A program made the translations under genes and the position numbers. From Bacteroidota bacterium (GTDB lineage: Bacteria; Bacteroidota; Ignavibacteria; Kapaibacteriales; HRBIN21): a DNA stretch of 64,000 bases. Of the stretch, positions 1 to 64,000 are shown piece by piece. Location: NCBI GenBank assembly GCA_030550395.1, contig JAUQPL010000010.1:12-64011 (forward strand), given 5' to 3'. The stretch's first letter is position 1; the number at the start of each line of letters is the position of its first letter. The notes below the pieces were generated by a model. It was not told the DNA's origin. It saw only the letters and a program-made list of their open reading frames with translations, and did not search any database.

Positions 1-1
1 T

Positions 2-229
2 TACACCCTGAGGGCCACCATCCCCTGGGACAGACTGTCGGATTTCGTCCGCGGCGTGGTAATGCCTCTTCGGCAGGATGGCGCAGAACTGAAAGTCGAA
101 GTATGCCTGGAAGCCCGATCCGCAGCCGGGATTAAACTCACCACGCTGGAGCAGAAAGTCCGGGAGACGCTTCGCCAAATCGGAGCCATCGTCATGGAAG
201 AGGAAGCTCAACAGCACAAAACGGCTTGA
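2..229 (+). CDS. 3' end of an unidentified gene (C-terminal 75 aa, partial at window edge)
   Basis: Open frame 2 runs from the window start to TGA at 227-229 (..RLSDFVRGVVMPLRQDGAELKVEVCLEARSAAGIKLTTLEQKVRETLRQIGAIVMEEEAQQHKTA*). Not in the ORF track because it has no start codon. Family not recognised. Confidence 0.35.
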   Translation, partial: YTLRATIPWDRLSDFVRGVVMPLRQDGAELKVEVCLEARSAAGIKLTTLEQKVRETLRQIGAIVMEEEAQQHKTA

Positions 230-683
230 ACCCTCGGTGTTCAGCGAAGTTATCTTGCTGCTGCCTCTGCCAATGTCCGGCTCTCCCGCTGCGGGCGCAT
301 CGGAAGAAGCCGGCGAATCCCCCTTGCTGAGGCACTGCACTCATACTCTGAGACTGGTCCCAGACACCACCCCGAAGCCGCCAAGGCAGTGGGGCATATT
401 GGGCACCGGCGGTGGATAAAATGGCCGACTGTTCTAACGTCCTCCACCGGTGGCGTGCCACCTCAGAGACGGTTGCGCACGTCCTTACAGAGCAGGCGCC
501 ACCTGTAGCCTGGGCTGATGCCAGAGGTAGCTCGGTTACAGGAAGCTCCGGAGAGGCCGAAAACACTTCAGAAATGGCCGACGTCGCAATGGGCTATAGA
601 GCTGTAGAAGTGCTGACTGCAGAAGAGCTCAAGGTTCCATGGGCCGATACCGGCTGAGGTTCGGAAACTTGCGGTCCCATCAT

Positions 684-947
684 TTACCCAACGTGTTCCC
701 GCAGCGGAAAGGCGCTGCCGAGAGGGTGCGTACCCATCTGTGAGATTCCAAGCGACGTGAGGTTGATGCATCTCCAATGAGAAAGGTTACAAGCGTGTTC
801 CATCAGGGCCAAGCCCTCAGCGGTATCAATTTTGCGGATAGGAAACAGCCAATCAAAGGGCTGCTCCAGCAATTGCTGCAAGGACAAAAAGCAGCGTTCG
901 TCTCTGGCCGTTGCCAGGACGATTAGAGATTCCGGCGCTTCCGACAT
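684..947 (-). CDS. hypothetical small protein (87 aa)
   Basis: ORF track only. No motif recognised. Its start lies 3 nt from the divergent SpoU start, so no promoter space remains. May be spurious. Confidence 0.2.
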   Translation of the reverse strand: MSEAPESLIVLATARDERCFLSLQQLLEQPFDWLFPIRKIDTAEGLALMEHACNLSHWRCINLTSLGISQMGTHPLGSAFPLREHVG

Positions 948-950
948 CCC

Positions 951-1547
951 ATGCGTAGGCTAAGCTATGAAGAGCTCTGTCAACAGCGCTTATCGCTAGC
1001 CGAGCTTCGCCACGTGCCTCGCCATCCCATCATCATCGTGCTGGACAACATTCGAAGCCTATACAACGTGGGCTCTATTTTCCGAACAGCCGACGCCGTC
1101 CGGGCTCAGGAACTCATCCTGTGCGGCTACACTCCCACTCCACCCCGTCCGGAGATTGAGAAAACCGCCCTGGGAGCTACGGAGAGCGTCCCTTGGCGAT
1201 TCCAGCCGTCGGCTGTGGAGGCGGTTTTAGAACTGCGCCATCGCGGGATCCGGGTCTTTGCCGTTGAACTCACTGATCAGAGCCGCCCGTATGACAGTCT
1301 CACACCGGAGGATTTCCCTGCTGCCTTCGTCTTCGGCAATGAGATTGTGGGAATTCAACCGGCCGTGCTCCAGCAGTGTGACGCCGCATTAGCAATCCCT
1401 ATGTATGGCACCAAGCACTCGCTCAATGTCGCTGTCGCTGCCGGCATCGTACTCTATGAAGCCCTTCGCTGCTATCGCGGCAGACAATGGGAAGTTCCCC
1501 ACGTATCTGGTTATTCCGATGCACCTCCGGATTGCTGTTCCCCATGA
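951..1547 (+). CDS. SpoU/TrmH-family RNA 2'-O-methyltransferase
   Basis: PIIIVLDNIRSLYNVGSIFRTADA and FGNE...G motifs typical of the SPOUT methyltransferase family, with TrmH-like length. Confidence 0.8.
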   Translation: MRRLSYEELCQQRLSLAELRHVPRHPIIIVLDNIRSLYNVGSIFRTADAVRAQELILCGYTPTPPRPEIEKTALGATESVPWRFQPSAVEAVLELRHRGIRVFAVELTDQSRPYDSLTPEDFPAAFVFGNEIVGIQPAVLQQCDAALAIPMYGTKHSLNVAVAAGIVLYEALRCYRGRQWEVPHVSGYSDAPPDCCSP

Positions 1548-2307
1548 TCGGCTCTACACCCCTTTGATTGAAGGCACTGCGCGGTCAATTCAGCTCCTCC
1601 GTGTCCCCGAAGAGGAGTGCAGTCGGCTCCTGCGCGCTAACCGAGTTGAACTGGCCCTCCTTTCCCCGCTGGCATACGGACAATGCATAGAACATGCTGA
1701 CTACCGTATTGTTCCCACCTCCGCTATAGCGCTGGAAGGCTATACCGAACGGGTATGGTTGTACTTCCGCCCCGGAGTCCGAACGCTGTCGCGCTGCATC
1801 GTACCGTCGCTGACCGCCTTCCTGACACAGGCACTCCGCATCGTGCTACAGGAAGCCTACGAGCTGGATCCTGTCTTGATCCCCGCATCGGGTATGAGCG
1901 TACGCGAAGCCCTCCACGAAGCTGACGCCGTCCTGAGCTGGGAGGAGGATTCTCCAGAAATGGAGCGGCTGGACGTAGCAGAGGAATGGTTCCATGCCTT
2001 CGGGCATGCCCTCCCTGTGGGCTTTTGGGTATGCCGTCCGGAGGAGTTGCCTGCTGAATTACCCAGACTCGTCGAGCAACTGAGCCGACCTGGATTGGCC
2101 CCTACGGAAACTGTTACCGAACAGCGGTCACCCCTTCCATCCTATCCGACCTATCCCGGAGTTATCCACTGGCACTGGGACTCCACTGTTGCCGAAGCGT
2201 TGAAAGCAACTTTGGAATTGCTTTACTACCATGGGCTTGTACCACACCTTGCGGAGGTGAAGTTATGGGACGGAACACAGCCCTCACAACAGGGGCACTA
2301 CTCCTAG
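1519..2307 (+). CDS. periplasmic-binding-fold protein, MqnA/MqnD-like (possible chorismate dehydratase of the futalosine pathway)
   Basis: Internal ATG at 1519 (MHLRIAVPHDRLYTPLIEG..) follows the SpoU stop. The pattern resembles the MqnA N-terminus (R.G.IPYLN..PL.EG) and later LALLSPLAYG / W..FGHALPVGFW segments. Similarity judged by eye only. Confidence 0.4.
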   Translation: MHLRIAVPHDRLYTPLIEGTARSIQLLRVPEEECSRLLRANRVELALLSPLAYGQCIEHADYRIVPTSAIALEGYTERVWLYFRPGVRTLSRCIVPSLTAFLTQALRIVLQEAYELDPVLIPASGMSVREALHEADAVLSWEEDSPEMERLDVAEEWFHAFGHALPVGFWVCRPEELPAELPRLVEQLSRPGLAPTETVTEQRSPLPSYPTYPGVIHWHWDSTVAEALKATLELLYYHGLVPHLAEVKLWDGTQPSQQGHYS

Positions 2308-2918
2308 GACTTTTCCTCAGCGGTTGCGGTCCGACATACTGGCCAGTACTCTACCAAATTGAGCGTCCCTTGATGTTCCCTCCCGACCGCTCCCGAGACG
2401 CATGGGGAGCGGCTCTCAACCTTTCCTGGGGCGAGAGTATAAACTCCCCACCCTCAGACTTTACCAACGTTACCGCCAGTGCTGGCTACTGCCTTGCAAG
2501 TAGCTCCCGAATCCTCTGTCTTCGCAGCTCCGTGCTTGCCTATGCCGGTGAAATTGGCCGCGAGGGCTATGGAGGTCTGGCAACAATTCACGAACCGAGC
2601 ATCAACCTACCCATTGGCCAATGGCTCAGCCTTAGTGTAGTCTCGGAGGTCGGCGGCTCTTTAGAGTTTGGAACCTACGTAGACAGGCACTTCAACAACA
2701 GCCCGCTTTTCGTGCCAACGGTCGGTTTCGGTGGCGGTTTGACACTGCACTTCTCTCGGCACTCCCATCTGGTCGTAGATGGCCGCCTCCTTCCCGGCTC
2801 CGTGCGTATAGCCTATCTTACCTCTTCTTGGGGGGTCCACTTTTCCATTCTTCGGGGAGGAGCGGCTTCCACCGGGCTCAGCTACTTGCTGGGCGAGGAG
2901 AAGCCAAGGCAGCGGTGA
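2265..2918 (+). CDS. hypothetical lipoprotein
   Basis: Signal peptide plus lipobox LFLSGC. GGAGGTGA SD lies 6 nt upstream of the ATG. No family recognised. Confidence 0.55.
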   Translation: MGRNTALTTGALLLGLFLSGCGPTYWPVLYQIERPLMFPPDRSRDAWGAALNLSWGESINSPPSDFTNVTASAGYCLASSSRILCLRSSVLAYAGEIGREGYGGLATIHEPSINLPIGQWLSLSVVSEVGGSLEFGTYVDRHFNNSPLFVPTVGFGGGLTLHFSRHSHLVVDGRLLPGSVRIAYLTSSWGVHFSILRGGAASTGLSYLLGEEKPRQR

Positions 2919-3573
2919 TAAGACGGCGAAACTCCCGGATATTTGCTGCAATATCCCCTCGGAAGAGCCCGGAACCGCTAACGATCACCGTTGCCCCCGC
3001 ACGAACGACTTCGGCAACATTGCCGGCATGGATACCACCGTCGACCTCAATGTCGAGTGCCACACGAGCGCGCTCTAGAAAATCCCGCAACTGCTCAATT
3101 CGGCGAATGACCCCAGGAATGAACTCCTGCCCACCAAAGCCAGGATTGACAGACATCAGCAGGACGAAATCACAGTACGGAATCGCTTCATAAGCGTAAG
3201 TCAAGGGAGTGGTGGGATTGAGCACAATACCGGCGCGTTTGCCCAGACGGCGGATTAGCGTCAGAGCCCGATGCAGATGAGGGCATACCTCCACGTGCAC
3301 GGAAATCCAATCTGCCCCTGCCTCGGCAAAGGCAGGGATAAGGCGCTCGGGCTCCATGACCATCAAATGGCAATCCAGCGGCAACCGCGTGTGGGGTCGC
3401 ACAGCGGCTACAACAGGCGGACCAATTGTCAGATTCGGCACGAAGTGCCCATCCATGACATCGACATGGAGTACGTCGGCTCCCGCACCTTCACAGGCGG
3501 CAACAGAGTCTGCCAATCGGGCAAAGTCCGCTGCCAAGAGAGAGGGAGCAATCCGGATTGTGGGAGCACTCAT
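2878..3573 (-). CDS. rpe: ribulose-phosphate 3-epimerase
   Basis: IAPSLLAADFARL, HVDVMDGHFVPN and MSVNPGFGGQ.F motifs. The ATG at 3573 forms an ATGA overlap with the upstream lon-like stop. Confidence 0.9.
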   Translation of the reverse strand: MSAPTIRIAPSLLAADFARLADSVAACEGAGADVLHVDVMDGHFVPNLTIGPPVVAAVRPHTRLPLDCHLMVMEPERLIPAFAEAGADWISVHVEVCPHLHRALTLIRRLGKRAGIVLNPTTPLTYAYEAIPYCDFVLLMSVNPGFGGQEFIPGVIRRIEQLRDFLERARVALDIEVDGGIHAGNVAEVVRAGATVIVSGSGLFRGDIAANIREFRRLITAALASPRPASS

Positions 3574-6050
3574 TGTCGGCGACTTGCACTGCGACGATTC
3601 GCCATCCGATCGCGCTGTTCTTGCCGAGCTGTCTCCTGCGAACGCTTCCAAAAAAGCTCCAAGCGACGCTGTATCTTCCCAAAGAGCGTGTTGGGTGGAT
3701 AGGTCCCGTCAGCTCTCTGGACCCCAGCAGAAAGCCCCATCAGCAGCGGGATTGCCTCTTCAAAGTGACGGATAGCATAGATGTGGAACCGACCTTCCCG
3801 CACGCTGTCAATAATAGGTCTCGGCAACATAAGGTCGTCCACGTTCTGCCAAGGGATGATGACGCCCTGTGTCCCCGTAAGCCCCCGTGCGAAGCAGACT
3901 TCAAAAAAGCCTCGGATTTTCTCATTCACTCCACCCACGGGCTGAATATCCCCCTTCTGGCTTATTGAGCCCGTGACAGCGAACCCTTGTCGGATAGGAA
4001 CTTGCGCCAGTGCCGAAAGAAGCGCATATAGCTCTGCTGCCGACGCACTGTCCCCCTCAACGTCAGAGTACGACTGCTCAAATGTCAGTGAGGCCGAAAG
4101 TACCAGTGGATGGCGATGAGCAAAGCGTTCCCGGAGAAGCCCCGCTAAAATCAGCACACCCTTGCTGTGGATGCGCCCACTGAGTTCTACTTCGCGCTCA
4201 ATGCTGAGAATACCCCCACTGCCGATGCCCACGGACGCAGTGATCCGGACAGGCTTACCGAAGCTATACGTCCCCGTTGAGTAAACGGTCAGCCCATTGA
4301 TTTGCCCGACCCGCTCGCCCGTTGTGTCAATGAGCAGGCTTCCCTGCAGGATATACTCTCGGATTTTCTCATCCACCAAGTCATGGCGCCGACGACGAGC
4401 CGCCAAGGCTTCCTCTACATGGATTCGCTCAATCCGCTTAGCATTTTGCTGCTGAGCAACGTAGTGCGCTTCCCGGACAACATCGGCCAAATCACTGAAG
4501 CGAAGAGTCCACTTCCGCCGATCTCCCGTCCATTCCGCTGCCCACTCTGCCAGAGCAGCAATTGCGCTCCGGTGGGCCGGCAGAATCCCCTCCTGTTGGC
4601 TCAGCTTCCGCACAAAACGGGCATAGGCCAACAGTAGCTCTGGTGAGCGCGGAGCCTCGGTGTCAAACTGGGCGTGCATTTTGAACATCTTCGGAAAGTC
4701 CTCATCCAGCAGATACAGCATCGTGTAAAGTTCTGCCGGTCCAATCAGGATGACCTTCAGCCGCACATTAACCGGTTCTGGCTTGATTCCAGCCGGCAGG
4801 AGTGCAAACAGCGGGTCCCATGCCTGGATATCCAACTTGCCGTACAGCAGAACACTTTTAAGCATCGCCCATACCCCGGGCTGGACCAGCGCATCCAAAG
4901 CGTTGAGGATAAGGTACCCCTGGTCCGCTCGCAAGACCGAACCGGCCCGAATGGAGCGGTAATCGGCCGACCAGAGTCCCCGCCCATCTACGGAGCGATC
5001 AATGGTGCCGAAGAGATTCGCATACGTAGGATTCGTCTCCACGATGATCGGGGCACACTCCGTCTGGCTATTATCAACGACAAGGTTGACATCGTAGTAG
5101 CGCAAATGCTCAGCCAGTGCCCCTAAGCGTTGCTCTGTCTGCGTGGGTGACTCTTGAGGCTCTGCAACGAACAGATGAAGGTGCTCCAGCAGATCTTGCT
5201 GCAGGTCGCTGAGGAATTCGCTGATGCGCTCGTAAGGAAAGCGCTCTCGGAGTTCATCAAAAACCCCCCGAATGAGCACCATTACGGCAGAGCGGTCGTG
5301 CTCACGGAGTGCCTGCTGGTATTCACGCCACAGCCGCGCCGAAGAACGGGTCAGCTCCTGAAGGCGGAAGCGGGCTTCCTCATAGCGCTGACGCAAGGCC
5401 TGTGCCTCCTCTAGGGTGAGCTTTCGCCCCCGGACGTAATCGTCTAACTCCTCAATCGTGACCGGTATTCCATTAACGACGGGAAAAACTTCCGGTTCCA
5501 CGCCCGCTGGGGTTTCAACCTGCCCTAAGACAAATCCCTGCTGCTTCAAGTCCTGCTCAAATTGTGCCAGCAGTTGGCGATGGCGCTGCTCATAGCTTTG
5601 CGCAAGCCCATGGCGCTGAGCCCGGAAGTCCTCGCGCTCGAAAAGCTGTGGAATTCGCTGTCGAAGGAGCGTGATCGCTTGCCCCAGAGCCTCGCGAAAG
5701 GCCCTTCCCTCCCCCTTCGGCAGACGGAGCAGACGGGGTTGAGTCGGATCGCGGAAGTTGTGCACATAGCAGTAGTCATACAACGGCGGGCATACGTACA
5801 GCACCTCCTGTAGAATCTTCTGGACTATTGCCAAACGTCCCGTGCCCGAAAGGCCGGAAACGTAAATGTTGTAGCCCGGAGCCCACAGGCTCACCCCTAA
5901 GCGAAGCGCCTCTATTGCCCGAGGCTGCCCAACAATTTCCTCCAACGGTTCCAGCTCCTCCGTCGTTTCAAAGGGCAGATCCTCCTCCGGGCACTCCCAG
6001 CGGAGCTTCTCTGGAGGTACCTCTGGGGGTAGACGTTTCCGCACCCTCAT
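3570..6050 (-). CDS. LonC-type Lon-like protease (AAA-like domain with degenerate Walker A, large insertion, C-terminal S16 peptidase domain)
   Basis: N-terminal IVGQPRAIEALRLG..YNIYVSGLSGTGRLA is Lon/sigma54-like, but the Walker A reads G-x-x-G-x-G-R, with Lys replaced by Arg. The C-terminus has a Lon S16 fold with the catalytic Ser context (DSASAAELYALLSAL...VTGSISQKGDIQPVGGVNEKI). About 500 aa lie between them, as in LonC. The ATG at 6050 overlaps the upstream stop as ATGA. Confidence 0.8.
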   Translation of the reverse strand: MRVRKRLPPEVPPEKLRWECPEEDLPFETTEELEPLEEIVGQPRAIEALRLGVSLWAPGYNIYVSGLSGTGRLAIVQKILQEVLYVCPPLYDYCYVHNFRDPTQPRLLRLPKGEGRAFREALGQAITLLRQRIPQLFEREDFRAQRHGLAQSYEQRHRQLLAQFEQDLKQQGFVLGQVETPAGVEPEVFPVVNGIPVTIEELDDYVRGRKLTLEEAQALRQRYEEARFRLQELTRSSARLWREYQQALREHDRSAVMVLIRGVFDELRERFPYERISEFLSDLQQDLLEHLHLFVAEPQESPTQTEQRLGALAEHLRYYDVNLVVDNSQTECAPIIVETNPTYANLFGTIDRSVDGRGLWSADYRSIRAGSVLRADQGYLILNALDALVQPGVWAMLKSVLLYGKLDIQAWDPLFALLPAGIKPEPVNVRLKVILIGPAELYTMLYLLDEDFPKMFKMHAQFDTEAPRSPELLLAYARFVRKLSQQEGILPAHRSAIAALAEWAAEWTGDRRKWTLRFSDLADVVREAHYVAQQQNAKRIERIHVEEALAARRRRHDLVDEKIREYILQGSLLIDTTGERVGQINGLTVYSTGTYSFGKPVRITASVGIGSGGILSIEREVELSGRIHSKGVLILAGLLRERFAHRHPLVLSASLTFEQSYSDVEGDSASAAELYALLSALAQVPIRQGFAVTGSISQKGDIQPVGGVNEKIRGFFEVCFARGLTGTQGVIIPWQNVDDLMLPRPIIDSVREGRFHIYAIRHFEEAIPLLMGLSAGVQRADGTYPPNTLFGKIQRRLELFWKRSQETARQEQRDRMANRRSASRRQ

Positions 6051-9000
6051 ATCCCCTCCCCACTTTGAAGTTGGCTCACCCGGCACAGGGCTTTATACGG
6101 ACAAGAGCGGCAAAACGTGCCTCGGTACGGCGCAACAGGGAAGAGTCGGCGCCGGATTTTTTCTACTGCATCCTGCGCATAGGCACGGGCAGCTTCCACG
6201 ATGTCATCAATACGCACGCGCCGATCCCAACAGGAGATCACGCACCGCTCAGATTCCTCGGCTTCGGCACCACCGAGACGGCGGTGGGGCCGTAGAGCAT
6301 AAAAAGCAGCAAAGCCATATTCGGTCTGAAGCCCATACTCACGGGCCAGAATCTGCCGCGCCGCCCAGAGATAGAGCGGCAATTGGAGATGGAACCCCCG
6401 CTGGCAATCCAACAACGAAGCTTGTCTGTGGAGCGCACTACTTTTGTAATCGGCAATCCCCACCAATGCCTTCCCTTCTGCCGTCATCGACAGCTCTATG
6501 CGGTCAATACGCCCCCGCAATCCCACATCCTCCGTCAATGGCACTGGTTCGACCATGCCCGGGTGCATCCCAAATCCCAGCTCAAAGGCAACAGGGACAA
6601 AGGCAGGACGTCTGTCTCCATGACACTCGTACTCTCGCCAACGCTTGTACTCCTGAAGCAGCCAAAACCACAACAGCCCCTGGCGGTCTTCCGTCCCTAA
6701 TAACGCCTCTGCTTCCAAGGCAAACCACGGGTGTTCAAAGCGCACGCGCTGCAATTCCTCAGCAGCAATCTCCCGCAGACGCCGATAAAGCTCCTGCCCT
6801 CCTTCATCTAAGGGAGCGCTTTGCAAAGGAGGCAGTTCGCCCCTGACCGAAGAGGCTATCTGTTCCCCCTTCTCCTGACGCTCACGGAAGAAGCGGTATA
6901 CGATACGATGCAACAGCAATCCCCGCTCCAGCGGGGAGAGTTCTAAAGGAGCCACTTCCAAGGGACGCAACCCCAGCACATGGGCAGCAAAATATCGGTA
7001 CGGACAGCGGCGGTAGAGTTCCAACTCCGTAGCGGAAAAATATCTCCCCACACGATGCCGGTAGCGTTCCTCCTGCTCTGGTGCTAAGTACAGTGGGTAC
7101 TGTGCCGCATCGGGTTCCCACGGCTGGGGAATAAGCAGAGGATAGGCACCATCTTCCAGCGTTGTGAGCTCCTCTGCCCGCTCCCACATCAGAGCTATGA
7201 ACTCACTTGCCGTCCCTTGAACCGCAATCCACGGAATCCGAGCATACTGGGAGTGGAAGTAGGCGTTGCCTTCTTCCGCATTCCCCCCGTGGAACCACTT
7301 GAGGAGCTCGGAGGCGTTGATAAGACAACCATCATCCTGCAGCGAGGTAACCTTAAGCAATTCATCCACGAAGGGAGAACGGACTACTTGCTCATCCCCT
7401 TGCATGAGCGGGTACGTGATATAGAGCTGCTGCTGTTGCTGCTCCAGCGCTTCCGGATGATTGGTCAAAAACTGATAGAAGAGCATCCGCTCTGCCCGGC
7501 GATGGCGCTCCTCAGCTTGCGGAATCTCGTAGCCCAGCAGATGCTCTGTGCGATACGGCAGTGGGAACTCCCCATCCAGAGCCCCGCAGAGGATCAGTAC
7601 TCGAAAGGGGATGCCCCGGGTCTGCTCAATGGAAGTAATCGTCACACCGGCACCCGGCTTTTCCCGCACCTGATAGCGCTCAGCACGGAGCGCTGTTGTA
7701 AACCGCTCAACGTACTCGGCCAATGGGCGAGGCTGCTGCCCCCAGCGACGTTGGAAGATTGCGGCAAACTCCTCCGTTAGCTCCATCAACCGCGTCAGCG
7801 CCCGAGCATCCCGCTCAATTTGTTCAAGAACAGCAAGCCATTCGGCATCACTTCGCCACCGCTGCTGTCGGAGCTGCGCATATGCCTCGCCGATAGCCTC
7901 ATAAATGCCCATCTCCAGCACGATATCCCGCCTCAGTAGCTGCAAAAACTCCGTCGGGGTATAGTAGCGCTGATCCCAAGTCAGGCGCTGCCGCAAAGCT
8001 TCAAAATCCTCTAACGCTCTCCGACAAGCCATCAATTCCTGCCGGACCTGCTCCTGCTCCAAGGGATCGCTATAAGGATCTGCCTCTAGCAGCTGTAATT
8101 GTTGCTGCAGGAACACACAGGCTTCCTCTAACTGCCGTATCCACCCTTGAGCCCCTCCAAAACGGTGCCCTCCAAGGATGCGCCGCCGACGAGCTACTGT
8201 GATCAGATTCACCCCGTCAATCGGGCGCCCGTCTGCCCCAAGGAGACGAACATAGGGATTGTACACAAGGCGCTCCAAATCAATACGGCGGAATCCATTC
8301 AGCGGGAGTCCAAGTAGGCCCAGTGCCGCAATGACTACTGGCGACTGCACCAACCAGAAACGGTCGGTCACATTGGCAGGAATACCGTAGAGGGCAAAAA
8401 TTTCTCGGAAAAGCGCCGAATACTGCTCCGGTCGGCGCATGACAACTGCAATCTCCCGCGGATGATAGCCCCTGCGGCACAGCAAATCTTTGACCAATCG
8501 GGCAATGAGAAGCACCTCCTGCTCCCGATCTCGGCACTCCACAATGGTGACCACAGCCGAAAAGCCGGGATGGCGGATTTCCCGCTCCGTATTGAATAGC
8601 CAGCGGCGCAGATACGCCCCCAATGGCAGGAAAACCCGTTGCTCCGGCGGCGTCTGCTCCGTCATCAAAATCGGTGGATCGGTCGAAAAGGACTGGTACC
8701 CCGCATCTCGGAGGCGCTCAACAACTTCCTGGAAATTCCCGAAGAGGGGTCCATTCTCCGGGGAATAGTCAATGGAAATCACCACCGGCAATTCCTGCCG
8801 AGCTAACGCTTCCAAAAAGGCAAGCTCTGGACTCCGGAACTCGGAGAAACCCTCAAGCAGAAGAAGCTCCGCTTCGGGGAAAAGTTGCCGAAAAGCGGCG
8901 CTCCCCCGTTGGAGCAAGGCATGGGTAACTAACTCCCATGCCCGAGGTTCATCAACGAATTCTTCTCCCAAGAGAGCTTCATACGCTTGAGCCAGGGCAA

Positions 9001-9541
9001 CGATATCACGTAGGCGTGTTATATCCACAGCGGGATCCGCACGTTGCTGCGCCTCTTCCAGTCGCTCCTCCAGCACAGCAGCCGTTACCCCATCCCGGCG
9101 GAGTCCTCGGATAACCCCGGCTAACTGCTCCAACAACGCCGGGGGGAGAGCCGGAGCTTGACGCCGATAAAACATCAATGGGGCCCGATGCGCTGCCTCC
9201 TCAAAGAGCGCCAACTGATGAGCATCCGAAAGCACAATGTAACGCCCCGGCGGGAAGAGGCGGCTGAAACAACTCCACAGAAAGCCCGCCAATGTGAAAA
9301 GAGTCGGCTCCGGAGAGGACTTGCCCGCATGGAACTCTGCAACCCAACGGAAGAACTGCCGCTTCAGCCAGCGTACACGGCGCTCTGTAGGAACAAGGCA
9401 CAAGAAGCGCTCTGCCGCATCCACAGCTGCCGCCTCCCGCAACAGCGCCTCCACACGGAACCGCTCGGCAAGCTCCCGCAAGATATCCCGACGTGGCTGC
9501 CAACGGAATGATGCCGCCGCATTGAGCAGAAGGTATGCCAT
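6047..9541 (-). CDS. AddB-like PD-(D/E)XK nuclease with Fe-S cluster cysteines (inactivated-helicase N-domain plus RecB-type nuclease)
   Basis: The C-terminus reads ...RRCPYRYF.. then IADYKSS..LQLPLYLWAAR.. then FCRSCPYKALCR, which is one Cys followed by C-x2-C-x5-C, exactly as in the AddB Fe-S nuclease domain. At 1165 aa it is the same size as Bacillus AddB. The N-terminus has no intact Walker A. ATG at 9541 is preceded by a GGAGG SD. Confidence 0.8.
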   Translation of the reverse strand: MAYLLLNAAASFRWQPRRDILRELAERFRVEALLREAAAVDAAERFLCLVPTERRVRWLKRQFFRWVAEFHAGKSSPEPTLFTLAGFLWSCFSRLFPPGRYIVLSDAHQLALFEEAAHRAPLMFYRRQAPALPPALLEQLAGVIRGLRRDGVTAAVLEERLEEAQQRADPAVDITRLRDIVALAQAYEALLGEEFVDEPRAWELVTHALLQRGSAAFRQLFPEAELLLLEGFSEFRSPELAFLEALARQELPVVISIDYSPENGPLFGNFQEVVERLRDAGYQSFSTDPPILMTEQTPPEQRVFLPLGAYLRRWLFNTEREIRHPGFSAVVTIVECRDREQEVLLIARLVKDLLCRRGYHPREIAVVMRRPEQYSALFREIFALYGIPANVTDRFWLVQSPVVIAALGLLGLPLNGFRRIDLERLVYNPYVRLLGADGRPIDGVNLITVARRRRILGGHRFGGAQGWIRQLEEACVFLQQQLQLLEADPYSDPLEQEQVRQELMACRRALEDFEALRQRLTWDQRYYTPTEFLQLLRRDIVLEMGIYEAIGEAYAQLRQQRWRSDAEWLAVLEQIERDARALTRLMELTEEFAAIFQRRWGQQPRPLAEYVERFTTALRAERYQVREKPGAGVTITSIEQTRGIPFRVLILCGALDGEFPLPYRTEHLLGYEIPQAEERHRRAERMLFYQFLTNHPEALEQQQQQLYITYPLMQGDEQVVRSPFVDELLKVTSLQDDGCLINASELLKWFHGGNAEEGNAYFHSQYARIPWIAVQGTASEFIALMWERAEELTTLEDGAYPLLIPQPWEPDAAQYPLYLAPEQEERYRHRVGRYFSATELELYRRCPYRYFAAHVLGLRPLEVAPLELSPLERGLLLHRIVYRFFRERQEKGEQIASSVRGELPPLQSAPLDEGGQELYRRLREIAAEELQRVRFEHPWFALEAEALLGTEDRQGLLWFWLLQEYKRWREYECHGDRRPAFVPVAFELGFGMHPGMVEPVPLTEDVGLRGRIDRIELSMTAEGKALVGIADYKSSALHRQASLLDCQRGFHLQLPLYLWAARQILAREYGLQTEYGFAAFYALRPHRRLGGAEAEESERCVISCWDRRVRIDDIVEAARAYAQDAVEKIRRRLFPVAPYRGTFCRSCPYKALCRVSQLQSGEGI

Positions 9542-9619
9542 CCTCCTGCCTCCGCTCCTTTGGTTATTTTGCAGGGCGAAATTGCAACTTTTCCAGTACA
9601 ACACCCCTCCCCGCACACA

Positions 9620-10267
9620 ATGTTTACCGGTATCGTCGAAACCTGTGGGCGACTCCACCGAAGGGACAAGACCCTCAAAGGTCACCGCCTCTGGATTGAG
9701 ACCGCTGAGCTTGCCCCTCAGCTCTCCCTTGGGGACTCCATCGCTGTCAATGGAGTCTGCCTCACTGTCGCAGAGATAGCCCCACCCTACTTTGCCAGCG
9801 ACCTCATTCCGGAAACTCTGCGCAAGACAACCCTAGGGCAGCTCCGCCGCGGGGCTTACCTGAATCTGGAACGTGCCCTCCCGATCACCGGACGTGTGAA
9901 CGGACACCTGGTTCAAGGACACGTTGACTGTATCGGCCGAGTCATTGCCGTTGAACGTCCCTCGGGCGAGCACCGGCTCTGGATTGAGCTTCCTGAGGCA
10001 TTCCAGCTATACGCTGTACTTCACGGCTCTATCTGCGTTGACGGGGTGAGCTTAACAATTGCTCGCCTCCGCACCGACGCCTTCATGGTTGCCCTGACTC
10101 CGACAACCCTGCAGCGGACGTCCCTGGGGCGCCTGCGAGTCGGCTCCCGGGTAAACTTGGAGTTTGACATCATAGCAAAATACGTAGAAAACCTGCTGCG
10201 TCCGTACGTACGCTTGTTCCTCCAGCAGCCTCCCTCCCATGAAGCCCAGACCCCGCACGCTCGGTGA
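9620..10267 (+). CDS. ribE: riboflavin synthase alpha subunit
   Basis: MFTGIVE start and the duplicated lumazine-binding repeat (GDSIAVNGVCLTV / GSICVDGVSLTI). Confidence 0.85.
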   Translation: MFTGIVETCGRLHRRDKTLKGHRLWIETAELAPQLSLGDSIAVNGVCLTVAEIAPPYFASDLIPETLRKTTLGQLRRGAYLNLERALPITGRVNGHLVQGHVDCIGRVIAVERPSGEHRLWIELPEAFQLYAVLHGSICVDGVSLTIARLRTDAFMVALTPTTLQRTSLGRLRVGSRVNLEFDIIAKYVENLLRPYVRLFLQQPPSHEAQTPHAR

Positions 10268-11735
10268 GCTGAAAGCCTCTGGCTATCGCGTACTGCCGGT
10301 CAAGGAAGAAATGCGCCGGAACTTGATTGAGAAGCTTCGCCGTCGCGAGCCTCTCTTCCCCGGCATCATCGGCTTTGACGACACCGTTATCCCCCAGCTC
10401 GCCAATGCAATCCTGGCAAAACACGACATCATTCTGCTGGGCTTGCGCGGACAGGCAAAAACCCGGATTGCCCGGATGCTTGTCAACTTTTTGGATGAAT
10501 ACGTCCCCATCGTCGCCGGTTCTGAGGTCAACGACAATCCCTTCGCCCCTATCTCCAAGTATGCCACAGACTTGATTGCCCAGCTCGGAGACGAAACCCC
10601 GATTGAATGGATCCACCGCTCGGAGCGTTATGGAGAAAAGCTCGCCACACCCGATGTCACTATCGCCGACCTCATCGGTGACATTGACCCCATTAAGGCA
10701 GCAACCCAACGGCTTCACTACTCCCACGAAGGAGCTATTCACTTCGGGATTATCCCCCGGACAAATCGCGGCATCTTCGTCATCAACGAATTGCCGGACC
10801 TGCAACCCCGCATCCAGGTTGGACTCTTCAACATCTTGCAAGAACGCGATATCCAAATCCGGGGCTTCAAAGTCCGCCTGCCCTTGGATATCTGCATGGT
10901 CTTTACGGCCAACCCGGAAGACTACACCCGGCGCGGGACAATTATCACTCCACTGAAGGACCGGATCCAAGCCCAAATCCTAACTCACTACCCGCGCACG
11001 CTCGCCGACGCCCTCACCATCACAGAACAGGAAGCATGGATTCACCGCACCCCTGACATGGACGTCGTTCTGCCGCTCTATCTGCGCCAAATTGTAGAAA
11101 ACATCGCCTTCGTCGCCCGCAATAGCGACTTCATTGACCAAAGCTCCGGTGTCTCCGCCCGACTCAGTATTTCCACGATAGAGGCTCTAATCTCCAATGC
11201 CGAACGTCGTGCCTTACTGACCGGCGAACGGGTCATTGCCCCCCGTATCATTGACCTCAACCGAGCTTTGACAGGGATCACGGGGAAGGTGGAGCTCGTC
11301 TTTGAAGGCGAACAGGAAGGACCCCTCAAGGTCGCCAAAGCGCTCATTGGGCGCGCAGTGCGGGAAACCTTCACATTGTATTTCCCCGATCCCCTGTCCC
11401 GTCCACGCCGCCGCGAAGGTTCTTCCGCTGCCGAACAAAGCCCTTATGCAGAAATCATCCGCTGGTTTGAATCCGGAAACACGGTCACCATCGACGATGC
11501 CATGCCGACGGATGCTTTCGTTGCTGAACTGGATCGTGTCCCCACGCTTCGCCGCCTTGCCGTCCACTATCTCAAAGTCGATGAGCGAAACCCATACGAG
11601 CTGGGAACCGCTATGGAGCTCATCCTGGATGCCTTACACCAATACTCTAAGCTGGCAAAAGAGGAACTCGACGGCAATGCAACCTACAAGGATATGCTCG
11701 GAACCCTCTTCCGCAGCCGAACGGAGGAGGAGTAG
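10239..11735 (+). CDS. Mg-chelatase-like (ChlI/ComM-type) AAA+ ATPase
   Basis: Walker A LLGLRGQAKT, Walker B FVINELPD, and a sensor region ..FTANPED...ITPLKDRI resembling ComM/ChlI (..MNP.....PLLDRID). Overlaps the ribE end by 29 nt. Confidence 0.7.
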   Translation: MKPRPRTLGELKASGYRVLPVKEEMRRNLIEKLRRREPLFPGIIGFDDTVIPQLANAILAKHDIILLGLRGQAKTRIARMLVNFLDEYVPIVAGSEVNDNPFAPISKYATDLIAQLGDETPIEWIHRSERYGEKLATPDVTIADLIGDIDPIKAATQRLHYSHEGAIHFGIIPRTNRGIFVINELPDLQPRIQVGLFNILQERDIQIRGFKVRLPLDICMVFTANPEDYTRRGTIITPLKDRIQAQILTHYPRTLADALTITEQEAWIHRTPDMDVVLPLYLRQIVENIAFVARNSDFIDQSSGVSARLSISTIEALISNAERRALLTGERVIAPRIIDLNRALTGITGKVELVFEGEQEGPLKVAKALIGRAVRETFTLYFPDPLSRPRRREGSSAAEQSPYAEIIRWFESGNTVTIDDAMPTDAFVAELDRVPTLRRLAVHYLKVDERNPYELGTAMELILDALHQYSKLAKEELDGNATYKDMLGTLFRSRTEEE

Positions 11736-11789
11736 TGCCATTCCCATGAGGCAGTACCCCACAGTTTTTAAAAGCTCCCAGGAAGACCC

Positions 11790-12953
11790 ATGCTTCCATC
11801 GCCATATAACGCCACGCGCGAACTGACCATCGGTATTATCGGCGGCGGACAGCTTGCAAAAATGTTAGCCCAAGCTGCTTACCGCCTGGGACTACGAGTA
11901 GCCATCATTGAGCACGGCGCCGATTCCCCTGCCGGACGCATGACCCAATTAGAATTTCCCCAGGGCTGGACCTCCCCCGAAGCACTTGCCACCTTTGTCC
12001 GTGTCAGCGACATCATCACCTTGGAAAACGAGTTTGTTACCCCAGAGCTCCTGGAGCAAATTGCCCATCAACGCCCAGTTTATCCCACCCCTGAGACGGT
12101 CCGCCGCGTTCGGGATAAGCTCATCCAAAAACAAACTATGGCTGCTGCCCACATCCCTCTTCCTTCGTTTGCGGGTGTCAGCACTCCGGAAGAAGCCCTT
12201 GCCTTTGCCCGCCAATACGGCTTCCCTTTTGTCCTCAAGACCCGATCTTTCGGCTACGATGGGTACGGGAATCGTACCATTGCCCACCCTGAGCAACTCC
12301 CCCAGGCATGGTCCGAGCTGCAGCACTATCTCCCCGATGCAGCCTTCCTGGCTGAGCAATTCGTCCCATTACAGAAGGAGCTTGCCGTCATCGTTGCTCG
12401 GAATCGCAAAGGCGATATCGCCGTATACCCCTGTGTAGAAACTGTGCAGCAGGACCATGTGTGCCGTATTGTCTACGCGCCCGCCCCTATCCCCGAAGCA
12501 CTCCGCCGCCAGGCACAGGAGATTGCCGTCGCTTGCGTAGAAGCCATTGAAGGAATTGGGGTCTTCGGAGTTGAACTATTCCTGACCACTGCCGGACACC
12601 TCCTCTTCAACGAGATTGCCCCACGTCCGCACAACTCGGGACACTATACCATTGAAGCATGCTACACCTCCCAGTTTGAGAACGCTATCCGGGCTATCTG
12701 CGGGCTCCCCTTGGGGTCTCCTGAGATGTATGTTCCCGCAGCGGTGATGATCAACCTCCTTGGAATCCGCAGCGGCAGTGGAATACCGGATTCTGTGCTG
12801 CCTGCCTTGCAGGTTGACAAGGCATGGATTCACCTCTACGGGAAGCAGCAAAGCCGCATTCGCCGAAAAATGGGGCACGTCACTGCTGTTGGACAGACAT
12901 TAGAAGAGGCATACGAGCGCGCGCGGCAGGCCGCTGCCGGCATTATATGGTGA
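11790..12953 (+). CDS. purK: N5-carboxyaminoimidazole ribonucleotide synthase
   Basis: ATP-grasp protein: IGIIGGGQLAKM N-terminus, PFVLKTR..GYDGYG, ENEF/NEIAPRPHNSGH motifs. Confidence 0.85.
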   Translation: MLPSPYNATRELTIGIIGGGQLAKMLAQAAYRLGLRVAIIEHGADSPAGRMTQLEFPQGWTSPEALATFVRVSDIITLENEFVTPELLEQIAHQRPVYPTPETVRRVRDKLIQKQTMAAAHIPLPSFAGVSTPEEALAFARQYGFPFVLKTRSFGYDGYGNRTIAHPEQLPQAWSELQHYLPDAAFLAEQFVPLQKELAVIVARNRKGDIAVYPCVETVQQDHVCRIVYAPAPIPEALRRQAQEIAVACVEAIEGIGVFGVELFLTTAGHLLFNEIAPRPHNSGHYTIEACYTSQFENAIRAICGLPLGSPEMYVPAAVMINLLGIRSGSGIPDSVLPALQVDKAWIHLYGKQQSRIRRKMGHVTAVGQTLEEAYERARQAAAGIIW

Positions 12954-14691
12954 GCCCCTCCTGGCCAGTGTTCAAGGTGCTCAGCAAAATGCGGCGAGCC
13001 TCCCGAAAGCTTAGGCGCCGGATTCGGTGCTTGAGTGGCACAATAGCCGCCGGCATAGTGCTTAGCTCCTCCACCCCCAGTCCAACCAGCAGCTCCGTTG
13101 CTTGCGCATGGGCTGTGATCTCCCCACAGACGCAGACGGGGATTCCGTGGCGGCGCGCCACCTCCACCACATGCACCATTAAGCGCCATACGGCAGGATG
13201 GAAAGGATCATAAAGCTCCGCCAGCATCTCATGCGTCCGATCAACGGCAAGGGTATACTGCGTCAAATCGTTGCTCCCAATGCTAAGGAAATCTGCCAAT
13301 GGCGCCAACCGTTCCATTATGAGTGCCGCTGCCGGCGTTTCCACCATAATGCCAAAGGGTAGCCTCTCCCCATAGAGGATCCCCTCCCCCGCCAAGCACT
13401 GCCGAACAACCTCCAGTTCATGGCGGACAGCAAACACTTCCTGTTCTGTACTGACCATTGGCACCAGTAATCGTACATTGGGCATCACTGCTGCACGGAG
13501 TAACGCCCGCAACTGCGTCCGCAGGATTTCCCGCCGAGCCAAAAGGAAGCGGATCCCTCGCATTCCCAATGCAGGATTGCGCTCCGGCACGAACTCATAG
13601 CTGTACTTATCCCCCCCGAGATCAAAGAGGCGAATTGTCACCGGCTGCGGATAGAAGCGCTCGGCAATCTGGCGGTACCAATGGAATTGCTCCTCCTCCG
13701 TCGGCAGACGCCCAAGCTGTAACGGAAGAAGCTCCGTCCGAACTAGCCCAATGCCCTCAGCCCCTACCAAGAGCGCTTCCTCTACGTCCTGCATCGAAGT
13801 AAGATTGACCATCAAGCGGAAGCGACGTCCATCGGTTGTCTCCGCTGGCAGCTTTGTAAAGCGGACCAGAATCCGCCGGCGCCATTCCGTACTGTCCCGA
13901 TGGCGCTCGTACCGACGGCAGGTCTCCCCATCCGGATGGATGACAACAACGCCGGTATACCCATCTACCACGAGAGGATCACCCTCGGCAATTGCCCCAA
14001 TAGCCCCCCGTAAGCCAATGACGGCCGGCATCTGAAGGCTGCGCGCCAGAATAGTCGTGTGCGACGTGATTCCCCCTACAGCGGTGACAAACCCTTGTGC
14101 ACCCGCCCGATGGAGAAGCAGCACATCTGACGGGGTCAGCGCTGTGGCAACGACAATTGCACCAGCCACACGACTATAATCCAGACGCTGTTGCTGCAGA
14201 AGCGAGAGTAGCCGATGGAAGACCTGCTCCAACTCCACTCCGCGCTCTTGAAAAGACACACTGGAGGAGCGACGCAGACGACCGATGATTGGTTCGAACA
14301 CCTGCTGGAGTACCCGTTCCACTGTACTTCCTGCTGCTACTGCCTTCCAAATGCGCTCCTTCAGTGTAGCCTCTGTCAGCATGCGCAAATAACTATCAAT
14401 AATCGGCACAACGGCTGGAGCTTCGGCTGCAGCAATTTCCCGCGCCTGCCCCCACTCGGCACGAAGCGCCTCCACCGCCATTTGGTAGCGCTGCCATTCG
14501 TCAAGCGGCTCAGCCTCTTGCGCAGCAGGTGTCCCCTTCTGAGGAGAGAGGATAACCGCCGCACCAATGGCAATCCCTGGAGAAGCTGCAATTGCTCTCA
14601 CCCACCGCTCACTATTCCCCCTCAGAATGCTCCGCTCTGCGCTCTTCCCCTGGGAAGAGAACCTAACCCCTGCTGACGAGGAACTCTCCAC
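12943..14691 (-). CDS. ptsI: phosphoenolpyruvate-protein phosphotransferase (PTS Enzyme I)
   Basis: SPGIAIG start region, GGITSHTTILARSLQMPAVIG phosphohistidine region, and C-terminal PEP-utilising TIM barrel (GSNDLTQYTLAVDR). Alternative GTG start at 14601 (VRAIAASPGIAIG) is possible. Confidence 0.85.
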   Translation of the reverse strand: MESSSSAGVRFSSQGKSAERSILRGNSERWVRAIAASPGIAIGAAVILSPQKGTPAAQEAEPLDEWQRYQMAVEALRAEWGQAREIAAAEAPAVVPIIDSYLRMLTEATLKERIWKAVAAGSTVERVLQQVFEPIIGRLRRSSSVSFQERGVELEQVFHRLLSLLQQQRLDYSRVAGAIVVATALTPSDVLLLHRAGAQGFVTAVGGITSHTTILARSLQMPAVIGLRGAIGAIAEGDPLVVDGYTGVVVIHPDGETCRRYERHRDSTEWRRRILVRFTKLPAETTDGRRFRLMVNLTSMQDVEEALLVGAEGIGLVRTELLPLQLGRLPTEEEQFHWYRQIAERFYPQPVTIRLFDLGGDKYSYEFVPERNPALGMRGIRFLLARREILRTQLRALLRAAVMPNVRLLVPMVSTEQEVFAVRHELEVVRQCLAGEGILYGERLPFGIMVETPAAALIMERLAPLADFLSIGSNDLTQYTLAVDRTHEMLAELYDPFHPAVWRLMVHVVEVARRHGIPVCVCGEITAHAQATELLVGLGVEELSTMPAAIVPLKHRIRRLSFREARRILLSTLNTGQEGLTI

Positions 14692-14746
14692 TACCGCTAC
14701 ACCATGTCCGACATACCCAAGAGGAAAATTACAACATCACCTCCAT

Positions 14747-15019
14747 TCACATCCCCGATTCTTCCCACCCACCCTCCAGAAAGGCTGCTATCTGCTCCAC
14801 CGCACTGGGGGCGTCCTCACCCTCGGCGCGAATGAGAAGCTCCGTTCCCTCCAGCGCGGCAAGCCCAATGACTTCCAATGCGCTCTTCGCATTTGCCACG
14901 AGACCATTTCCAATAAGCTGGATATCGGCAGCAAAGCGCGAGGCTAAGACTGCCAGAGCTGTTGCCGGACGTGCATGCAACCCCATGGGCAGCCGAACCA
15001 CAACCCGCTGCTCCACCAT
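14747..15019 (-). CDS. ptsH: phosphocarrier protein HPr
   Basis: 89-90 aa. GLHARPA active-site His15 context. Lies directly upstream of ptsI. Confidence 0.85.
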   Translation of the reverse strand: MVEQRVVVRLPMGLHARPATALAVLASRFAADIQLIGNGLVANAKSALEVIGLAALEGTELLIRAEGEDAPSAVEQIAAFLEGGWEESGM

Positions 15020-15076
15020 CCCTTTCTCTCAGGGGTTACCCCAACGATGCGACGAAATAGGCCTCCCCGTCGGGTG

Positions 15077-16396
15077 TCACCTCCCGACAACCAACCGCCA
15101 TAACTGCACTCCCTCAAGGGTCTGGTACACGAGCAGAACCGGTCGCGATAGTCCAACCGGCGATTGAACGCACCACCGCCCTTCTCCTTCCGGCACAGCT
15201 ACGCACCCAATCCTACTTCCCACCAGGGAATATAGCTGCAGCCATCCCCTCTGTCCCCGCCTTCCTTCAAGGCAGATCCACCCCCCGTCTTCCACCATAG
15301 CCGTTTCAATCTCATGGGGCTCCTCCACCGGTAACACCCTCCCCTCCACTTCTTGCCACTCCCCTGTGATCGTCCGCATCTGTACCTGTTCCTCACCGCA
15401 CACCCATCCCTCGCCTACCAAGCGGAGCTCTGAGATTCCCTGGACAGAAGCCGCGAAAATCACCGCTGAGTCCAGCCTCACAACAACTCCGCGCAGAAGA
15501 CGATCTCCAACCAAGCGGACTTCTCCGGCTTGCTGTTTTCCACAAATCGGCACGATTCCGACAAAGACATCGGCATCGGCTGGTAATAGCCACTGACGGA
15601 GCGTTTTCTCCTGTCGTCCTGAAAATTCCGCTATAGCTGGCAAGACCGTCCCGTTTGCTCCTCTATCCCGACGATAGCCATAGTTCTGCAAGACCACCGC
15701 AAGATCACGGACCCCAACCACACCATTACCATCGCAGTCAGCATACGTCGCCTCTGGTTGCTCCCATGCTAAAGCCCATTGAGGCATCCATTCCGTACTG
15801 GCAGGGCTGCGCCGATATCCCACCGCTCCCCGTCGCGCATAGAGTCCGACAGAGGCTACATCCCGCACATCTACACTCCCATCGTCATTGGCATCCCCAG
15901 GCCAGACCTGAAGGTAGCCGTGAATAGGAAACTCTACCAAGCTATTGGGCAAAGCCACCGTGCTATCCTGTCGCAGAACCCATGCCTGCACGGCACGGAA
16001 TTGAGCCATCGTTCCATGAGGAGCCCCAGGAGCCACAACAAACTCCAACTCCACAAGCACAGGATTGATACCCGGCTGCGTTGAGGACAATGCCGCTACA
16101 TCGACAAACTGTTCATCCCCTCGTACATCGGTTCCGGGAACAACAAGCGTTGCACCCGGCGGAAAATCTCCTTTCTGCCAGCCGGCAAATGCCAAGATTC
16201 CCGACGGACCGTACCACAGCCGGCATCCAGCTCCATAGGCAATCCCTACCGGAAGCGCTATCTTCAAGCGGAAGCGCTCCCCAGCAATGACAAACCGCTC
16301 ATTTCCTCCATCGCTCCGCACAATCAGCACCCCTTGCCCCCACAGAGAGAATGTCCCAATCCCGATGCCGAGCAACACGCGCCACATCTCTATCAT
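15077..16396 (-). CDS. secreted protein with two dockerin-like Ca-binding repeats and a T9SS C-terminal sorting domain
   Basis: Signal peptide. DANDDGSVDVRDVASV and DCDGNGVVGVRDLAVVLQNYG dockerin-type repeats. C-terminal ~80 aa beta-sandwich tail (LQLYSLVGSRIG....LLVYQTLEGVQLWRLVV) of the kind seen on T9SS cargo. Confidence 0.6.
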   Translation of the reverse strand: MIEMWRVLLGIGIGTFSLWGQGVLIVRSDGGNERFVIAGERFRLKIALPVGIAYGAGCRLWYGPSGILAFAGWQKGDFPPGATLVVPGTDVRGDEQFVDVAALSSTQPGINPVLVELEFVVAPGAPHGTMAQFRAVQAWVLRQDSTVALPNSLVEFPIHGYLQVWPGDANDDGSVDVRDVASVGLYARRGAVGYRRSPASTEWMPQWALAWEQPEATYADCDGNGVVGVRDLAVVLQNYGYRRDRGANGTVLPAIAEFSGRQEKTLRQWLLPADADVFVGIVPICGKQQAGEVRLVGDRLLRGVVVRLDSAVIFAASVQGISELRLVGEGWVCGEEQVQMRTITGEWQEVEGRVLPVEEPHEIETAMVEDGGWICLEGRRGQRGWLQLYSLVGSRIGCVAVPEGEGRWCVQSPVGLSRPVLLVYQTLEGVQLWRLVVGR

Positions 16397-16447
16397 CCCG
16401 CATATGCGAGGTTTCCAGCAAAAGAGCTGCCAAACAGAATGCCAGTC

Positions 16448-17065
16448 TTAGCGCCGCAGTTGACGCACCGAGGGCAAATACCGGTGGAACAGCAATGTGA
16501 GGAGGATCCCAAGGGTGATGCAGGAATCCGCTATATTGAAGGTCGGCCACCGCGTGTACACTCGCCCGAAGAGGGTGAAGTCCGGAAATTCTACATCAAT
16601 GAAATCCACCACCTGACCGTGCAGCAGCGGAGCTTCACCGTAGAGAACACCGTAGAAGGCACGGTCTATGAAATTCCCCATCGCCCCTGCAAACAGGAAG
16701 ATAACACCCAACCGCGCCCGAAATGGAACCCCTCCCAGGTGACGCAGATACCATCCTAACATCATACTGACGGCAAAAGAAAAGAGCGTCAGCAGGACTT
16801 TCGCCCCTCCGACGGGAAGCCCAAAAGCAATACCCGGATTTTCCACAAAAGTGATGCGGACCCATTCCCCCAGAATGGGAATACTCTGCCCGGGCACCAT
16901 TCCATGGTGCACAAACGCTCCAATCCGGAATCCCTTTACCAGGATTTTGCTCAACTGGTCAAGAGCAACCAGACCAAAGGCAAGGAGCCAATCCCGTCGC
17001 ACAACGGTACCTCGCTGATTATTCTTCCAACGCCTTCGCTTGATGGATCGGGATAATGCGGTCAA
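16448..17065 (-). CDS. lspA: lipoprotein signal peptidase II
   Basis: Multi-TM protein with GNFIDR and FNIAD motifs. Classic position downstream of ileS. An alternative GTG start at 17002 would remove the 47-nt overlap with dksA. Confidence 0.8.
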   Translation of the reverse strand: MTALSRSIKRRRWKNNQRGTVVRRDWLLAFGLVALDQLSKILVKGFRIGAFVHHGMVPGQSIPILGEWVRITFVENPGIAFGLPVGGAKVLLTLFSFAVSMMLGWYLRHLGGVPFRARLGVIFLFAGAMGNFIDRAFYGVLYGEAPLLHGQVVDFIDVEFPDFTLFGRVYTRWPTFNIADSCITLGILLTLLFHRYLPSVRQLRR

Positions 17066-17621
17066 TACCGTCCTCAGGGCACCGACGGTGAATCTTCCAC
17101 GAGGCAGAAAGAGTCGTAATCGGAACGGCCATCAGGCGCTCCTTTGCAATCAGAATACCACATTTGCGGCAGATACCATAGGTCTTATCGGCAATCCGCT
17201 TGAGCGCTTCATCCAGCTTCTGCAAATAGTTCGTCAAGCGCTGGATTTGCGCATATGTCCGCTCTCGTTCCCATGCCTCCGCCCCTTGTTCTGCCGGATG
17301 AAGCGCAAAGATTCCCCCTTCCTCAATGTAGTTGAAGGAGTTCAAGTCCTCCAAGCGCTCCCGCAGAAGCCGTAACTCCTCCAGAGTCTTCTGTCGCTCC
17401 GCGAGGATGATCTGGCGGAACATCTCCAGCTCTTCATCGGAGTAACGCACCTTGGGTGCCGAAGATGCAGAAGAAGCTGCTTCCGCTGTCGGTGAGGATA
17501 CTGCCGGCGAAGAAGCCGAATTTTCTTCCTTCACGCTCCTCTGCTTCCGGGAGCGGCGAACCGTTGGTGCCTCTTCCGAAGCTATAGATTGGACCCGACC
17601 GCCTCGCTTCCGAGTTGCCAT
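17019..17621 (-). CDS. DksA/TraR-family C4 zinc-finger protein
   Basis: YSDEELEMFRQIIL coiled-coil start and a CRKCGILI....C zinc finger. An N-terminal Ser/Ala-rich tract of about 60 aa precedes it. Confidence 0.75.
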   Translation of the reverse strand: MATRKRGGRVQSIASEEAPTVRRSRKQRSVKEENSASSPAVSSPTAEAASSASSAPKVRYSDEELEMFRQIILAERQKTLEELRLLRERLEDLNSFNYIEEGGIFALHPAEQGAEAWERERTYAQIQRLTNYLQKLDEALKRIADKTYGICRKCGILIAKERLMAVPITTLSASWKIHRRCPEDGIDRIIPIHQAKALEE

Positions 17622-20600
17622 GCTTGTCTTCCTCCTTGCGCTGATTCTACTGTGCTCAAGCGTTCAAGACACACAGAGGCGTGATAACCGCTGACCTCAA
17701 CCGTATGCCCAGCAGGGCAGGGAGCAAAAATAAGGCTTTCTGCCAGTGTTTCCCGTTGCACATAGTCACGCATCTCCTCTATAGCCTGCTGAAGTTCTGG
17801 CGGAGCAGCGCAGATAATGCGGATGCGGTCCGTTACCTCAAAGCCGCACTGTTTCCGCAGATTCTGAATACGGAACACAAACTCCCGCGCTAATCCTTCA
17901 CGGCGTAGTTCCTCATCAAGCGTGGTATCCAATGCAACCGTCAGCTCTCCCTCGCTTGCAAGCAACCATCCTTCTATGTCCCGGCTTCGCAACTCCACCT
18001 CTTCTACTCCGAGCTCAATGCGCTCTCCCTCCAACTCAAGGCGTAACCGTCCCGTTTCGTGGAAGCGACGCAGTACCTCCTGCGGAAGCCCTGCAAGCAT
18101 CCGTTCAATCTGTGGCAAACGGTTGCCAAAGCGCTTTCCCAAAACGTTATACCTGGGCTTAGCTGTCCAGTAAACCACGTCCGCTTCCGAGGCAAGGAAC
18201 TCAATGGCTTTGACATTGACCTCCTCCGTGATGAGCGTCTCCACGGAACGGATATCCCGCTGCTGCTGCGGTGACACCGCTGGGATGAGTATACGCCGTA
18301 GAGGCTGCCGAGTCCTGATGCGCGCCCGCTCCCGCAGCTGGCGGACCAGAGCCACAATCCGTCGCGCCAGCGCCATACGGCGCTCAAGCTCTGCATCGAC
18401 AAGGCTCGGATCGGGCTGCGGCATATCCAGCAAGTGCACCGATGGTGGTTCTTCCATCCGCCGCAACCGCCAGTAGAGGACCTCAGCAATGAAGGGAGCC
18501 ACCGGCGCTATCATCAGCAAAATCCCACGCAGCACTGAATAAAGCGTCTGATAGGCCGCCAACTTCTCCCGGTCTTGCTCCCCTTTCCAAAAACGACGCC
18601 GATTCCGCCGGACATACCAGTTAGAGACTTCTTCAACAACAAACTCCTGGACAAGACGCACCGCCCGAGTAAGCTCATACTCCTCCATCGCCTCCCTGTA
18701 CTGCCCCAGCACCGTCTGCATACGGGAGAGAATCCAGCGATCAATTTCCGGACGCTCCGCAACAGGTACCTCCGGCTCCCTTCCTGAAAACCCGTCAATA
18801 CGGGCATAGAGAGCGAAGAAGTTGTACACATTCACCAGAGCCCGCAAGAAATTCGCAACCACCGTGTGCCGAATTTCCTCCTCATTGAACAACATGGGCT
18901 TCCACGGTGGATTGGCCCAGAGGAGATACCACCGCACAGCATCGGCACCATAGCGCTCAATGACCGCAAAGGGATCAACCACGTTCCCTTTGGATTTGGA
19001 CATCTTGACGCCGTGCTTATCCAGAATCAGCTCGTTGACCACCACCGAACGGAAAGCAGGACGGTCAAAAAGCACTGTCGCCAAGTTGTGCAGCGTATAG
19101 AACCAGCCGCGGGTCTGGTCCACCCCTTCGGCAATGAAATCAGCAGGAAATTGCTCGGCAAAGAGCTCTTGGTTTTCAAAGGGGTAGTGGAACTGAGCAA
19201 AGGGCATGGCGCCGGAATCAAACCAGACATCCACAACTTCGGGCGTACGGCGAAAGAGCTTCCCATTCCGCACGAACACGATCCGATCAACGAAGGGGCG
19301 ATGCAGATCCAGCTCTACTCCTGCTTCCCGCACTGGGACCCGACGCCCATCGGGGAACTCATACAGACCCTCCATCAGCTCAGCAATAGAGCCGACAGCG
19401 AACATCTCCGTCCCATCTTCGCTAATCCAAATCGGGAGCGGAGTTCCCCAATAACGGTCACGCGAGAGAGCCCACTCCTTAACCTCCTCTAACCAATGAC
19501 CAAAGCGTCCAGCACCGATTTCCGGAGGCTGCCACCGAATCTGGCGGTTAAGCTCCACCATACGCTCCTTGTACACCGGCGAACGCAGAAACCACGATTG
19601 CCGAGCATAGTACATGATGGGATTGCCCGTACGCCAACAGTGGGGATACGTATGCACGTAGTCAAAGGTTGCCCGATACAGCTTGCCCATCCGACGGAGC
19701 GCCGCAACAATGTCACGATCCGCCCCTTCCTCTACGCGATCGTTGTAGCGGAATGTCTTAATTGCCCGCCCTGCAAATTCCCGGATTTCCGCCGTGAAGT
19801 GCCCGTCGGGTGTCACCGGCTGTAGGAGAGGTAACCCATACCGTTGCCCAAGCTCAAAGTCCTCTACCCCAAATGCCGGCGCAATGTGCACAACGCCCGT
19901 CCCTTCCTCCGTGGAAACAAAGTCCGCCGGCAGTACCGTGAGAGCATGGGGATATTGCGTACGGTCCAAGGGGATATCGGCAAAAATCTGCTCGTAAACA
20001 CTCCCTACTATCTCCGCGCCTGGGAGACGCTCTATCACCTCATACTCCCCCTCTAAGACCGAAAGGCGTTCTTCGGCAAGTACCAACTGCTCCTCTACCC
20101 ACTCCTCCCCGAGCCGATACCGATTGCGTACCCTCACATACGTGATTGCGGGGTGCACGGCTAAGGCAACGTTGCCAAAGAGGGTCCACGGCGTCGTCGT
20201 CCATACCAACAATGCTGCCCCCGCTAAACTGGAACGGCTGGGCTGCAGAATGCGGACTCGCAGGAAAACGCTCGGGTCACGCACCTCCTTATAGCCCAGA
20301 GCTAACTCATGGGAACTGAGCGGAGTTTCAATCGTGGGCGACTGCGGTACGACCTTGAATCCCCGATAGATAAGCCCACGGTCAAAAAGCTGTTTGAGCG
20401 CCCACCAGAGTGACTCAATGTACTGGTTGGAACAGGTGATGTAGGCATGCTCCATATCAATCCAATACCCCATCCGGCGCGTAAGACTGCGCCAGCCTCC
20501 CTCCATCTCAATGTGCTGCCATACAAGCTCTTTGCATGCCCGATTGAAGCGCTCAATACCGTACTGCGTCTCAATATCACGCTTGTTGACAATCCCCAGC

Positions 20601-20899
20601 TGCTGCTCTACTGCTAGCTCAATTGGGAGTCCATGGCAATCCCATCCCGCTTGACGCCGTACGTAGAAACCACACATTGTCTTATAGCGGCAGACAACGT
20701 CCTTGATCGTTCGCGCCAATACATGGTGAATCCCAGGCTTGCCATTCACTGTGGGCGGTCCCTCATAGAAGCGAAACCGAGGAGCATGCTGCCGCTGCTG
20801 GAGCGAACGCTCAAAGATACGCTCCCGCTCCCAAAACGCCAATACTTCCTGCTCCAACGCCGGATAGTTTACAGATTCTGGCAATGGATGCAACCACAT
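17582..20899 (-). CDS. ileS: isoleucyl-tRNA synthetase
   Basis: 1105 aa. HYGH-type (PPTVNGKPGIHHVLAR) and KMSKS motifs. Heads an ileS-dksA-lspA operon. Confidence 0.95.
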   Translation of the reverse strand: MWLHPLPESVNYPALEQEVLAFWERERIFERSLQQRQHAPRFRFYEGPPTVNGKPGIHHVLARTIKDVVCRYKTMCGFYVRRQAGWDCHGLPIELAVEQQLGIVNKRDIETQYGIERFNRACKELVWQHIEMEGGWRSLTRRMGYWIDMEHAYITCSNQYIESLWWALKQLFDRGLIYRGFKVVPQSPTIETPLSSHELALGYKEVRDPSVFLRVRILQPSRSSLAGAALLVWTTTPWTLFGNVALAVHPAITYVRVRNRYRLGEEWVEEQLVLAEERLSVLEGEYEVIERLPGAEIVGSVYEQIFADIPLDRTQYPHALTVLPADFVSTEEGTGVVHIAPAFGVEDFELGQRYGLPLLQPVTPDGHFTAEIREFAGRAIKTFRYNDRVEEGADRDIVAALRRMGKLYRATFDYVHTYPHCWRTGNPIMYYARQSWFLRSPVYKERMVELNRQIRWQPPEIGAGRFGHWLEEVKEWALSRDRYWGTPLPIWISEDGTEMFAVGSIAELMEGLYEFPDGRRVPVREAGVELDLHRPFVDRIVFVRNGKLFRRTPEVVDVWFDSGAMPFAQFHYPFENQELFAEQFPADFIAEGVDQTRGWFYTLHNLATVLFDRPAFRSVVVNELILDKHGVKMSKSKGNVVDPFAVIERYGADAVRWYLLWANPPWKPMLFNEEEIRHTVVANFLRALVNVYNFFALYARIDGFSGREPEVPVAERPEIDRWILSRMQTVLGQYREAMEEYELTRAVRLVQEFVVEEVSNWYVRRNRRRFWKGEQDREKLAAYQTLYSVLRGILLMIAPVAPFIAEVLYWRLRRMEEPPSVHLLDMPQPDPSLVDAELERRMALARRIVALVRQLRERARIRTRQPLRRILIPAVSPQQQRDIRSVETLITEEVNVKAIEFLASEADVVYWTAKPRYNVLGKRFGNRLPQIERMLAGLPQEVLRRFHETGRLRLELEGERIELGVEEVELRSRDIEGWLLASEGELTVALDTTLDEELRREGLAREFVFRIQNLRKQCGFEVTDRIRIICAAPPELQQAIEEMRDYVQRETLAESLIFAPCPAGHTVEVSGYHASVCLERLSTVESAQGGRQAWQLGSEAVGSNL

Positions 20900-20918
20900 C
20901 GTGTCGCAAGACCACTCT

Positions 20919-20926
20919 TACTTTTG
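20919..20926 (+). promoter_or_regulatory. TAnnTTTG -7 box (TACTTTTG) in the ileS/thioesterase divergent intergenic region
   Basis: Oriented toward the thioesterase gene at 21045. No convincing -33 TTG. Confidence 0.25.
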
Positions 20927-21044
20927 CTGACCAAAACCCATAGGACCTACAATTTTACCGCTTTCGCGGCACATAGTCCCATGCCCTTTGCTAAGGCGGT
21001 GGGACATGATAATTTCGCTCAGTTATCCACCGCACAGGACAGCA

Positions 21045-21491
21045 ATGGATAAAGTACCGCCGAATCCCAACTTCCGTGAAGCCATCGCTGAAGCCCTCCA
21101 AGGACAACGCCTGATGCATTACCTGGGATGTACACTCACACACATAGAGCCAGGATACGTCGTTGCTGAAGTTACCCTCCAATCCCACCACCAACAACAA
21201 CTCGGCATTGTCCACGGCGGGCTTATCGCTACTTTAGCCGATGTTGCCGCCGGTTTTGCCAGCTTTACCTTGACTCCCCCAGGGTTCCAACCAGTAACTG
21301 CTCAGCTCCAAGTGCTGTTTTTCCAACCGGCAAAAGGAGAGCGTCTTCGTGCCTTCGGTCGCGTTCAGCACGCCGGACATCGCCTCCACTTCGCCGAAGC
21401 GACAATTCTCGCCTTGAACAACGACACAGAAACCGTAATCGCACAGGCAACTTCCCTTCTATCCCTCGTTCGTCTACCACCTTCGGATTGA
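21045..21491 (+). CDS. PaaI/hotdog-fold acyl-CoA thioesterase
   Basis: LGIVHGGLIATLADVAAG hotdog thioesterase signature. Internal ATG at 21045 chosen. Confidence 0.7.
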   Translation: MDKVPPNPNFREAIAEALQGQRLMHYLGCTLTHIEPGYVVAEVTLQSHHQQQLGIVHGGLIATLADVAAGFASFTLTPPGFQPVTAQLQVLFFQPAKGERLRAFGRVQHAGHRLHFAEATILALNNDTETVIAQATSLLSLVRLPPSD

Positions 21492-21557
21492 TACCCAACG
21501 CCCCCTCTTTTCGTCTACTACAATGGCACAAGTCACCTAAACCGGGAATACCTGCCC

Positions 21558-22889
21558 ATGCCAATCAACTTTCAAAAGTTCACGCTCAAATCTCAGGAAG
21601 CTCTCCAACGGGCCCATGAACTGGCTGCTGAACTTGGAAATCAAGCAATCGATCCACTCCACCTCCTAGCAGCATTGCTGGAGGATGAGACTGGGACCAT
21701 CTCCACAATCCTCCACAAGCTGGAGATCAATATCCCTGCCCTGACCCAGAAGCTGCGGAACGAACTCAACCGTTTACCCAAAGTCACTGGAGCGACAGAA
21801 CAGCATCTTTCACGCGAGCTCATCACAGTCTTAGAGCGCGCATGGCAGGAAGCTACGGCGTTGAAGGATGAATACATCAGCACAGAGCACCTCCTCCTGG
21901 CCTTGGTAGAAGAGAACACAACGGCATCGCGTCTGCTGCGCCAATACGGTCTTTCCAAAGAAACCATCCTCCGCGTCCTGACCACTCTACGGGGGGTGCA
22001 TCGTGTTACAGACCCGATGCCGGAAGAGAAGTACCAAGCCCTCCAGCGCTACGGACGGAATCTGAACGAGGAAGCCCGCAAAGGAAAGCTTGACCCTGTT
22101 ATTGGACGGGAGGAGGAAATTCGGCGCGTCATGCAAATCCTCACTCGCCGGACGAAGAATAACCCTGTCCTCATCGGGGAGCCTGGAGTAGGGAAAACAG
22201 CTATCGTAGAAGGCCTAGCCCAACGCATCATCGCCGGCGATGTGCCTGAGCCACTCAAGACCAAAACAATCGTCGCTTTGGACCTTCCCGCCCTTGTGGC
22301 AGGCACTCAGTTTCGCGGACAATTTGAAGAACGGCTGAAAGCCGTCGTGAAGGAGGTTGTTGAATCCAACGGTGAAATCATCCTCTTCATCGATGAGCTC
22401 CACACCCTCGTCGGTGCCGGAGCAGCTCAAGGAAGCATTGATGCAGCCAATATTCTCAAGCCTCCTTTGGCTCGCGGCGAGCTTCGCTGCATTGGAGCTA
22501 CAACGTTGGATGAGTACCAAAAGTACATCGAAAAAGACCCGGCCCTCGAACGCCGATTCCAGAAGGTCTACGTTGACGAACCTAGCGTGGAGGAGACCAT
22601 CTCTATCCTGCGTGGACTTAAAGAGCGGTACGAACTACACCATGGTGTGCGGATTACTGACGCTGCAATCGTTGCTGCCGCACAGCTGTCGGCACGGTAT
22701 ATTACCGACCGCTTCCTTCCCGATAAAGCTATTGACCTCATCGACGAGGCCGCCAGCCGCCTACGTATGCAAATTGATTCCCTTCCGGAAGAGCTAGACC
22801 AATTGGAACGCCGCATCCGACAGCTAGAAATAGAACGGCAAGCCCTCTTGCGCGAGCTCAATTACCGTGGTGGCGATGGACTCGCCTAA
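21558..22889 (+). pseudogene. clpB: clpB truncated at the 3' end (N-domain, NBD1 and first part of the M-domain only)
   Basis: Canonical ClpB from MPINFQKFT.. through Walker A GEPGVGKT to M-domain motif [24 protein letters not shown]. It then diverges ([10 protein letters not shown]) and stops at codon 443. NBD2, about 420 aa, is absent. murQ begins in another frame at 22867. Confidence 0.8.
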
Positions 22890-23847
22890 CGATATCCCCT
22901 GCCCGAGCTTTCCAAACCTGCCTTCCCTCGCCGAAGAGCTAGCCTCGCTTCTGACGGAGCAGAATAACCCTGCAACTTGGGATATAGACCTTGCAGACAC
23001 TCAGCGAATCCTGGAGTTGATCAACGCCGAAGATCAAAAGGTTGCCCCTGCCGTTGCCCGAGAAATTCCCGCCATTGCTCGCGCTGTGGACCGAATTGTA
23101 GAAGCTTTCCAAAACGGTGGACGCCTCATCTACGTTGGAGCAGGCACCAGTGGACGGCTGGGAATCCTGGACGCCGCTGAATGTCCCCCTACCTTCGGCA
23201 CCTCACCTGAGTTGGTACAAGGGATTATTGCTGGTGGAGAAGCCGCTGTCTTCCGTGCCCAGGAAGGCGCCGAAGACCGTCGCCAAGACGGCGCCGCAGC
23301 AATTGCTGCACGGAATGTCTCTTCCCAAGATGTCGTCTGTGGTCTCGCTGCCTCCGCCCGAACCCCCTTCGTCATCGGAGCCCTTGAAGAAGCATACCGG
23401 CGCAATGCTACTACAATCCTGGTAACAACCAACCCCCGGGAGCAAGTCCAACGGATGGAAATCGCCCGCTATACGCACATCCTCATCTGCCCCGAAGTAG
23501 GTCCAGAAGTCATTGCGGGCTCTACTCGCATGAAATCCGCCACCGCACAAAAGCTCATCCTCACGATGCTCACCACCGCTGCCATGATCCGGCTGGGGAA
23601 AACCTACCACAACATCATGGTGGACCTTCAACCAACAAACGTGAAACTCCGTGAGCGAGCCAAACGTATCTTGATGTTGTTTGCAAACGTAGACTACACA
23701 ACCGCAGAACAGACTCTTCAGGAAGCGGGCTGGGACACCAAAGTGGCGCTCCTCATGCTCCTGGGACATCTCCCCGTAGACCAAGCAAGGGAACTCCTTG
23801 CCCAACATCACGGGCGTATCCGCGAAGCCCTCCTCCGCAGGCGGTAA
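22867..23847 (+). CDS. murQ: N-acetylmuramic acid 6-phosphate etherase
   Basis: [28 protein letters not shown] and [15 protein letters not shown]-domain motifs, near-identical to the E. coli MurQ pattern. Confidence 0.85.
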
Positions 23848-23882
23848 ACCCACACCTGTCTTGCCTATCTACCGGAGGCAAT

Positions 23883-23890
23883 TATTTTTG
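23883..23890 (+). promoter_or_regulatory. TAnnTTTG -7 box (TATTTTTG) upstream of the M4 peptidase gene
   Basis: 31 nt upstream of the ATG at 23922. Followed by a GGGGAG SD. Confidence 0.4.
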
Positions 23891-23921
23891 CAACGAGTGC
23901 CAAGACCGCAGGGGAGATACT

Positions 23922-26900
23922 ATGCGTAAGCTTGCCCCCTTCACAGCCTCCCTCTTGTTGGTAACTGCTTATGCCCTGTCCCATATTCCCCAACCCTACA
24001 CCTCCGGGACAACAACGTCGCCGATTCACACTATCCGTTCTGTCGTTGAGTTCCTCCAGCATAGTACCTCCTCTCTGCAGAATGCCCCTTCCATTCCAGC
24101 CGCTCCTTTTGCTCATGAGCCTCTCCCTCTTCGCTCCTTTAATCTTGGGAGCTTCGTGCCTCGGACATTCTCCCTCTCCCACCGCCAGACCCCTTTGATA
24201 GCCTTTGCTCCGAGTGGAACTCCAAGCTGGGTGGAATTCCCGTTAGGAATCGTACGAATGTATGACCTCCTCTCACCACAGCATTCCTCTACCTCGCAAC
24301 GCGTCCCTGAAATCCCTTCTGTCCTAAATGCCCTCACACTTCACCGAGATCTCCTGCAGCTGGCCAATCCTTTCCGTGAACTCCGGTTACTTTCCTTGCA
24401 AACAGACGAGCTAGGACTTTCACACCTGCGGTTCCAACAACTCTACGAAGGTATCCCCATCTGGGGAGCGGACTTCTACGTTCACGTCCGCTCCGATGGC
24501 ACTATTGCTCTCCTGAACGGACGCTACATTCCAACGCCTGCCGGGGCTCCCACACGCCCCCGCCTAACGACAGCAGAGGCAATCCAAAAGTCCCTGGAGC
24601 ACTTGCAGCACCTCACTATTGTTGAACCTCTACCCCAAATGTTCACCCAGCTTCGGGACGAACTCTCCCAGGCAACAGCCTCTTTAGTGCTACTTCCTCA
24701 TCCGCTGAGCGGAGCAGTATACCTGTGCTACGAAGTCCAAATCATCCCGAACTTGATAGAGCACTACACCGTTCTGGTGGACGCTTTAGACGGATCCATC
24801 CGCTGGCATATCCGAAATACTTGCTCCCTGAGACCAACTGCACACACTGCTCGACATAGTGTTCCCACATCCTATCCCTTGCATTCCCCCATAACAATGC
24901 CAGGTGACTTTGTTAATGCCTCGGGAACCGATCTCAACGGCGTCCAGCGCTCCTTTCGCGTCTACCGCCACGACGACAATTTGCACTACATGATCTGGGA
25001 TTTGCCCAGCCTAGACCGATCGCGCTCACAACTTCCTACCAAGGCAAAAGGTGGCGCTATAACCCTTACAGCAAACAATAGAGACATTGACCCCCGGAAT
25101 CCCCAAGTCTATCACATCACTTCCCCTAGCACTACCTGGACCGACCCTGCGGCTGTCTCCGCCCATTACAATGCCTACCTTTGCGACACGTATTACCGAA
25201 ATACCCATGCCCGCAACTCCATAGATGGACAGGGCGGAACGATTATCTCTATTATCCACGCCACACAAGAAGGCCGGCCGATGGACAATGCTTATTGGAA
25301 TGGCGGCCTCAAAATCATGGTCTACGGCGATGGAGACCAATCGTTTACCCCCCTTGCCGGAGGACTGGATGTAGCCGCCCATGAAATGACCCACGGTGTT
25401 ACCCAGCACACAGCAAACCTGGTCTATCAATTCCAGCCAGGAGCCCTGAATGAGTCCTTTTCCGACATCTTCGCAGTCATGGTCGACCGGGATGACTTCC
25501 TCTTGGGCGAGGATATAGTGCGGAGAGAAACAGGGGCCATCGCTCTGCGCGACCTGGCTAATCCAGGAAATCCCCGTGTTCTATCACGACAACCAAGTCA
25601 CATGAACGAGTACGCTAACCTGCCCATAGAGCAGGACAACGGAGGAGTCCATATCAACAGCGGTATCCCCAACCGTGCAGCGTATCTAATCATCCAGGCT
25701 CTCGGGCGAGAAAAGGCAGAGCGCATTTACTACCGAGCGCTGACGAAATACCTGACGCGAACCTCCGAATTCATTGACTGCCGCCGCGCCGTCATCCGTG
25801 CAGCCCAGGAACTCTATGGACAAACGGAAGCCCAAGCCGCGGCCCAAGCCTTTGATGCCGTGGGAATTTACGACAGCGGTGGCGGAGGAGGAAGCGGTAA
25901 TGAAGTCCCCCCAGTCCAAGGCGGTACATGGTACATCGCCTTCATCCTCTCCGATGGACGGATTGCTCTCCTCCGGACTCAGGACGGGCAGAGTGGCATC
26001 ATAAGCCCAGACAACCCCAGTACAAAAGTGTTGCTTTCCTCAGAGGGCTTTCCCCTTTCCCAGCTGAGTACTGCTCGCAGCGGGGATAGGATTTACTTCA
26101 TCAACCAGCAGGGACAACTGGCTTTTGCGGACTTGACTCAGCAGCGCTTCTTCGTCGTTTCCCTACCCCAACTTTCTAATCTGCGCAATGTCTGTATCAG
26201 CACCGATGGAAGGTTTGCTTCTCTCCTGACCGCCATCATAGAGCCCTCTATTTACATCACTGATGGACAACAGGTAGCTCGCCTTCCTCTCACTCCCCAA
26301 GTGCCCGATGGCGGGGCGGTAAACACAATATGGCTTGCCGACGTTATGTCCTGGACGCCAAACATGCGCGATCCCCGATTAGCCTTCGATGCCTATAACG
26401 TCCTGCCCCTCCGAACCGGGGACACGCTGGAATACTGGAACATCTACGAATGTCGGTTTGCTGGACCAGCAATTTATGAACTAGTTCCCCCACGTCCCGA
26501 AGAATTCAGCCTGGGGAATATCGCCTACAGTAACACCGACCCGGACCTTGTTGTTTTCAATTACTTCAGCCATCAGACGGGGATTTACGAAACTGTGATA
26601 GCAAACTTCCAGGCCGGACAAGCCGTGGCACTAGGAACATCTCAGTGGACATATAGCGGGCAACCACTGCTAGATGTCCAGCGCCCGACTTTCTCGCCGG
26701 ACAACCGCTTCTTGGCCATGGTTTCTCCAAGCACTGGCTTGCTTCTGGTTGCAGATCTTCAACAAGGGCAGGTTGGAGCTTTGGAAGTAGGACAGCCTGT
26801 CTATCACCCTCGGTGGTTTGCCATAGGAGCTACTGGAGTTGCTTCGGCCCAGGAAAGGGAAGATCAACTAGTGGTGTACGTCTCTGCTCCCAATGAACTC

Positions 26901-27116
26901 TTCGTCCGGTATTATCTCCCCGAGGCCGCACCTATCGGCTTAGAGATTCTGGATCTGCTGGGACGTCCATGTTGGACACTTCAATCTTCCCAATGGCAAC
27001 CGGCGGGCTGGCACGAGCTCCGTCTCCATAGGCCCTCTCTCGCACCGGGACTCTACGCCGTCCAGCTCCGCCGAGGGCAGCACGTCCGAGTTCGCTCCTT
27101 CTTGTGGCTGCGTTGA
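23922..27116 (+). CDS. secreted M4 (thermolysin-family) metallopeptidase with beta-propeller-like region and T9SS C-terminal domain
   Basis: Signal peptide. HEMTHGVTQ (HExxH) then NESFSDIF (E...D), matching M4. C-terminal tail LEILDLLGRP...LYAVQLRRGQHVRVRSFLWLR. Confidence 0.8.
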   Translation: MRKLAPFTASLLLVTAYALSHIPQPYTSGTTTSPIHTIRSVVEFLQHSTSSLQNAPSIPAAPFAHEPLPLRSFNLGSFVPRTFSLSHRQTPLIAFAPSGTPSWVEFPLGIVRMYDLLSPQHSSTSQRVPEIPSVLNALTLHRDLLQLANPFRELRLLSLQTDELGLSHLRFQQLYEGIPIWGADFYVHVRSDGTIALLNGRYIPTPAGAPTRPRLTTAEAIQKSLEHLQHLTIVEPLPQMFTQLRDELSQATASLVLLPHPLSGAVYLCYEVQIIPNLIEHYTVLVDALDGSIRWHIRNTCSLRPTAHTARHSVPTSYPLHSPITMPGDFVNASGTDLNGVQRSFRVYRHDDNLHYMIWDLPSLDRSRSQLPTKAKGGAITLTANNRDIDPRNPQVYHITSPSTTWTDPAAVSAHYNAYLCDTYYRNTHARNSIDGQGGTIISIIHATQEGRPMDNAYWNGGLKIMVYGDGDQSFTPLAGGLDVAAHEMTHGVTQHTANLVYQFQPGALNESFSDIFAVMVDRDDFLLGEDIVRRETGAIALRDLANPGNPRVLSRQPSHMNEYANLPIEQDNGGVHINSGIPNRAAYLIIQALGREKAERIYYRALTKYLTRTSEFIDCRRAVIRAAQELYGQTEAQAAAQAFDAVGIYDSGGGGGSGNEVPPVQGGTWYIAFILSDGRIALLRTQDGQSGIISPDNPSTKVLLSSEGFPLSQLSTARSGDRIYFINQQGQLAFADLTQQRFFVVSLPQLSNLRNVCISTDGRFASLLTAIIEPSIYITDGQQVARLPLTPQVPDGGAVNTIWLADVMSWTPNMRDPRLAFDAYNVLPLRTGDTLEYWNIYECRFAGPAIYELVPPRPEEFSLGNIAYSNTDPDLVVFNYFSHQTGIYETVIANFQAGQAVALGTSQWTYSGQPLLDVQRPTFSPDNRFLAMVSPSTGLLLVADLQQGQVGALEVGQPVYHPRWFAIGATGVASAQEREDQLVVYVSAPNELFVRYYLPEAAPIGLEILDLLGRPCWTLQSSQWQPAGWHELRLHRPSLAPGLYAVQLRRGQHVRVRSFLWLR

Positions 27117-27119
27117 TCG

Positions 27120-27806
27120 GTGCCTACAAGGGTTTTGGGCATAGAGACCTCTGGTGACCCGCTGAGTGTTGCCCTGGTGGAAGACGGGCAACTTCAGGGT
27201 TTTTTCCTGTTGGGTGAGCCTCGTGTGCATGACCGCGCGGCAGCAGAGCTGGTACGTCGCCTCCTAGAGGACTGTGGTCTGGAGCTATCCCAGCTTGATG
27301 CTGTTGCCCTTTCTGCTGGTCCGGGCTCATTTACGGGTTTACGCATTGGTGCCAGTCTGGCCAAAGGCCTTTGCTTTGAAGCTCCTCCTGCCTTCGTTGC
27401 CGTCCCCACATTAGAGGCCCTGGCAGAAGCAGCCGTCCCCGCTGCTCATCTGGCTGGTGCCCGGTGCATCATGGCATGCGTTCCTTCCCACATCACACAG
27501 AAAGACCAAGGAATTGAAGGATGGCTCTTCATCCAACGCTTCTCCCCCACCGGTATACCGGAAAGCAACATAGAACGGCGTCCTTTAGACGACATCCCGG
27601 CCGATTCCCACACCCTCCTCTGTGGTCCTGGAGCTCCTTGGGTTCCTCAGGGTCTTCACCTCCCAATATTAGAACGCCTCTCAGCCGAGTGGATCGCCCT
27701 TGCAGGCTTCTACCGCTACCTCCGCGGTATGGTCACCTCCGTAGAGGAGTTCACCCCCTTGTACGGCATGGAATTTCAACCCCGAACGCGGGGAAACCAA
27801 TTATGA
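27120..27806 (+). CDS. tsaB: tRNA threonylcarbamoyladenosine biosynthesis protein TsaB (YeaZ)
   Basis: VLGIETSGDPLSVAL and GPGSFTGLRIG motifs. GTG start at 27120. Confidence 0.7.
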   Translation: MPTRVLGIETSGDPLSVALVEDGQLQGFFLLGEPRVHDRAAAELVRRLLEDCGLELSQLDAVALSAGPGSFTGLRIGASLAKGLCFEAPPAFVAVPTLEALAEAAVPAAHLAGARCIMACVPSHITQKDQGIEGWLFIQRFSPTGIPESNIERRPLDDIPADSHTLLCGPGAPWVPQGLHLPILERLSAEWIALAGFYRYLRGMVTSVEEFTPLYGMEFQPRTRGNQL

Positions 27807-30800
27807 ACCCGACGCCAGCGCCGCAATAGCTCCCCCCGAGCTACTCCATAATAGAGCGTCGGCAGCACGATGAGGGTTAAAAACGTGGCAAAGATTAGCC
27901 CGTAAATAATCGCCCACGCCAGGGGCTCCCAAAACGCCGCGCTGAACCCTCCGAAATACAGCTTTGGGTCAAAGCGAGTCAGGAGGCTCCCAAAGTCCAT
28001 GTTCAACCCAACAGCTAAAGGAAGGAGCCCCAAAATTGTGGAGACGGCTGTCAGCACGACCGGGGTTACCCTCGTCGCTCCGCCCCAGACAACCGCCCGA
28101 CGGAGCGCAAGCCCTCTTTGCCGCAAAAGGTCAATGTAATCAACCAGCACAACCCCATTGCGGACGACAATCCCTGCCAAGCTTACTACTCCAATCCCGG
28201 TCAACGCAATGGAAATGGTCAATCCACTCAGCAAAAAGCCCCACAGTACTCCGATGGTGCTGAACAACACGGTGCTCAACACCAACAGAGGCTTCGTCAC
28301 AGAGCCAAATTCCGTTACCAAAATCAGTGCGATCAGCGCCACGGTTACCAGGAAAGCAGTCTGGAGAAACTCTACTGTCTTCCGCTGTTCTTCCTGCTCG
28401 CCAGTTAAGCGAATCGTATAACCCGGGGGCAACGACAGCCGCGATAGAGCTCTTTGGATCTGAGCGTTGATAAGCGGCGCACTGTATCCGGGTAAGACGT
28501 TGGCACTGAGTGTAACGACCCGCTCCTGGTTGATCCGGTTGATGGAGCCATAGGTTGTCGTGTACGTGGCCGTGGTAACCGCCGAAACGGGCACTATGCG
28601 GAACTGCCCCGTTGCCATATCCCGGAAAGCCACCGGCACATTGAGCAAATCCTGCAATCGCTCCCGATAGGGCGACATCAAGCGGACCTGAATAGGATAT
28701 TCCTCCTTGGCTGTTCGGAACTTAGAGGCTTCAACACCATAGAGAGCTGCCCGGAGCGCTCCACCAATCTGACCCGTGGTTAGCCCCTCGCGGGTAGCCT
28801 TCGCCCGGTTTACAGAAATCAGCACCTCTGGCTTTGTCTGCTGAAGATCTGTTCGCATCCCTTCAATGCCAGCAATCTGGAGCGTGTCCATCAACAAGGA
28901 ACGGACCCGCTCGGCTAAATTCCGTAAAGTGTCTAAATCATCCCCGGCAATTTCAATGTTGACCGCTCGACCAGTCGGCGGACCAGCTTGGTCTTTATCC
29001 ACCACGATTTGGGCACCTGGTAAATCCGCCACTGCCCGGCGAATGGCTTCCAGATATCCCCACGTAGAAATCCCTTTACGGTGCTCCTGATCTACAAAAG
29101 CAACGGTCAGACGCCCCTGGTGAGGAGTTACTCCAAAACTGATGCGGAATGGATCTCCGGCCGCAACCCCCACATTCACACTGATAGAACTCACCACTGG
29201 ATTGTTCTCCCCCAACACAGAATAGACCCGCTCTTCCACAACCCGCATGAGAGAATCTGTCACTGCTGCATCCGTCCCCACCGGCAACGTCACGTAGACA
29301 TACACGAAGTTGGGCTCTGGGTTAGTGAAGAAGATGACCTTCGGACGCACAACGCCCACCAATCCAATAGTCAGTACAAACAGGACAGCAATTCCCCCAA
29401 CGAGCATCCACGGCCGGGGACCTCGCAGAATCCAAAATCCAATACGACGATAGAGCTGGAGAATAGCAGGCCAAATCTTTCGTTGGAAAGGCTCAATGAT
29501 GAAAGGGGTAAACACAAGCCGGTTGAAAACCCAAAGCACGGCAATCACCCATGTAACCGTCGCTGCCCCGCTGAAGAAATCTATCCGACTCCATGCTCCA
29601 AGGAGATAGCCCAATGCCGAGAGAGCAAAGAGTAGTCCCATTCGGGTGATGATTTCCCGTTTCGTCATCGGTTGCGGCTGCCGCGGCATGAAGTATAACG
29701 CAAAGACGGGATTGAAGACGTAGGCTACCAGAAACGATGCCGATAACGTTGCAATGAGCACCACCGGCAAGTAGAAGAGGAACTCACCAACAACCCCAGG
29801 CCAGAAGAGGAGGGGAACAAAAGGCGCCAGAGTCGTCAAAGTCCCCGCTAAAACCGGTGCAAAGACTTCTCCCGCCCCTTGCTTGACCGCCGTCACGATA
29901 TCCAGCCCCTCCCGCCGGTAGAGCCGATAGGTGTTTTCTACGACAACGATCGCATCGTCCACAATAATCCCCAATGCCAAGAGGAAAGCAAACGTGACCA
30001 CAATGTTAAACGTAAAGCCTATGAATGGGAAGGCTAACATCGCCAGGAACGACGCCAAAGGGGTGGCTAACCCCACAAAGAGAGCATTCTGCACCCCCAT
30101 GAAGAACATTAAAGAGACAACCACGAAGAGAAAGCCTAAGATGATGGCATTGGTCAAATCGGCTAAAGTTGTGCGGCTCCGCACCGACTGGTCATTCGTA
30201 ATGACAAACTGCACAGACGGTGAGCCAACCTGGCGCTGGAACTTCTCCACGATCTGATAAATCTGGTCAGCTGCCTCTAATAGATTTTCGCCCGCCTTCT
30301 TTACCACACTGAGCGTAACAACGGGTCGGCGATTCAACCGTGCGTAGCTCTGCTGTTCTTTGAAATCTTCCACAACCGTGGCAATATCGCCCAGGCGCAC
30401 TACATTCCCCGTCCCGCTACGGACGAGGATGTTGGCTATCTCCGCCGGAGTCTGGAATTCCGCAGTAAGGCGGACATTCAAGCGCAGCCCCCCTGCTGAG
30501 ACTTCTCCAGCAGAGGTGTTGAGATTCTCCCGACGAATTGCCTGCTCTACATCACTCAGGCCGAGTCCAAAAGCCCACAGCCGATACGGGTCAACATCCA
30601 CCCGTATCTCCCGCTCCGGCAACCCCACGATATCTACCCGGCGAATCTGCGGTAGCGCTTCAATTCGGTCACGCAACTCCTCGGCATACTCTTTCAGCCG
30701 CTCTAACGGGACATCCCCCGCAATGCTTACCTGCATGATGGGAAATTCGGAGAAATCAGTCTCCAGAATGCGAGGGTCTTCAGGCAAATCAGTGGGCAAC

Positions 30801-31168
30801 TCCGCCTTGGCTCGGTCAACAGCATCCTGCACCCGCTGCTTGGCAACGCTGGGGTCAACTGTCGGCTCAAACTGCACAACGACCGTGGAGACATCCTGCG
30901 CCGAATAACTCCGCACCTTGCTGACCCCACTGACCGCCTTCAGTTGCTTTTCTATCGGACGCGTCACCAAGTTCTCCACATCCAGCGGCGAAGTACCGGG
31001 GTAAATTGTCGTCACCACGATGGTCGGGACAACTACATCGGGGAGTAGCTCCTTGGGCAAGCGCACGTACGTATATATGCCCAACGCTAATGTCAGCACA
31101 GCCAGGACATAGACAGTAACCCGGTTTCCAATCGCCCAATTTGTCAGCCGAAACTCTCGAGATACCAT
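27776..31168 (-). CDS. RND efflux transporter permease (AcrB/HAE1-type)
   Basis: About 1130 aa with 12 TM. Typical RND N-terminus (RFRLTNWAIGNRVTVYVL..) and repeated periplasmic loops. ATG at 31168 with a GGAGAG SD. Confidence 0.9.
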   Translation of the reverse strand: MVSREFRLTNWAIGNRVTVYVLAVLTLALGIYTYVRLPKELLPDVVVPTIVVTTIYPGTSPLDVENLVTRPIEKQLKAVSGVSKVRSYSAQDVSTVVVQFEPTVDPSVAKQRVQDAVDRAKAELPTDLPEDPRILETDFSEFPIMQVSIAGDVPLERLKEYAEELRDRIEALPQIRRVDIVGLPEREIRVDVDPYRLWAFGLGLSDVEQAIRRENLNTSAGEVSAGGLRLNVRLTAEFQTPAEIANILVRSGTGNVVRLGDIATVVEDFKEQQSYARLNRRPVVTLSVVKKAGENLLEAADQIYQIVEKFQRQVGSPSVQFVITNDQSVRSRTTLADLTNAIILGFLFVVVSLMFFMGVQNALFVGLATPLASFLAMLAFPFIGFTFNIVVTFAFLLALGIIVDDAIVVVENTYRLYRREGLDIVTAVKQGAGEVFAPVLAGTLTTLAPFVPLLFWPGVVGEFLFYLPVVLIATLSASFLVAYVFNPVFALYFMPRQPQPMTKREIITRMGLLFALSALGYLLGAWSRIDFFSGAATVTWVIAVLWVFNRLVFTPFIIEPFQRKIWPAILQLYRRIGFWILRGPRPWMLVGGIAVLFVLTIGLVGVVRPKVIFFTNPEPNFVYVYVTLPVGTDAAVTDSLMRVVEERVYSVLGENNPVVSSISVNVGVAAGDPFRISFGVTPHQGRLTVAFVDQEHRKGISTWGYLEAIRRAVADLPGAQIVVDKDQAGPPTGRAVNIEIAGDDLDTLRNLAERVRSLLMDTLQIAGIEGMRTDLQQTKPEVLISVNRAKATREGLTTGQIGGALRAALYGVEASKFRTAKEEYPIQVRLMSPYRERLQDLLNVPVAFRDMATGQFRIVPVSAVTTATYTTTYGSINRINQERVVTLSANVLPGYSAPLINAQIQRALSRLSLPPGYTIRLTGEQEEQRKTVEFLQTAFLVTVALIALILVTEFGSVTKPLLVLSTVLFSTIGVLWGFLLSGLTISIALTGIGVVSLAGIVVRNGVVLVDYIDLLRQRGLALRRAVVWGGATRVTPVVLTAVSTILGLLPLAVGLNMDFGSLLTRFDPKLYFGGFSAAFWEPLAWAIIYGLIFATFLTLIVLPTLYYGVARGELLRRWRRVHNWFPRVRG

Positions 31169-31187
31169 TTGCTCTCTCCCACCAGAG

Positions 31188-32324
31188 TTACAATCGTACC
31201 CGCAGCCCATCCCGCAACTCACCGGAGGAGCGAATCACAACCTCCTCTCCGGGGCGGAGCCCCGATAGAACCTCTGCCCGATCAAAAGTCACCAAACCCA
31301 GGCGGACTGGACGCTCACGCAGGATAGCCCCGTCTGAACGACGCTCAACCACATACACTATAGGCGCGCCATTACGACGCTGCAGCGCAGCGGTGGGTAT
31401 CGTCAGTGTCTGCAGACGCTCAATATCAGCAATGAGCACATTGCAGCTAAGACCAGGACGAACTCCCTCCGGCAGGCGCTCGGGAACAAGCTCCACACGG
31501 AATGTCCGACTTCGGCCGCTCACGGCTTGTCCGACACTGCGGACTCGAGCCGGGACCGTGTCATTGAACTCGGGGAAGAAGATGCGCGCAGCTGTCCCCG
31601 TCCGCAGCGTTGCTACGTACGCTTCAGAGACCTCTGCCGCAACATAGAGACTGCTGACATTGACCAGACGTACAGCCGGGGCCCCCGGCGCCACGAGTTC
31701 CCCTTGCTTGACGAAGACTTCGTCTACAATCCCTGCAAATGGCGCCGTAATCCGTGTCTGCGCAAGCTGCTCCTGCAGCGTCGCCAATCGCCGCTCCAAT
31801 GCCTCCCATTGCTGCTTGGCATTTAGGTACTGTATCTCCGCAACTGCCTGCGCTTCCCAGGCACGCTTGTAGCGTTCATAGAGCGTCTTAGCAAGATCGC
31901 GCTGCACTTCTACCTCCTCAATAGTCCGACGCAAAACTTCCGAATCGAGCTCCACCAGCAGCTGCCCGCGTGCCACTCGCATCCCGGGTTGCCCATACAC
32001 CCTGACGACACTACCTGCACTCTTTGCGCTCAACGTTACCGTCGTGCGTGATTCTACCATCCCCGAAACCTCCAACAAGCGCTGCAGCGTTCCGAGCTGT
32101 ACTGGCTGGACGACTACGGAAATCCCCTGTACTGTGGCTGCGCTCCGAAGTCCCAATTCCCGCTCCAAAGCCTCCACCTGACTCTGCAGGCGCGCAATCT
32201 CCGTACGGAGCTGCTCCAAACGACGTCGCTTCGCCTCAGGGCTCTCTGTCGCAGACCGACAGCTCAGTAATAAGACCATCCACCCCAGAAGGACAACGCT
32301 TACGAGGATGATTCTCTGTGCCAT
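31188..32324 (-). CDS. RND efflux periplasmic adaptor (membrane fusion protein)
   Basis: Lipobox-like N-terminus, coiled-coil, RTGTAARIFFPEF.. beta-barrel/MP domains. Confidence 0.85.
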   Translation of the reverse strand: MAQRIILVSVVLLGWMVLLLSCRSATESPEAKRRRLEQLRTEIARLQSQVEALERELGLRSAATVQGISVVVQPVQLGTLQRLLEVSGMVESRTTVTLSAKSAGSVVRVYGQPGMRVARGQLLVELDSEVLRRTIEEVEVQRDLAKTLYERYKRAWEAQAVAEIQYLNAKQQWEALERRLATLQEQLAQTRITAPFAGIVDEVFVKQGELVAPGAPAVRLVNVSSLYVAAEVSEAYVATLRTGTAARIFFPEFNDTVPARVRSVGQAVSGRSRTFRVELVPERLPEGVRPGLSCNVLIADIERLQTLTIPTAALQRRNGAPIVYVVERRSDGAILRERPVRLGLVTFDRAEVLSGLRPGEEVVIRSSGELRDGLRVRL

Positions 32325-32989
32325 CGCCAGCCACGGAGGAGTAATTCTACAAGTTCATCACACAACTCTTCGGGTGTTACCCCCTGCATCAAACGACTCC
32401 GATAAGGATGGCGTGCCAGTAAGATTGCACCACTGAGCACAACCCAGAACTGCGCCAGTACCCGCTCCGGTACCACTCCCGGAGGAAAAACTCCCTCTTG
32501 AATCCCCCGCTGTATCAAGGAAACTCCACGGAGGATCGCCCGCTCTTGCAAGCACTGCAACTCTTGCAGTAACTCTGGGCGTATCTTCTGCACGGGAAGC
32601 TCAATTGCTGTTGAGACGTGCATCAGCAAGGTGAAATACTCCGGATACTGCTCAGCAAAGCGCCAGTACTGCCGAGCAACCCTACGAATCGCTTGCTCAA
32701 GCGGTTCTGAAGCTGCCTCAGAAGATGCCCGCGCCATGAAATCATCCAGAATGCGCAGTCCATCTTCCAACAGCGCCACGTAGAGCTCCTCCTTTGTGGT
32801 GAAGTACTCGTAGAGGGTCCCCTTGCCTAACTCTGCTTCAGAGGCAACCATGTCCATCGTAGTGTTGCGGTATCCATGTTGGAAGAAGACCCTTCGGGCA
32901 GCCTCCAGAATCATTCGTCGCCGCTGTTCCCGCTCCCGCTTCCGCCGCTCCGCCGTTCCCATAGGCTCTAGAACTCCTGAATCAGCCAC
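32300..32989 (-). CDS. TetR/AcrR-family transcriptional regulator
   Basis: N-terminal HTH (ILEAARRVFFQHGYRNTTMDMVASEAELGKGTLYEYF). Embedded in the efflux operon. Confidence 0.8.
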   Translation of the reverse strand: MADSGVLEPMGTAERRKREREQRRRMILEAARRVFFQHGYRNTTMDMVASEAELGKGTLYEYFTTKEELYVALLEDGLRILDDFMARASSEAASEPLEQAIRRVARQYWRFAEQYPEYFTLLMHVSTAIELPVQKIRPELLQELQCLQERAILRGVSLIQRGIQEGVFPPGVVPERVLAQFWVVLSGAILLARHPYRSRLMQGVTPEELCDELVELLLRGWRWHRESSS

Positions 32990-34308
32990 GGATCAATGCT
33001 GCCGGTCAATGCCTCTATGTCCACCTGTGCCACTAAGTAATCGTGGAGTGCCTGTGCGTACGAGGCCTGCGCCTGCCGAATAGCTGCATCAGCATCGATC
33101 ACTTCCAATTGGCTCCCCAACCCCGTACTGTACCGAACACGGGCAATCTCATATCCCCTTTCAGCTTGAGCAACAGCACTCCGAGTCGCCTGAATCCGTT
33201 GCTGCGCTACCTCTGCCTGCTGCCGGGCAAGCAGCACCTGTACCTTCACCGCCTCCCGGAGTTGCTCCCGCTGCTGCTGAAGCTTCTGCTGCTCCAACTC
33301 CGCCTGCTGCACCCGTGCGTTCGTTTGAAACCCTTGGAAAAGGGAAACCGTAAACTGCACCCCAACAACAGCACTCCGAGCTGTCAGAAAGTTGGAAAAT
33401 GTAGAGGATTGCCCTTGGTAAGCATACGAGCCAAACCCAACGAGGATCGGATAGGACTCTGCGCGATAAATCCGGGCAATACCATGCTGAACCTGCTCCT
33501 GGAGCTCCAATGTTTGCAGTTGGAAGTTGCGCCCCAATACCCGCTGAACCAATTCCTGCTCCTCCGGCATCTCCACAGGGCGATATTCCGTCCCCAAACT
33601 GCCTACAAGCTCCACCGGCTGCTCCTGCGGTAGTCCAATGAGAAGCTTCAATTGACGCAAAGCAGCCATATAGCCCAATTCCGCCTGGGCAACAAGGGTC
33701 CGGACTTGCTCTACCTGCACCTCCGCTCGCAATGCATCATAATCCGCAATTAACCCTTGCGAGGCCAAAACACGGGTGTCCTGGGCAAAACGCTCCACCC
33801 GCTGTAGACTTGCCTGCGCTGCTTGCAAAAGCTCCCGACTCAAAAGCGCGGCATAGAAGGCTTTCTTGACTCCAGCAACTGTTTGCGCAACAACTGCCTG
33901 ATACTGCTTCCGAGCCGCCTGCGCATAAATTTGCGACACTCCAATCCCTGTCAACACCGCCTGATTGAACAACACCTGCGTTGCCTGAAGCTGCACCTGG
34001 AAGCTGTTCTCCGAACCAATCCGCACCGCCTGCAACTGACCTGACTGAGGATTCCGGAAATCCGGCAAAAAGAACACCGGCAGCAGAAGGTTACGATTAT
34101 ACCCCGCCACTAAACTCAACGAAGGGAGCGCCGTCCCCACCGCTTCCCTCACCCGAGCATCCGCCCGACGTATCTCCAACCGACTGACAACTACAGCTGG
34201 GTTCCGCTCCACCGCAAGCCGAATCGCCTCAGAGAGGGTAAGTTCTACCGGCTGCTGCGCAACAGCAATCCCCACAATCCCTACAAAGCCAAGCAAATAC
34301 CACCGCAT
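32968..34308 (-). CDS. TolC-family outer-membrane efflux channel
   Basis: Signal peptide. Duplicated TolC repeats (LTLSEAIRLAVERNP.., ..AQVDIEALTGS). Confidence 0.85.
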   Translation of the reverse strand: MRWYLLGFVGIVGIAVAQQPVELTLSEAIRLAVERNPAVVVSRLEIRRADARVREAVGTALPSLSLVAGYNRNLLLPVFFLPDFRNPQSGQLQAVRIGSENSFQVQLQATQVLFNQAVLTGIGVSQIYAQAARKQYQAVVAQTVAGVKKAFYAALLSRELLQAAQASLQRVERFAQDTRVLASQGLIADYDALRAEVQVEQVRTLVAQAELGYMAALRQLKLLIGLPQEQPVELVGSLGTEYRPVEMPEEQELVQRVLGRNFQLQTLELQEQVQHGIARIYRAESYPILVGFGSYAYQGQSSTFSNFLTARSAVVGVQFTVSLFQGFQTNARVQQAELEQQKLQQQREQLREAVKVQVLLARQQAEVAQQRIQATRSAVAQAERGYEIARVRYSTGLGSQLEVIDADAAIRQAQASYAQALHDYLVAQVDIEALTGSIDPWLIQEF

Positions 34309-34309
34309 G

Positions 34310-34322
34310 TTGACTAATGGTC
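34310..34322 (-). promoter_or_regulatory. imperfect palindrome TGACTAATGGTCA between the -7 box and the tolC start (candidate TetR operator)
   Basis: TGAC-n5-GTCA with 10 of 13 symmetric positions. Lies in the leader of an operon that encodes its own TetR regulator. Confidence 0.25.
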
Positions 34323-34341
34323 AGTTTCCGACCGACGGTTG

Positions 34342-34349
34342 CAAAAATA
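34342..34349 (-). promoter_or_regulatory. TAnnTTTG -7 box (TATTTTTG on minus strand) upstream of the tolC-tetR-MFP-RND operon
   Basis: Reverse complement of CAAAAATA. About 33 nt upstream of the tolC ATG at 34308. Confidence 0.4.
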
Positions 34350-34435
34350 CACCTTTTCCGCTTCTCACCCTATGGAAGCCCATCAGGTTCCTGTGGGGAG
34401 CAGAAACACAGGGTGACTACAACCCAGCAATATCC

Positions 34436-35905
34436 CTAGCCTCCAGCAGCGTGGAAGAGGAGTGTAGCGTAAAAGCGCACCGCCCTAAGAAGCTCAGGGA
34501 TCGGTAACCGTTCGTTTGTGCCATGGAATGTTTGGTACTCCTCAGGTGTCAAGCGGACGGGTAAGAAGCGAAAGACATTCGGCGTCAGCACGGTGTAATG
34601 CCGTGCATCGGTTGCCCCCAGCACCAGATAGGGAACTACACGGGCCTCTGGAAACACAGCCCGAGCAGCACCACTAATCAAGCGGAAGCCTTCCCCACGG
34701 ATATCGGCCACCGGCGAAGGTAAGCTCAGAAGACTCTTCTGGCGGACCGTCACTCTTCGGTCGGCGACAATCCGACGCACGTGTTCCAAGACTTTCTCCG
34801 GCGTATCTCCGGGCAAAAGGCGAACATTTACAGCCGCCCGCGCGGAAGCGGGGACAACGTTCTCTTTGATGCCAGCATGGAACAGAGTCGGTGCCATCGT
34901 TGTACGGACCATCGCATTGCCGCGCGGTGTTTGCTGAAGCTGCCGAAGCAGAAGATTCCCAAACAACCACCGGTTTGCCACCATCATCCTCTGCAGGAAG
35001 GGCATCTCCGGGGCGACCGCCTCCAGCATATTCACCACCACCGTTTCCAGGCGGGCAGGCATAGGGGAGCGCTCCACCGCCGCCACTGCCGCAGCAACCT
35101 GCCCCAGCGGGCTTTCGCGAGGCGGTGCAGAGGAATGCCCGCCACTGCCCTCTGCATAGAGCTCCAGCATCATATACCCTTTCTCCGCAATCCCGACCAT
35201 GGCCAGCGGTCGCTCCACTCCTGGCATCATTCCAACAGTAACAGCTCCCCCCTCATCCATGACCCATCCCAAACGCACTCCGCGCTGCCGAAGCAAAGAC
35301 ACAATCTGCTGAGCACCCCGCGCCCCTCCCACCTCTTCATCATGCCCGAAAGTAAAGTAGATGTCCCGAGTCGGCTGGAACCCCTTCTGCAACAAAGCTT
35401 CAGCTGCCTCCAGAATGCTCATGACTGTCACCTTATCGTCAATAGCCCCTCGTCCCCAGATATACCCTTCGGCAACCACGCCACCGAAGGGTGGATACTT
35501 CCACTTGCCCTCCGTTCCAGGCTCTACAGGTACAACGTCCATGTGCCCCATAAGGAGCAGTGCAGGTAAAGTCGTATCGCTTCCACGCCAGCGGTAGAGC
35601 AGGCTGTAACCACCGACTCGTTCCCATTGCAAACGGCGATGAACTTCCGGGAAACTACGACGGAGGAATTCATGGAATGCCTCAAACTCAGCGGCCTCTA
35701 CCTGCGCAGTATCCTGGTGGGAGATCGTCCGATAGCGCAATGCCTCTGCAAATCGCCTCACGATACTTACAGAGTCCCACTCCAGTGACGGTTGCCATAG
35801 CGGTTCCGCCTCTATCCCACGAAGACTTAGCGTTCGGTAAAGCACAACTCCTCCGATGCCGAGCACGACAAGAACCCCCGTGAGCAGAACAACCCGACGC
35901 ATCAC
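34436..35905 (-). CDS. M20-family metallopeptidase (dipeptidase/carboxypeptidase-like)
   Basis: N-terminal TM anchor. GHMDVVP, GAIDDK and FGHDEEVGG metal-binding motifs. Confidence 0.8.
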   Translation of the reverse strand: MMRRVVLLTGVLVVLGIGGVVLYRTLSLRGIEAEPLWQPSLEWDSVSIVRRFAEALRYRTISHQDTAQVEAAEFEAFHEFLRRSFPEVHRRLQWERVGGYSLLYRWRGSDTTLPALLLMGHMDVVPVEPGTEGKWKYPPFGGVVAEGYIWGRGAIDDKVTVMSILEAAEALLQKGFQPTRDIYFTFGHDEEVGGARGAQQIVSLLRQRGVRLGWVMDEGGAVTVGMMPGVERPLAMVGIAEKGYMMLELYAEGSGGHSSAPPRESPLGQVAAAVAAVERSPMPARLETVVVNMLEAVAPEMPFLQRMMVANRWLFGNLLLRQLQQTPRGNAMVRTTMAPTLFHAGIKENVVPASARAAVNVRLLPGDTPEKVLEHVRRIVADRRVTVRQKSLLSLPSPVADIRGEGFRLISGAARAVFPEARVVPYLVLGATDARHYTVLTPNVFRFLPVRLTPEEYQTFHGTNERLPIPELLRAVRFYATLLFHAAGG

Positions 35906-35935
35906 GCCCTTGCTCCCTTTGACACATCTCCGCTA

Positions 35936-35943
35936 CAAAAATA
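35936..35943 (-). promoter_or_regulatory. TAnnTTTG -7 box (TATTTTTG on minus strand) upstream of the M20 peptidase gene
   Basis: About 30 nt upstream of the ATG at 35905. Confidence 0.4.
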
Positions 35944-36029
35944 GTCCTCCTCTCTGCTCGCCCCTCGCTCCCCGAGCCCCTTTATTACTTCAGCAAGCAA
36001 TCTCTGCGCAGGAGGTGAACAGAACTTCC

Positions 36030-38363
36030 TCACACGCCGCTTACCCGCTTACTGTCCATCACAGTGACAACAGCTTCCTGAGGCCGCTTCGATTGCCCAT
36101 CCCTCAATTTCCGCCCAGGGATACCCCGCAACCGCTGCGCCCCACTCCAGAGGAGTCCTACAACCACCAGCATCCCCCCTAGCCAGACCAAGTTGATACC
36201 TGGCTTAAGAGAAAACTCTACCGTGAACACCTCCCGCTCCCGAGCGCCCCGAGGACGAACTCCTATCACAGCCTGTGAACGGGCAATATCCTGCCGCTCA
36301 GGAAGAATGCGGAGTAGTCCTATCTCAAAGAGGTCCCGTACGGGAATCCACTCTGGCTGCGTACGTTCTAAGTCAAGCATCCGCATTGGCAGACGGAGTG
36401 TATCGGACCGGGGAGCGTTCGAGGACAGTTCGATCCACACAGCAAGCGTCAGGGTGTCACCCTGCACCGGTCCCATCTCAAAGCGCAGCAGGCGGACCTG
36501 CACGGTGCTATCGGTGGGAAGCCGCCCTATTTCACCCCGCCGAAGGACAAGCTCCGCTGCCGCACCCTCTGTTTCTACAGCTTTCGGAGCCATGTAAAGG
36601 TCAGCGGCAACCCGCCAAGCAATCCCCGGTTCTAAAAAAGCTGCCTGCCGCCGGTTGTAATCGCTCCAGAAAAGCACCGGGAAGAGCTCTGCACGGGAAT
36701 GACCAGTTTCAACGCGAACTCGATAGCGCCACTTTTCCCGGTCCGTATACTGCCTCTCAATCTGCTCCCGCCCCTCGTAGGTTAGACGATATACCCCTAC
36801 TTGAACCGGCTCCCCCTGGGGCAATCGCACGTGGACCGTCCACGACAGCGATGCCAGCGTCACAACTCCCAGCACCAGCAACGCCACTCCCGCATGAGCA
36901 CTCCAGGCCCCGAGCATCCGTGGATTACGCCGAACGTGCTCAATCAGAAGTCGTCCATTGATCCCTAGGGCCACCCATGCCGTTGACCCCAAGGCAAGGA
37001 GTGCTACATCTCGCACTCCAACTGCCCATAGGGACCCTGTTCCCACCACAGCAACGCCCAGAGGAAGGAGAAGACGTCGCCCGAAGAGACGTCCTGGCGT
37101 TGCGCGCCATTGGAGCAAGAGCGAAAGCCCATTGAGCAGCAAAATCCATGCGCCGATGGGTATGTGCAGTACATTGTAGAACCGTTGCTCAATAGCGACC
37201 TTGGGCCGCCCCAATAGCTCCGCCACGATAGGATAGCTTGTCCCGACGAGCACAACCACGGCACTGACCGCCAATCCCAGAGCACCCAAGGCAAGCATCA
37301 GCTCTCGGGAATTCGGCGGCAACACAAGGGCCTGCATCCCCAACTCTTTCCAGCGCGTAAAGAGGAAAAAAGCGCTGACCCCCGCCCCTGCTACCATCAG
37401 CCCCAGCAACAGCGCATAGGCAAAGAAGCCCGGATCCACGAATGAGTGTACGGAAGTGTCGCCCAAAACTCCGCTACGAGTCAGGAAAGTTGAGTATAGC
37501 ACTGCAAGGAATGCCAAAACAGTCAGCACGACATTGGTGCGGACAACTCCTCCCGTCCTCCGCTGGATAAGGACTGTATGCAGAACAGCGACAGTGAACA
37601 ACCATGGGACCAACGAGGAATTCTCCACCGGATCCCATGCCCAGAATCCCCCCCAGCCCAATGTCTCATATGCCCATAGTCCCCCCAGCAAAATGCCTAA
37701 TCCAAGGACAGCCGCAGCCCCACCCAACCACGGGAGTGCTGCGATGACCCACCGCTGGTACTCCCGCCGCCAAAGTCCTGCTATAGCCAAGGCAAAAGGC
37801 ACCGTCACCAATGTAAACCCCAGGAAGAGCACGGGCGGATGGAAAACAATCCAGTAGTTGTGCAGCAAGGGATTCAGCCCCCGCCCGTCGTGTGGCTGGA
37901 ATCCCTCCGCAATCCCCTGTCCAGCGTACGTTTCCCAAACAAAGGTGAAAGGATTCTTCGCCACCAGCAATAGGAGCATCCCGGCCAATACACCAGTGTA
38001 CACGCTCATCACCTCTGCCTCCCATCCCCAGCGCCGCGCGAAGGCTCGCACAGCAAATCCTACAAGCGCCAACCAGAAACTCCACAGCAGCAAGCTCCCC
38101 TCCTGCCCAGCATAGCTACTTGCAATCAGCAAATGGAGCGGCAATTGCCGAGAGGAGTGAGACCAAACGTAGGTGTAGCGGAACTCATGGAGCAGCGTGC
38201 TTATCAGCAAAACCAACCATATCACGCTCACTCCAATGCCTACCACCGTATATCCCAGCCGGGCCGGCACTATATACTCCCGTCGGCAACGGGCAAGCAC
38301 GTATCCAACACTCGTTGCTACTGCAAGCGCCCAGACAAGATGAACCAAAAACTGAGCTACCAT
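36030..38363 (-). CDS. ccmF: cytochrome c-type biogenesis heme lyase CcmF
   Basis: WWD domain (WGGFWAWDPVENSSLVPW), multi-TM protein of 777 aa with a periplasmic C-terminal domain. Confidence 0.85.
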   Translation of the reverse strand: MVAQFLVHLVWALAVATSVGYVLARCRREYIVPARLGYTVVGIGVSVIWLVLLISTLLHEFRYTYVWSHSSRQLPLHLLIASSYAGQEGSLLLWSFWLALVGFAVRAFARRWGWEAEVMSVYTGVLAGMLLLLVAKNPFTFVWETYAGQGIAEGFQPHDGRGLNPLLHNYWIVFHPPVLFLGFTLVTVPFALAIAGLWRREYQRWVIAALPWLGGAAAVLGLGILLGGLWAYETLGWGGFWAWDPVENSSLVPWLFTVAVLHTVLIQRRTGGVVRTNVVLTVLAFLAVLYSTFLTRSGVLGDTSVHSFVDPGFFAYALLLGLMVAGAGVSAFFLFTRWKELGMQALVLPPNSRELMLALGALGLAVSAVVVLVGTSYPIVAELLGRPKVAIEQRFYNVLHIPIGAWILLLNGLSLLLQWRATPGRLFGRRLLLPLGVAVVGTGSLWAVGVRDVALLALGSTAWVALGINGRLLIEHVRRNPRMLGAWSAHAGVALLVLGVVTLASLSWTVHVRLPQGEPVQVGVYRLTYEGREQIERQYTDREKWRYRVRVETGHSRAELFPVLFWSDYNRRQAAFLEPGIAWRVAADLYMAPKAVETEGAAAELVLRRGEIGRLPTDSTVQVRLLRFEMGPVQGDTLTLAVWIELSSNAPRSDTLRLPMRMLDLERTQPEWIPVRDLFEIGLLRILPERQDIARSQAVIGVRPRGAREREVFTVEFSLKPGINLVWLGGMLVVVGLLWSGAQRLRGIPGRKLRDGQSKRPQEAVVTVMDSKRVSGV

Positions 38364-38371
38364 TCCTTCGT

Positions 38372-38740
38372 CTATTCCCGTCGCACTTCAGAGGCATGGA
38401 AATACGCCGATGTTCCTCCATGGGCATGTCCAAGCACAACCACCCGCTCCCCTATCCGCAACGGCGGTAGAGCTTCCCCACCTGTGTACTCAACGGCAAA
38501 GACAAAGCCCTCTTGGTCCTGGAGCCAAAACGTTGGACTGACACGCCCAGGCTGTGGCAGCGCATGCACTGTCCCCCGAATCATTACCTTGAGAGCCCGC
38601 TCCTCCCCAGGCTGCTCCTCGGCCATCCGCAAAGCCTGGGCAAATGTCACCTCGGGAAGCTGTGCGAAACGCTGGGCAAGAAAAAGTAGCACTGGAACCA
38701 ACACCACAAAGACGCCCAAAACCACCGTGCGGAAGCGCAT
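38372..38740 (-). CDS. CcmE-like OB-fold paralog lacking the C-terminal heme-binding tail
   Basis: TM anchor plus OB fold ending ...VVVLGHAHGGTSAYFHASEV-RRE*. It stops where CcmE normally carries its (H/C)xxxY tail. The start ATG overlaps the ccmE stop (TGATG). Confidence 0.5.
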   Translation of the reverse strand: MRFRTVVLGVFVVLVPVLLFLAQRFAQLPEVTFAQALRMAEEQPGEERALKVMIRGTVHALPQPGRVSPTFWLQDQEGFVFAVEYTGGEALPPLRIGERVVVLGHAHGGTSAYFHASEVRRE

Positions 38741-39129
38741 CACTCCTGCGGCAATGGACTGCCACCCTCGTACTTGGAGGGACACTTCGTCAAAATGTCG
38801 TTCGCATGGAATTCCCCTCCAACAACCTTACCCCGCACAACGATGCTTTCGGCCAACTCAAAGTTATTCGGCTTCGTACCGACGTAAACAACCGCGATTC
38901 GGTCCCCCCGATCATCCTGTAGCACGAAGCGAAAGGTATTCATCCGGCTATCATATGTCGGCGTCATATCCCGAACCCATGTCCCCTTCACTTGCACACG
39001 TTGCCCCACACGCACAGCCTCTGCTATGGAAACATACCGGACTGTCGTCTGCTCCAAGGCAGAAATTCCCAAAGCGATAAACCCAAGCAACGCAGCGCCA
39101 CCGAACCAATAGCGAGCACGGATACGCAT
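38740..39129 (-). CDS. ccmE: cytochrome c maturation heme chaperone CcmE, CXXXY variant
   Basis: TM anchor, OB fold, FHANDILTKCPSKYEG: Cys-x3-Tyr replaces the usual HxxxY heme-attachment motif. Confidence 0.8.
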   Translation of the reverse strand: MRIRARYWFGGAALLGFIALGISALEQTTVRYVSIAEAVRVGQRVQVKGTWVRDMTPTYDSRMNTFRFVLQDDRGDRIAVVYVGTKPNNFELAESIVVRGKVVGGEFHANDILTKCPSKYEGGSPLPQE

Positions 39130-39201
39130 GTCTCCTTCACTCCCCGTTGTCCGCGGTTATGGAGACGAACGTGTATACCCCTTCGTCCAACGGCTCAGAC
39201 T

Positions 39202-39357
39202 CTATAAACGCCCTGTCCCGACCTCCCGTTCCCACACCCGTTGAAGACGCCGCAGCCTCCGCTCAACCCATAGGAGCAATCCGGCTACCCCCGCCCAGAC
39301 AACCAACACCACCCAGAAGACGACGTACTCACCGTGCTGCTCCAAAAACTCCATCAT
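39202..39357 (-). CDS. ccmD: heme exporter protein CcmD (51 aa, single TM)
   Basis: Hand-translated from the reverse strand: MMEFLEQHGEYVVFWVVLVVWAGVAGLLLWVERRLRRLQRVWEREVGTGRL*. Not in the ORF track (under 60 aa). Overlaps the ccmC 3' end, as is typical. Confidence 0.6.
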   Translation of the reverse strand: MMEFLEQHGEYVVFWVVLVVWAGVAGLLLWVERRLRRLQRVWEREVGTGRL

Positions 39358-40474
39358 CGGCAACTTCCCGCCATCGAAGGATATCCCGTAACTGCAGAAC
39401 CCGAGTTACACAACTCCACAGCCAGCCGAACAGGGCCGTGAAAGCCAGCAACGAGAAACTGAAAAGAAGCTGCTTCAGCGGATTGAGAGACCCCGGCGAT
39501 GGGTCAATGACCGGACCAATCGTGGAATCACCTCTCCCGCCAGGGTGGAGGCTTTCCATCATACGCGGGAGCACGAATATCAAGAACGGTACCGTGATGA
39601 AAGCAAATACAAGGTAGACGCTTCCCAACCGCGCCCGCTGTTCCCCTTCCGGCAGCGATGTCCGCAGAGCGAAGTAGGCAAGGTAAATCAGCAGCAGCAC
39701 AACAATGGTTGTTTGCCGGGGGTCCCAATTCCAGAAAGCACCCCAGTTAAAGCGTGCCCAAATTGCTCCCGTAAGGGTTGCCAAGACCGTGAAAACCGTC
39801 CCCACGATCACTGCTGCCATCGCTCGAATGTCCATCCAAGGTTGAGGACGTCGGAGATATTGCAGGGCGAAAATCATTGCCAGCGCATAGGCAAATACTG
39901 CTACCCACGCCAGTGGAACGTGGAAGTAGAGAATCCGCGCCCGCTCTCCCAAGCCAGGAATGTACGGCAGAACGACCCACGGCTCTATTGCCGTAATGCG
40001 CTGGGCAATCCATACGCTGTCCGAACCAGTCCACTGAACCCTGACTATTGCCGAGCGCGCTCGTAGAAAGCTCGCAGACGGCTCTTCTGCAAAGAGCAAT
40101 ATCGCTTCCCGAGACCGTCGCCCTTTGTCCTCCACTCTCACTTGCCATACACGACGCGTAGTATCATAGCGTGCTGGGCTAACACAGCGCAGCAGGACTG
40201 GCACGGTTAGCTCTGCTGTCCGCAGACGCTCAGCCTCCTTCCTGCTCATCAGGGATAGCGTTGCCCGCTGCCACTCCCGATTGACTGCAATGAATGCTTC
40301 ATCAAAGCTCCCCCCAATGGGAGGCAGTAGCACCGCACACAGCAATACCGTCAAAATCCCAATGACCATCCACTGCCACCACAACGGACGCGAGCGTTCC
40401 GGAGGATATACTACCGCCACCGCAATCCCAACAGCAAGTGCTCCCAAAAGCAGCACGTACTTCATCACCCTCAC
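39329..40474 (-). CDS. ccmC: heme exporter protein CcmC with N-terminal extension of about 180 aa
   Basis: C-terminal about 200 aa holds the CcmC WWD motif (WGAFWNWDPRQ) and conserved His-containing loops. The N-terminal part (2 TM plus soluble domain) has no recognised family. Start is GTG at 40474 or ATG at 40465. Confidence 0.75.
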   Translation of the reverse strand: MRVMKYVLLLGALAVGIAVAVVYPPERSRPLWWQWMVIGILTVLLCAVLLPPIGGSFDEAFIAVNREWQRATLSLMSRKEAERLRTAELTVPVLLRCVSPARYDTTRRVWQVRVEDKGRRSREAILLFAEEPSASFLRARSAIVRVQWTGSDSVWIAQRITAIEPWVVLPYIPGLGERARILYFHVPLAWVAVFAYALAMIFALQYLRRPQPWMDIRAMAAVIVGTVFTVLATLTGAIWARFNWGAFWNWDPRQTTIVVLLLIYLAYFALRTSLPEGEQRARLGSVYLVFAFITVPFLIFVLPRMMESLHPGGRGDSTIGPVIDPSPGSLNPLKQLLFSFSLLAFTALFGWLWSCVTRVLQLRDILRWREVADDGVFGAAR

Positions 40475-40481
40475 CTTCCCA

Positions 40482-40489
40482 CAAAAATA
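40482..40489 (-). promoter_or_regulatory. TAnnTTTG -7 box (TATTTTTG on minus strand) upstream of the ccmC-D-E-E'-F operon
   Basis: 8-17 nt upstream of the candidate ccmC starts (GTG 40474 or ATG 40465). Implies a very short or leaderless 5' UTR. Confidence 0.35.
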
Positions 40490-40597
40490 CCAAAAGCCTT
40501 GGCGCTATCCCTATGGGAGGTCGCCCTCCACGACGCCTGGAAATCCGTAATTTTCTTTCTCAGTCTGCAGAACCGTTACACTACACCCCCTGCCACA

Positions 40598-43414
40598 ATG
40601 TGGCTTGCCTGTGCTCTCCTCTGGTTCTGGACTCTTTCGCTAAGAGCGGAGGACAATCCGTTCCGACACCTTATGGAGAGAGCTCAGCCCCGACCGGAAA
40701 CGAAAGTATCTGTTCCCCTTCTCCCTCTCCGGCCCCTCCTCCCGTCTGCGCGGCTAGCCCCGTTTCCAAACGTGAACGTCATCGCCACGGAAAACGATCC
40801 GTTACCGATCCAGAACGAATCCTCCATTGCTATCAACCCCAAGAATCCCCGCAACCTGATCGCTTCCGCGGTAGATTACCGTGGCAATTCCTCTACCTGG
40901 GTCTATGTCTCCAGCGATGGTGGGCGCCGATGGCGGAATATAAACTTAGGCAAACCTTTCCCGGATTGGGTCTCCTCAAACGATCCCTCCGTCGCCTTCG
41001 ATGGCGAAGGACGTGGATACCTTTGCTATGGCGGCTTCAACCTCAATACCGGGGAAAACGGGGTCTTCGTTGCCATCAGTACCGATGGTGGCACGACGTG
41101 GCAATCTCACATTCCCGTCATTCTCCATCGCGGGACAATGACCCCAGACTCGGCCTTTGAGGACAAATACTACATCACCGTGGACAACTGCTTCACCTCA
41201 CCGTACTACGGACGCATTTACATCCCGTGGAAGCGCGTCATTCCACGTGATGCTTCTACTCAAATCGTGCTTGCCTTCTCCAGCGATGGTGGACGAACCT
41301 GGAGTCTTCCCGTAACCGTCAGTGAACGCTTGCCTGCCTCTTCGGAAGATACAACGTATGGACAAAGCTTTCCCTTGGCAGCCACAGGTCCAGACGGCAC
41401 CGTCTACGTCGTCTGGAACCATGGCCCGCAAAAAGCTATCGGCTTTGCAGTCTCCCGCGATGGCGGGAATACCTTTAGTGCTCCACAGCTCATCCAGCGC
41501 TACCGTCCTCTGGGGACAGCGAAGCGAATCCCGGAGGGCATACGCCACACCGTCAAAGGAGGGGTCCGTGCAGAAACCTATCCCGTCCTGGTCTGCGATA
41601 CTACGGCAGGACCGCGCCGCGGATGGCTCTATCTCTGCTGGGCTGCTGACTCCATCCCTAATATCTACTTCTCCCGCTCCACGGACGGCGGACTTACTTG
41701 GAGTACCCCCATTATCGTCCACTCCGATACTACCGGAGACCAATTCTGGCCCTGGATGGCTCTGGACCCCACCACGGGCGACTTGGCAATCATGTACTTG
41801 GACAGCCGCGATGATCCCCAGAATCTACTCGTCACCGTCTCCGTCAGCTACTCCAGTGATGGCGGAATGACATGGGTGGATCGCCGCTGTGGTGATACCC
41901 TCTGGGACTTGCGGCGGAATCCCTTCCGAGAGAACGCCTTTGCCGGTGACTACAGCGGTTGCACCTTCTACAACGGCTGGGTCTATCCATCGTGGGTAGA
42001 TATGCGCAACACTACCTTCAATACCGCTGACAACGACGTCTACACGGCTCCTATCAACGTTCGTGCTCCCATGCCTGTGGCAAACTTCCGCGTCTCCATT
42101 ATCCCAGACACCCCAACGGCGCTGCGCCTCCAGTGGGATTCTCCCAACAGCCGCGTCTTCGGGCAACCACTCCCGGAGTTTACATATGTTCTGTTCCGCA
42201 ACGGAACCTTCCTACGCACCCTCCCTCAAGGAATCACTCGCTATATAGACACTGGACTTCAGCCTCACGAACTCTACCGCTATGACCTCATCGTCGTTGC
42301 TGACAGCGATAGTAGTGCTCCCAGCTCCGACTCTGCCCGCGCAGGCGGTGCCCGTGAACCCGCACCTCCGGAGCTCTTCCCACCAGCTATCGTACAATCG
42401 GACACCGTCCACCTTACTGTTCGCCTCCCCCGTTACCGGGCCGATGGCTTTACGCCGCTTACGAATCTGCGCCAGCTTCGTCTCTACCAAGATTCCGTCC
42501 CTATCACCACAATCTCGGTAAGCCCTACCGACACCGGACAAACGATGACGCTGACAGACATTGTCCCGGCAAGCGGATTCTACCAGTACCATGTCACTGC
42601 CGTTGCCGGTACTGCTGAAAGCCAGCCCAGCAGCCGCTATCTAGTCTACGCCGGAACGCCTAACCCCGAGCTCTTTGAACCATTCGCTGAACCCGAACTT
42701 CCACCCTCCCGGTACTACAACAGCGGCTCATGGGCTTTGACCACCAGCTTCGTCTACTCGCCCCCATTAGCAATAACGGAGTCCCCCGAAGGACCGTACC
42801 CCAACCGTGCTCGCGATACTCTCCTGCTTCCACCCATCGCTGTATCTCCTTCGGTCCTGCTGGAGGTGAGCTTTGTTCATGCCGCTATTGTCCATCCCAC
42901 GGATACAGGCTTTGTGGAAATTGCCTACAACGGATGGGATTCCTGGCAGCTCCTCGGTGCCTACAATGCCTCGCTCTATGCCCCATGGGCAGACTCCGCG
43001 CTGAGCTCCGAAGACTGGCGCTTTGAACGGTACCTTCTCTCCCCGCCCGATACTGCTCGATTCCTCTGGGTACGTTTCCGCTTCTTCTCCGGTCCTCTCC
43101 GTACAGCTGAAGGCTGGTTCATTGACGACATCCGTATCTATCCCACCACAGGGATTGCCGAACCAAGCAAAAACAGTATTATCCTTTCCCCCAACCCAGC
43201 ATCCCTCTATCTGCAGTGCCGGCTCCCTGAGTCCCAAAGCGCAATCTTTTCCGTCCTTGATTTCCTCGGCCGGGCACAAGTGCTCCCGATTCTCCAGCGG
43301 AATCGGGACGAGATTGTGCTTGACATCCGTTCGCTGTCGCCAGGTCCATATCTTTTACGGGTTCACTCCACTGACGGCTCTGTCCGCACACATCCCTTCC
43401 TCGTACTCCGCTGA
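40598..43414 (+). CDS. secreted BNR/Asp-box repeat (sialidase-like beta-propeller) protein with FN3-like region and T9SS C-terminal domain
   Basis: Six S-x-D-G-G-x-T-W Asp-box repeats (SSDGGRRW, STDGGTTW, SSDGGRTW, SRDGGNTF, STDGGLTW, SSDGGMTW). C-terminal tail ILSPNPASLYL...PYLLRVHSTDGSVRTHPFLVLR. Confidence 0.7.
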   Translation: MWLACALLWFWTLSLRAEDNPFRHLMERAQPRPETKVSVPLLPLRPLLPSARLAPFPNVNVIATENDPLPIQNESSIAINPKNPRNLIASAVDYRGNSSTWVYVSSDGGRRWRNINLGKPFPDWVSSNDPSVAFDGEGRGYLCYGGFNLNTGENGVFVAISTDGGTTWQSHIPVILHRGTMTPDSAFEDKYYITVDNCFTSPYYGRIYIPWKRVIPRDASTQIVLAFSSDGGRTWSLPVTVSERLPASSEDTTYGQSFPLAATGPDGTVYVVWNHGPQKAIGFAVSRDGGNTFSAPQLIQRYRPLGTAKRIPEGIRHTVKGGVRAETYPVLVCDTTAGPRRGWLYLCWAADSIPNIYFSRSTDGGLTWSTPIIVHSDTTGDQFWPWMALDPTTGDLAIMYLDSRDDPQNLLVTVSVSYSSDGGMTWVDRRCGDTLWDLRRNPFRENAFAGDYSGCTFYNGWVYPSWVDMRNTTFNTADNDVYTAPINVRAPMPVANFRVSIIPDTPTALRLQWDSPNSRVFGQPLPEFTYVLFRNGTFLRTLPQGITRYIDTGLQPHELYRYDLIVVADSDSSAPSSDSARAGGAREPAPPELFPPAIVQSDTVHLTVRLPRYRADGFTPLTNLRQLRLYQDSVPITTISVSPTDTGQTMTLTDIVPASGFYQYHVTAVAGTAESQPSSRYLVYAGTPNPELFEPFAEPELPPSRYYNSGSWALTTSFVYSPPLAITESPEGPYPNRARDTLLLPPIAVSPSVLLEVSFVHAAIVHPTDTGFVEIAYNGWDSWQLLGAYNASLYAPWADSALSSEDWRFERYLLSPPDTARFLWVRFRFFSGPLRTAEGWFIDDIRIYPTTGIAEPSKNSIILSPNPASLYLQCRLPESQSAIFSVLDFLGRAQVLPILQRNRDEIVLDIRSLSPGPYLLRVHSTDGSVRTHPFLVLR

Positions 43415-43417
43415 GTA

Positions 43418-44164
43418 ATGCCGGAACCCCTCTACATCGTGTTTGACATTGAAACTGTCCCCCTCCCCTGGGAAAGCTTTGCTCCCAGTCAACAGGAATT
43501 TTTGCTCCGCGGCGCCCATTCTGAAAGCGAGCAGGAGCGGCGTAAAGCCGAAATGGCTCTTTCTCCTTTCACAGCCCAGGTTATCTGCCTGGGGCTACAG
43601 ATTATGGAAACCACCGGCGATAATACCTGGACTCTCCGCAGCCGCGGCGCTTACGCCGTTGACCCCAGCTGCACCGAGGGCGAACTTCTGCCAGAGGCTT
43701 TGGAAGACGGTACCCCGATCTACCGATGCACTGAACGCACGCTCCTGGAGCAGTTCTGGAAGCTCCTGGACAAATATTCCACCGCCCACCTAGTCACTTT
43801 CAATGGACGCAACTTTGATGCACCCTTTCTCATGCTCCGATCGGCGCTGTACCGCATCCGTCCTTCCCGTAACCTCATGGAAGGCACGCGCTACCGCTAT
43901 GGTGGACATACCGATCTGCTGGACGAACTCTGCTTCTATAATCCTCAGCCTGTCGGTGCAACGAAACGCTACAATTTTGACTTCTATGCCCGCGCCTTCG
44001 GTTTAGAATCCCCGAAATCCCATGGTATTGACGGCTCACGCGTTGCCCAGTACTACTACGAGGGACGCCTCCTGGAAATCGCTGCCTATTGTCTTGCTGA
44101 TGTGGCGGCTACGTGGGAGCTGTTTCTCCTCTGGTACCGCTACCTGCGTTTTGAGAACACATAG
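43418..44164 (+). CDS. DnaQ-like 3'-5' exonuclease of the PolB-exonuclease-like (RNase H fold) family
   Basis: Exo I YIVFDIETVPLP. Later FNGRNFDAPFL and Y..D motifs consistent with DEDDy exonuclease. Confidence 0.65.
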   Translation: MPEPLYIVFDIETVPLPWESFAPSQQEFLLRGAHSESEQERRKAEMALSPFTAQVICLGLQIMETTGDNTWTLRSRGAYAVDPSCTEGELLPEALEDGTPIYRCTERTLLEQFWKLLDKYSTAHLVTFNGRNFDAPFLMLRSALYRIRPSRNLMEGTRYRYGGHTDLLDELCFYNPQPVGATKRYNFDFYARAFGLESPKSHGIDGSRVAQYYYEGRLLEIAAYCLADVAATWELFLLWYRYLRFENT

Positions 44165-44185
44165 CCTCTGGCTTCTCAAGGTTCC

Positions 44186-45274
44186 CTACACGAAGGGGAG
44201 TTTCACCACTTCTGCAGCAAATCGCCGTCCCCCGTGCCCTACAATTTCAATGCGAGTGCCCGGCCCAGCATAATCCACCGGTACATACCCCATTCCAATA
44301 CCCAGGCGCAGAATCGGTGAGATATTACCGCTGGTCACGTGACCAATTGTCTGCTCCCCATGCACGATAGCGTAATGCTGCCGGGGGATTGCCCGCTCGC
44401 TTTCTGTGCGAAAGCCTACTAACCGCCGCTTGATCCCCTGCTGCTTGACCCCTAGCAGAACCTCCCGACCGTTGAAGTCCCCTTTATCCAGCTTGGTAAT
44501 CCAACCCAACCCTGCCTCCAGCGGATTGGTGGTCTCGTCAATATCGTTGCCGTAAAGACAGTAGCCCTTCTCCAAACGCAGGGTATCCCGAGCCCCCAAC
44601 CCCGCCGGCTCAATCCCAAAAGCGGCCCCCGCACGGAAGATCTCCTGCCAGACATGCTCGGCCGCTGCCTGATCTCCTTCAAAGTAAAGCTCATACCCAA
44701 GCTCACCTGTGTAGCCGGTACGAGAGATAAGCATCGGAACGCCCGCCAGCTTCCCCCAGCGGTGGTGGTAGTACGGAATCTCTAACAAAGGCACCTCTGT
44801 CAACGCCTGAAGAGCCTCTGCTGATCGAGGCCCCTGAACCGCCAGCAAATGGGTCCGCTCGCTTACATCCTCCAGATGCACGCGATATGCCCCAGCATGC
44901 GCCCGGAGCCATTCGAAGTCCTTCCCAATGTTTGCAGCGTTGACCACCATCATATAGAAGTCGCCGCAGTGGTAGAGGACCAAATCGTCCACAATGCCCC
45001 CATGGGAATAGCACATCGCCGAATACTGTGCCCGCCCAGGAACGAGCTTGGAAACATCGTTGATCGTCATCTGCTGGAGGAATGGCAACGCCTCCTCACC
45101 CCAGATGCGGAATTCCCCCATATGGGACACATCAAAAACTCCCACCCGCTGTCGCACTGCCAAATGCTCATGCAGAATGCCTTTCGGATAGTGAATGGGC
45201 ATCTCAAAGCCAGCAAACGGCGCCATCTTCGCTCCTAACCGCCGGTGAATGTCCGCAAAGATCGTCTGCTTCAT
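44186..45274 (-). CDS. gcvT: glycine cleavage system aminomethyltransferase T
   Basis: [18 protein letters not shown] and GYTGE.GYE motifs. 362 aa. Confidence 0.9.
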
Positions 45275-45283
45275 CTTTCTGGC

Positions 45284-47002
45284 TCACTCCGCTCTAACGA
45301 TCTCGCGCACATGGACAATGCCAAACCGTGCCGACACATAGGCTAAATCCGTAAAGCTTGCACTCCCGGCCGCATTGACCCCTGCTCCATGGAAATCGCT
45401 ATAGGCTGCCGATTGATTGATCCACACTGGACCGACGAAATTCAGAGCCACGGGGGCCCCTGCCTCGGTAATAGAGGCAATCGCTCGCTCCTTGAAATGC
45501 TCATCGGTCGTATACACCGCTGTCACCAAAGCCCCTACTGTCTGCACCAGATGGACCATCTCCGCTAATGCCTGCTCGGCATCCGGAGCCCGCACAAGGA
45601 AGGCAATCGGACCAAACCATTCTCGACCGTAGAAGGCCCGATCCTCCTGCCAACGAGCTTCCAAAAGAACGGGGGTCGCTGTTCGGGCATGCGGGAAATC
45701 TGGGTGCGAAAGGGAGGCACTCCCCCGCAGCACGGGCAATCCTAATGCTTCGGCTTGGCGGACGCGCTGGAGTGTGCGCTCGCTCTGGATGGCTCCTAAA
45801 GTGGGCGGACCCGCCTTCGGGTTTTGGACCAGGGCATCAATAGCCGAGACAAGCCGTTCGGCAAACGCCGCAACCGATAGTTTCCCCTCCGGTGTCTCAA
45901 TACCCTCCTCCGGCGCAATGATGTTCTGCGGTGCCGTACACATCTGCCCACTGTAAAGGCAGAGACTGAAGGCAAGGTTCTCCAGGGCTGCTCCGAGATT
46001 GCTCACCGAGTGCACTAGCACGGAATTGACACCGGCCTTCTCCGTGAAGACCACCTTCCCTCCCAATCGCCGCTCTAACTCTGCGCCGAAGGCAGGACCG
46101 CCAGTATAATCCACGATACGGACTGCCGGATGTTCCACAACCTCCCACGTCAACGGCTCCTCAGGAGTACAAGGCAGGAAAACGAGCACATGGGGGTCTA
46201 CACCCAGGGCATCCAGCACCTGCTGGAAGCGGGCAACGAACAGAGCCACAGGCAACATTGCCAGCGGATGCGGCTTCCACAAGCATCCGTTCCCTGTGAC
46301 GAGGTTGGCAAAAACGCCAGGCAAGGCATTCCACAGAGGAAAGGTTGAACACCCGATGACAGCCCCCAATCCTTTCGGAACCGTCACAAAACGCTTGTGG
46401 AGAACGATTTCCCCTTTCCCGAAAGACTTCCTCCACAACGCTTCGCCAGCAAAGTACTCCAGTGCCACAACTCCTGTGGCTACAGCTTCCAATGCGCGGT
46501 CGAAGGCATGTGGACCGGAGGCTTGGAAAGCCATAACGAAGCCCTGTCCGGTCGTATGCATGGTGGCATAGGCAAGAGGGAAAAACTCTGCCGCTGTCTG
46601 TTCCAGAGCTTCAATCAGAATTGCAGCTCGTTGGCGTGCACTGAGACGTCGCCACTGCTGCTGCGCTCGCTGTGCACGCTCTACCGCCGTGGCAACCGAG
46701 ATCTGCGGGTATTCTATCCCCAGCGGGAATCCATACGGGGACTCCTCTCTTCCCACCCATGCACCATCGTGAACTTGGAGCAGCTCACGGAACGGTTTGT
46801 TCAAGAGAGACTCAAAGCGGTGTCGCCCCTTTTCGTTTGCATCTTCACCGTAGATCTTGCCACTGGGAATTTCCGCCCAATGGGCATAGAAGGTCCGTTC
46901 TCGTACCGCAGCGATTGCCTGCGCAAGCGTTCCAGCATGTTTGTCTATCAGCTCTTCCCAAGCCATGAGCCCTTCTTTTGACAAGCGGAACTTGCTCAGC
47001 AT
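45284..47002 (-). CDS. PaaN-type aldehyde dehydrogenase (phenylacetate ring-cleavage semialdehyde dehydrogenase-like)
   Basis: ALDH fold with catalytic GQMCTAP and WKPHP segments plus a C-terminal extension, resembling PaaN/PaaZ-N. The start may be the internal ATG at 46966. Confidence 0.6.
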   Translation of the reverse strand: MLSKFRLSKEGLMAWEELIDKHAGTLAQAIAAVRERTFYAHWAEIPSGKIYGEDANEKGRHRFESLLNKPFRELLQVHDGAWVGREESPYGFPLGIEYPQISVATAVERAQRAQQQWRRLSARQRAAILIEALEQTAAEFFPLAYATMHTTGQGFVMAFQASGPHAFDRALEAVATGVVALEYFAGEALWRKSFGKGEIVLHKRFVTVPKGLGAVIGCSTFPLWNALPGVFANLVTGNGCLWKPHPLAMLPVALFVARFQQVLDALGVDPHVLVFLPCTPEEPLTWEVVEHPAVRIVDYTGGPAFGAELERRLGGKVVFTEKAGVNSVLVHSVSNLGAALENLAFSLCLYSGQMCTAPQNIIAPEEGIETPEGKLSVAAFAERLVSAIDALVQNPKAGPPTLGAIQSERTLQRVRQAEALGLPVLRGSASLSHPDFPHARTATPVLLEARWQEDRAFYGREWFGPIAFLVRAPDAEQALAEMVHLVQTVGALVTAVYTTDEHFKERAIASITEAGAPVALNFVGPVWINQSAAYSDFHGAGVNAAGSASFTDLAYVSARFGIVHVREIVRAE

Positions 47003-47115
47003 TCAAACTTAGGCTTTTCCCATGCTCTATACGCCTGCCGCCTTGAAAATCTCTTTCTCTTTATGCGGATGCTCCTCCATGGCTCGTCTATCCGAGCACA
47101 CGAGCTGGATACTTA

Positions 47116-48291
47116 ATGCAACCGGCGGAGCATCGTACAATCCAACTTGCACGACGCCTTGTTCTGACACTGGGGCTTGTCAGCTTCTTTGCAGACGCAA
47201 CGTACGAAGGAGCACGGAGCATTACCGGACCTTTTCTGGGAGTGCTGGGCGCCAGCGCTGCCACAATCAGCCTCATTGCCGGTTGTGGTGAACTGGTTGG
47301 CTATGCTCTCCGTGGGGTCTCAGGCTACTTGAGCGACCGAACTAGCCGTTACTGGCTCTGGATATGGCTGGGGTACAGCGTGAATCTCCTTTCCGTCCCC
47401 CTGCTTGCTGCAGCTCCTAATTGGGAAGTGGCTGCTGTCTTGATTGTGAGCGAGCGATTGGGAAAGGCACTCCGTACACCTGCTCGCGATGTCCTATTGG
47501 CCTCAGCCGGACGCTTCCTTGGCTACGGTCGCGCCTTTGGTCTTCATGAACTGCTGGACCAGATCGGGGCTGTCCTGGGTCCTCTCTTGGTAGCAGCTGT
47601 TCTAAGCCGGGGTGGGGAGTACCGAAGTAGCTTTATAGCCCTCCTTGTCCCCGCCGTACTTGCCCTAATAGCACTGCTGCCTGCCCGTATTACCCCGACA
47701 TTACGGTCAGAGTCTTCCCAAGCTCGCACCGTATTCCGTATCCGCACCCTCAGCCGCCAATTCTGGCTTTACATTATCGCCATGGCGCTCACAGCAGCCG
47801 GCACAGCAGATTTTGCGCTCATCGCCTTCCATCTCCAGGCAACCAGTGCCATACCCTCCGCATGGATTCCCCTTTCTTACGCCCTGGCGATGGGAATCGA
47901 TGCCTTAGCTGCCCTTATCCTGGGACGCATGTATGACCGTGTAGGGCTCCGATTACTCCCCGCCGCGGTCGGTATTGCTACTGTAGCAGCACCTCTGGTC
48001 TTCCTGAGCCCCTTCCCCGCCGCCCTTGCCGGTCTTGTTCTCTGGAGCATCAGCATTGGTCTTCAAGAATCTATTGCTCGTGCAGCTCTTACCAACTTCG
48101 TTGCTCCTGAATGGCACGGCACGGCGTACGGAATCTTCCACGCTATCTTCGGAATCTCCTGGTTCCTCGGCAGTGCTGCCATGGGATTGCTCTATACATG
48201 CTCCCCTGCACTTCTGGTCACCTTCGCCATCACGACATACAGTGTCGCCTGCCTCTTGCTCTATCTCCTTGCCAAGGGCCGTCAGATGTAG
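47116..48291 (+). CDS. MFS transporter
   Basis: 12 predicted TM and a G..DR..R-like loop. Family only. Confidence 0.75.
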   Translation: MQPAEHRTIQLARRLVLTLGLVSFFADATYEGARSITGPFLGVLGASAATISLIAGCGELVGYALRGVSGYLSDRTSRYWLWIWLGYSVNLLSVPLLAAAPNWEVAAVLIVSERLGKALRTPARDVLLASAGRFLGYGRAFGLHELLDQIGAVLGPLLVAAVLSRGGEYRSSFIALLVPAVLALIALLPARITPTLRSESSQARTVFRIRTLSRQFWLYIIAMALTAAGTADFALIAFHLQATSAIPSAWIPLSYALAMGIDALAALILGRMYDRVGLRLLPAAVGIATVAAPLVFLSPFPAALAGLVLWSISIGLQESIARAALTNFVAPEWHGTAYGIFHAIFGISWFLGSAAMGLLYTCSPALLVTFAITTYSVACLLLYLLAKGRQM

Positions 48292-48347
48292 GGGACCTCC
48301 TCATACAAACTGCCTGTTTGCTGACCCTGTGCCTCCGATTGCTATTG

Positions 48348-48378
48348 CTCCCCGGACTACCCAACGGCAGCCGGGGAG
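48348..48378. other. GC-rich hairpin (CTCCCCGG / CCGGGGAG stem, 15-nt loop) between the convergent MFS and T9SS beta-propeller genes
   Basis: Perfect 8-bp stem. No flanking U-tract on either strand, so it could be a U-tract-independent bidirectional terminator or simply incidental. Confidence 0.25.
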
Positions 48379-48403
48379 CATGGTACGCGCAGGCAAAGCT
48401 CTT

Positions 48404-49804
48404 TCAGTACACAAACAGCGGAAGAAGAGCAGTCCGGTCTCCCGCCACAAGGCGAAGAACATACGAGCCAGCAGGAACCATTGGGCGCGAAAGGGGGAGC
48501 AAAACAGCTAATCGCCCCGACTCTCCAACTGGAAGCTGCCACGCATAGCAGCGACGTCCGTCAAGGCTGAATAGCTCCGCCTGGACCATCTGCCCTCCAT
48601 ACCCAGATAACTCCCATTCCACCCACACTGGACCCTCATTGAGAATTGTTGGTCGCACTCGCGGCTGTCCCGCCTGGAGAGGCTTCTGAGCAACCGAGGT
48701 AGGCAACACCAGCCGAAAGACCGCCAAGACGCTATCGGCAGCATACGCCGGCGTAAAGACTTGCGCAACCCACAACTCCAGTGTATCTCCTAAGCGTCGC
48801 ACTGCCATGCCCTCAGCAAGCCCAGTCAGCGATAAGACCTGTAGAATATTGCCCGTGGCAATATCGATCCAGCGCACTTCCCGGCTATAGGTGCTGACCA
48901 ACAGGGTCCGTTGTCCGTTCGGCAGAGTCAACAGAAGCGCTTCCCGCGGTCCACCATAGCCACTGGTACCCACAGCAATCGGCATCCGATGCCAAAGGCG
49001 AGTTGTTGGGTCTATCAAGAAGATTTCATGGGAGCCATTGGCGACAACGACTAATGTGTCCCCGGAGAGGAGCAGGAAATTCCCCGTGTCTCCGACAGGT
49101 ACAATCACTGTAGCTGAGTCTTTGGCATTCGGGAGGAAATGGACACTCGCATTATTGCCCCCGAAAGTTCCCTCGCACAGCACAATGAGCTGTCGCCGGG
49201 CAGAGTCCCAGAGTAGCTGTTGGATATTCGGACAGCCCCCAAGGCGGAAGCTGTCCACTATCCCAACACCAGGAAGCACTTTGAGGATAAGTCCCTCCTC
49301 AGAAGAGGCACGTCGGCTGACAACGAGCGTATCTCCGAGCACAAGGACTGCTTGCGCTGCTCCCAAAAGCACTGTATCCTCATGAGGCTGCCCGAAAGGA
49401 GGAAACGTATGCCGTGTCAGGCGATCAATTCGAGGTAAGTAGAGCACGAAACGGTCGCCTTCTCGTCTCACAGCAGGGCGCACAGGAAAGCTCAATACCC
49501 CCCACGGGAATGTCCAATTGAAGCTGGAAAGAGAACCCCCAGCTTCTTCGTATGCAACCGTTAAAGAGGGCGGTTCATCTTCGGCATCTGGTTGCCCATT
49601 GAAATTTGCGTCCACCCCTACACAGAGCACGTATGCCGTGCTAAAAGAGTCAGGGTTTCCCTCTCTTGCTCCCCAGAAGAGCCCAACAGGGGCTTTCCCC
49701 AGCGTTTCATGAAAGCGAACAAACTCCCACTGGTACTGCTGTGCTATCGCAGAGAACCCATAGAGAAACACAAAAGCACCCAAGCAGACAGAGCGCCTGA
49801 CCAT
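48404..49804 (-). CDS. secreted beta-propeller-like protein with T9SS C-terminal domain
   Basis: Signal peptide (MVRRSVCLGAFVFLYGFSAIAQQ). Repeated blades. C-terminal tail AELFSLDGRRCYAWQLP...SYVLRLVAGDRTALLPLFVY. Confidence 0.55.
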   Translation of the reverse strand: MVRRSVCLGAFVFLYGFSAIAQQYQWEFVRFHETLGKAPVGLFWGAREGNPDSFSTAYVLCVGVDANFNGQPDAEDEPPSLTVAYEEAGGSLSSFNWTFPWGVLSFPVRPAVRREGDRFVLYLPRIDRLTRHTFPPFGQPHEDTVLLGAAQAVLVLGDTLVVSRRASSEEGLILKVLPGVGIVDSFRLGGCPNIQQLLWDSARRQLIVLCEGTFGGNNASVHFLPNAKDSATVIVPVGDTGNFLLLSGDTLVVVANGSHEIFLIDPTTRLWHRMPIAVGTSGYGGPREALLLTLPNGQRTLLVSTYSREVRWIDIATGNILQVLSLTGLAEGMAVRRLGDTLELWVAQVFTPAYAADSVLAVFRLVLPTSVAQKPLQAGQPRVRPTILNEGPVWVEWELSGYGGQMVQAELFSLDGRRCYAWQLPVGESGRLAVLLPLSRPMVPAGSYVLRLVAGDRTALLPLFVY

Positions 49805-50201
49805 AGCACATCGCTCAGATTGATGGAACATACACCACTCAGGAATGCCCATGCAGGTGGGGAAAGGGACTGCTTCGGCAAGGAGCCCCTACTACCGGGA
49901 CAGCCTGTACTGTGCAGGCTTTCCATCCCCTTCCCTTGCAGGCAGGTCTTCCGGCTCCGGGTTCTTCCTCCTCCCCTGCCTTCCCATCTGCAAGCGCAGA
50001 CAGTGGCTGCCTTCTCGGCTTTGGGGAATCGTCCCCCGTCACGGCGGCACAGACCGCGCAGGATTTGCACCTGCTTCCCTATTCTCCAGGCTTACCCCAA
50101 AGGGGCAAGCCCAGCACCTGCAAAAGGCATCTAAAGCAAAAATAGCAAAAACCCTCGCCTCCGCCAGGGCGGAAAAAAGGAGCTCTATTACATAGGAGTG
50201 C

Positions 50202-50221
50202 CAATTGTCTGGCGACAATTG
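50202..50221 (+). promoter_or_regulatory. perfect inverted repeat CAATTGTC-TGGC-GACAATTG (candidate repressor operator) overlapping the promoter of the FNT/heme-copper-oxidase cluster
   Basis: 8-bp arms are perfect reverse complements separated by 4 bp. It ends 1 nt before the TATATTTG -7 box and lies about 60 nt upstream of the FNT ATG. Confidence 0.45.
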
Positions 50222-50229
50222 TATATTTG
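50222..50229 (+). promoter_or_regulatory. FCB-type sigmaA -7 box (TAnnTTTG: TATATTTG) upstream of the FNT gene
   Basis: Matches the Bacteroidetes -7 consensus. A TTG lies 15 nt upstream. 53 nt before the ATG at 50283. Confidence 0.4.
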
Positions 50230-50282
50230 CACTGGCATCCATTCCTTATGGAGAAAGTCATCCGTCATCGCATAAAGAAGCC

Positions 50283-51059
50283 ATGTATCTGCGTCCTGAA
50301 GAAGCCATAGCCTCCATGATCGCAACGGCGCAGAAGAAAGCAGGGCTACCATGGCAGATACTGATCATACGCGGATTCCTCTCGGGTGCATTGTTAGGCT
50401 ATGCAACTTCCTTAGCACTGGTGCCACAGGTACAAGGACTGCCCCCGTTCGTCGGGGCCATGATTTTCCCTGTTGGCTTCGTGTTATTGGTCCTGCTGGG
50501 GTTAGAGTTGGCAACTGGGAACTTTGCTCTATTGCCGCTGGCCGCATTTGCGCGGCAACTCACTGCCACACACGTTGTCCGTAACTGGCTCTGGGTGTAC
50601 GTAGGGAACTTGCTGGGCGGACTCTGCTACGCCCTGTTCTACACGACGGCAATTCACGATGAGAAGTTAAGTGCTCTCCTCATCACACTTGCCCATCGGA
50701 AGACGCTCGCTTATCAAGCAATGGGCGCCGCTGGGTGGGGAATCGCCCTGCTCAAAGGGGTTCTCTGTAACTGGATGGTCACGCTGGGTACTGCCATCGC
50801 TTTCTTTTCAACAACGACGACGGGCAAAGTGCTGACCATGTGGCTACCGATTATGGCATTCTTTGCTCTCGGCTACGAGCATAGCGTGGTCAACATGTTT
50901 GTTATCCCGTCCGCCCTCTTCCTGGGAGCGCCTTCTCTGACGGTGAGCACCTGGTGGGTGTGGAATCAAATCCCGGTCACTCTCGGCAACATCATCGGCG
51001 CCATTCTGTTGACCAGCCTTCCTCTCTTGACATATACCCGGTCCGTCCCACAAGCATAA
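50283..51059 (+). CDS. formate/nitrite transporter family channel (FocA/NirC-like)
   Basis: FNT signatures GLELATGNF and GYEHSVVNMF. 6 TM. Confidence 0.8.
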   Translation: MYLRPEEAIASMIATAQKKAGLPWQILIIRGFLSGALLGYATSLALVPQVQGLPPFVGAMIFPVGFVLLVLLGLELATGNFALLPLAAFARQLTATHVVRNWLWVYVGNLLGGLCYALFYTTAIHDEKLSALLITLAHRKTLAYQAMGAAGWGIALLKGVLCNWMVTLGTAIAFFSTTTTGKVLTMWLPIMAFFALGYEHSVVNMFVIPSALFLGAPSLTVSTWWVWNQIPVTLGNIIGAILLTSLPLLTYTRSVPQA

Positions 51060-51072
51060 AGGGAGCCGCGTC

Positions 51073-51621
51073 ATGTCACAGAGCACCGTACTTACCTTAT
51101 TCTTGCTCGGCACAGCTATCATTGCGATAGTGTTCTGGTGGGTGTGGCGAAGCTCTTATCAGACCGCTTCTCAGAGTGTTGAACCTCTACGACGGTGGGT
51201 CTTCATTGGGCTGCTCGTCTTCGCAGGTATCTTTACTGGGCTAACACTTTCCCGAATGCCGTATTTTCTCTACGCCGACGAGATGCCGGCACGGGTTGTG
51301 CACGTTGTTGCCCGGCAATTTGCCTTTGCAATCTCAGAGCGACCGATTGAAAACGATGCGGACTATGCAGCAGCTTTAGGTCAGACGGTAGAGCTTCCCG
51401 TAGGTCAGGTAGTGGAATTCCGCGTGACTTCCTTCGACGTCAACCACGGCTTTGCTCTCTATGCTCCCCATGGGCGGATTGTAGCACAAGTCCAGGCAAT
51501 GCCTGGATACATCAACCGGCTACGGTGGCGCTTTGATCAACCGGGCGAGTACATTGCCCAATGTCTGGAATACTGTGGCGCTGCCCATGCTGGTATGCAC
51601 GCCCGCTTTGTGGTTAAATAA
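51073..51621 (+). CDS. heme-copper oxidase subunit II, CuA-containing, B-family (ba3)-like
   Basis: Single TM plus cupredoxin. CuA ligands FDVNHGF ... CLEYCGAAHAGMH (H, C-x-E-x-C-G-x2-H-x2-M). The layout resembles Thermus ba3 CbaB. Confidence 0.85.
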   Translation: MSQSTVLTLFLLGTAIIAIVFWWVWRSSYQTASQSVEPLRRWVFIGLLVFAGIFTGLTLSRMPYFLYADEMPARVVHVVARQFAFAISERPIENDADYAAALGQTVELPVGQVVEFRVTSFDVNHGFALYAPHGRIVAQVQAMPGYINRLRWRFDQPGEYIAQCLEYCGAAHAGMHARFVVK

Positions 51622-51645
51622 GGTCAAACAAACAGAGGAGCACCC

Positions 51646-53070
51646 ATGAAGGCGTTGGACCGCATTACAGCTGCATGGATTGTGACAGTGTTGCTTGTCT
51701 TCCCCATTGCAATCCTCTTAGGTATCCTAATGCGCCTCAACCAGGCGAACGTGCTGGAGCTGTCATCGCTGACTTTTTATTCCTTTATGACAGCTCATGG
51801 ACTCCTCATGGTGGGCATTTGGTTCACCATGAGTATGGCAGGGGTTAGTTACCTGCTCCAGCGGTATGTTGAGGTCAAAGTGTGGCCAGTCACCCTGGGG
51901 TATGTACTGACGCTTGTCGGGGTTGTGCTTCTTCTTGCAGCAATTTTTCTCGGCGACTTCCACACTGGATGGTATTTCCTCTACCCACTCCCTTTCTATG
52001 CCCGCACCGAGCAATGGGCAACCACAGCCTTCCTCCTCTCTCTGGGGAGCCTAGGAGTAGGCTGGACTGTCTGGGTACTGGGATTGCTGGTAGCAATCCT
52101 GCGGAAATACTCCCTCTCTCAAGCACTAGCGTGGCAACACTTGGTGGGTAAACAAGAACCCGAGACACCCCCGTTTATCCTTATTACGACGACAACTCTC
52201 CTGGGACTGGTACCCGCATTCATTGCCGCTGTCGTGCTGCTGGTGCTCTTCTTTATTGAGCACCTAAGCGGAGTTAAGCAAGACGCCCTGCTGATGAAGA
52301 ATCTCACCTTCTACTTCGGGCATACGCTGGTCAACGAGATGCTCTACTTCGGAATTGCAACGCTCTACGAGCTTTTCCCCTCGTTTGCTGGGAAGCCACC
52401 ATACAAGACCAAACCTTTCGTAGCAGCAGCATGGAACCTGGTATTACTGGTAGTATGGACGGCGTACTTCCATCACCTGTACATGGACTTTGTGCAGCCG
52501 ACCGTCGTTCAATACATTGGACAGCTAGCCTCCTGGATTGCCCCAATTCCCGCTGTTGCCGTAACCACATTCTCTGTATTGGCGACAGTATACCGCTCGG
52601 GAATGAAGTGGTGGTTAGCACCCACGTTCTTCTTTACCGGCGTGATGTTCTGGATTATCGGCGGACTTGGGGCAATTCTGGACGCTATCGTAGCCAACAA
52701 CTTTGTACTCCACAACACGCTGTGGGTGCCGGGTCATTTCCACACGTACAATCTCCTGGGGAATGTGCTTTTTAGCCTGGGCTTCATCACATGGTTCGTT
52801 CGGGAAAAGAGCGGTGACGACAGTAGCCGTCTCTACCGCCCCGTAGCAACGTTGTACCTGCTGGGAGGAACTGGATTTGTCTTGGCATTCTTCATTGCCG
52901 GGAGCGCTTCGGTCATGCGCCGGGTGGACAAGTACCCGCACCTGGTCAGCAGTGGGAGTTTCTGGGCCCTTATCGGTGCTATTTTTGTACTGTTTGTCCT
53001 GACAGCTGTTCTCTTCTACGTCTTCCATGCTGTCCGACGATGCTGGCGTGTATTAGTGGGCTCCTCCTGA
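51646..53070 (+). CDS. heme-copper oxidase superfamily subunit I, B-family-derived, with Tyr->Asn/Glu at the His-Tyr cross-link position (nitric-oxide-reductase-like)
   Basis: All six His ligands present: H51; H226 (GHTLV); H276/H277 (YFHHLY); H364/H366 (HNTLWVPGHFH). Where ba3 has GHPIVY, this protein has GHTLVNE (N230, E231). Length is 474 aa. Confidence 0.85.
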   Translation: MKALDRITAAWIVTVLLVFPIAILLGILMRLNQANVLELSSLTFYSFMTAHGLLMVGIWFTMSMAGVSYLLQRYVEVKVWPVTLGYVLTLVGVVLLLAAIFLGDFHTGWYFLYPLPFYARTEQWATTAFLLSLGSLGVGWTVWVLGLLVAILRKYSLSQALAWQHLVGKQEPETPPFILITTTTLLGLVPAFIAAVVLLVLFFIEHLSGVKQDALLMKNLTFYFGHTLVNEMLYFGIATLYELFPSFAGKPPYKTKPFVAAAWNLVLLVVWTAYFHHLYMDFVQPTVVQYIGQLASWIAPIPAVAVTTFSVLATVYRSGMKWWLAPTFFFTGVMFWIIGGLGAILDAIVANNFVLHNTLWVPGHFHTYNLLGNVLFSLGFITWFVREKSGDDSSRLYRPVATLYLLGGTGFVLAFFIAGSASVMRRVDKYPHLVSSGSFWALIGAIFVLFVLTAVLFYVFHAVRRCWRVLVGSS

Positions 53071-53798
53071 TTGCAACAGGTATCCTAGGAGCACAGCTCA
53101 ACGAGGGGCGCTATTATCTGCGTAGACTGCCTGATGTTCCCCTCATACTCACAGATGGGGAGCAGACGTCCCTGTACCGTTTCCTCCAACACCAATCCAT
53201 CCTCCTCACTCTTTTTTCGGCTCGCTGTGGGGGACTCTGCTCCCCGTACCTTCTCTTTCTCAAGCAAGCGCTGGGTACCGCACCGGAGGGCTTTACCGTA
53301 TTAGCCCTAAGCTTTGACAGTCGCGACACTCGTTCCGACGTCCGGGCAATGGCACACCGCTTAGGACTAGCAGAACAGCCAGGATGGCGATGGGGCATTA
53401 TTCCTCCGGAGCATATCCCACGCCTACTGACCACTCTGGGTTACTCCGTGCGATACGACAGCGCTCGCAGGGAATACGACCACTCCATTGTCGTTGTAGT
53501 CATTGACCGACGCGGAAACATCCTCCGCCGCATGGAAGGAATTCAAGACGCGTCGCTACTCAAAGACCTTGTCCGTGAAGCCCGGGGAGAGTTCGTTCTA
53601 TCATATCCCCTCCCCACAACAGAAGTAGCTCTCCGCTGTTTTGAACTGGACAAAGAAACCGGCTCTTGGCGACTGAGCTGGGGCATGGCGCTACTTCTGA
53701 TTCCGCCAGCAACTTCTTTCGTTGTTGCCGTGCTCCTCCAATTACTGCTCCTCCCCGTGCGACGCGCCAAGAGCTGCCAGAAGGGAAGTGCATGTTAG
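53040..53798 (+). CDS. Sco1/SenC-family copper chaperone
   Basis: Thioredoxin fold with CGGLCSP (CxxxCP) and a downstream conserved His (YDHSIVVVVIDRRG). C-terminal TM. Confidence 0.7.
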   Translation: MLACISGLLLIATGILGAQLNEGRYYLRRLPDVPLILTDGEQTSLYRFLQHQSILLTLFSARCGGLCSPYLLFLKQALGTAPEGFTVLALSFDSRDTRSDVRAMAHRLGLAEQPGWRWGIIPPEHIPRLLTTLGYSVRYDSARREYDHSIVVVVIDRRGNILRRMEGIQDASLLKDLVREARGEFVLSYPLPTTEVALRCFELDKETGSWRLSWGMALLLIPPATSFVVAVLLQLLLLPVRRAKSCQKGSAC

Positions 53799-53883
53799 TC
53801 GCATAAGGATACAAAAGCCTCTTCCATGCGGTCTTCGGCAGCGGCAGATTTCTATTGCTCAGTAAATACTAGGTGCTACTTCC

Positions 53884-54915
53884 ATGCGCAGATTGCTCCT
53901 CCTGACACTTGTAGCCGGAATTTCTGTTTCTACCCTCCGCACACAGCAGAATGCGTTAGCAGTGAGAGGATACTTCTTCGGCGATTACTTCTACAAGCCC
54001 GGCGGAGACTCCACAGCGCTTCCAGGACAATATACCCAGTACCGGCGGGATGCCCATGCGTTCCAGTTCCGCCGCCTCTACTTTTGGGCTGACGCACAGC
54101 CAAGCACTCACTGCTCGGTACGGTTCCTCCTGGAAGCGACCGACGCCTCGTTAGACGAGCGCCGACGATACTCGTTCTTTGTCAAAGAGGCCTCCATCAC
54201 ATGGGATAGTCTTGGCTTCCCATTTGTGCAAGTACAAGGTGGTCTCATCCCAACGCCAACCTGGCGCTTAGTAGAGCAGTACTGGGAACGCAGCCTGGAA
54301 CGCACTGTTACAGACTTCTGGAACTGGGGAAATGCCGTGGACTTTGGTATTGCTCTCCGCGGTCAGTTCCCGTCAGAACATCCTATCGTTCGTAGCACTC
54401 TTATGGTGGGCAGCGGAGAGGGACCACGTCTGGAGATAGACCGTTTGAAAAAGCTTTACGCCCAAATCGCCTTGCAGCTATGGAAGACCACGTGGCTTGA
54501 GCTCTACAGCGACTGGGACATTACCACAACAGCACAAGGCACCAGCACGTTCAAAGCATTCCTGGGACACCAACAGCAATGGTTCCGAGGAGGAATGGAA
54601 GTGGTGCTTCGCCGATTCCACGTATCGGGGCAGTTGGTTTTGCCAGTGGGGATCAGCTTTTTCGGCAGCTTCCGGCTGCTGGAAAAACCGGCACTGCAGA
54701 CTATAGCTCGCTATGACTGGATAAACGACAACCGTCGGACATCCGACCAAGGCTTCATCCATCACTTCGCGCTCGTAGGGCTGGAATACGCTCCTCTGCC
54801 ACAGCTCCGCCTGACACCGAATCTCTGGCTCCTGGGACATACTGCCAAAGGAAACACCCCTCACCTCAAAACGGATGTCGTCGCCCGTCTAACCTTTTTC
54901 GTGATGTATCCGTAA
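53884..54915 (+). CDS. putative outer-membrane beta-barrel protein (porin-like), hypothetical
   Basis: Signal peptide. Alternating amphipathic beta-strand pattern rich in aromatics. No family recognised. Confidence 0.45.
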   Translation: MRRLLLLTLVAGISVSTLRTQQNALAVRGYFFGDYFYKPGGDSTALPGQYTQYRRDAHAFQFRRLYFWADAQPSTHCSVRFLLEATDASLDERRRYSFFVKEASITWDSLGFPFVQVQGGLIPTPTWRLVEQYWERSLERTVTDFWNWGNAVDFGIALRGQFPSEHPIVRSTLMVGSGEGPRLEIDRLKKLYAQIALQLWKTTWLELYSDWDITTTAQGTSTFKAFLGHQQQWFRGGMEVVLRRFHVSGQLVLPVGISFFGSFRLLEKPALQTIARYDWINDNRRTSDQGFIHHFALVGLEYAPLPQLRLTPNLWLLGHTAKGNTPHLKTDVVARLTFFVMYP

Positions 54916-54970
54916 TCCCCCGGCGCTCAACTTAGCATAAGGGTTCCCCTATAGGGCGACTACCAAGTGT

Positions 54971-54978
54971 GTATCTTT
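54971..54978 (+). promoter_or_regulatory. TAnnTTTG -7 box (TATCTTTG) upstream of the lipoprotein/TonB-receptor pair
   Basis: About 140 nt upstream of the SD-preceded ATG at 55118. Confidence 0.3.
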
Positions 54979-55117
54979 GCATTGTGCACTCCGCACGCGC
55001 TCCTCTCTCCAGCCGACTACTGGGAATATGGAGCCCTTGCATTCTCACAAACCTGAAGAGCGCTCGACGTGCAGAGAGGGCAACGCCACTGGTGTTGCAG
55101 CACAACCCCGCGGAGGA

Positions 55118-56647
55118 ATGGACGCTGAAAATGCTGGGACACCCTGGAGAGCCTCACGAGCTGTCTTGGCGCTTACTACTGTTGCAGCCCTCTCCATAGG
55201 ATGTAGCAACCCATTTGTGGGGGCACCTTTGCCGAACCTCCCCCCAGAAACACTACTTTGGGTTGATACCATCGCAACCGCCCAACAAAGCCAAGCCCAT
55301 CTATTCTGGCGTGGAGACGATCCCGATGGATTCGTTATCGGTTTCCTTGTGAGCCTCAATGGAAAGGAGTGGTACTACACACAGCGCCGCGATACTGTTG
55401 TCAGCTTCACGGTCGGTACAGAGGATACTCTCTACCTCATCGCCGTAGCTGCCGTTGACAATTCTGCTCCTCGCCTCCCTCGAGCAGGCGCGCGAGTAGA
55501 ATTTGTTGACAGCAACGGTAATGGGACTCACGATGACGGCGAATCCTTTGTAGGGCTGGAAGGGGCTGTAGACCCCACTCCTGCTCGCCTCTCCTACCCC
55601 GTCCGCAACAGCCCTCCTCGGCTCTTCTGGGGAAGCGATACCACAGAAGCGGCCGCCCGCAGCGTATGGCTCCCAGAGACTACCTTCACGGTAGCCACAT
55701 TCCGCTTCACCGCTGTTGACCCCGATGGTCCCAACCAGATTGCCTACTACGAATGGGCACTCAATGACACAAGCCATTGGAACCTCTTACCGGCGACGAC
55801 GGAGTTCTTCACCTTGCGAGAAGCCGATGGTCTACGTCCAGAAACGGAAAACCGTCTCTTCCTGCGAGCGACTGATATCGGAGGACTCCGAAGCCCGGTG
55901 CTGGAGTATCCCCCACCAGGTCGCCGATGGTATGTCCACAAACCCAAAGGACCCCTTCTGCTCATACACGACTACGGCATTGCCGATGGAGCAGATACAT
56001 TTTACACAAACGCCCTCCAACGTATTGCGGGCGGACGCCTCCGGGACCGGTTTGACGTGCTTGATATCCGCAGCGGACGCACTGCACAATCTCCTCCCCG
56101 CAACATACCCCCTTTCCTGAGCCCAATGTTTGTGGAAACCCTACGCCTCTTTGAAGCCATCCTGTGGTACGGTGACCCACAGTTTGCTCTGGACATTGCG
56201 CAGGCAGTTCTACCCGAGTACGTGCGCTCCGGTGGGAAAGTGCTCCTGGTCACCACATTGCCCAGCGTCATTAACCCGTCCGCTGCTTATAGCGACATTG
56301 CCCCAATAGACAGCCTCAGCCAACGAGAGCTGTTCTCCACCCCAGCAGCATTGCCCAACGGAACGGTTCTCCTACCCGACAGCACCCTTCCAGAGGGTTC
56401 TTATCCCGCCCTCATCAAGGAGCGTGGGGTTGCCGTCGGCATCCACGCCCTCTTCCCGAACGCAACAGCAAGACCGTTATACCGACTTCCTGCCAGCCCG
56501 CATTATTCAGGAACTCCCACCGTTGCTGTCCGCAGTGGGAATCGCCAAGTCTTCTTCCTCCACTTCCCTCTGCATCTCTTCAACCGCGACGGAGGAGCGG
56601 AACAGCTTCTGGAGCGTGTCCTTATTGGGACATTCGGACTACAATGA
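55118..56647 (+). CDS. hypothetical lipoprotein (about 510 aa)
   Basis: GGAGGA SD plus ATG at 55118. Lipobox LSIGCS. Its stop overlaps the TonB-receptor start (ATGA). Confidence 0.6.
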   Translation: MDAENAGTPWRASRAVLALTTVAALSIGCSNPFVGAPLPNLPPETLLWVDTIATAQQSQAHLFWRGDDPDGFVIGFLVSLNGKEWYYTQRRDTVVSFTVGTEDTLYLIAVAAVDNSAPRLPRAGARVEFVDSNGNGTHDDGESFVGLEGAVDPTPARLSYPVRNSPPRLFWGSDTTEAAARSVWLPETTFTVATFRFTAVDPDGPNQIAYYEWALNDTSHWNLLPATTEFFTLREADGLRPETENRLFLRATDIGGLRSPVLEYPPPGRRWYVHKPKGPLLLIHDYGIADGADTFYTNALQRIAGGRLRDRFDVLDIRSGRTAQSPPRNIPPFLSPMFVETLRLFEAILWYGDPQFALDIAQAVLPEYVRSGGKVLLVTTLPSVINPSAAYSDIAPIDSLSQRELFSTPAALPNGTVLLPDSTLPEGSYPALIKERGVAVGIHALFPNATARPLYRLPASPHYSGTPTVAVRSGNRQVFFLHFPLHLFNRDGGAEQLLERVLIGTFGLQ

Positions 56648-59481
56648 GCAACTGCTGGAATCTGCTTGTTGGATTCTTCGTCCTCGCCCTGGCGCTCTGG
56701 TCCCAACAGAAGGGGACCCTTGTCGGACGCATAGTGGATGCTGCAACGGGTGCGCCACTCCGCTCGGTCACCGTGCGGTTAGTCGGCACTACCTACGGTA
56801 CCATTACCGCGCCGGACGGAAGCTTTACCTTGCGGAATCTTCCTCCAGGAACATACGTCTTGGAAGCTACCCTCCTGGGCTACAAAGCACTCCGGCAAAG
56901 CGATGTTCGGCTCCGCCCTGGGGATACCATCCACCTTACACTGCGGCTGGAGGAAACTACTCTTACCTTAGGCCAAGAGGTGGTCGTGATCGGGGAGCGC
57001 CCGTTGGTAGATGTGGAACAAACGCAGTCTCTGCGAGCCATTGGACAGCAGCAGTTAGAACACTCTGCCGCCCCGACAGTCGTAGACGCACTGATTCAGC
57101 AGACGGGTGTACTGCTGCAAGACAACACACTCCACATCCGTGGAGGACGGGGATATGAGCTGGCTCAGTTGGTGGATGGGATTCCGGTGCAGGATCCACT
57201 GGCTGGTTCTGGCTTCGGACTGACGCTTTCCCCGGAGGCTGTCCAAGAAATTGAGCTCATCAGCAATGGTTTCGCAGCTGAATACGGACAGGCAACCTCC
57301 GGTGTCCTCAACATCCGCACAGCAGAGCCCAGCCGTTCACCCCGACTCCGCCTCTATTACCGTCCAGAATGGCGCTTGCACCGACGGAATCCATACGACC
57401 GTGACACAGGAAGCATTGAACAGACAGACCGCTTCAGCCTCAGCTTCAGCGGACCCGAACCAATGACTACCTGGGCATTGCCGGCGCTGGGGATACGCTT
57501 ACCGGGACAGCTTGGTCTAGTGCTGACAGCCGACGGGACCTTCTCCGATGGCATAGTTCCAGAATTTGCCCGCGTGCGCCTACGCTCCTCTTTCCTTCCT
57601 GCATGGCTTGCCCAACGTCAAGATAACAGCATCTCCACCTTCCTCAAACTCAGCTGGCAACTCACCCCCGCCACCCGCCTACTCTACGTCAACGCCCGGA
57701 GTATGGCGCTTAACCAGAACACGCGCACAATACAGACCACGCTTGAATACCTTCCCCCTGACCCAGGCTATCAGTACCAATTTCAAGGTCACTTTGACGG
57801 CGCCCTTACCTTCTCTACCCTCCAACAGCTTCACCTGCTTGCATGGCAACAAAGTCTTGGTCCCCGTCTCTACTACGAACTCCGGCTGGGCTACACCGGC
57901 TGGCGAGTCCGCGCCGACGCCAATGGACGGGATTATACACAGTACAGCGAACCCCAGGACATTCCAACCCTGCCGCCCCAGTACTACGACACGGGTGATT
58001 CCAACCGCACGGGGATCATCCCCGGAGATGGATTCTACGATATCGGCACAGCTTGGAGCTGGCGCGAGCACTTTGCCCGTGAGCTTACGTTCAAGATGGA
58101 CCTTACAGCATTCCTGGCGGAAAAAAATCAAGTCAAAACAGGCACGGAACTCCGACTGCAGCAACTCCAATACTGCGAAATCTTTGCCCCATGGATACCC
58201 CCCTTGGGATTGAATAACGACGCCTTCTCCGTCCGCCCCCGCCTCTTGACCCTCTATGCTCAACACCAACTAACACACAAAGGTTTGGTCCTACACTACG
58301 GGCTGCGCGCCGAGGCATGGGCACCAGGACGGCTGGTCGATGAAGCTATCGCTCAGCCTGACCATCCCACGATCACGGAGGAACAGCGGCAGTCGTATCG
58401 TTCCCGTACCTTCCCCGCCCTTGGACTTCGCTGGAAACTCCGCCTCCAACCTCGGCTCGGCATCGCACATCCGATCACCCCTACACAGATGCTCTATTTC
58501 AACTACGGACACTTTGCAAAACTCCCTCGTCCACAGCACGTCTACGCAAAGCTTTTGCCCCAAGCGGCTCGCTCTTCATACCAGCGTTTTGGCAACCCCG
58601 ATCTGAATCCGGAGACCAGTATTGCGTATGAACTGGGTCTGCGGAACCAGCTCACCACGGATGATATCCTTACCGTTGCCCTCTTCTACCGGGATATCTT
58701 CGGATACGTACAAACCCGTCCTGCTCGAACCCACAATCCACGCTTCGTGGGCGGAAGCTTCATTACCTACGTCAATGCCGACTATGCTCGTGCCCGTGGG
58801 ATAGAAGTAGAGTACCGCAAACGCGCAGGACAATGGTTGGAAATCAGTGCGGCTGTCAGCTATAGCTCCGTTACCGGCAAGAGCAGTTCTGCCGACCAAG
58901 GGTTACTCATTGCCCGCGGTCTGGTCCCTGACCGACTTACAGAAGACCCCATGCCATGGGACCGTCCATGGGATTTCCAGCTCAATTTCTGGCTTCAAGT
59001 TCCCAAAGGCTCTGCTCCCCTGGGGCTTTCCTTCCTAGAACAATGGCGCCTATGGACCCGTTTTGTCCTCCGTTCTGGACGGCGGTACACACCAGCAGTC
59101 CCTGTCATTGATCCCGTAACCGGACAGCAACGCCGCCTACCTAATGGACGTCCACTTTACGAGCTGGACCAGAATCGCCCATACAGTGCCCTGGCTCAAA
59201 GTTACCGATGGTGGGAACTCGCCCTCAGCCGCGACATCCGATGGGCAAGTATGACACTCCGCCTTCGGTTAGAGCTGCTGAATCCATTCGATTGGAAAAA
59301 CCCCGCTATCGTCAATCCTGTTACCGGACGTGCCTATGAATACGGCGATCCCACGCCGGTAAGCTGGAATGACCCCCTCTACCCTGACATCCAAGCCCCA
59401 TTGGACCCGTATCCTTTTAACCCCGCCCGATACGAACAACGGCGCAGTGTACGTCTTGGTATCGAAGTCCTGTGGGAATAA
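56644..59481 (+). CDS. TonB-dependent receptor with N-terminal carboxypeptidase-regulatory-like domain
   Basis: Signal peptide. CarbopepD_reg (GRIVDAATGAPLRSVTVRLVGT...APDGSFTLRNLPPGTYVLEA). Plug domain (TonB box-like, ..GFAAEYGQATSGVLNI). Beta-barrel of about 700 aa. Confidence 0.85.
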   Translation: MSNCWNLLVGFFVLALALWSQQKGTLVGRIVDAATGAPLRSVTVRLVGTTYGTITAPDGSFTLRNLPPGTYVLEATLLGYKALRQSDVRLRPGDTIHLTLRLEETTLTLGQEVVVIGERPLVDVEQTQSLRAIGQQQLEHSAAPTVVDALIQQTGVLLQDNTLHIRGGRGYELAQLVDGIPVQDPLAGSGFGLTLSPEAVQEIELISNGFAAEYGQATSGVLNIRTAEPSRSPRLRLYYRPEWRLHRRNPYDRDTGSIEQTDRFSLSFSGPEPMTTWALPALGIRLPGQLGLVLTADGTFSDGIVPEFARVRLRSSFLPAWLAQRQDNSISTFLKLSWQLTPATRLLYVNARSMALNQNTRTIQTTLEYLPPDPGYQYQFQGHFDGALTFSTLQQLHLLAWQQSLGPRLYYELRLGYTGWRVRADANGRDYTQYSEPQDIPTLPPQYYDTGDSNRTGIIPGDGFYDIGTAWSWREHFARELTFKMDLTAFLAEKNQVKTGTELRLQQLQYCEIFAPWIPPLGLNNDAFSVRPRLLTLYAQHQLTHKGLVLHYGLRAEAWAPGRLVDEAIAQPDHPTITEEQRQSYRSRTFPALGLRWKLRLQPRLGIAHPITPTQMLYFNYGHFAKLPRPQHVYAKLLPQAARSSYQRFGNPDLNPETSIAYELGLRNQLTTDDILTVALFYRDIFGYVQTRPARTHNPRFVGGSFITYVNADYARARGIEVEYRKRAGQWLEISAAVSYSSVTGKSSSADQGLLIARGLVPDRLTEDPMPWDRPWDFQLNFWLQVPKGSAPLGLSFLEQWRLWTRFVLRSGRRYTPAVPVIDPVTGQQRRLPNGRPLYELDQNRPYSALAQSYRWWELALSRDIRWASMTLRLRLELLNPFDWKNPAIVNPVTGRAYEYGDPTPVSWNDPLYPDIQAPLDPYPFNPARYEQRRSVRLGIEVLWE

Positions 59482-59493
59482 GCAAAACGGCGG

Positions 59494-59685
59494 ATGATGC
59501 CTTCACCATGGCGTTCGGCAATGTGGTTCAGCATTGGCGCAAACTGGATTAGCGCCGTCAGCTTCCTGATCGCCTATGCACTATCGGCAAACATATGGCT
59601 ACTGATTCCCAGCGGGATTTTCGCTGTAGCCGGAGTTGTGCTCTTGCTCGTCTGGCAACATTTGGGGAAAAGGCTCACAGAGTGA
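59494..59685 (+). CDS. hypothetical small membrane protein (63 aa, 2 TM)
   Basis: ORF track. Two hydrophobic helices. No homology recognised. Confidence 0.3.
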   Translation: MMPSPWRSAMWFSIGANWISAVSFLIAYALSANIWLLIPSGIFAVAGVVLLLVWQHLGKRLTE

Positions 59686-59695
59686 GACGGCGCCC

Positions 59696-60907
59696 ATGGA
59701 GTTCTACCCCCTCCGCTCAAATCTGCAATGGACCCTCTGGACAGAGGAAGATGAAGCGGTGTTGATCGCCCAGGACCCGTTGGAGTACACACCGGAGCCA
59801 TTTGCCGTGTCACTGGAAGCATATCCGGTTATTGAAGCTCTTGCTGAAAGCCGCTCGTGGAGCGAGTTCTGGCAGAAGTTACATGTCCATGGGATTCCCC
59901 ATTCAGCCTCTGAGCGAACCCAATTACAACGCTTCGTGGCTCAGCTGGACGAACACTACGCTCTCCTTAGCCCTCGCTTTGCGCAACGCCGGCGGAGTTG
60001 GGAAGCTGAGTACCGAAGCCTTCCCATCCGCACAGCAGCATTGGCGGGAACTTGCTATCCCGATCAGGAATCGGAACTACGACACCACCTTGAAACCAGC
60101 CTTGACAGTGCTCCCGAAGCGGATCTTCCCACAACCGCCCCTGTTGCCGCCGTTATTCCCCATATTGACCTCCGCGTAGGAATGAGCAGCTACGCGGCCG
60201 CCTATCGGATCCTGCGGGAGTTTTCGCCTGAGCTCATTGTACTGATAGGGACTTCGCACTATGGCTGGCATGCTCCATACATCGTAACGGAGAAGGATTT
60301 CCAGACCCCCTTGGGAACTCTTCCCACGGTCCGCCAATTGGTCCGCCAGCTCTGCCAAGCCTGCCCAGAAGTAGTGACCGATGTTGATATTGCCCACAAG
60401 CCCGAACATTCGCTGGAGTTCCACGCTGTGTTCCTCCAACACATCTTCGGTAACCAGGTAGAAGTTCTCCCCATTCTGGCAACTTCCTTTGGGAAATATG
60501 TGCTTTCTGGTCGCCCCCCTGCTTCCGACTCATCCTTGCGCCATTTCTTCCAAACCCTCCGGGAACTCGTCCTCCGTTCCGGTCGGCGTACCCTTTGGAT
60601 TGCCAGCGCTGACATGTCCCACATTGGGCGAAAATTCGGCGATACTAGCGACGCCCGCATTTTGCTCCCCTCTGCCGAACAGCATGATCGTTCCCTGTTA
60701 GAGGCTATGTGTCGCTCTGATGCCGAGACCTATTTCCGCCTCATCGCCGACGTCGGCGACCAGTACCGCATCTGCGGTCTACCGCCCGTGTACACGCTGT
60801 TGGCAACCCTGCAGCCTCGCCAGGGGGTTCTCCTAGACTACCAACAGTGGTACGAGGCCGAAACCCAGTCCTCCGTTACCTTCGCTAGCCTTCTCTACTA
60901 CCCATAG
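59696..60907 (+). CDS. MEMO1-family protein (AmmeMemoRadiSam system protein B-like) with N-terminal extension of about 110 aa
   Basis: Memo core from ..AGTCYPD through [17 protein letters not shown] and [13 protein letters not shown] motifs. The N-terminal 110 aa are unassigned. Confidence 0.7.
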
Positions 60908-60918
60908 TAGCAGAGCAA

Positions 60919-61344
60919 ATGGCCATGAAGAGCTATCGCAAAGAGCTGTGGTTCCATACGCCAACGCGACGCGCCTTCATCAATATTACGCCCCTGGTGG
61001 AAGAGTGTCTCCGCGAAAGTGGCATCCGAGAAGGTCTTGTGCTCTGTAATGCCATGCACATCACTGCGAGCGTCTTCATCAACGACGATGAGCCGGGTCT
61101 TCATGCAGACTTTGAGGCATGGCTTGAACGCCTTGCTCCTGAACACCCCCACTCACAGTACCGCCACAACGATACAGGCGAAGACAACGCTGACGCTCAT
61201 CTGAAGCGCACTCTTATGGGACGGGAAGTTGTCATCGCTGTTACCAACGGACGCTTAGACCTGGGTCCATGGGAGCAAATCTTCTATGGTGAGTTTGACG
61301 GGCAGCGTCCAAAGAGGGTTTTGGTCAAAATCATTGGCCAGTGA
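60919..61344 (+). CDS. YjbQ/UPF0047-family protein (secondary thiamine-phosphate synthase-like)
   Basis: [14 protein letters not shown] and HLKRTLMG motifs of the YjbQ family. 141 aa. Confidence 0.8.
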
Positions 61345-62060
61345 TGACTTTGCACGATGGTGTATGGCTATCCTGGAGTGGCGGGAAGGATAGCGCATTA
61401 GCGTTACTCTCCCTCCGGCGACAAGGAATTCCCGTGGCTGGACTGCTCAGTACTGTCGTTGGTTCCCCTCCTGTCGTTCCTTTTCACGGTATTCCTCTTG
61501 CTACGCTCCGGCAGCAAGCTCAGGCATTAGAGCTCCCACTCTGGACGCTCCGTTTCCCTCAACCGCCCTCAGATCTCTTGTACGCACACCGCCTGCGCCA
61601 ATTACTCCGTCGCCTCCGCTGTCGTGCCCTTGCCTTCGGAGACATCTTCTTGGAAGATGTGCGACGCTACCGGGAAAGAACACTTGAGGGACTCCCCATC
61701 CATCTGCTTTTCCCACTGTGGCAGCGTCCTAGCACGGAACTAGCAGCCGACATCCTGCGCAGCAGGATACACGCCATCCTTACCAGCGTTGATGCACGTC
61801 TCCTTAATCCCTCCTGGCTTGGACGCCCCTACGACGAAACTTTCCTCCATTCGCTTCCCCCAGAGGTAGATCCTTGCGGCGAACGCGGCGAATTCCACAC
61901 CTGCATTCTGTACATGCCTGGATTCCGCTTTGCCCTCATCCCCTTTCGGAAAGCAATGACAACATGGGCAGACCACTGGCATGTCCTGCTTATCCGCACT
62001 CGGCAGCAAACAAAATCACAGCAGGGAACCCATGTCGCAACTACTCATCTCCGTCCATAG
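61341..62060 (+). CDS. PP-loop ATP pyrophosphatase of the Dph6/MJ0570-like (DUF71) family
   Basis: [10 protein letters not shown]-loop at the N-terminus. Start overlaps the yjbQ stop (ATGA). Confidence 0.65.
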
Positions 62061-62472
62061 AGCCGGTCTTCAGCGCCTTCCAATAGCCCAGCGCACGCTG
62101 CGTGAAGCTGTCCGTTTCGTTCTCCACCATGAAGGGATCCGTTCAGCAACCATCCGGATCATCATCGCCGATGATCACACAATCCGTACTCTCAACCAAC
62201 GGTATTTGTCTCACGACTACCCCACGGATGTCCTGACGTTTGTCTTAGGGACCGAGCCGTTGGAGGTAGAAATCTATATTGGCGGCGAGCAAGCGCGTCG
62301 CCAAGCTGCTGAATACGGTGTCCCCATAGCCGAAGAATTTCTCCGACTTAGCATCCACGGAGTTCTCCATGCGCTCGGTTACGATGACCAAACGCCGACA
62401 CAACGCCGAGCGATGGAGGCGCGGCAAGAGGATTACGTTCTCCGTCTCCGCTCCTGGCTCCAGCAGAAATAG
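62032..62472 (+). CDS. ybeY: rRNA maturation endoribonuclease YbeY
   Basis: HGVLHALGYDD metal-binding motif (H-x-x-x-H-x-x-x-x-x-H context). 146 aa. Confidence 0.8.
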   Translation: MSQLLISVHRAGLQRLPIAQRTLREAVRFVLHHEGIRSATIRIIIADDHTIRTLNQRYLSHDYPTDVLTFVLGTEPLEVEIYIGGEQARRQAAEYGVPIAEEFLRLSIHGVLHALGYDDQTPTQRRAMEARQEDYVLRLRSWLQQK

Positions 62473-62824
62473 AACCACTGACGCCGCGCAAATGCCTTCT
62501 GGGTTCAATTGTAGGCTGGCTTGCTGAAACCTTAGATAATCCACACGTGATACGCAATCATCGCCATTTTGCTGTCCGCAGTATGAATCGGCTCACCCGG
62601 TTAGGGTTCTCCCCTGATGAGACTCCACATCCCATAACCTCCCTCTTCCGCCGTCCCCGCAATCATCCAACCTGTTTCTGTCCCTTCCCAGCAAGCTAAC
62701 CATTCTCCGAAGATGCCCTTCAACGCTTGATGTCCATGCATTCTCGCTGGAACGGTTGCTAACCCATCGCGGAAGATTGGATACCCGTCGCACTGGACAA
62801 TATCCTCCACGAGTCCTTCCCTAC

Positions 62825-63892
62825 CTAATCCCGAGCTCGTTCAATGAGCCTACCTCCTCCGGGAAGAGACGCCGCCTCGGAAAAGAGCTCTCCATACCCT
62901 TTCCAGAGCTGCTGTACTGCCCCCTGGACGTGCACAACCGGAATTGCCGTAACAGCATCCGGAGGAGCCCCTGGAGGCGGGACCAGAACAATCGCCCGCT
63001 CTGTATACGGTCCCCAGCGCCGAGGATGGTGGGCGGGTAGACGGGAGTATAGCCCCACCACTGCCTTCCCCAAAGCAGCCGCAATGTGGAGCACCCCCGT
63101 CGAATTTGCAACAACAACACGAGCCTCGGCTACCAAGGCAATCAACTCCTCTGTGCTCAAAACCCCAAACAGCAACCGTGCCCGAGGATAGAACCGTTGG
63201 ATACGCTCCGCTATAGGGCGCTCCTCCCCCGTACCTGTAAACACGCACGGTATCCCACCTACTTCCAGCCGCTCGGCGAGTTGAGCAAAAGACTCCGGCT
63301 TCCACCGCGGAGCAGACCCCCTCCCCCCAGGATGCAAGAGGACAAAACCTTCCGTCGTCACCCCACACCTATATATTAGCTCTTGCACTCGCTGTCGTGC
63401 AGTTTCAGGCACCACAGGCGGTAATAGGGATACCGGCATTTCCCTCACACCAGCAGCGAGAGTAATCATACGCACATTATACTCTGCCTCATGCCGCTCT
63501 GCCGTACGCCGGTGCTCGTAAATCCGATGCGTGAACAGAAATGAATACCACCGATATCCACTCCCTATCCGATACGGTATCCCTGTCCACCACGCCACCG
63601 CTACTTCCCTGAAGTCAGGGCGCGGAAAGAAAAGAATTTCAGGCTTCCATTTGCGCAACTGTTGCCGAAGTGTAGTCCGGTCCTGCACAAAAACTGCTGT
63701 CATCCCCGGCTGCCCCTGGAGAAGAGCATACACCCGAGGATGAGCAAAGAGCAGAACATGGACATCTGCCCGCAGCCGGCGAAGTGCTGCTACCATCGGC
63801 AGAGTCAATACCATATCGCCAAGATGGTCGGTCCGGACAATCCCGACGGAGTGAGCTTGCCAAAACGCTGTACGTAATGACTCCCACTTCAT
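62825..63892 (-). CDS. glycosyltransferase family 9 (LPS heptosyltransferase-like)
   Basis: GT9 pattern: N-terminal ..GIVRTDHLGDMVLTLP.. and C-terminal GTGEE...ANSTGVLHIAAALGKAVVGLY. Confidence 0.75.
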   Translation of the reverse strand: MKWESLRTAFWQAHSVGIVRTDHLGDMVLTLPMVAALRRLRADVHVLLFAHPRVYALLQGQPGMTAVFVQDRTTLRQQLRKWKPEILFFPRPDFREVAVAWWTGIPYRIGSGYRWYSFLFTHRIYEHRRTAERHEAEYNVRMITLAAGVREMPVSLLPPVVPETARQRVQELIYRCGVTTEGFVLLHPGGRGSAPRWKPESFAQLAERLEVGGIPCVFTGTGEERPIAERIQRFYPRARLLFGVLSTEELIALVAEARVVVANSTGVLHIAAALGKAVVGLYSRLPAHHPRRWGPYTERAIVLVPPPGAPPDAVTAIPVVHVQGAVQQLWKGYGELFSEAASLPGGGRLIERARD

Positions 63893-63956
63893 CCCCCAGG
63901 CTCTGCACCCATGATGGTGTAAAGCTTACCGACACTAAAATTCACCTCTGTCTTCC

Positions 63957-64000
63957 AGACAAACAAAAAACCGGCGGCTGTCTGGGTAGACCGCCGCCGG
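63957..64000 (-). terminator. rho-independent terminator (8-bp GC stem CCGGCGGC/GCCGCCGG, 14-nt loop, then TTTTTTGTTTG on the minus strand) at the window edge
   Basis: Hairpin at 63971-64000 is followed on the minus strand by a T-tract (63961-63970). It would terminate a minus-strand gene lying beyond position 64000. Confidence 0.5.

What the first reader, a model, noticed from the sequence alone, without database searches (positions are those of the whole stretch)
50202..53798. Heme-copper oxidase cluster whose catalytic subunit has Asn-Glu in place of the cross-linked Tyr: likely a B-family-derived nitric oxide reductase rather than an O2 reductase
Subunit I (51646-53070) retains every metal ligand of a B-family (ba3-type) oxidase: H51; H226; H276/H277 (YFHHLY); H364/H366 (HNTLWVPGHFH). 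Where ba3 has GHPIVY (H233-Y237, the His-Tyr cross-link needed for O2 reduction), it reads GHTLVNE (codons at 52321-52341), with N230 and E231. Loss of the cross-link Tyr plus a new active-site carboxylate is the signature used to define NOR families that arose from oxygen reductases. The protein is also short (474 aa, NorB-like). It sits with a CuA subunit II (intact H, C-x-E-x-C-G-x2-H-x2-M site), a Sco CuA-assembly chaperone and, immediately upstream, an FNT channel of the family that includes the NirC nitrite channel. All four genes lie behind one promoter carrying a perfect palindromic operator. Together this looks like a self-contained, regulated NO-detoxification or denitrification module.
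Basis: partly seen in the sequence, partly recalled or inferred. Interest (0 to 1): 0.75.

Follow-up and report, generated by a model that had tools for sequence, protein, structure and literature searches.

The report
sNOR-type nitric oxide reductase gene cluster
This is a four-gene cluster from a Kapabacteria-like bacterium: a nitrite-type channel, a copper-A subunit, a haem-copper catalytic subunit lacking the tyrosine that oxygen reduction needs, and a copper chaperone. It belongs to the already proposed but never purified "sNOR" family of nitric oxide reductases, so it is a new member of a known kind.

Summary
ORFs at 50283-51059 (FNT channel), 51073-51621 (CuA subunit II), 51646-53070 (subunit I) and 53040-53798 (Sco-like) are real. 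Subunit I keeps all six His ligands and reads GHTLVNE where ba3 reads GHPIVYF (Y237→N230, F238→E231).

Tyr→Asn with a CuA subunit and a linked SenC/Sco gene is the published signature of sNOR (Hemp & Gennis 2008; Murali et al. 2024). The ba3 K-path Ser309 is Ala303, and Glu242 is invariant in the 186 close relatives, as described for sNOR.

The protein falls in an Asn-type clade sister to Tyr-containing oxidases. Its subclade has an invariant Asn-Glu pair (186/186 sequences) and includes Hydrogenobacter thermophilus (60% identity) and Methylomirabilis oxyfera (54%). Ruegeria and Bacillaceae sNORs are only about 36% identical and lack Glu231.

Context favours N-oxide chemistry:
- narGHJI-narK lies directly upstream in Hydrogenobacter.
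- Rrf2 regulators flank 20 of 80 loci.
- The FNT belongs to a subfamily usually found beside assimilatory nitrite reductases.

FNT linkage is lineage-specific. The palindrome is real, but such repeats occur at about chance frequency in this window and it is not conserved. NO reductase activity remains unproven for any sNOR.

Verdict: new member of a known kind; interest 0.33.

The parts
50202..50221 (.). Perfect inverted repeat CAATTGTC-TGGC-GACAATTG (core TTGTC-N4-GACAA) abutting the -7 box; function unknown
   Evidence: Sequence read. Single exact copy in the window and none in 80 related loci. Absent from the orthologous promoters of L001 and L002. 8-nt perfect inverted repeats occur at about chance frequency: 18 against 12.7 ± 4.8.
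50222..50229 (+). TATATTTG, matching the Bacteroidetes-type -7 promoter element TAnnTTTG (consensus from my own knowledge); probable operon promoter about 55 nt upstream of the FNT ATG
   Evidence: Conserved in the upstream regions of Kapabacteria loci L001, L002 and L086. A sigma-70-like match overlaps it. No transcript data.
50283..51059 (+). FNT-family anion channel (258 aa from the conserved ATG; the mechanical ORF starts at TTG 50205), probably a nitrite channel
   Evidence: PF01226 at 5.9e-64. The start MYLRPEE is conserved. Best PDB match is the NAR1-type LCIA at 1.6e-26, ahead of HSC, FocA and NirC. In 80 metagenome loci this subfamily sits beside NIR_SIR (37), NirB-like (24), NirD-like (15), HemD (30) and SUMT (20) genes.
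51073..51621 (+). Subunit II (NorS-like): two N-terminal TM helices plus a cupredoxin domain with a complete CuA site
   Evidence: PF00116 at 1.3e-9. H125, C164, C168, H172 and M175 are invariant in 77/77; two hydrophobic segments at residues 6-24 and 39-57. It lies 13 nt after the FNT stop.
51646..53070 (+). Subunit I (NorY-like), 474 aa, 12 TM helices, six His ligands, Asn230 in place of the cross-link Tyr
   Evidence: PF00115 at 1.7e-54. ba3 alignment. AF2 model with pLDDT 83.6, pTM 0.88 and 12 long helices. Foldseek gives TM 0.75-0.81 to A- and B-family subunit I. Placement in the Asn-type clade.
52333..52338 (+). Codons of Asn230-Glu231, at the positions of ba3 Tyr237-Phe238
   Evidence: Both residues are invariant in 186/186 unique sequences of the subclade. 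Glu231 is replaced by I, L, M, A or S in the other Asn-type clades.
53040..53798 (+). Divergent Sco/SenC-like protein (252 aa) with a CxxxC motif (C63, C67), His148, a C-terminal extension carrying invariant Cys200, and a C-terminal TM helix; its start overlaps the subunit I stop by 31 nt
   Evidence: No Pfam hit of its own. 26/29 orthologues hit PF02630. The profile hits PDB Sco proteins 3me7 (3e-13), 4hde and 1on4. Invariant residues. A homologue is present in 79 of 80 loci, directly downstream of subunit I in 78.

Best explanation
The cluster encodes a member of the sNOR family: a two-subunit, CuA-containing haem-copper enzyme derived from B-type oxidases, with its dedicated Sco/SenC copper chaperone. 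In this Kapabacteria lineage it is probably co-transcribed with a nitrite-type FNT channel.

Inferred mechanism:
- A periplasmic donor (cytochrome c or a cupredoxin) passes electrons to CuA in subunit II.
- Electrons move to the low-spin haem (His51/His366) and then to the binuclear centre. That centre is the high-spin haem on His364 plus a metal held by His226, His276 and His277.
- Asn230 replaces the His-Tyr cofactor that supplies the fourth electron for O2 reduction. The site is therefore suited to the two-electron reaction 2NO + 2H+ + 2e- → N2O + H2O.
- Protons are likely delivered along a modified K-path (Tyr241, Glu242, Thr307, Ser310, with Ala303 where ba3 has Ser309). Glu231 may also take part, or may contribute to the metal site.
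- The FNT moves nitrite across the inner membrane, and the enzyme removes the NO that arises from nitrite.

Shown here: the gene content, ligands, motif, family placement and recurrent genomic contexts. Inferred: the substrate, the electron donor, the proton route, co-transcription, and whether the role is detoxification or respiration.
For: - Tyr→Asn, with all six His retained.
- The literature defines sNOR and bNOR/CuANOR by Asn at this site. It describes the Bacillus 'type II' enzyme, the form taken here to be Murali et al.'s sNOR, as a short 12-TMH subunit I with a 2-TMH CuA subunit II and SenC. This is exactly the architecture found here (PMC8756737 Table A4; PMC3475470).
- Murali et al. 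describe the sNOR K-channel as lacking Ser309 and having a conserved Glu. Here Ala303 replaces Ser309 and Glu242 is invariant.
- In an NJ tree the Asn-type sequences are sister to GHPVVY oxidases. The window protein groups with H. thermophilus and M. oxyfera, an organism reported to carry an sNOR.
- Subunit II, subunit I and Sco are conserved in 77-79 of 80 GTDB loci.
- Context is linked to N-oxides. In H. thermophilus the order is narGHJI-NarK-SUII-SUI-Sco on one strand. narGHI lies upstream in L011, and Rrf2 regulators occur in 20 of 80 loci. In Ruegeria an NsrR-like Rrf2 and an FNT flank the cluster, and in Thermomicrobium an FNT follows subunit I.
- The FNT subfamily is mostly found beside assimilatory nitrite reductase and sirohaem genes.
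Against: - No sNOR has been purified or assayed. Murali et al. characterised only eNOR, and bNOR was characterised earlier.
- Sedlacek et al. (bioRxiv 10.1101/765727) argue that the Nitrosomonas sNOR may be a high-affinity O2 reductase, because it is induced 2.7- to 10.8-fold under O2 limitation and lacks the NorB glutamates.
- The window protein is only about 36% identical to the Ruegeria sNOR and sits in a different subclade.
- I could not retrieve the founding Nitrosomonas NorY sequence.
- The window holds no nir, nos or NO-sensor gene within 27-64 kb.
- FNT linkage is rare: 3 of 80 HCO loci, and 4 of 32 well-flanked FNT loci.
- My tree is a distance tree on a small set of representatives.
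Confidence: 0.6

Rival explanations
1. It is a terminal O2 reductase: a B-type-like, high-affinity, NO-tolerant oxidase that works without the His-Tyr cofactor or with very low turnover, used under micro-oxic conditions.
For: The Nitrosomonas sNOR genes rise 2.7- to 10.8-fold under O2 limitation, and the authors propose an oxidase role. The protein has three His for a CuB-type site and lacks the cNOR pattern with Glu at the Tyr position. Its fold is closest to A- and B-family oxidases, with no cNOR, qNOR or cbb3 structure in the top 50.
Against: According to the literature read here, every characterised HCO O2 reductase has the cross-linked Tyr, which provides the fourth electron. Asn230 is invariant in this clade. 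The Ser309 K-path residue is lost. The genomic partners are Nar, NarK, FNT and Rrf2 rather than aerobic respiratory genes.
Confidence: 0.17
2. It catalyses a different reaction on a nitrogen oxide or another small molecule. Candidates are NO dismutation, nitrite or N2O reduction, or peroxide or sulfide chemistry. In this reading the invariant Asn-Glu pair marks a specialised active site distinct from other sNORs.
For: Glu231 is invariant in 186/186 subclade members and absent from the other Asn-type clades. The wider HCO superfamily already contains proposed NO dismutases and N2O reductases. Frequent neighbours include DUF2249 and AhpD-like CMD proteins of unclear role.
Against: No positive evidence points to any specific alternative substrate. 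The architecture and ligands are those of sNOR and bNOR, and bNOR is an established NO reductase with Asn at the same site.
Confidence: 0.13
3. The FNT gene is merely a neighbour with no functional link to the enzyme. The palindrome is either a chance inverted repeat or belongs to the divergent, riboswitch-controlled gene.
For: FNT is adjacent in only 3 of 80 HCO loci. Only 4 of 32 well-flanked loci of this FNT subfamily carry an HCO. The palindrome is not conserved and is not above chance. A divergent promoter and a cobalamin riboswitch lie within about 80 nt of it.
Against: The FNT-subunit II gap is 13 nt, on the same strand, and is conserved in at least four Kapabacteria-like loci. FNT genes also lie beside Asn-type HCOs in Acidobacteria, Thermomicrobium and Ruegeria, the last with an FNT of a different subfamily. 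In Hydrogenobacter a NarK-type nitrate/nitrite porter occupies the same position.
Confidence: 0.3

Closest known systems
sNOR (NorS-NorY with SenC and orf1) of ammonia oxidisers, Ruegeria (Silicibacter) pomeroyi, Bacillaceae and 'Ca. Methylomirabilis oxyfera' (Stein et al. 2007; Hemp & Gennis 2008; Murali et al. 2024)
   Same: Asn replaces the cross-link Tyr and all six His ligands are kept. Subunit I is short (12 TMH). Subunit II is a CuA type with two TM helices. A SenC/Sco gene lies directly downstream. Ser309 is lost while a conserved Glu follows Tyr241. Rrf2 and FNT genes occur nearby in Ruegeria.
   Different: Identity to the Ruegeria enzyme is only 36.5% and the subclade differs. Glu231 next to the Asn is invariant here but is Ala or Ser in Ruegeria and Cytobacillus. 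No separate 'orf1' membrane gene is present; instead the Sco-like protein carries a C-terminal extension and TM helix. The FNT lies upstream rather than downstream.
bNOR / qCuANOR of Bacillus azotoformans (biochemically characterised, electrogenic)
   Same: B-family-derived, CuA subunit II, Asn at the Tyr position, linked SenC. Murali et al. state that sNOR and bNOR have the same active-site structure.
   Different: bNOR subunit I is about 568 aa with 13 TMH, has a K-channel like ba3, includes a 46-aa third subunit, and is restricted to Bacillales. The window protein has 474 aa and 12 TMH, with Ala at the Ser309 position.
ba3-type cytochrome c oxidase of Thermus thermophilus (B-family O2 reductase)
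   Same: Same fold and ligand set. ba3 has the highest sequence identity among solved structures (21-22%). It has a CuA subunit II, and K-path residues Tyr248, Thr312 and Thr315 are retained as Tyr241, Thr307 and Ser310.
   Different: Tyr237→Asn230, Ser309→Ala303 and Tyr244→Ile237. The protein is about 90 residues shorter (12 versus 13 TMH).
cNOR/qNOR (NorB) and nNOR
   Same: Members of the same superfamily. They lack the cross-link Tyr and have a carboxylate close to the metal-binding His on helix VI.
   Different: cNOR, qNOR and nNOR have Glu at the Tyr position itself (H-x3-E) as a fourth FeB ligand. They use a haem c subunit or quinol, and nNOR has a His/Met low-spin haem. Here the pattern is H-x3-N-E, with a CuA subunit and a His/His low-spin haem. 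No cNOR or qNOR structure appears among the top 50 fold matches.

Membership tests
Haem-copper oxidoreductase superfamily, subunit I | Six conserved His: two for the low-spin haem, one for the high-spin haem, three for CuB/FeB | tested here: met
   H51, H366; H364; H226, H276, H277. All are invariant in relatives. PF00115 at 1.7e-54.
B-family (ba3-type) O2 reductase | Cross-linked His-Tyr cofactor (H233-Y237 in ba3) | tested here: not met
   Asn230 aligns with Tyr237 and is invariant in 186/186 sequences.
B-family (ba3-type) O2 reductase | K-path Ser309 (ba3 numbering) | tested here: not met
   Ala303 occupies that column. All Tyr-bearing representatives have Ser there.
sNOR | Asn in place of the cross-link Tyr (Hemp & Gennis 2008, as tabulated in PMC8756737) | tested here: met
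sNOR | CuA-containing cupredoxin subunit II encoded next to subunit I | tested here: met
   H125, C164, C168, H172 and M175 are invariant in 77/77; two N-terminal TM helices, as in the Bacillus type II enzyme.
sNOR | SenC/Sco gene in the cluster (norSY-senC-orf1) | tested here: met
   A Sco-like ORF overlaps the subunit I stop. A homologue is present in 79 of 80 loci, and family-level matches to PF02630 and PDB Sco proteins were found. No separate orf1 is present.
sNOR | Modified K-channel: Ser309 missing and a conserved Glu elsewhere (Murali et al. 2024) | tested here: met
   Ala303, and Glu242 invariant here and present in the Ruegeria and Cytobacillus enzymes. Which Glu the authors mean is my inference, because their Dataset S1 was not available.
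sNOR | Phylogenetic grouping with recognised sNORs (ammonia-oxidiser NorY, Ruegeria, Bacillaceae) | tested here: inconclusive
   Same Asn-type clade as Ruegeria and Cytobacillus in an NJ tree, but a different subclade at about 36% identity. It groups with M. oxyfera P0056, whose genome is reported to hold an sNOR but also encodes a second Asn-type enzyme. NorY of ammonia oxidisers was never retrieved.
sNOR | NO reductase activity | not testable with these tools
   Not demonstrated biochemically for any sNOR, according to the papers read.
bNOR (qCuANOR) | Long (about 568 aa, 13 TMH) subunit I with a ba3-like K-channel; Bacillales only | tested here: not met
   474 aa and 12 helices. Ala at the Ser309 position. 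The host is Kapabacteria-like.
cNOR / qNOR / nNOR | Glu at the Tyr position as a fourth FeB ligand; haem c or quinol donor; nNOR has a His/Met low-spin haem | tested here: not met
   Asn sits at that position and the Glu is one residue later. The donor subunit is a CuA type. The low-spin haem ligands are His51 and His366.
eNOR / gNOR | eNOR: Gln at the Tyr position. gNOR: one metal-binding His replaced by Asp, and a subunit II without CuA | tested here: not met
   Asn230, all three His present, and an intact CuA site.
FNT channel (PF01226); NirC equivalog | FNT fold with the central His and Thr; NirC-level similarity | tested here: inconclusive
   PF01226 at 5.9e-64. The central His and Thr (as recalled from FocA structures) appear as His200 and Thr78, invariant in the six aligned FNTs. 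The NirC and FocA equivalog models score far below their cut-offs. Nitrite is inferred as substrate from the neighbours of the subfamily.
Sco/SenC copper chaperone (PF02630) | Thioredoxin fold with CxxxC and a distal His | tested here: met
   C63-x3-C67 and H148 are invariant. The profile hits PDB Sco proteins at 3e-13 to 6e-8. The window protein alone does not reach the Pfam threshold.

The most novel reading that the evidence does not exclude
The Asn-Glu subclade (Kapabacteria, Bacteroidota, Hydrogenobacter, NC10; found in at least 562 GTDB species genomes) could be functionally distinct from classical sNOR. Glu231 would supply a carboxylate to the binuclear centre. That would create a cNOR-like His3-Glu site for non-haem iron on a B-family, CuA-fed scaffold, a third independent origin of the FeB-type site. 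The enzyme would be coupled to nitrate/nitrite handling through Nar-NarK or FNT and might conserve energy through the retained K-path.
Probability: 0.15. Interest if true: 0.6.

Novelty: new member of a known kind. Interest (0 to 1): 0.33.

Why it matters
sNOR-type enzymes are counted as NO reductases in denitrification and N2O-budget surveys, yet none has been purified, and their role (NO versus O2 reduction) is openly disputed for nitrifiers. This locus adds a Kapabacteria member.

The comparative work also shows three things:
- A large, well-defined subclade has an invariant Asn-Glu pair.
- That subclade includes a culturable thermophile, Hydrogenobacter thermophilus. There the genes sit directly after the respiratory nitrate reductase genes and a NarK-type transporter gene.
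- Nitrite or nitrate transporters have been recruited next to these enzymes several times.

This gives a practical route to the missing biochemistry. It does not change the current picture.

Tried and rejected
1. Retrieving the founding Nitrosomonas NorY to anchor the phylogeny. Three approaches failed. A search with the Ruegeria protein returned only Alphaproteobacteria in its top 120. A profile of the nearest sister clades returned Calditrichaeota and Vicinamibacterales MAGs. The plasmid collection held only Ruegeria, Thermomicrobium and Parasedimentitalea.

2. Supplementary datasets of Murali et al. (alignment, tree, channel table) are not held. Their Fig. 1B motifs could not be read.

3. 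Palindrome as a conserved operator: rejected. It is absent in L001 and L002. There is no exact second copy in the window or in 80 loci. It occurs at chance frequency. L086 has a different inverted repeat around the same -7 box.

4. A dedicated FNT subfamily co-evolving with the enzyme: rejected. Only 4 of 80 FNT-subfamily loci carry an HCO, and most sit beside assimilatory nitrite reductases.

5. The window MFS gene (47116-48291) as a NarK analogue: rejected. It shows no similarity to the Hydrogenobacter NarK-like gene and has no NCBIfam hit.

6. Fold search to discriminate A- from B-family: uninformative, because both give TM 0.75-0.81.

7. Rfam scan of the upstream region for a cis-regulatory RNA of this operon. 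The only real hit is a cobalamin riboswitch on the opposite strand.

Full report
**What is in the sequence**

The region holds four co-directional ORFs on the + strand:
- an FNT channel (mechanical ORF 50205-51059),
- a 182-aa COX2-like protein (51073-51621),
- a 474-aa COX1-like protein (51646-53070),
- a 252-aa ORF (53040-53798).

The gaps are 13 nt and 24 nt, followed by a 31-nt overlap.

Pfam gives Form_Nir_trans at 5.9e-64, COX2 at 1.3e-9 and COX1 at 1.7e-54. It gives nothing for the fourth ORF. NCBIfam models for CtaD, CyoB, CoxB, FocA and NirC all score far below their curated cut-offs.

phmmer against PDB aligns Thermus ba3 FGHPIVYFWLLPAYAIIY with FGHTLVNEMLYFGIATLY. Hence ba3 H233 = H226, Y237 = N230, F238 = E231 and Y248 = Y241. 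All six canonical His residues are present.

Subunit II has two N-terminal hydrophobic helices. Its full CuA ligand set (H125, C164, C168, H172, M175) is invariant in 77 of 77 orthologues.

An AlphaFold2 model of subunit I (pLDDT 83.6, pTM 0.88) shows 12 long helices. Foldseek matches A- and B-family subunit I at TM 0.75-0.81. ba3 gives the highest sequence identity (21-22%), and no cNOR, qNOR or cbb3 chain appears in the top 50.

**The fourth ORF**

The fourth ORF is not recognisable on its own. Homologues are found in 79 of 80 related loci. In an alignment of 29 of them, C63-x3-C67 and H148 are invariant. 26 of 29 members hit PF02630 SCO1/SenC. The family profile hits solved Sco proteins (3me7 at 3e-13, 4hde, 1on4). 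It is therefore a divergent Sco/SenC. It also carries a C-terminal extension with an invariant Cys200 and a C-terminal TM helix.

**Relatives and family**

The subunit I protein occurs verbatim in a JGI metagenome. It is 84-86% identical to Candidatus Kapabacteria proteins, 60% to Hydrogenobacter thermophilus, 54% to 'Ca. Methylomirabilis oxyfera' and about 50% to many Bacteroidota and Ignavibacteriota proteins. At least 562 GTDB species genomes encode a relative detected with patterns from this subclade.

In 186 unique sequences of this subclade, N230, E231, Y234, Y241, E242, D281 and all six His are invariant.

A search of 1.84 billion 50%-identity representatives, followed by alignment, shows a wider set of sequences (31-50% identity) that all carry Asn at the Tyr position. 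Sequences at about 30% identity carry GHP(V/I)VY. In an NJ tree rooted on the Tyr-bearing sequences, the Asn-type sequences group together and the Asn-Glu sequences form one subclade within them. The nearest sisters read N-I, N-L or N-M and come from Calditrichaeota and Vicinamibacterales MAGs.

**Comparison with the literature**

Hemp & Gennis (2008), as tabulated in PMC8756737, classify HCO families by the residue at the Tyr position:
- Y for O2 reductases,
- E for cNOR and qNOR,
- N for sNOR and CuANOR,
- Q for eNOR,
- D for gNOR.

They list sNOR in Betaproteobacteria, Silicibacter, Deinococcus and Geobacillus.

Heylen & Keltjens (PMC3475470) describe a Bacillus azotoformans 'type II' enzyme. 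It has Asn at this site, a shorter 12-TMH subunit I, a CuA subunit II with two N-terminal helices, and linked SenC. I take this to be the sNOR that Murali et al. report in B. azotoformans. Every one of these features is found here.

Murali et al. (PMC11214002) make several relevant statements. They treat sNOR as a proposed, not yet characterised, NO reductase related to the B-family. They say its active site is the same as that of bNOR. They describe a K-channel that lacks Ser309 and has a conserved Glu elsewhere. They report that M. oxyfera carries qNOR, sNOR and gNOR.

Here the Ser309 column is Ala303, whereas all Tyr-bearing representatives have Ser. Thr312 and Thr315 are Thr307 and Ser310. 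Glu242 follows the conserved Tyr241.

The Ruegeria (Silicibacter) pomeroyi megaplasmid enzyme is 36.5% identical and reads GHVFINAS...YE. Its closest representative is a Cytobacillus (Bacillaceae) protein reading N-S...YE.

By every sequence criterion I could extract, the window protein is therefore an sNOR. It sits in a subclade different from the Ruegeria and Bacillaceae enzymes, and the extra Glu231 is specific to that subclade. I could not place the Nitrosomonas NorY. M. oxyfera-like genomes also encode a second Asn-type enzyme, so that anchor is ambiguous. The phylogenetic membership test is therefore left as inconclusive.

**Genomic context**

Across 80 GTDB loci the conserved unit is subunit II, subunit I and the Sco-like gene, found in 77, 80 and 79 loci respectively.

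An FNT is adjacent only in the Kapabacteria loci L001 and L002 and, divergently, in an Acidobacteria MAG (L061). FNT genes also lie next to distant Asn-type enzymes:
- In Ruegeria the order is Rrf2 (divergent), subunit II, subunit I, SCO, a hypothetical gene, FNT, cytochrome c.
- In Thermomicrobium roseum the order is subunit II, subunit I, FNT, then a gene annotated as a cytochrome c oxidase assembly protein.

The Thermomicrobium and Acidobacteria FNTs are 54-55% identical to the window FNT. The Ruegeria FNT is only 28% identical, which points to independent recruitment.

In Hydrogenobacter thermophilus the genes lie directly after narG-narH-narJ-narI and a NarK-like MFS gene. All are on one strand with gaps of 0-3 nt or short overlaps around the HCO genes. 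L011 also has narGHI upstream.

Rrf2-family regulators lie nearby in 20 of 80 loci. The Ruegeria regulator scores best against the NsrR model, though below its cut-off. DUF2249 and AhpD-like CMD proteins are other frequent neighbours.

The window itself has no nir, nos, nar or regulator gene between 27 and 64 kb.

**The FNT**

Its best solved relative is the NAR1-type LCIA (1.6e-26), ahead of HSC, FocA and NirC.

A reciprocal test used 80 metagenome loci encoding this FNT subfamily (53-71% identity). Only 4 carry an HCO, which is 4 of the 32 loci with at least 2 kb on both sides. By contrast:
- 37 carry a NIR_SIR nitrite/sulfite reductase,
- 24 carry a NirB-like flavoprotein,
- 15 carry a NirD-like Rieske protein,
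- 30 carry HemD,
- 20 carry a uroporphyrin methyltransferase.

The subfamily is therefore best read as a nitrite channel of the assimilatory type. In Kapabacteria it has been placed at the head of the sNOR operon. It is not a dedicated partner of the enzyme.

**Promoter and palindrome**

CAATTGTC-TGGC-GACAATTG lies at 50202-50221 and is immediately followed by TATATTTG (50222-50229). That octamer fits the Bacteroidetes -7 consensus TAnnTTTG, a consensus I cite from my own knowledge. It is conserved upstream of the FNT gene in L001, L002 and L086, as is the ATG start at 50283.

The palindrome is not conserved in those loci, and L086 has a different inverted repeat around the -7 box. It has no other exact copy in the window or in the 80 loci. 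Perfect 8-nt inverted repeats occur 18 times in the window against 12.7 ± 4.8 expected. Its TTG-N8-CAA core resembles CRP/FNR-type sites, but that is only a recalled resemblance.

The rest of the 430-nt intergenic region holds a cobalamin riboswitch on the minus strand (49924-50136, 102 bits). It leads the divergent gene 48404-49852 and is conserved in L001, L002 and L086.

**Interpretation**

The best-supported reading is an sNOR-type NO reductase with its copper chaperone, transcribed with a nitrite channel. Membership of the Asn-type, sNOR-like family is secure (about 0.85). NO reduction as the physiological reaction is the leading hypothesis (about 0.6). It rests on three things:
- loss of the Tyr cofactor that O2 reduction requires,
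- analogy with the characterised bNOR, which has the same substitution,
- repeated association with nitrate and nitrite handling genes and Rrf2 regulators.

The main rival is a micro-oxic terminal oxidase, as proposed for Nitrosomonas sNOR.

The role of Glu231 is unknown.

**Novelty**

The family and its diagnostic substitution are published. This locus is a new member from Kapabacteria. Three modest additions come from this work. The first is the delineation of the invariant Asn-Glu subclade. The second is its linkage to narGHJI-narK in a culturable Hydrogenobacter. The third is the evidence that nitrite or nitrate transporters have been recruited next to these enzymes more than once.

Noticed in passing
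window 49924-50136 (- strand); also L001 3222-3436, L002 4287-4502, L086 4637-4854: A full-length cobalamin riboswitch (RF00174, 102 bits, E 2.4e-26) lies in the intergenic region upstream of the FNT gene but on the opposite strand. It leads the 482-aa ORF 48404-49852, which has no Pfam or NCBIfam hit and a C-terminal tail resembling a T9SS sorting signal (by eye). That ORF may be a surface B12-capture protein. A TATTTTTG -7-like box lies on the minus strand at 50145-50138.
   Followed up: partly
window 53884-54915 (+): A 343-aa ORF starts 86 nt after the Sco-like gene. It is conserved in the same position in Kapabacteria loci L001-L003 (46-54% identity) and absent from the other 77 loci. It has no Pfam, NCBIfam or PDB sequence match. 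It looks like a secreted, possibly outer-membrane, protein and could belong to the operon.
   Followed up: partly
L083 1-10115 (Hydrogenobacter thermophilus MAG contig JAXSNJ010000004.1); also L084: narG-narH-narJ-narI, a NarK-like MFS gene, subunit II, the Asn-Glu subunit I and a 235-aa Sco-like ORF all lie on one strand with gaps of 0-3 nt or short overlaps around the HCO genes. This places the closest relative from a cultured genus downstream of the respiratory nitrate reductase genes.
   Followed up: partly
L086-L165 (metagenome loci): The FNT subfamily of the window is widespread in soil-type metagenomes. It usually sits beside NIR_SIR-type nitrite/sulfite reductase, NirB- and NirD-like genes and sirohaem synthesis genes (HemD, SUMT), often with an alginate-export-like porin.
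   Followed up: yes
proteins P0129, P0138, P0139, P0141, P0143 (representatives, 590-684 aa): Among the Asn-type sequences there is a group of long forms reading GH(S/T)xANL(I/T)I. They have Val or Ala at the Glu242 column. For one related representative (P0132, 503 aa), the 90% cluster also holds a 665-aa form and a fragment labelled oxidase subunit 3, so the long forms may carry a fused subunit-III-like extension. Their family assignment under the published scheme is unclear.
   Followed up: no
window 53040-53798; alignment A3: The Sco-like proteins of this cluster type share a roughly 60-residue C-terminal extension (…EFV(L/P)xY…C200-F-x-(Y/L)D…G…) with an invariant Cys and a C-terminal TM helix. 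This differs from the canonical Sco architecture, in which, from my own knowledge, the anchor is N-terminal only. It may replace the separate 'orf1' of norSY-senC-orf1 clusters.
   Followed up: partly
L086 about 4943-4966 (upstream of its FNT gene): In this Kapabacteria-like metagenome contig the conserved TATATTTG box is enclosed by a different perfect inverted repeat (CGGCGCC…GGCGCCG). This suggests either lineage-specific operators or coincidental hairpins at this promoter.
   Followed up: no
window 36030-38363 (-) and 39329-40474 (-): Genes for CcmF-like and CcsA-like cytochrome c biogenesis proteins lie 10-14 kb upstream of the cluster. This is consistent with a c-type cytochrome electron supply, but they are not linked to the cluster.
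   Followed up: no
window 50001-54000: The cluster region has lower G+C (0.535-0.539) than most of the window (mostly 0.55-0.58) and a near-zero GC skew, while the rest of the window is negative. This may simply reflect membrane-protein composition and the switch of coding strand.
   Followed up: no
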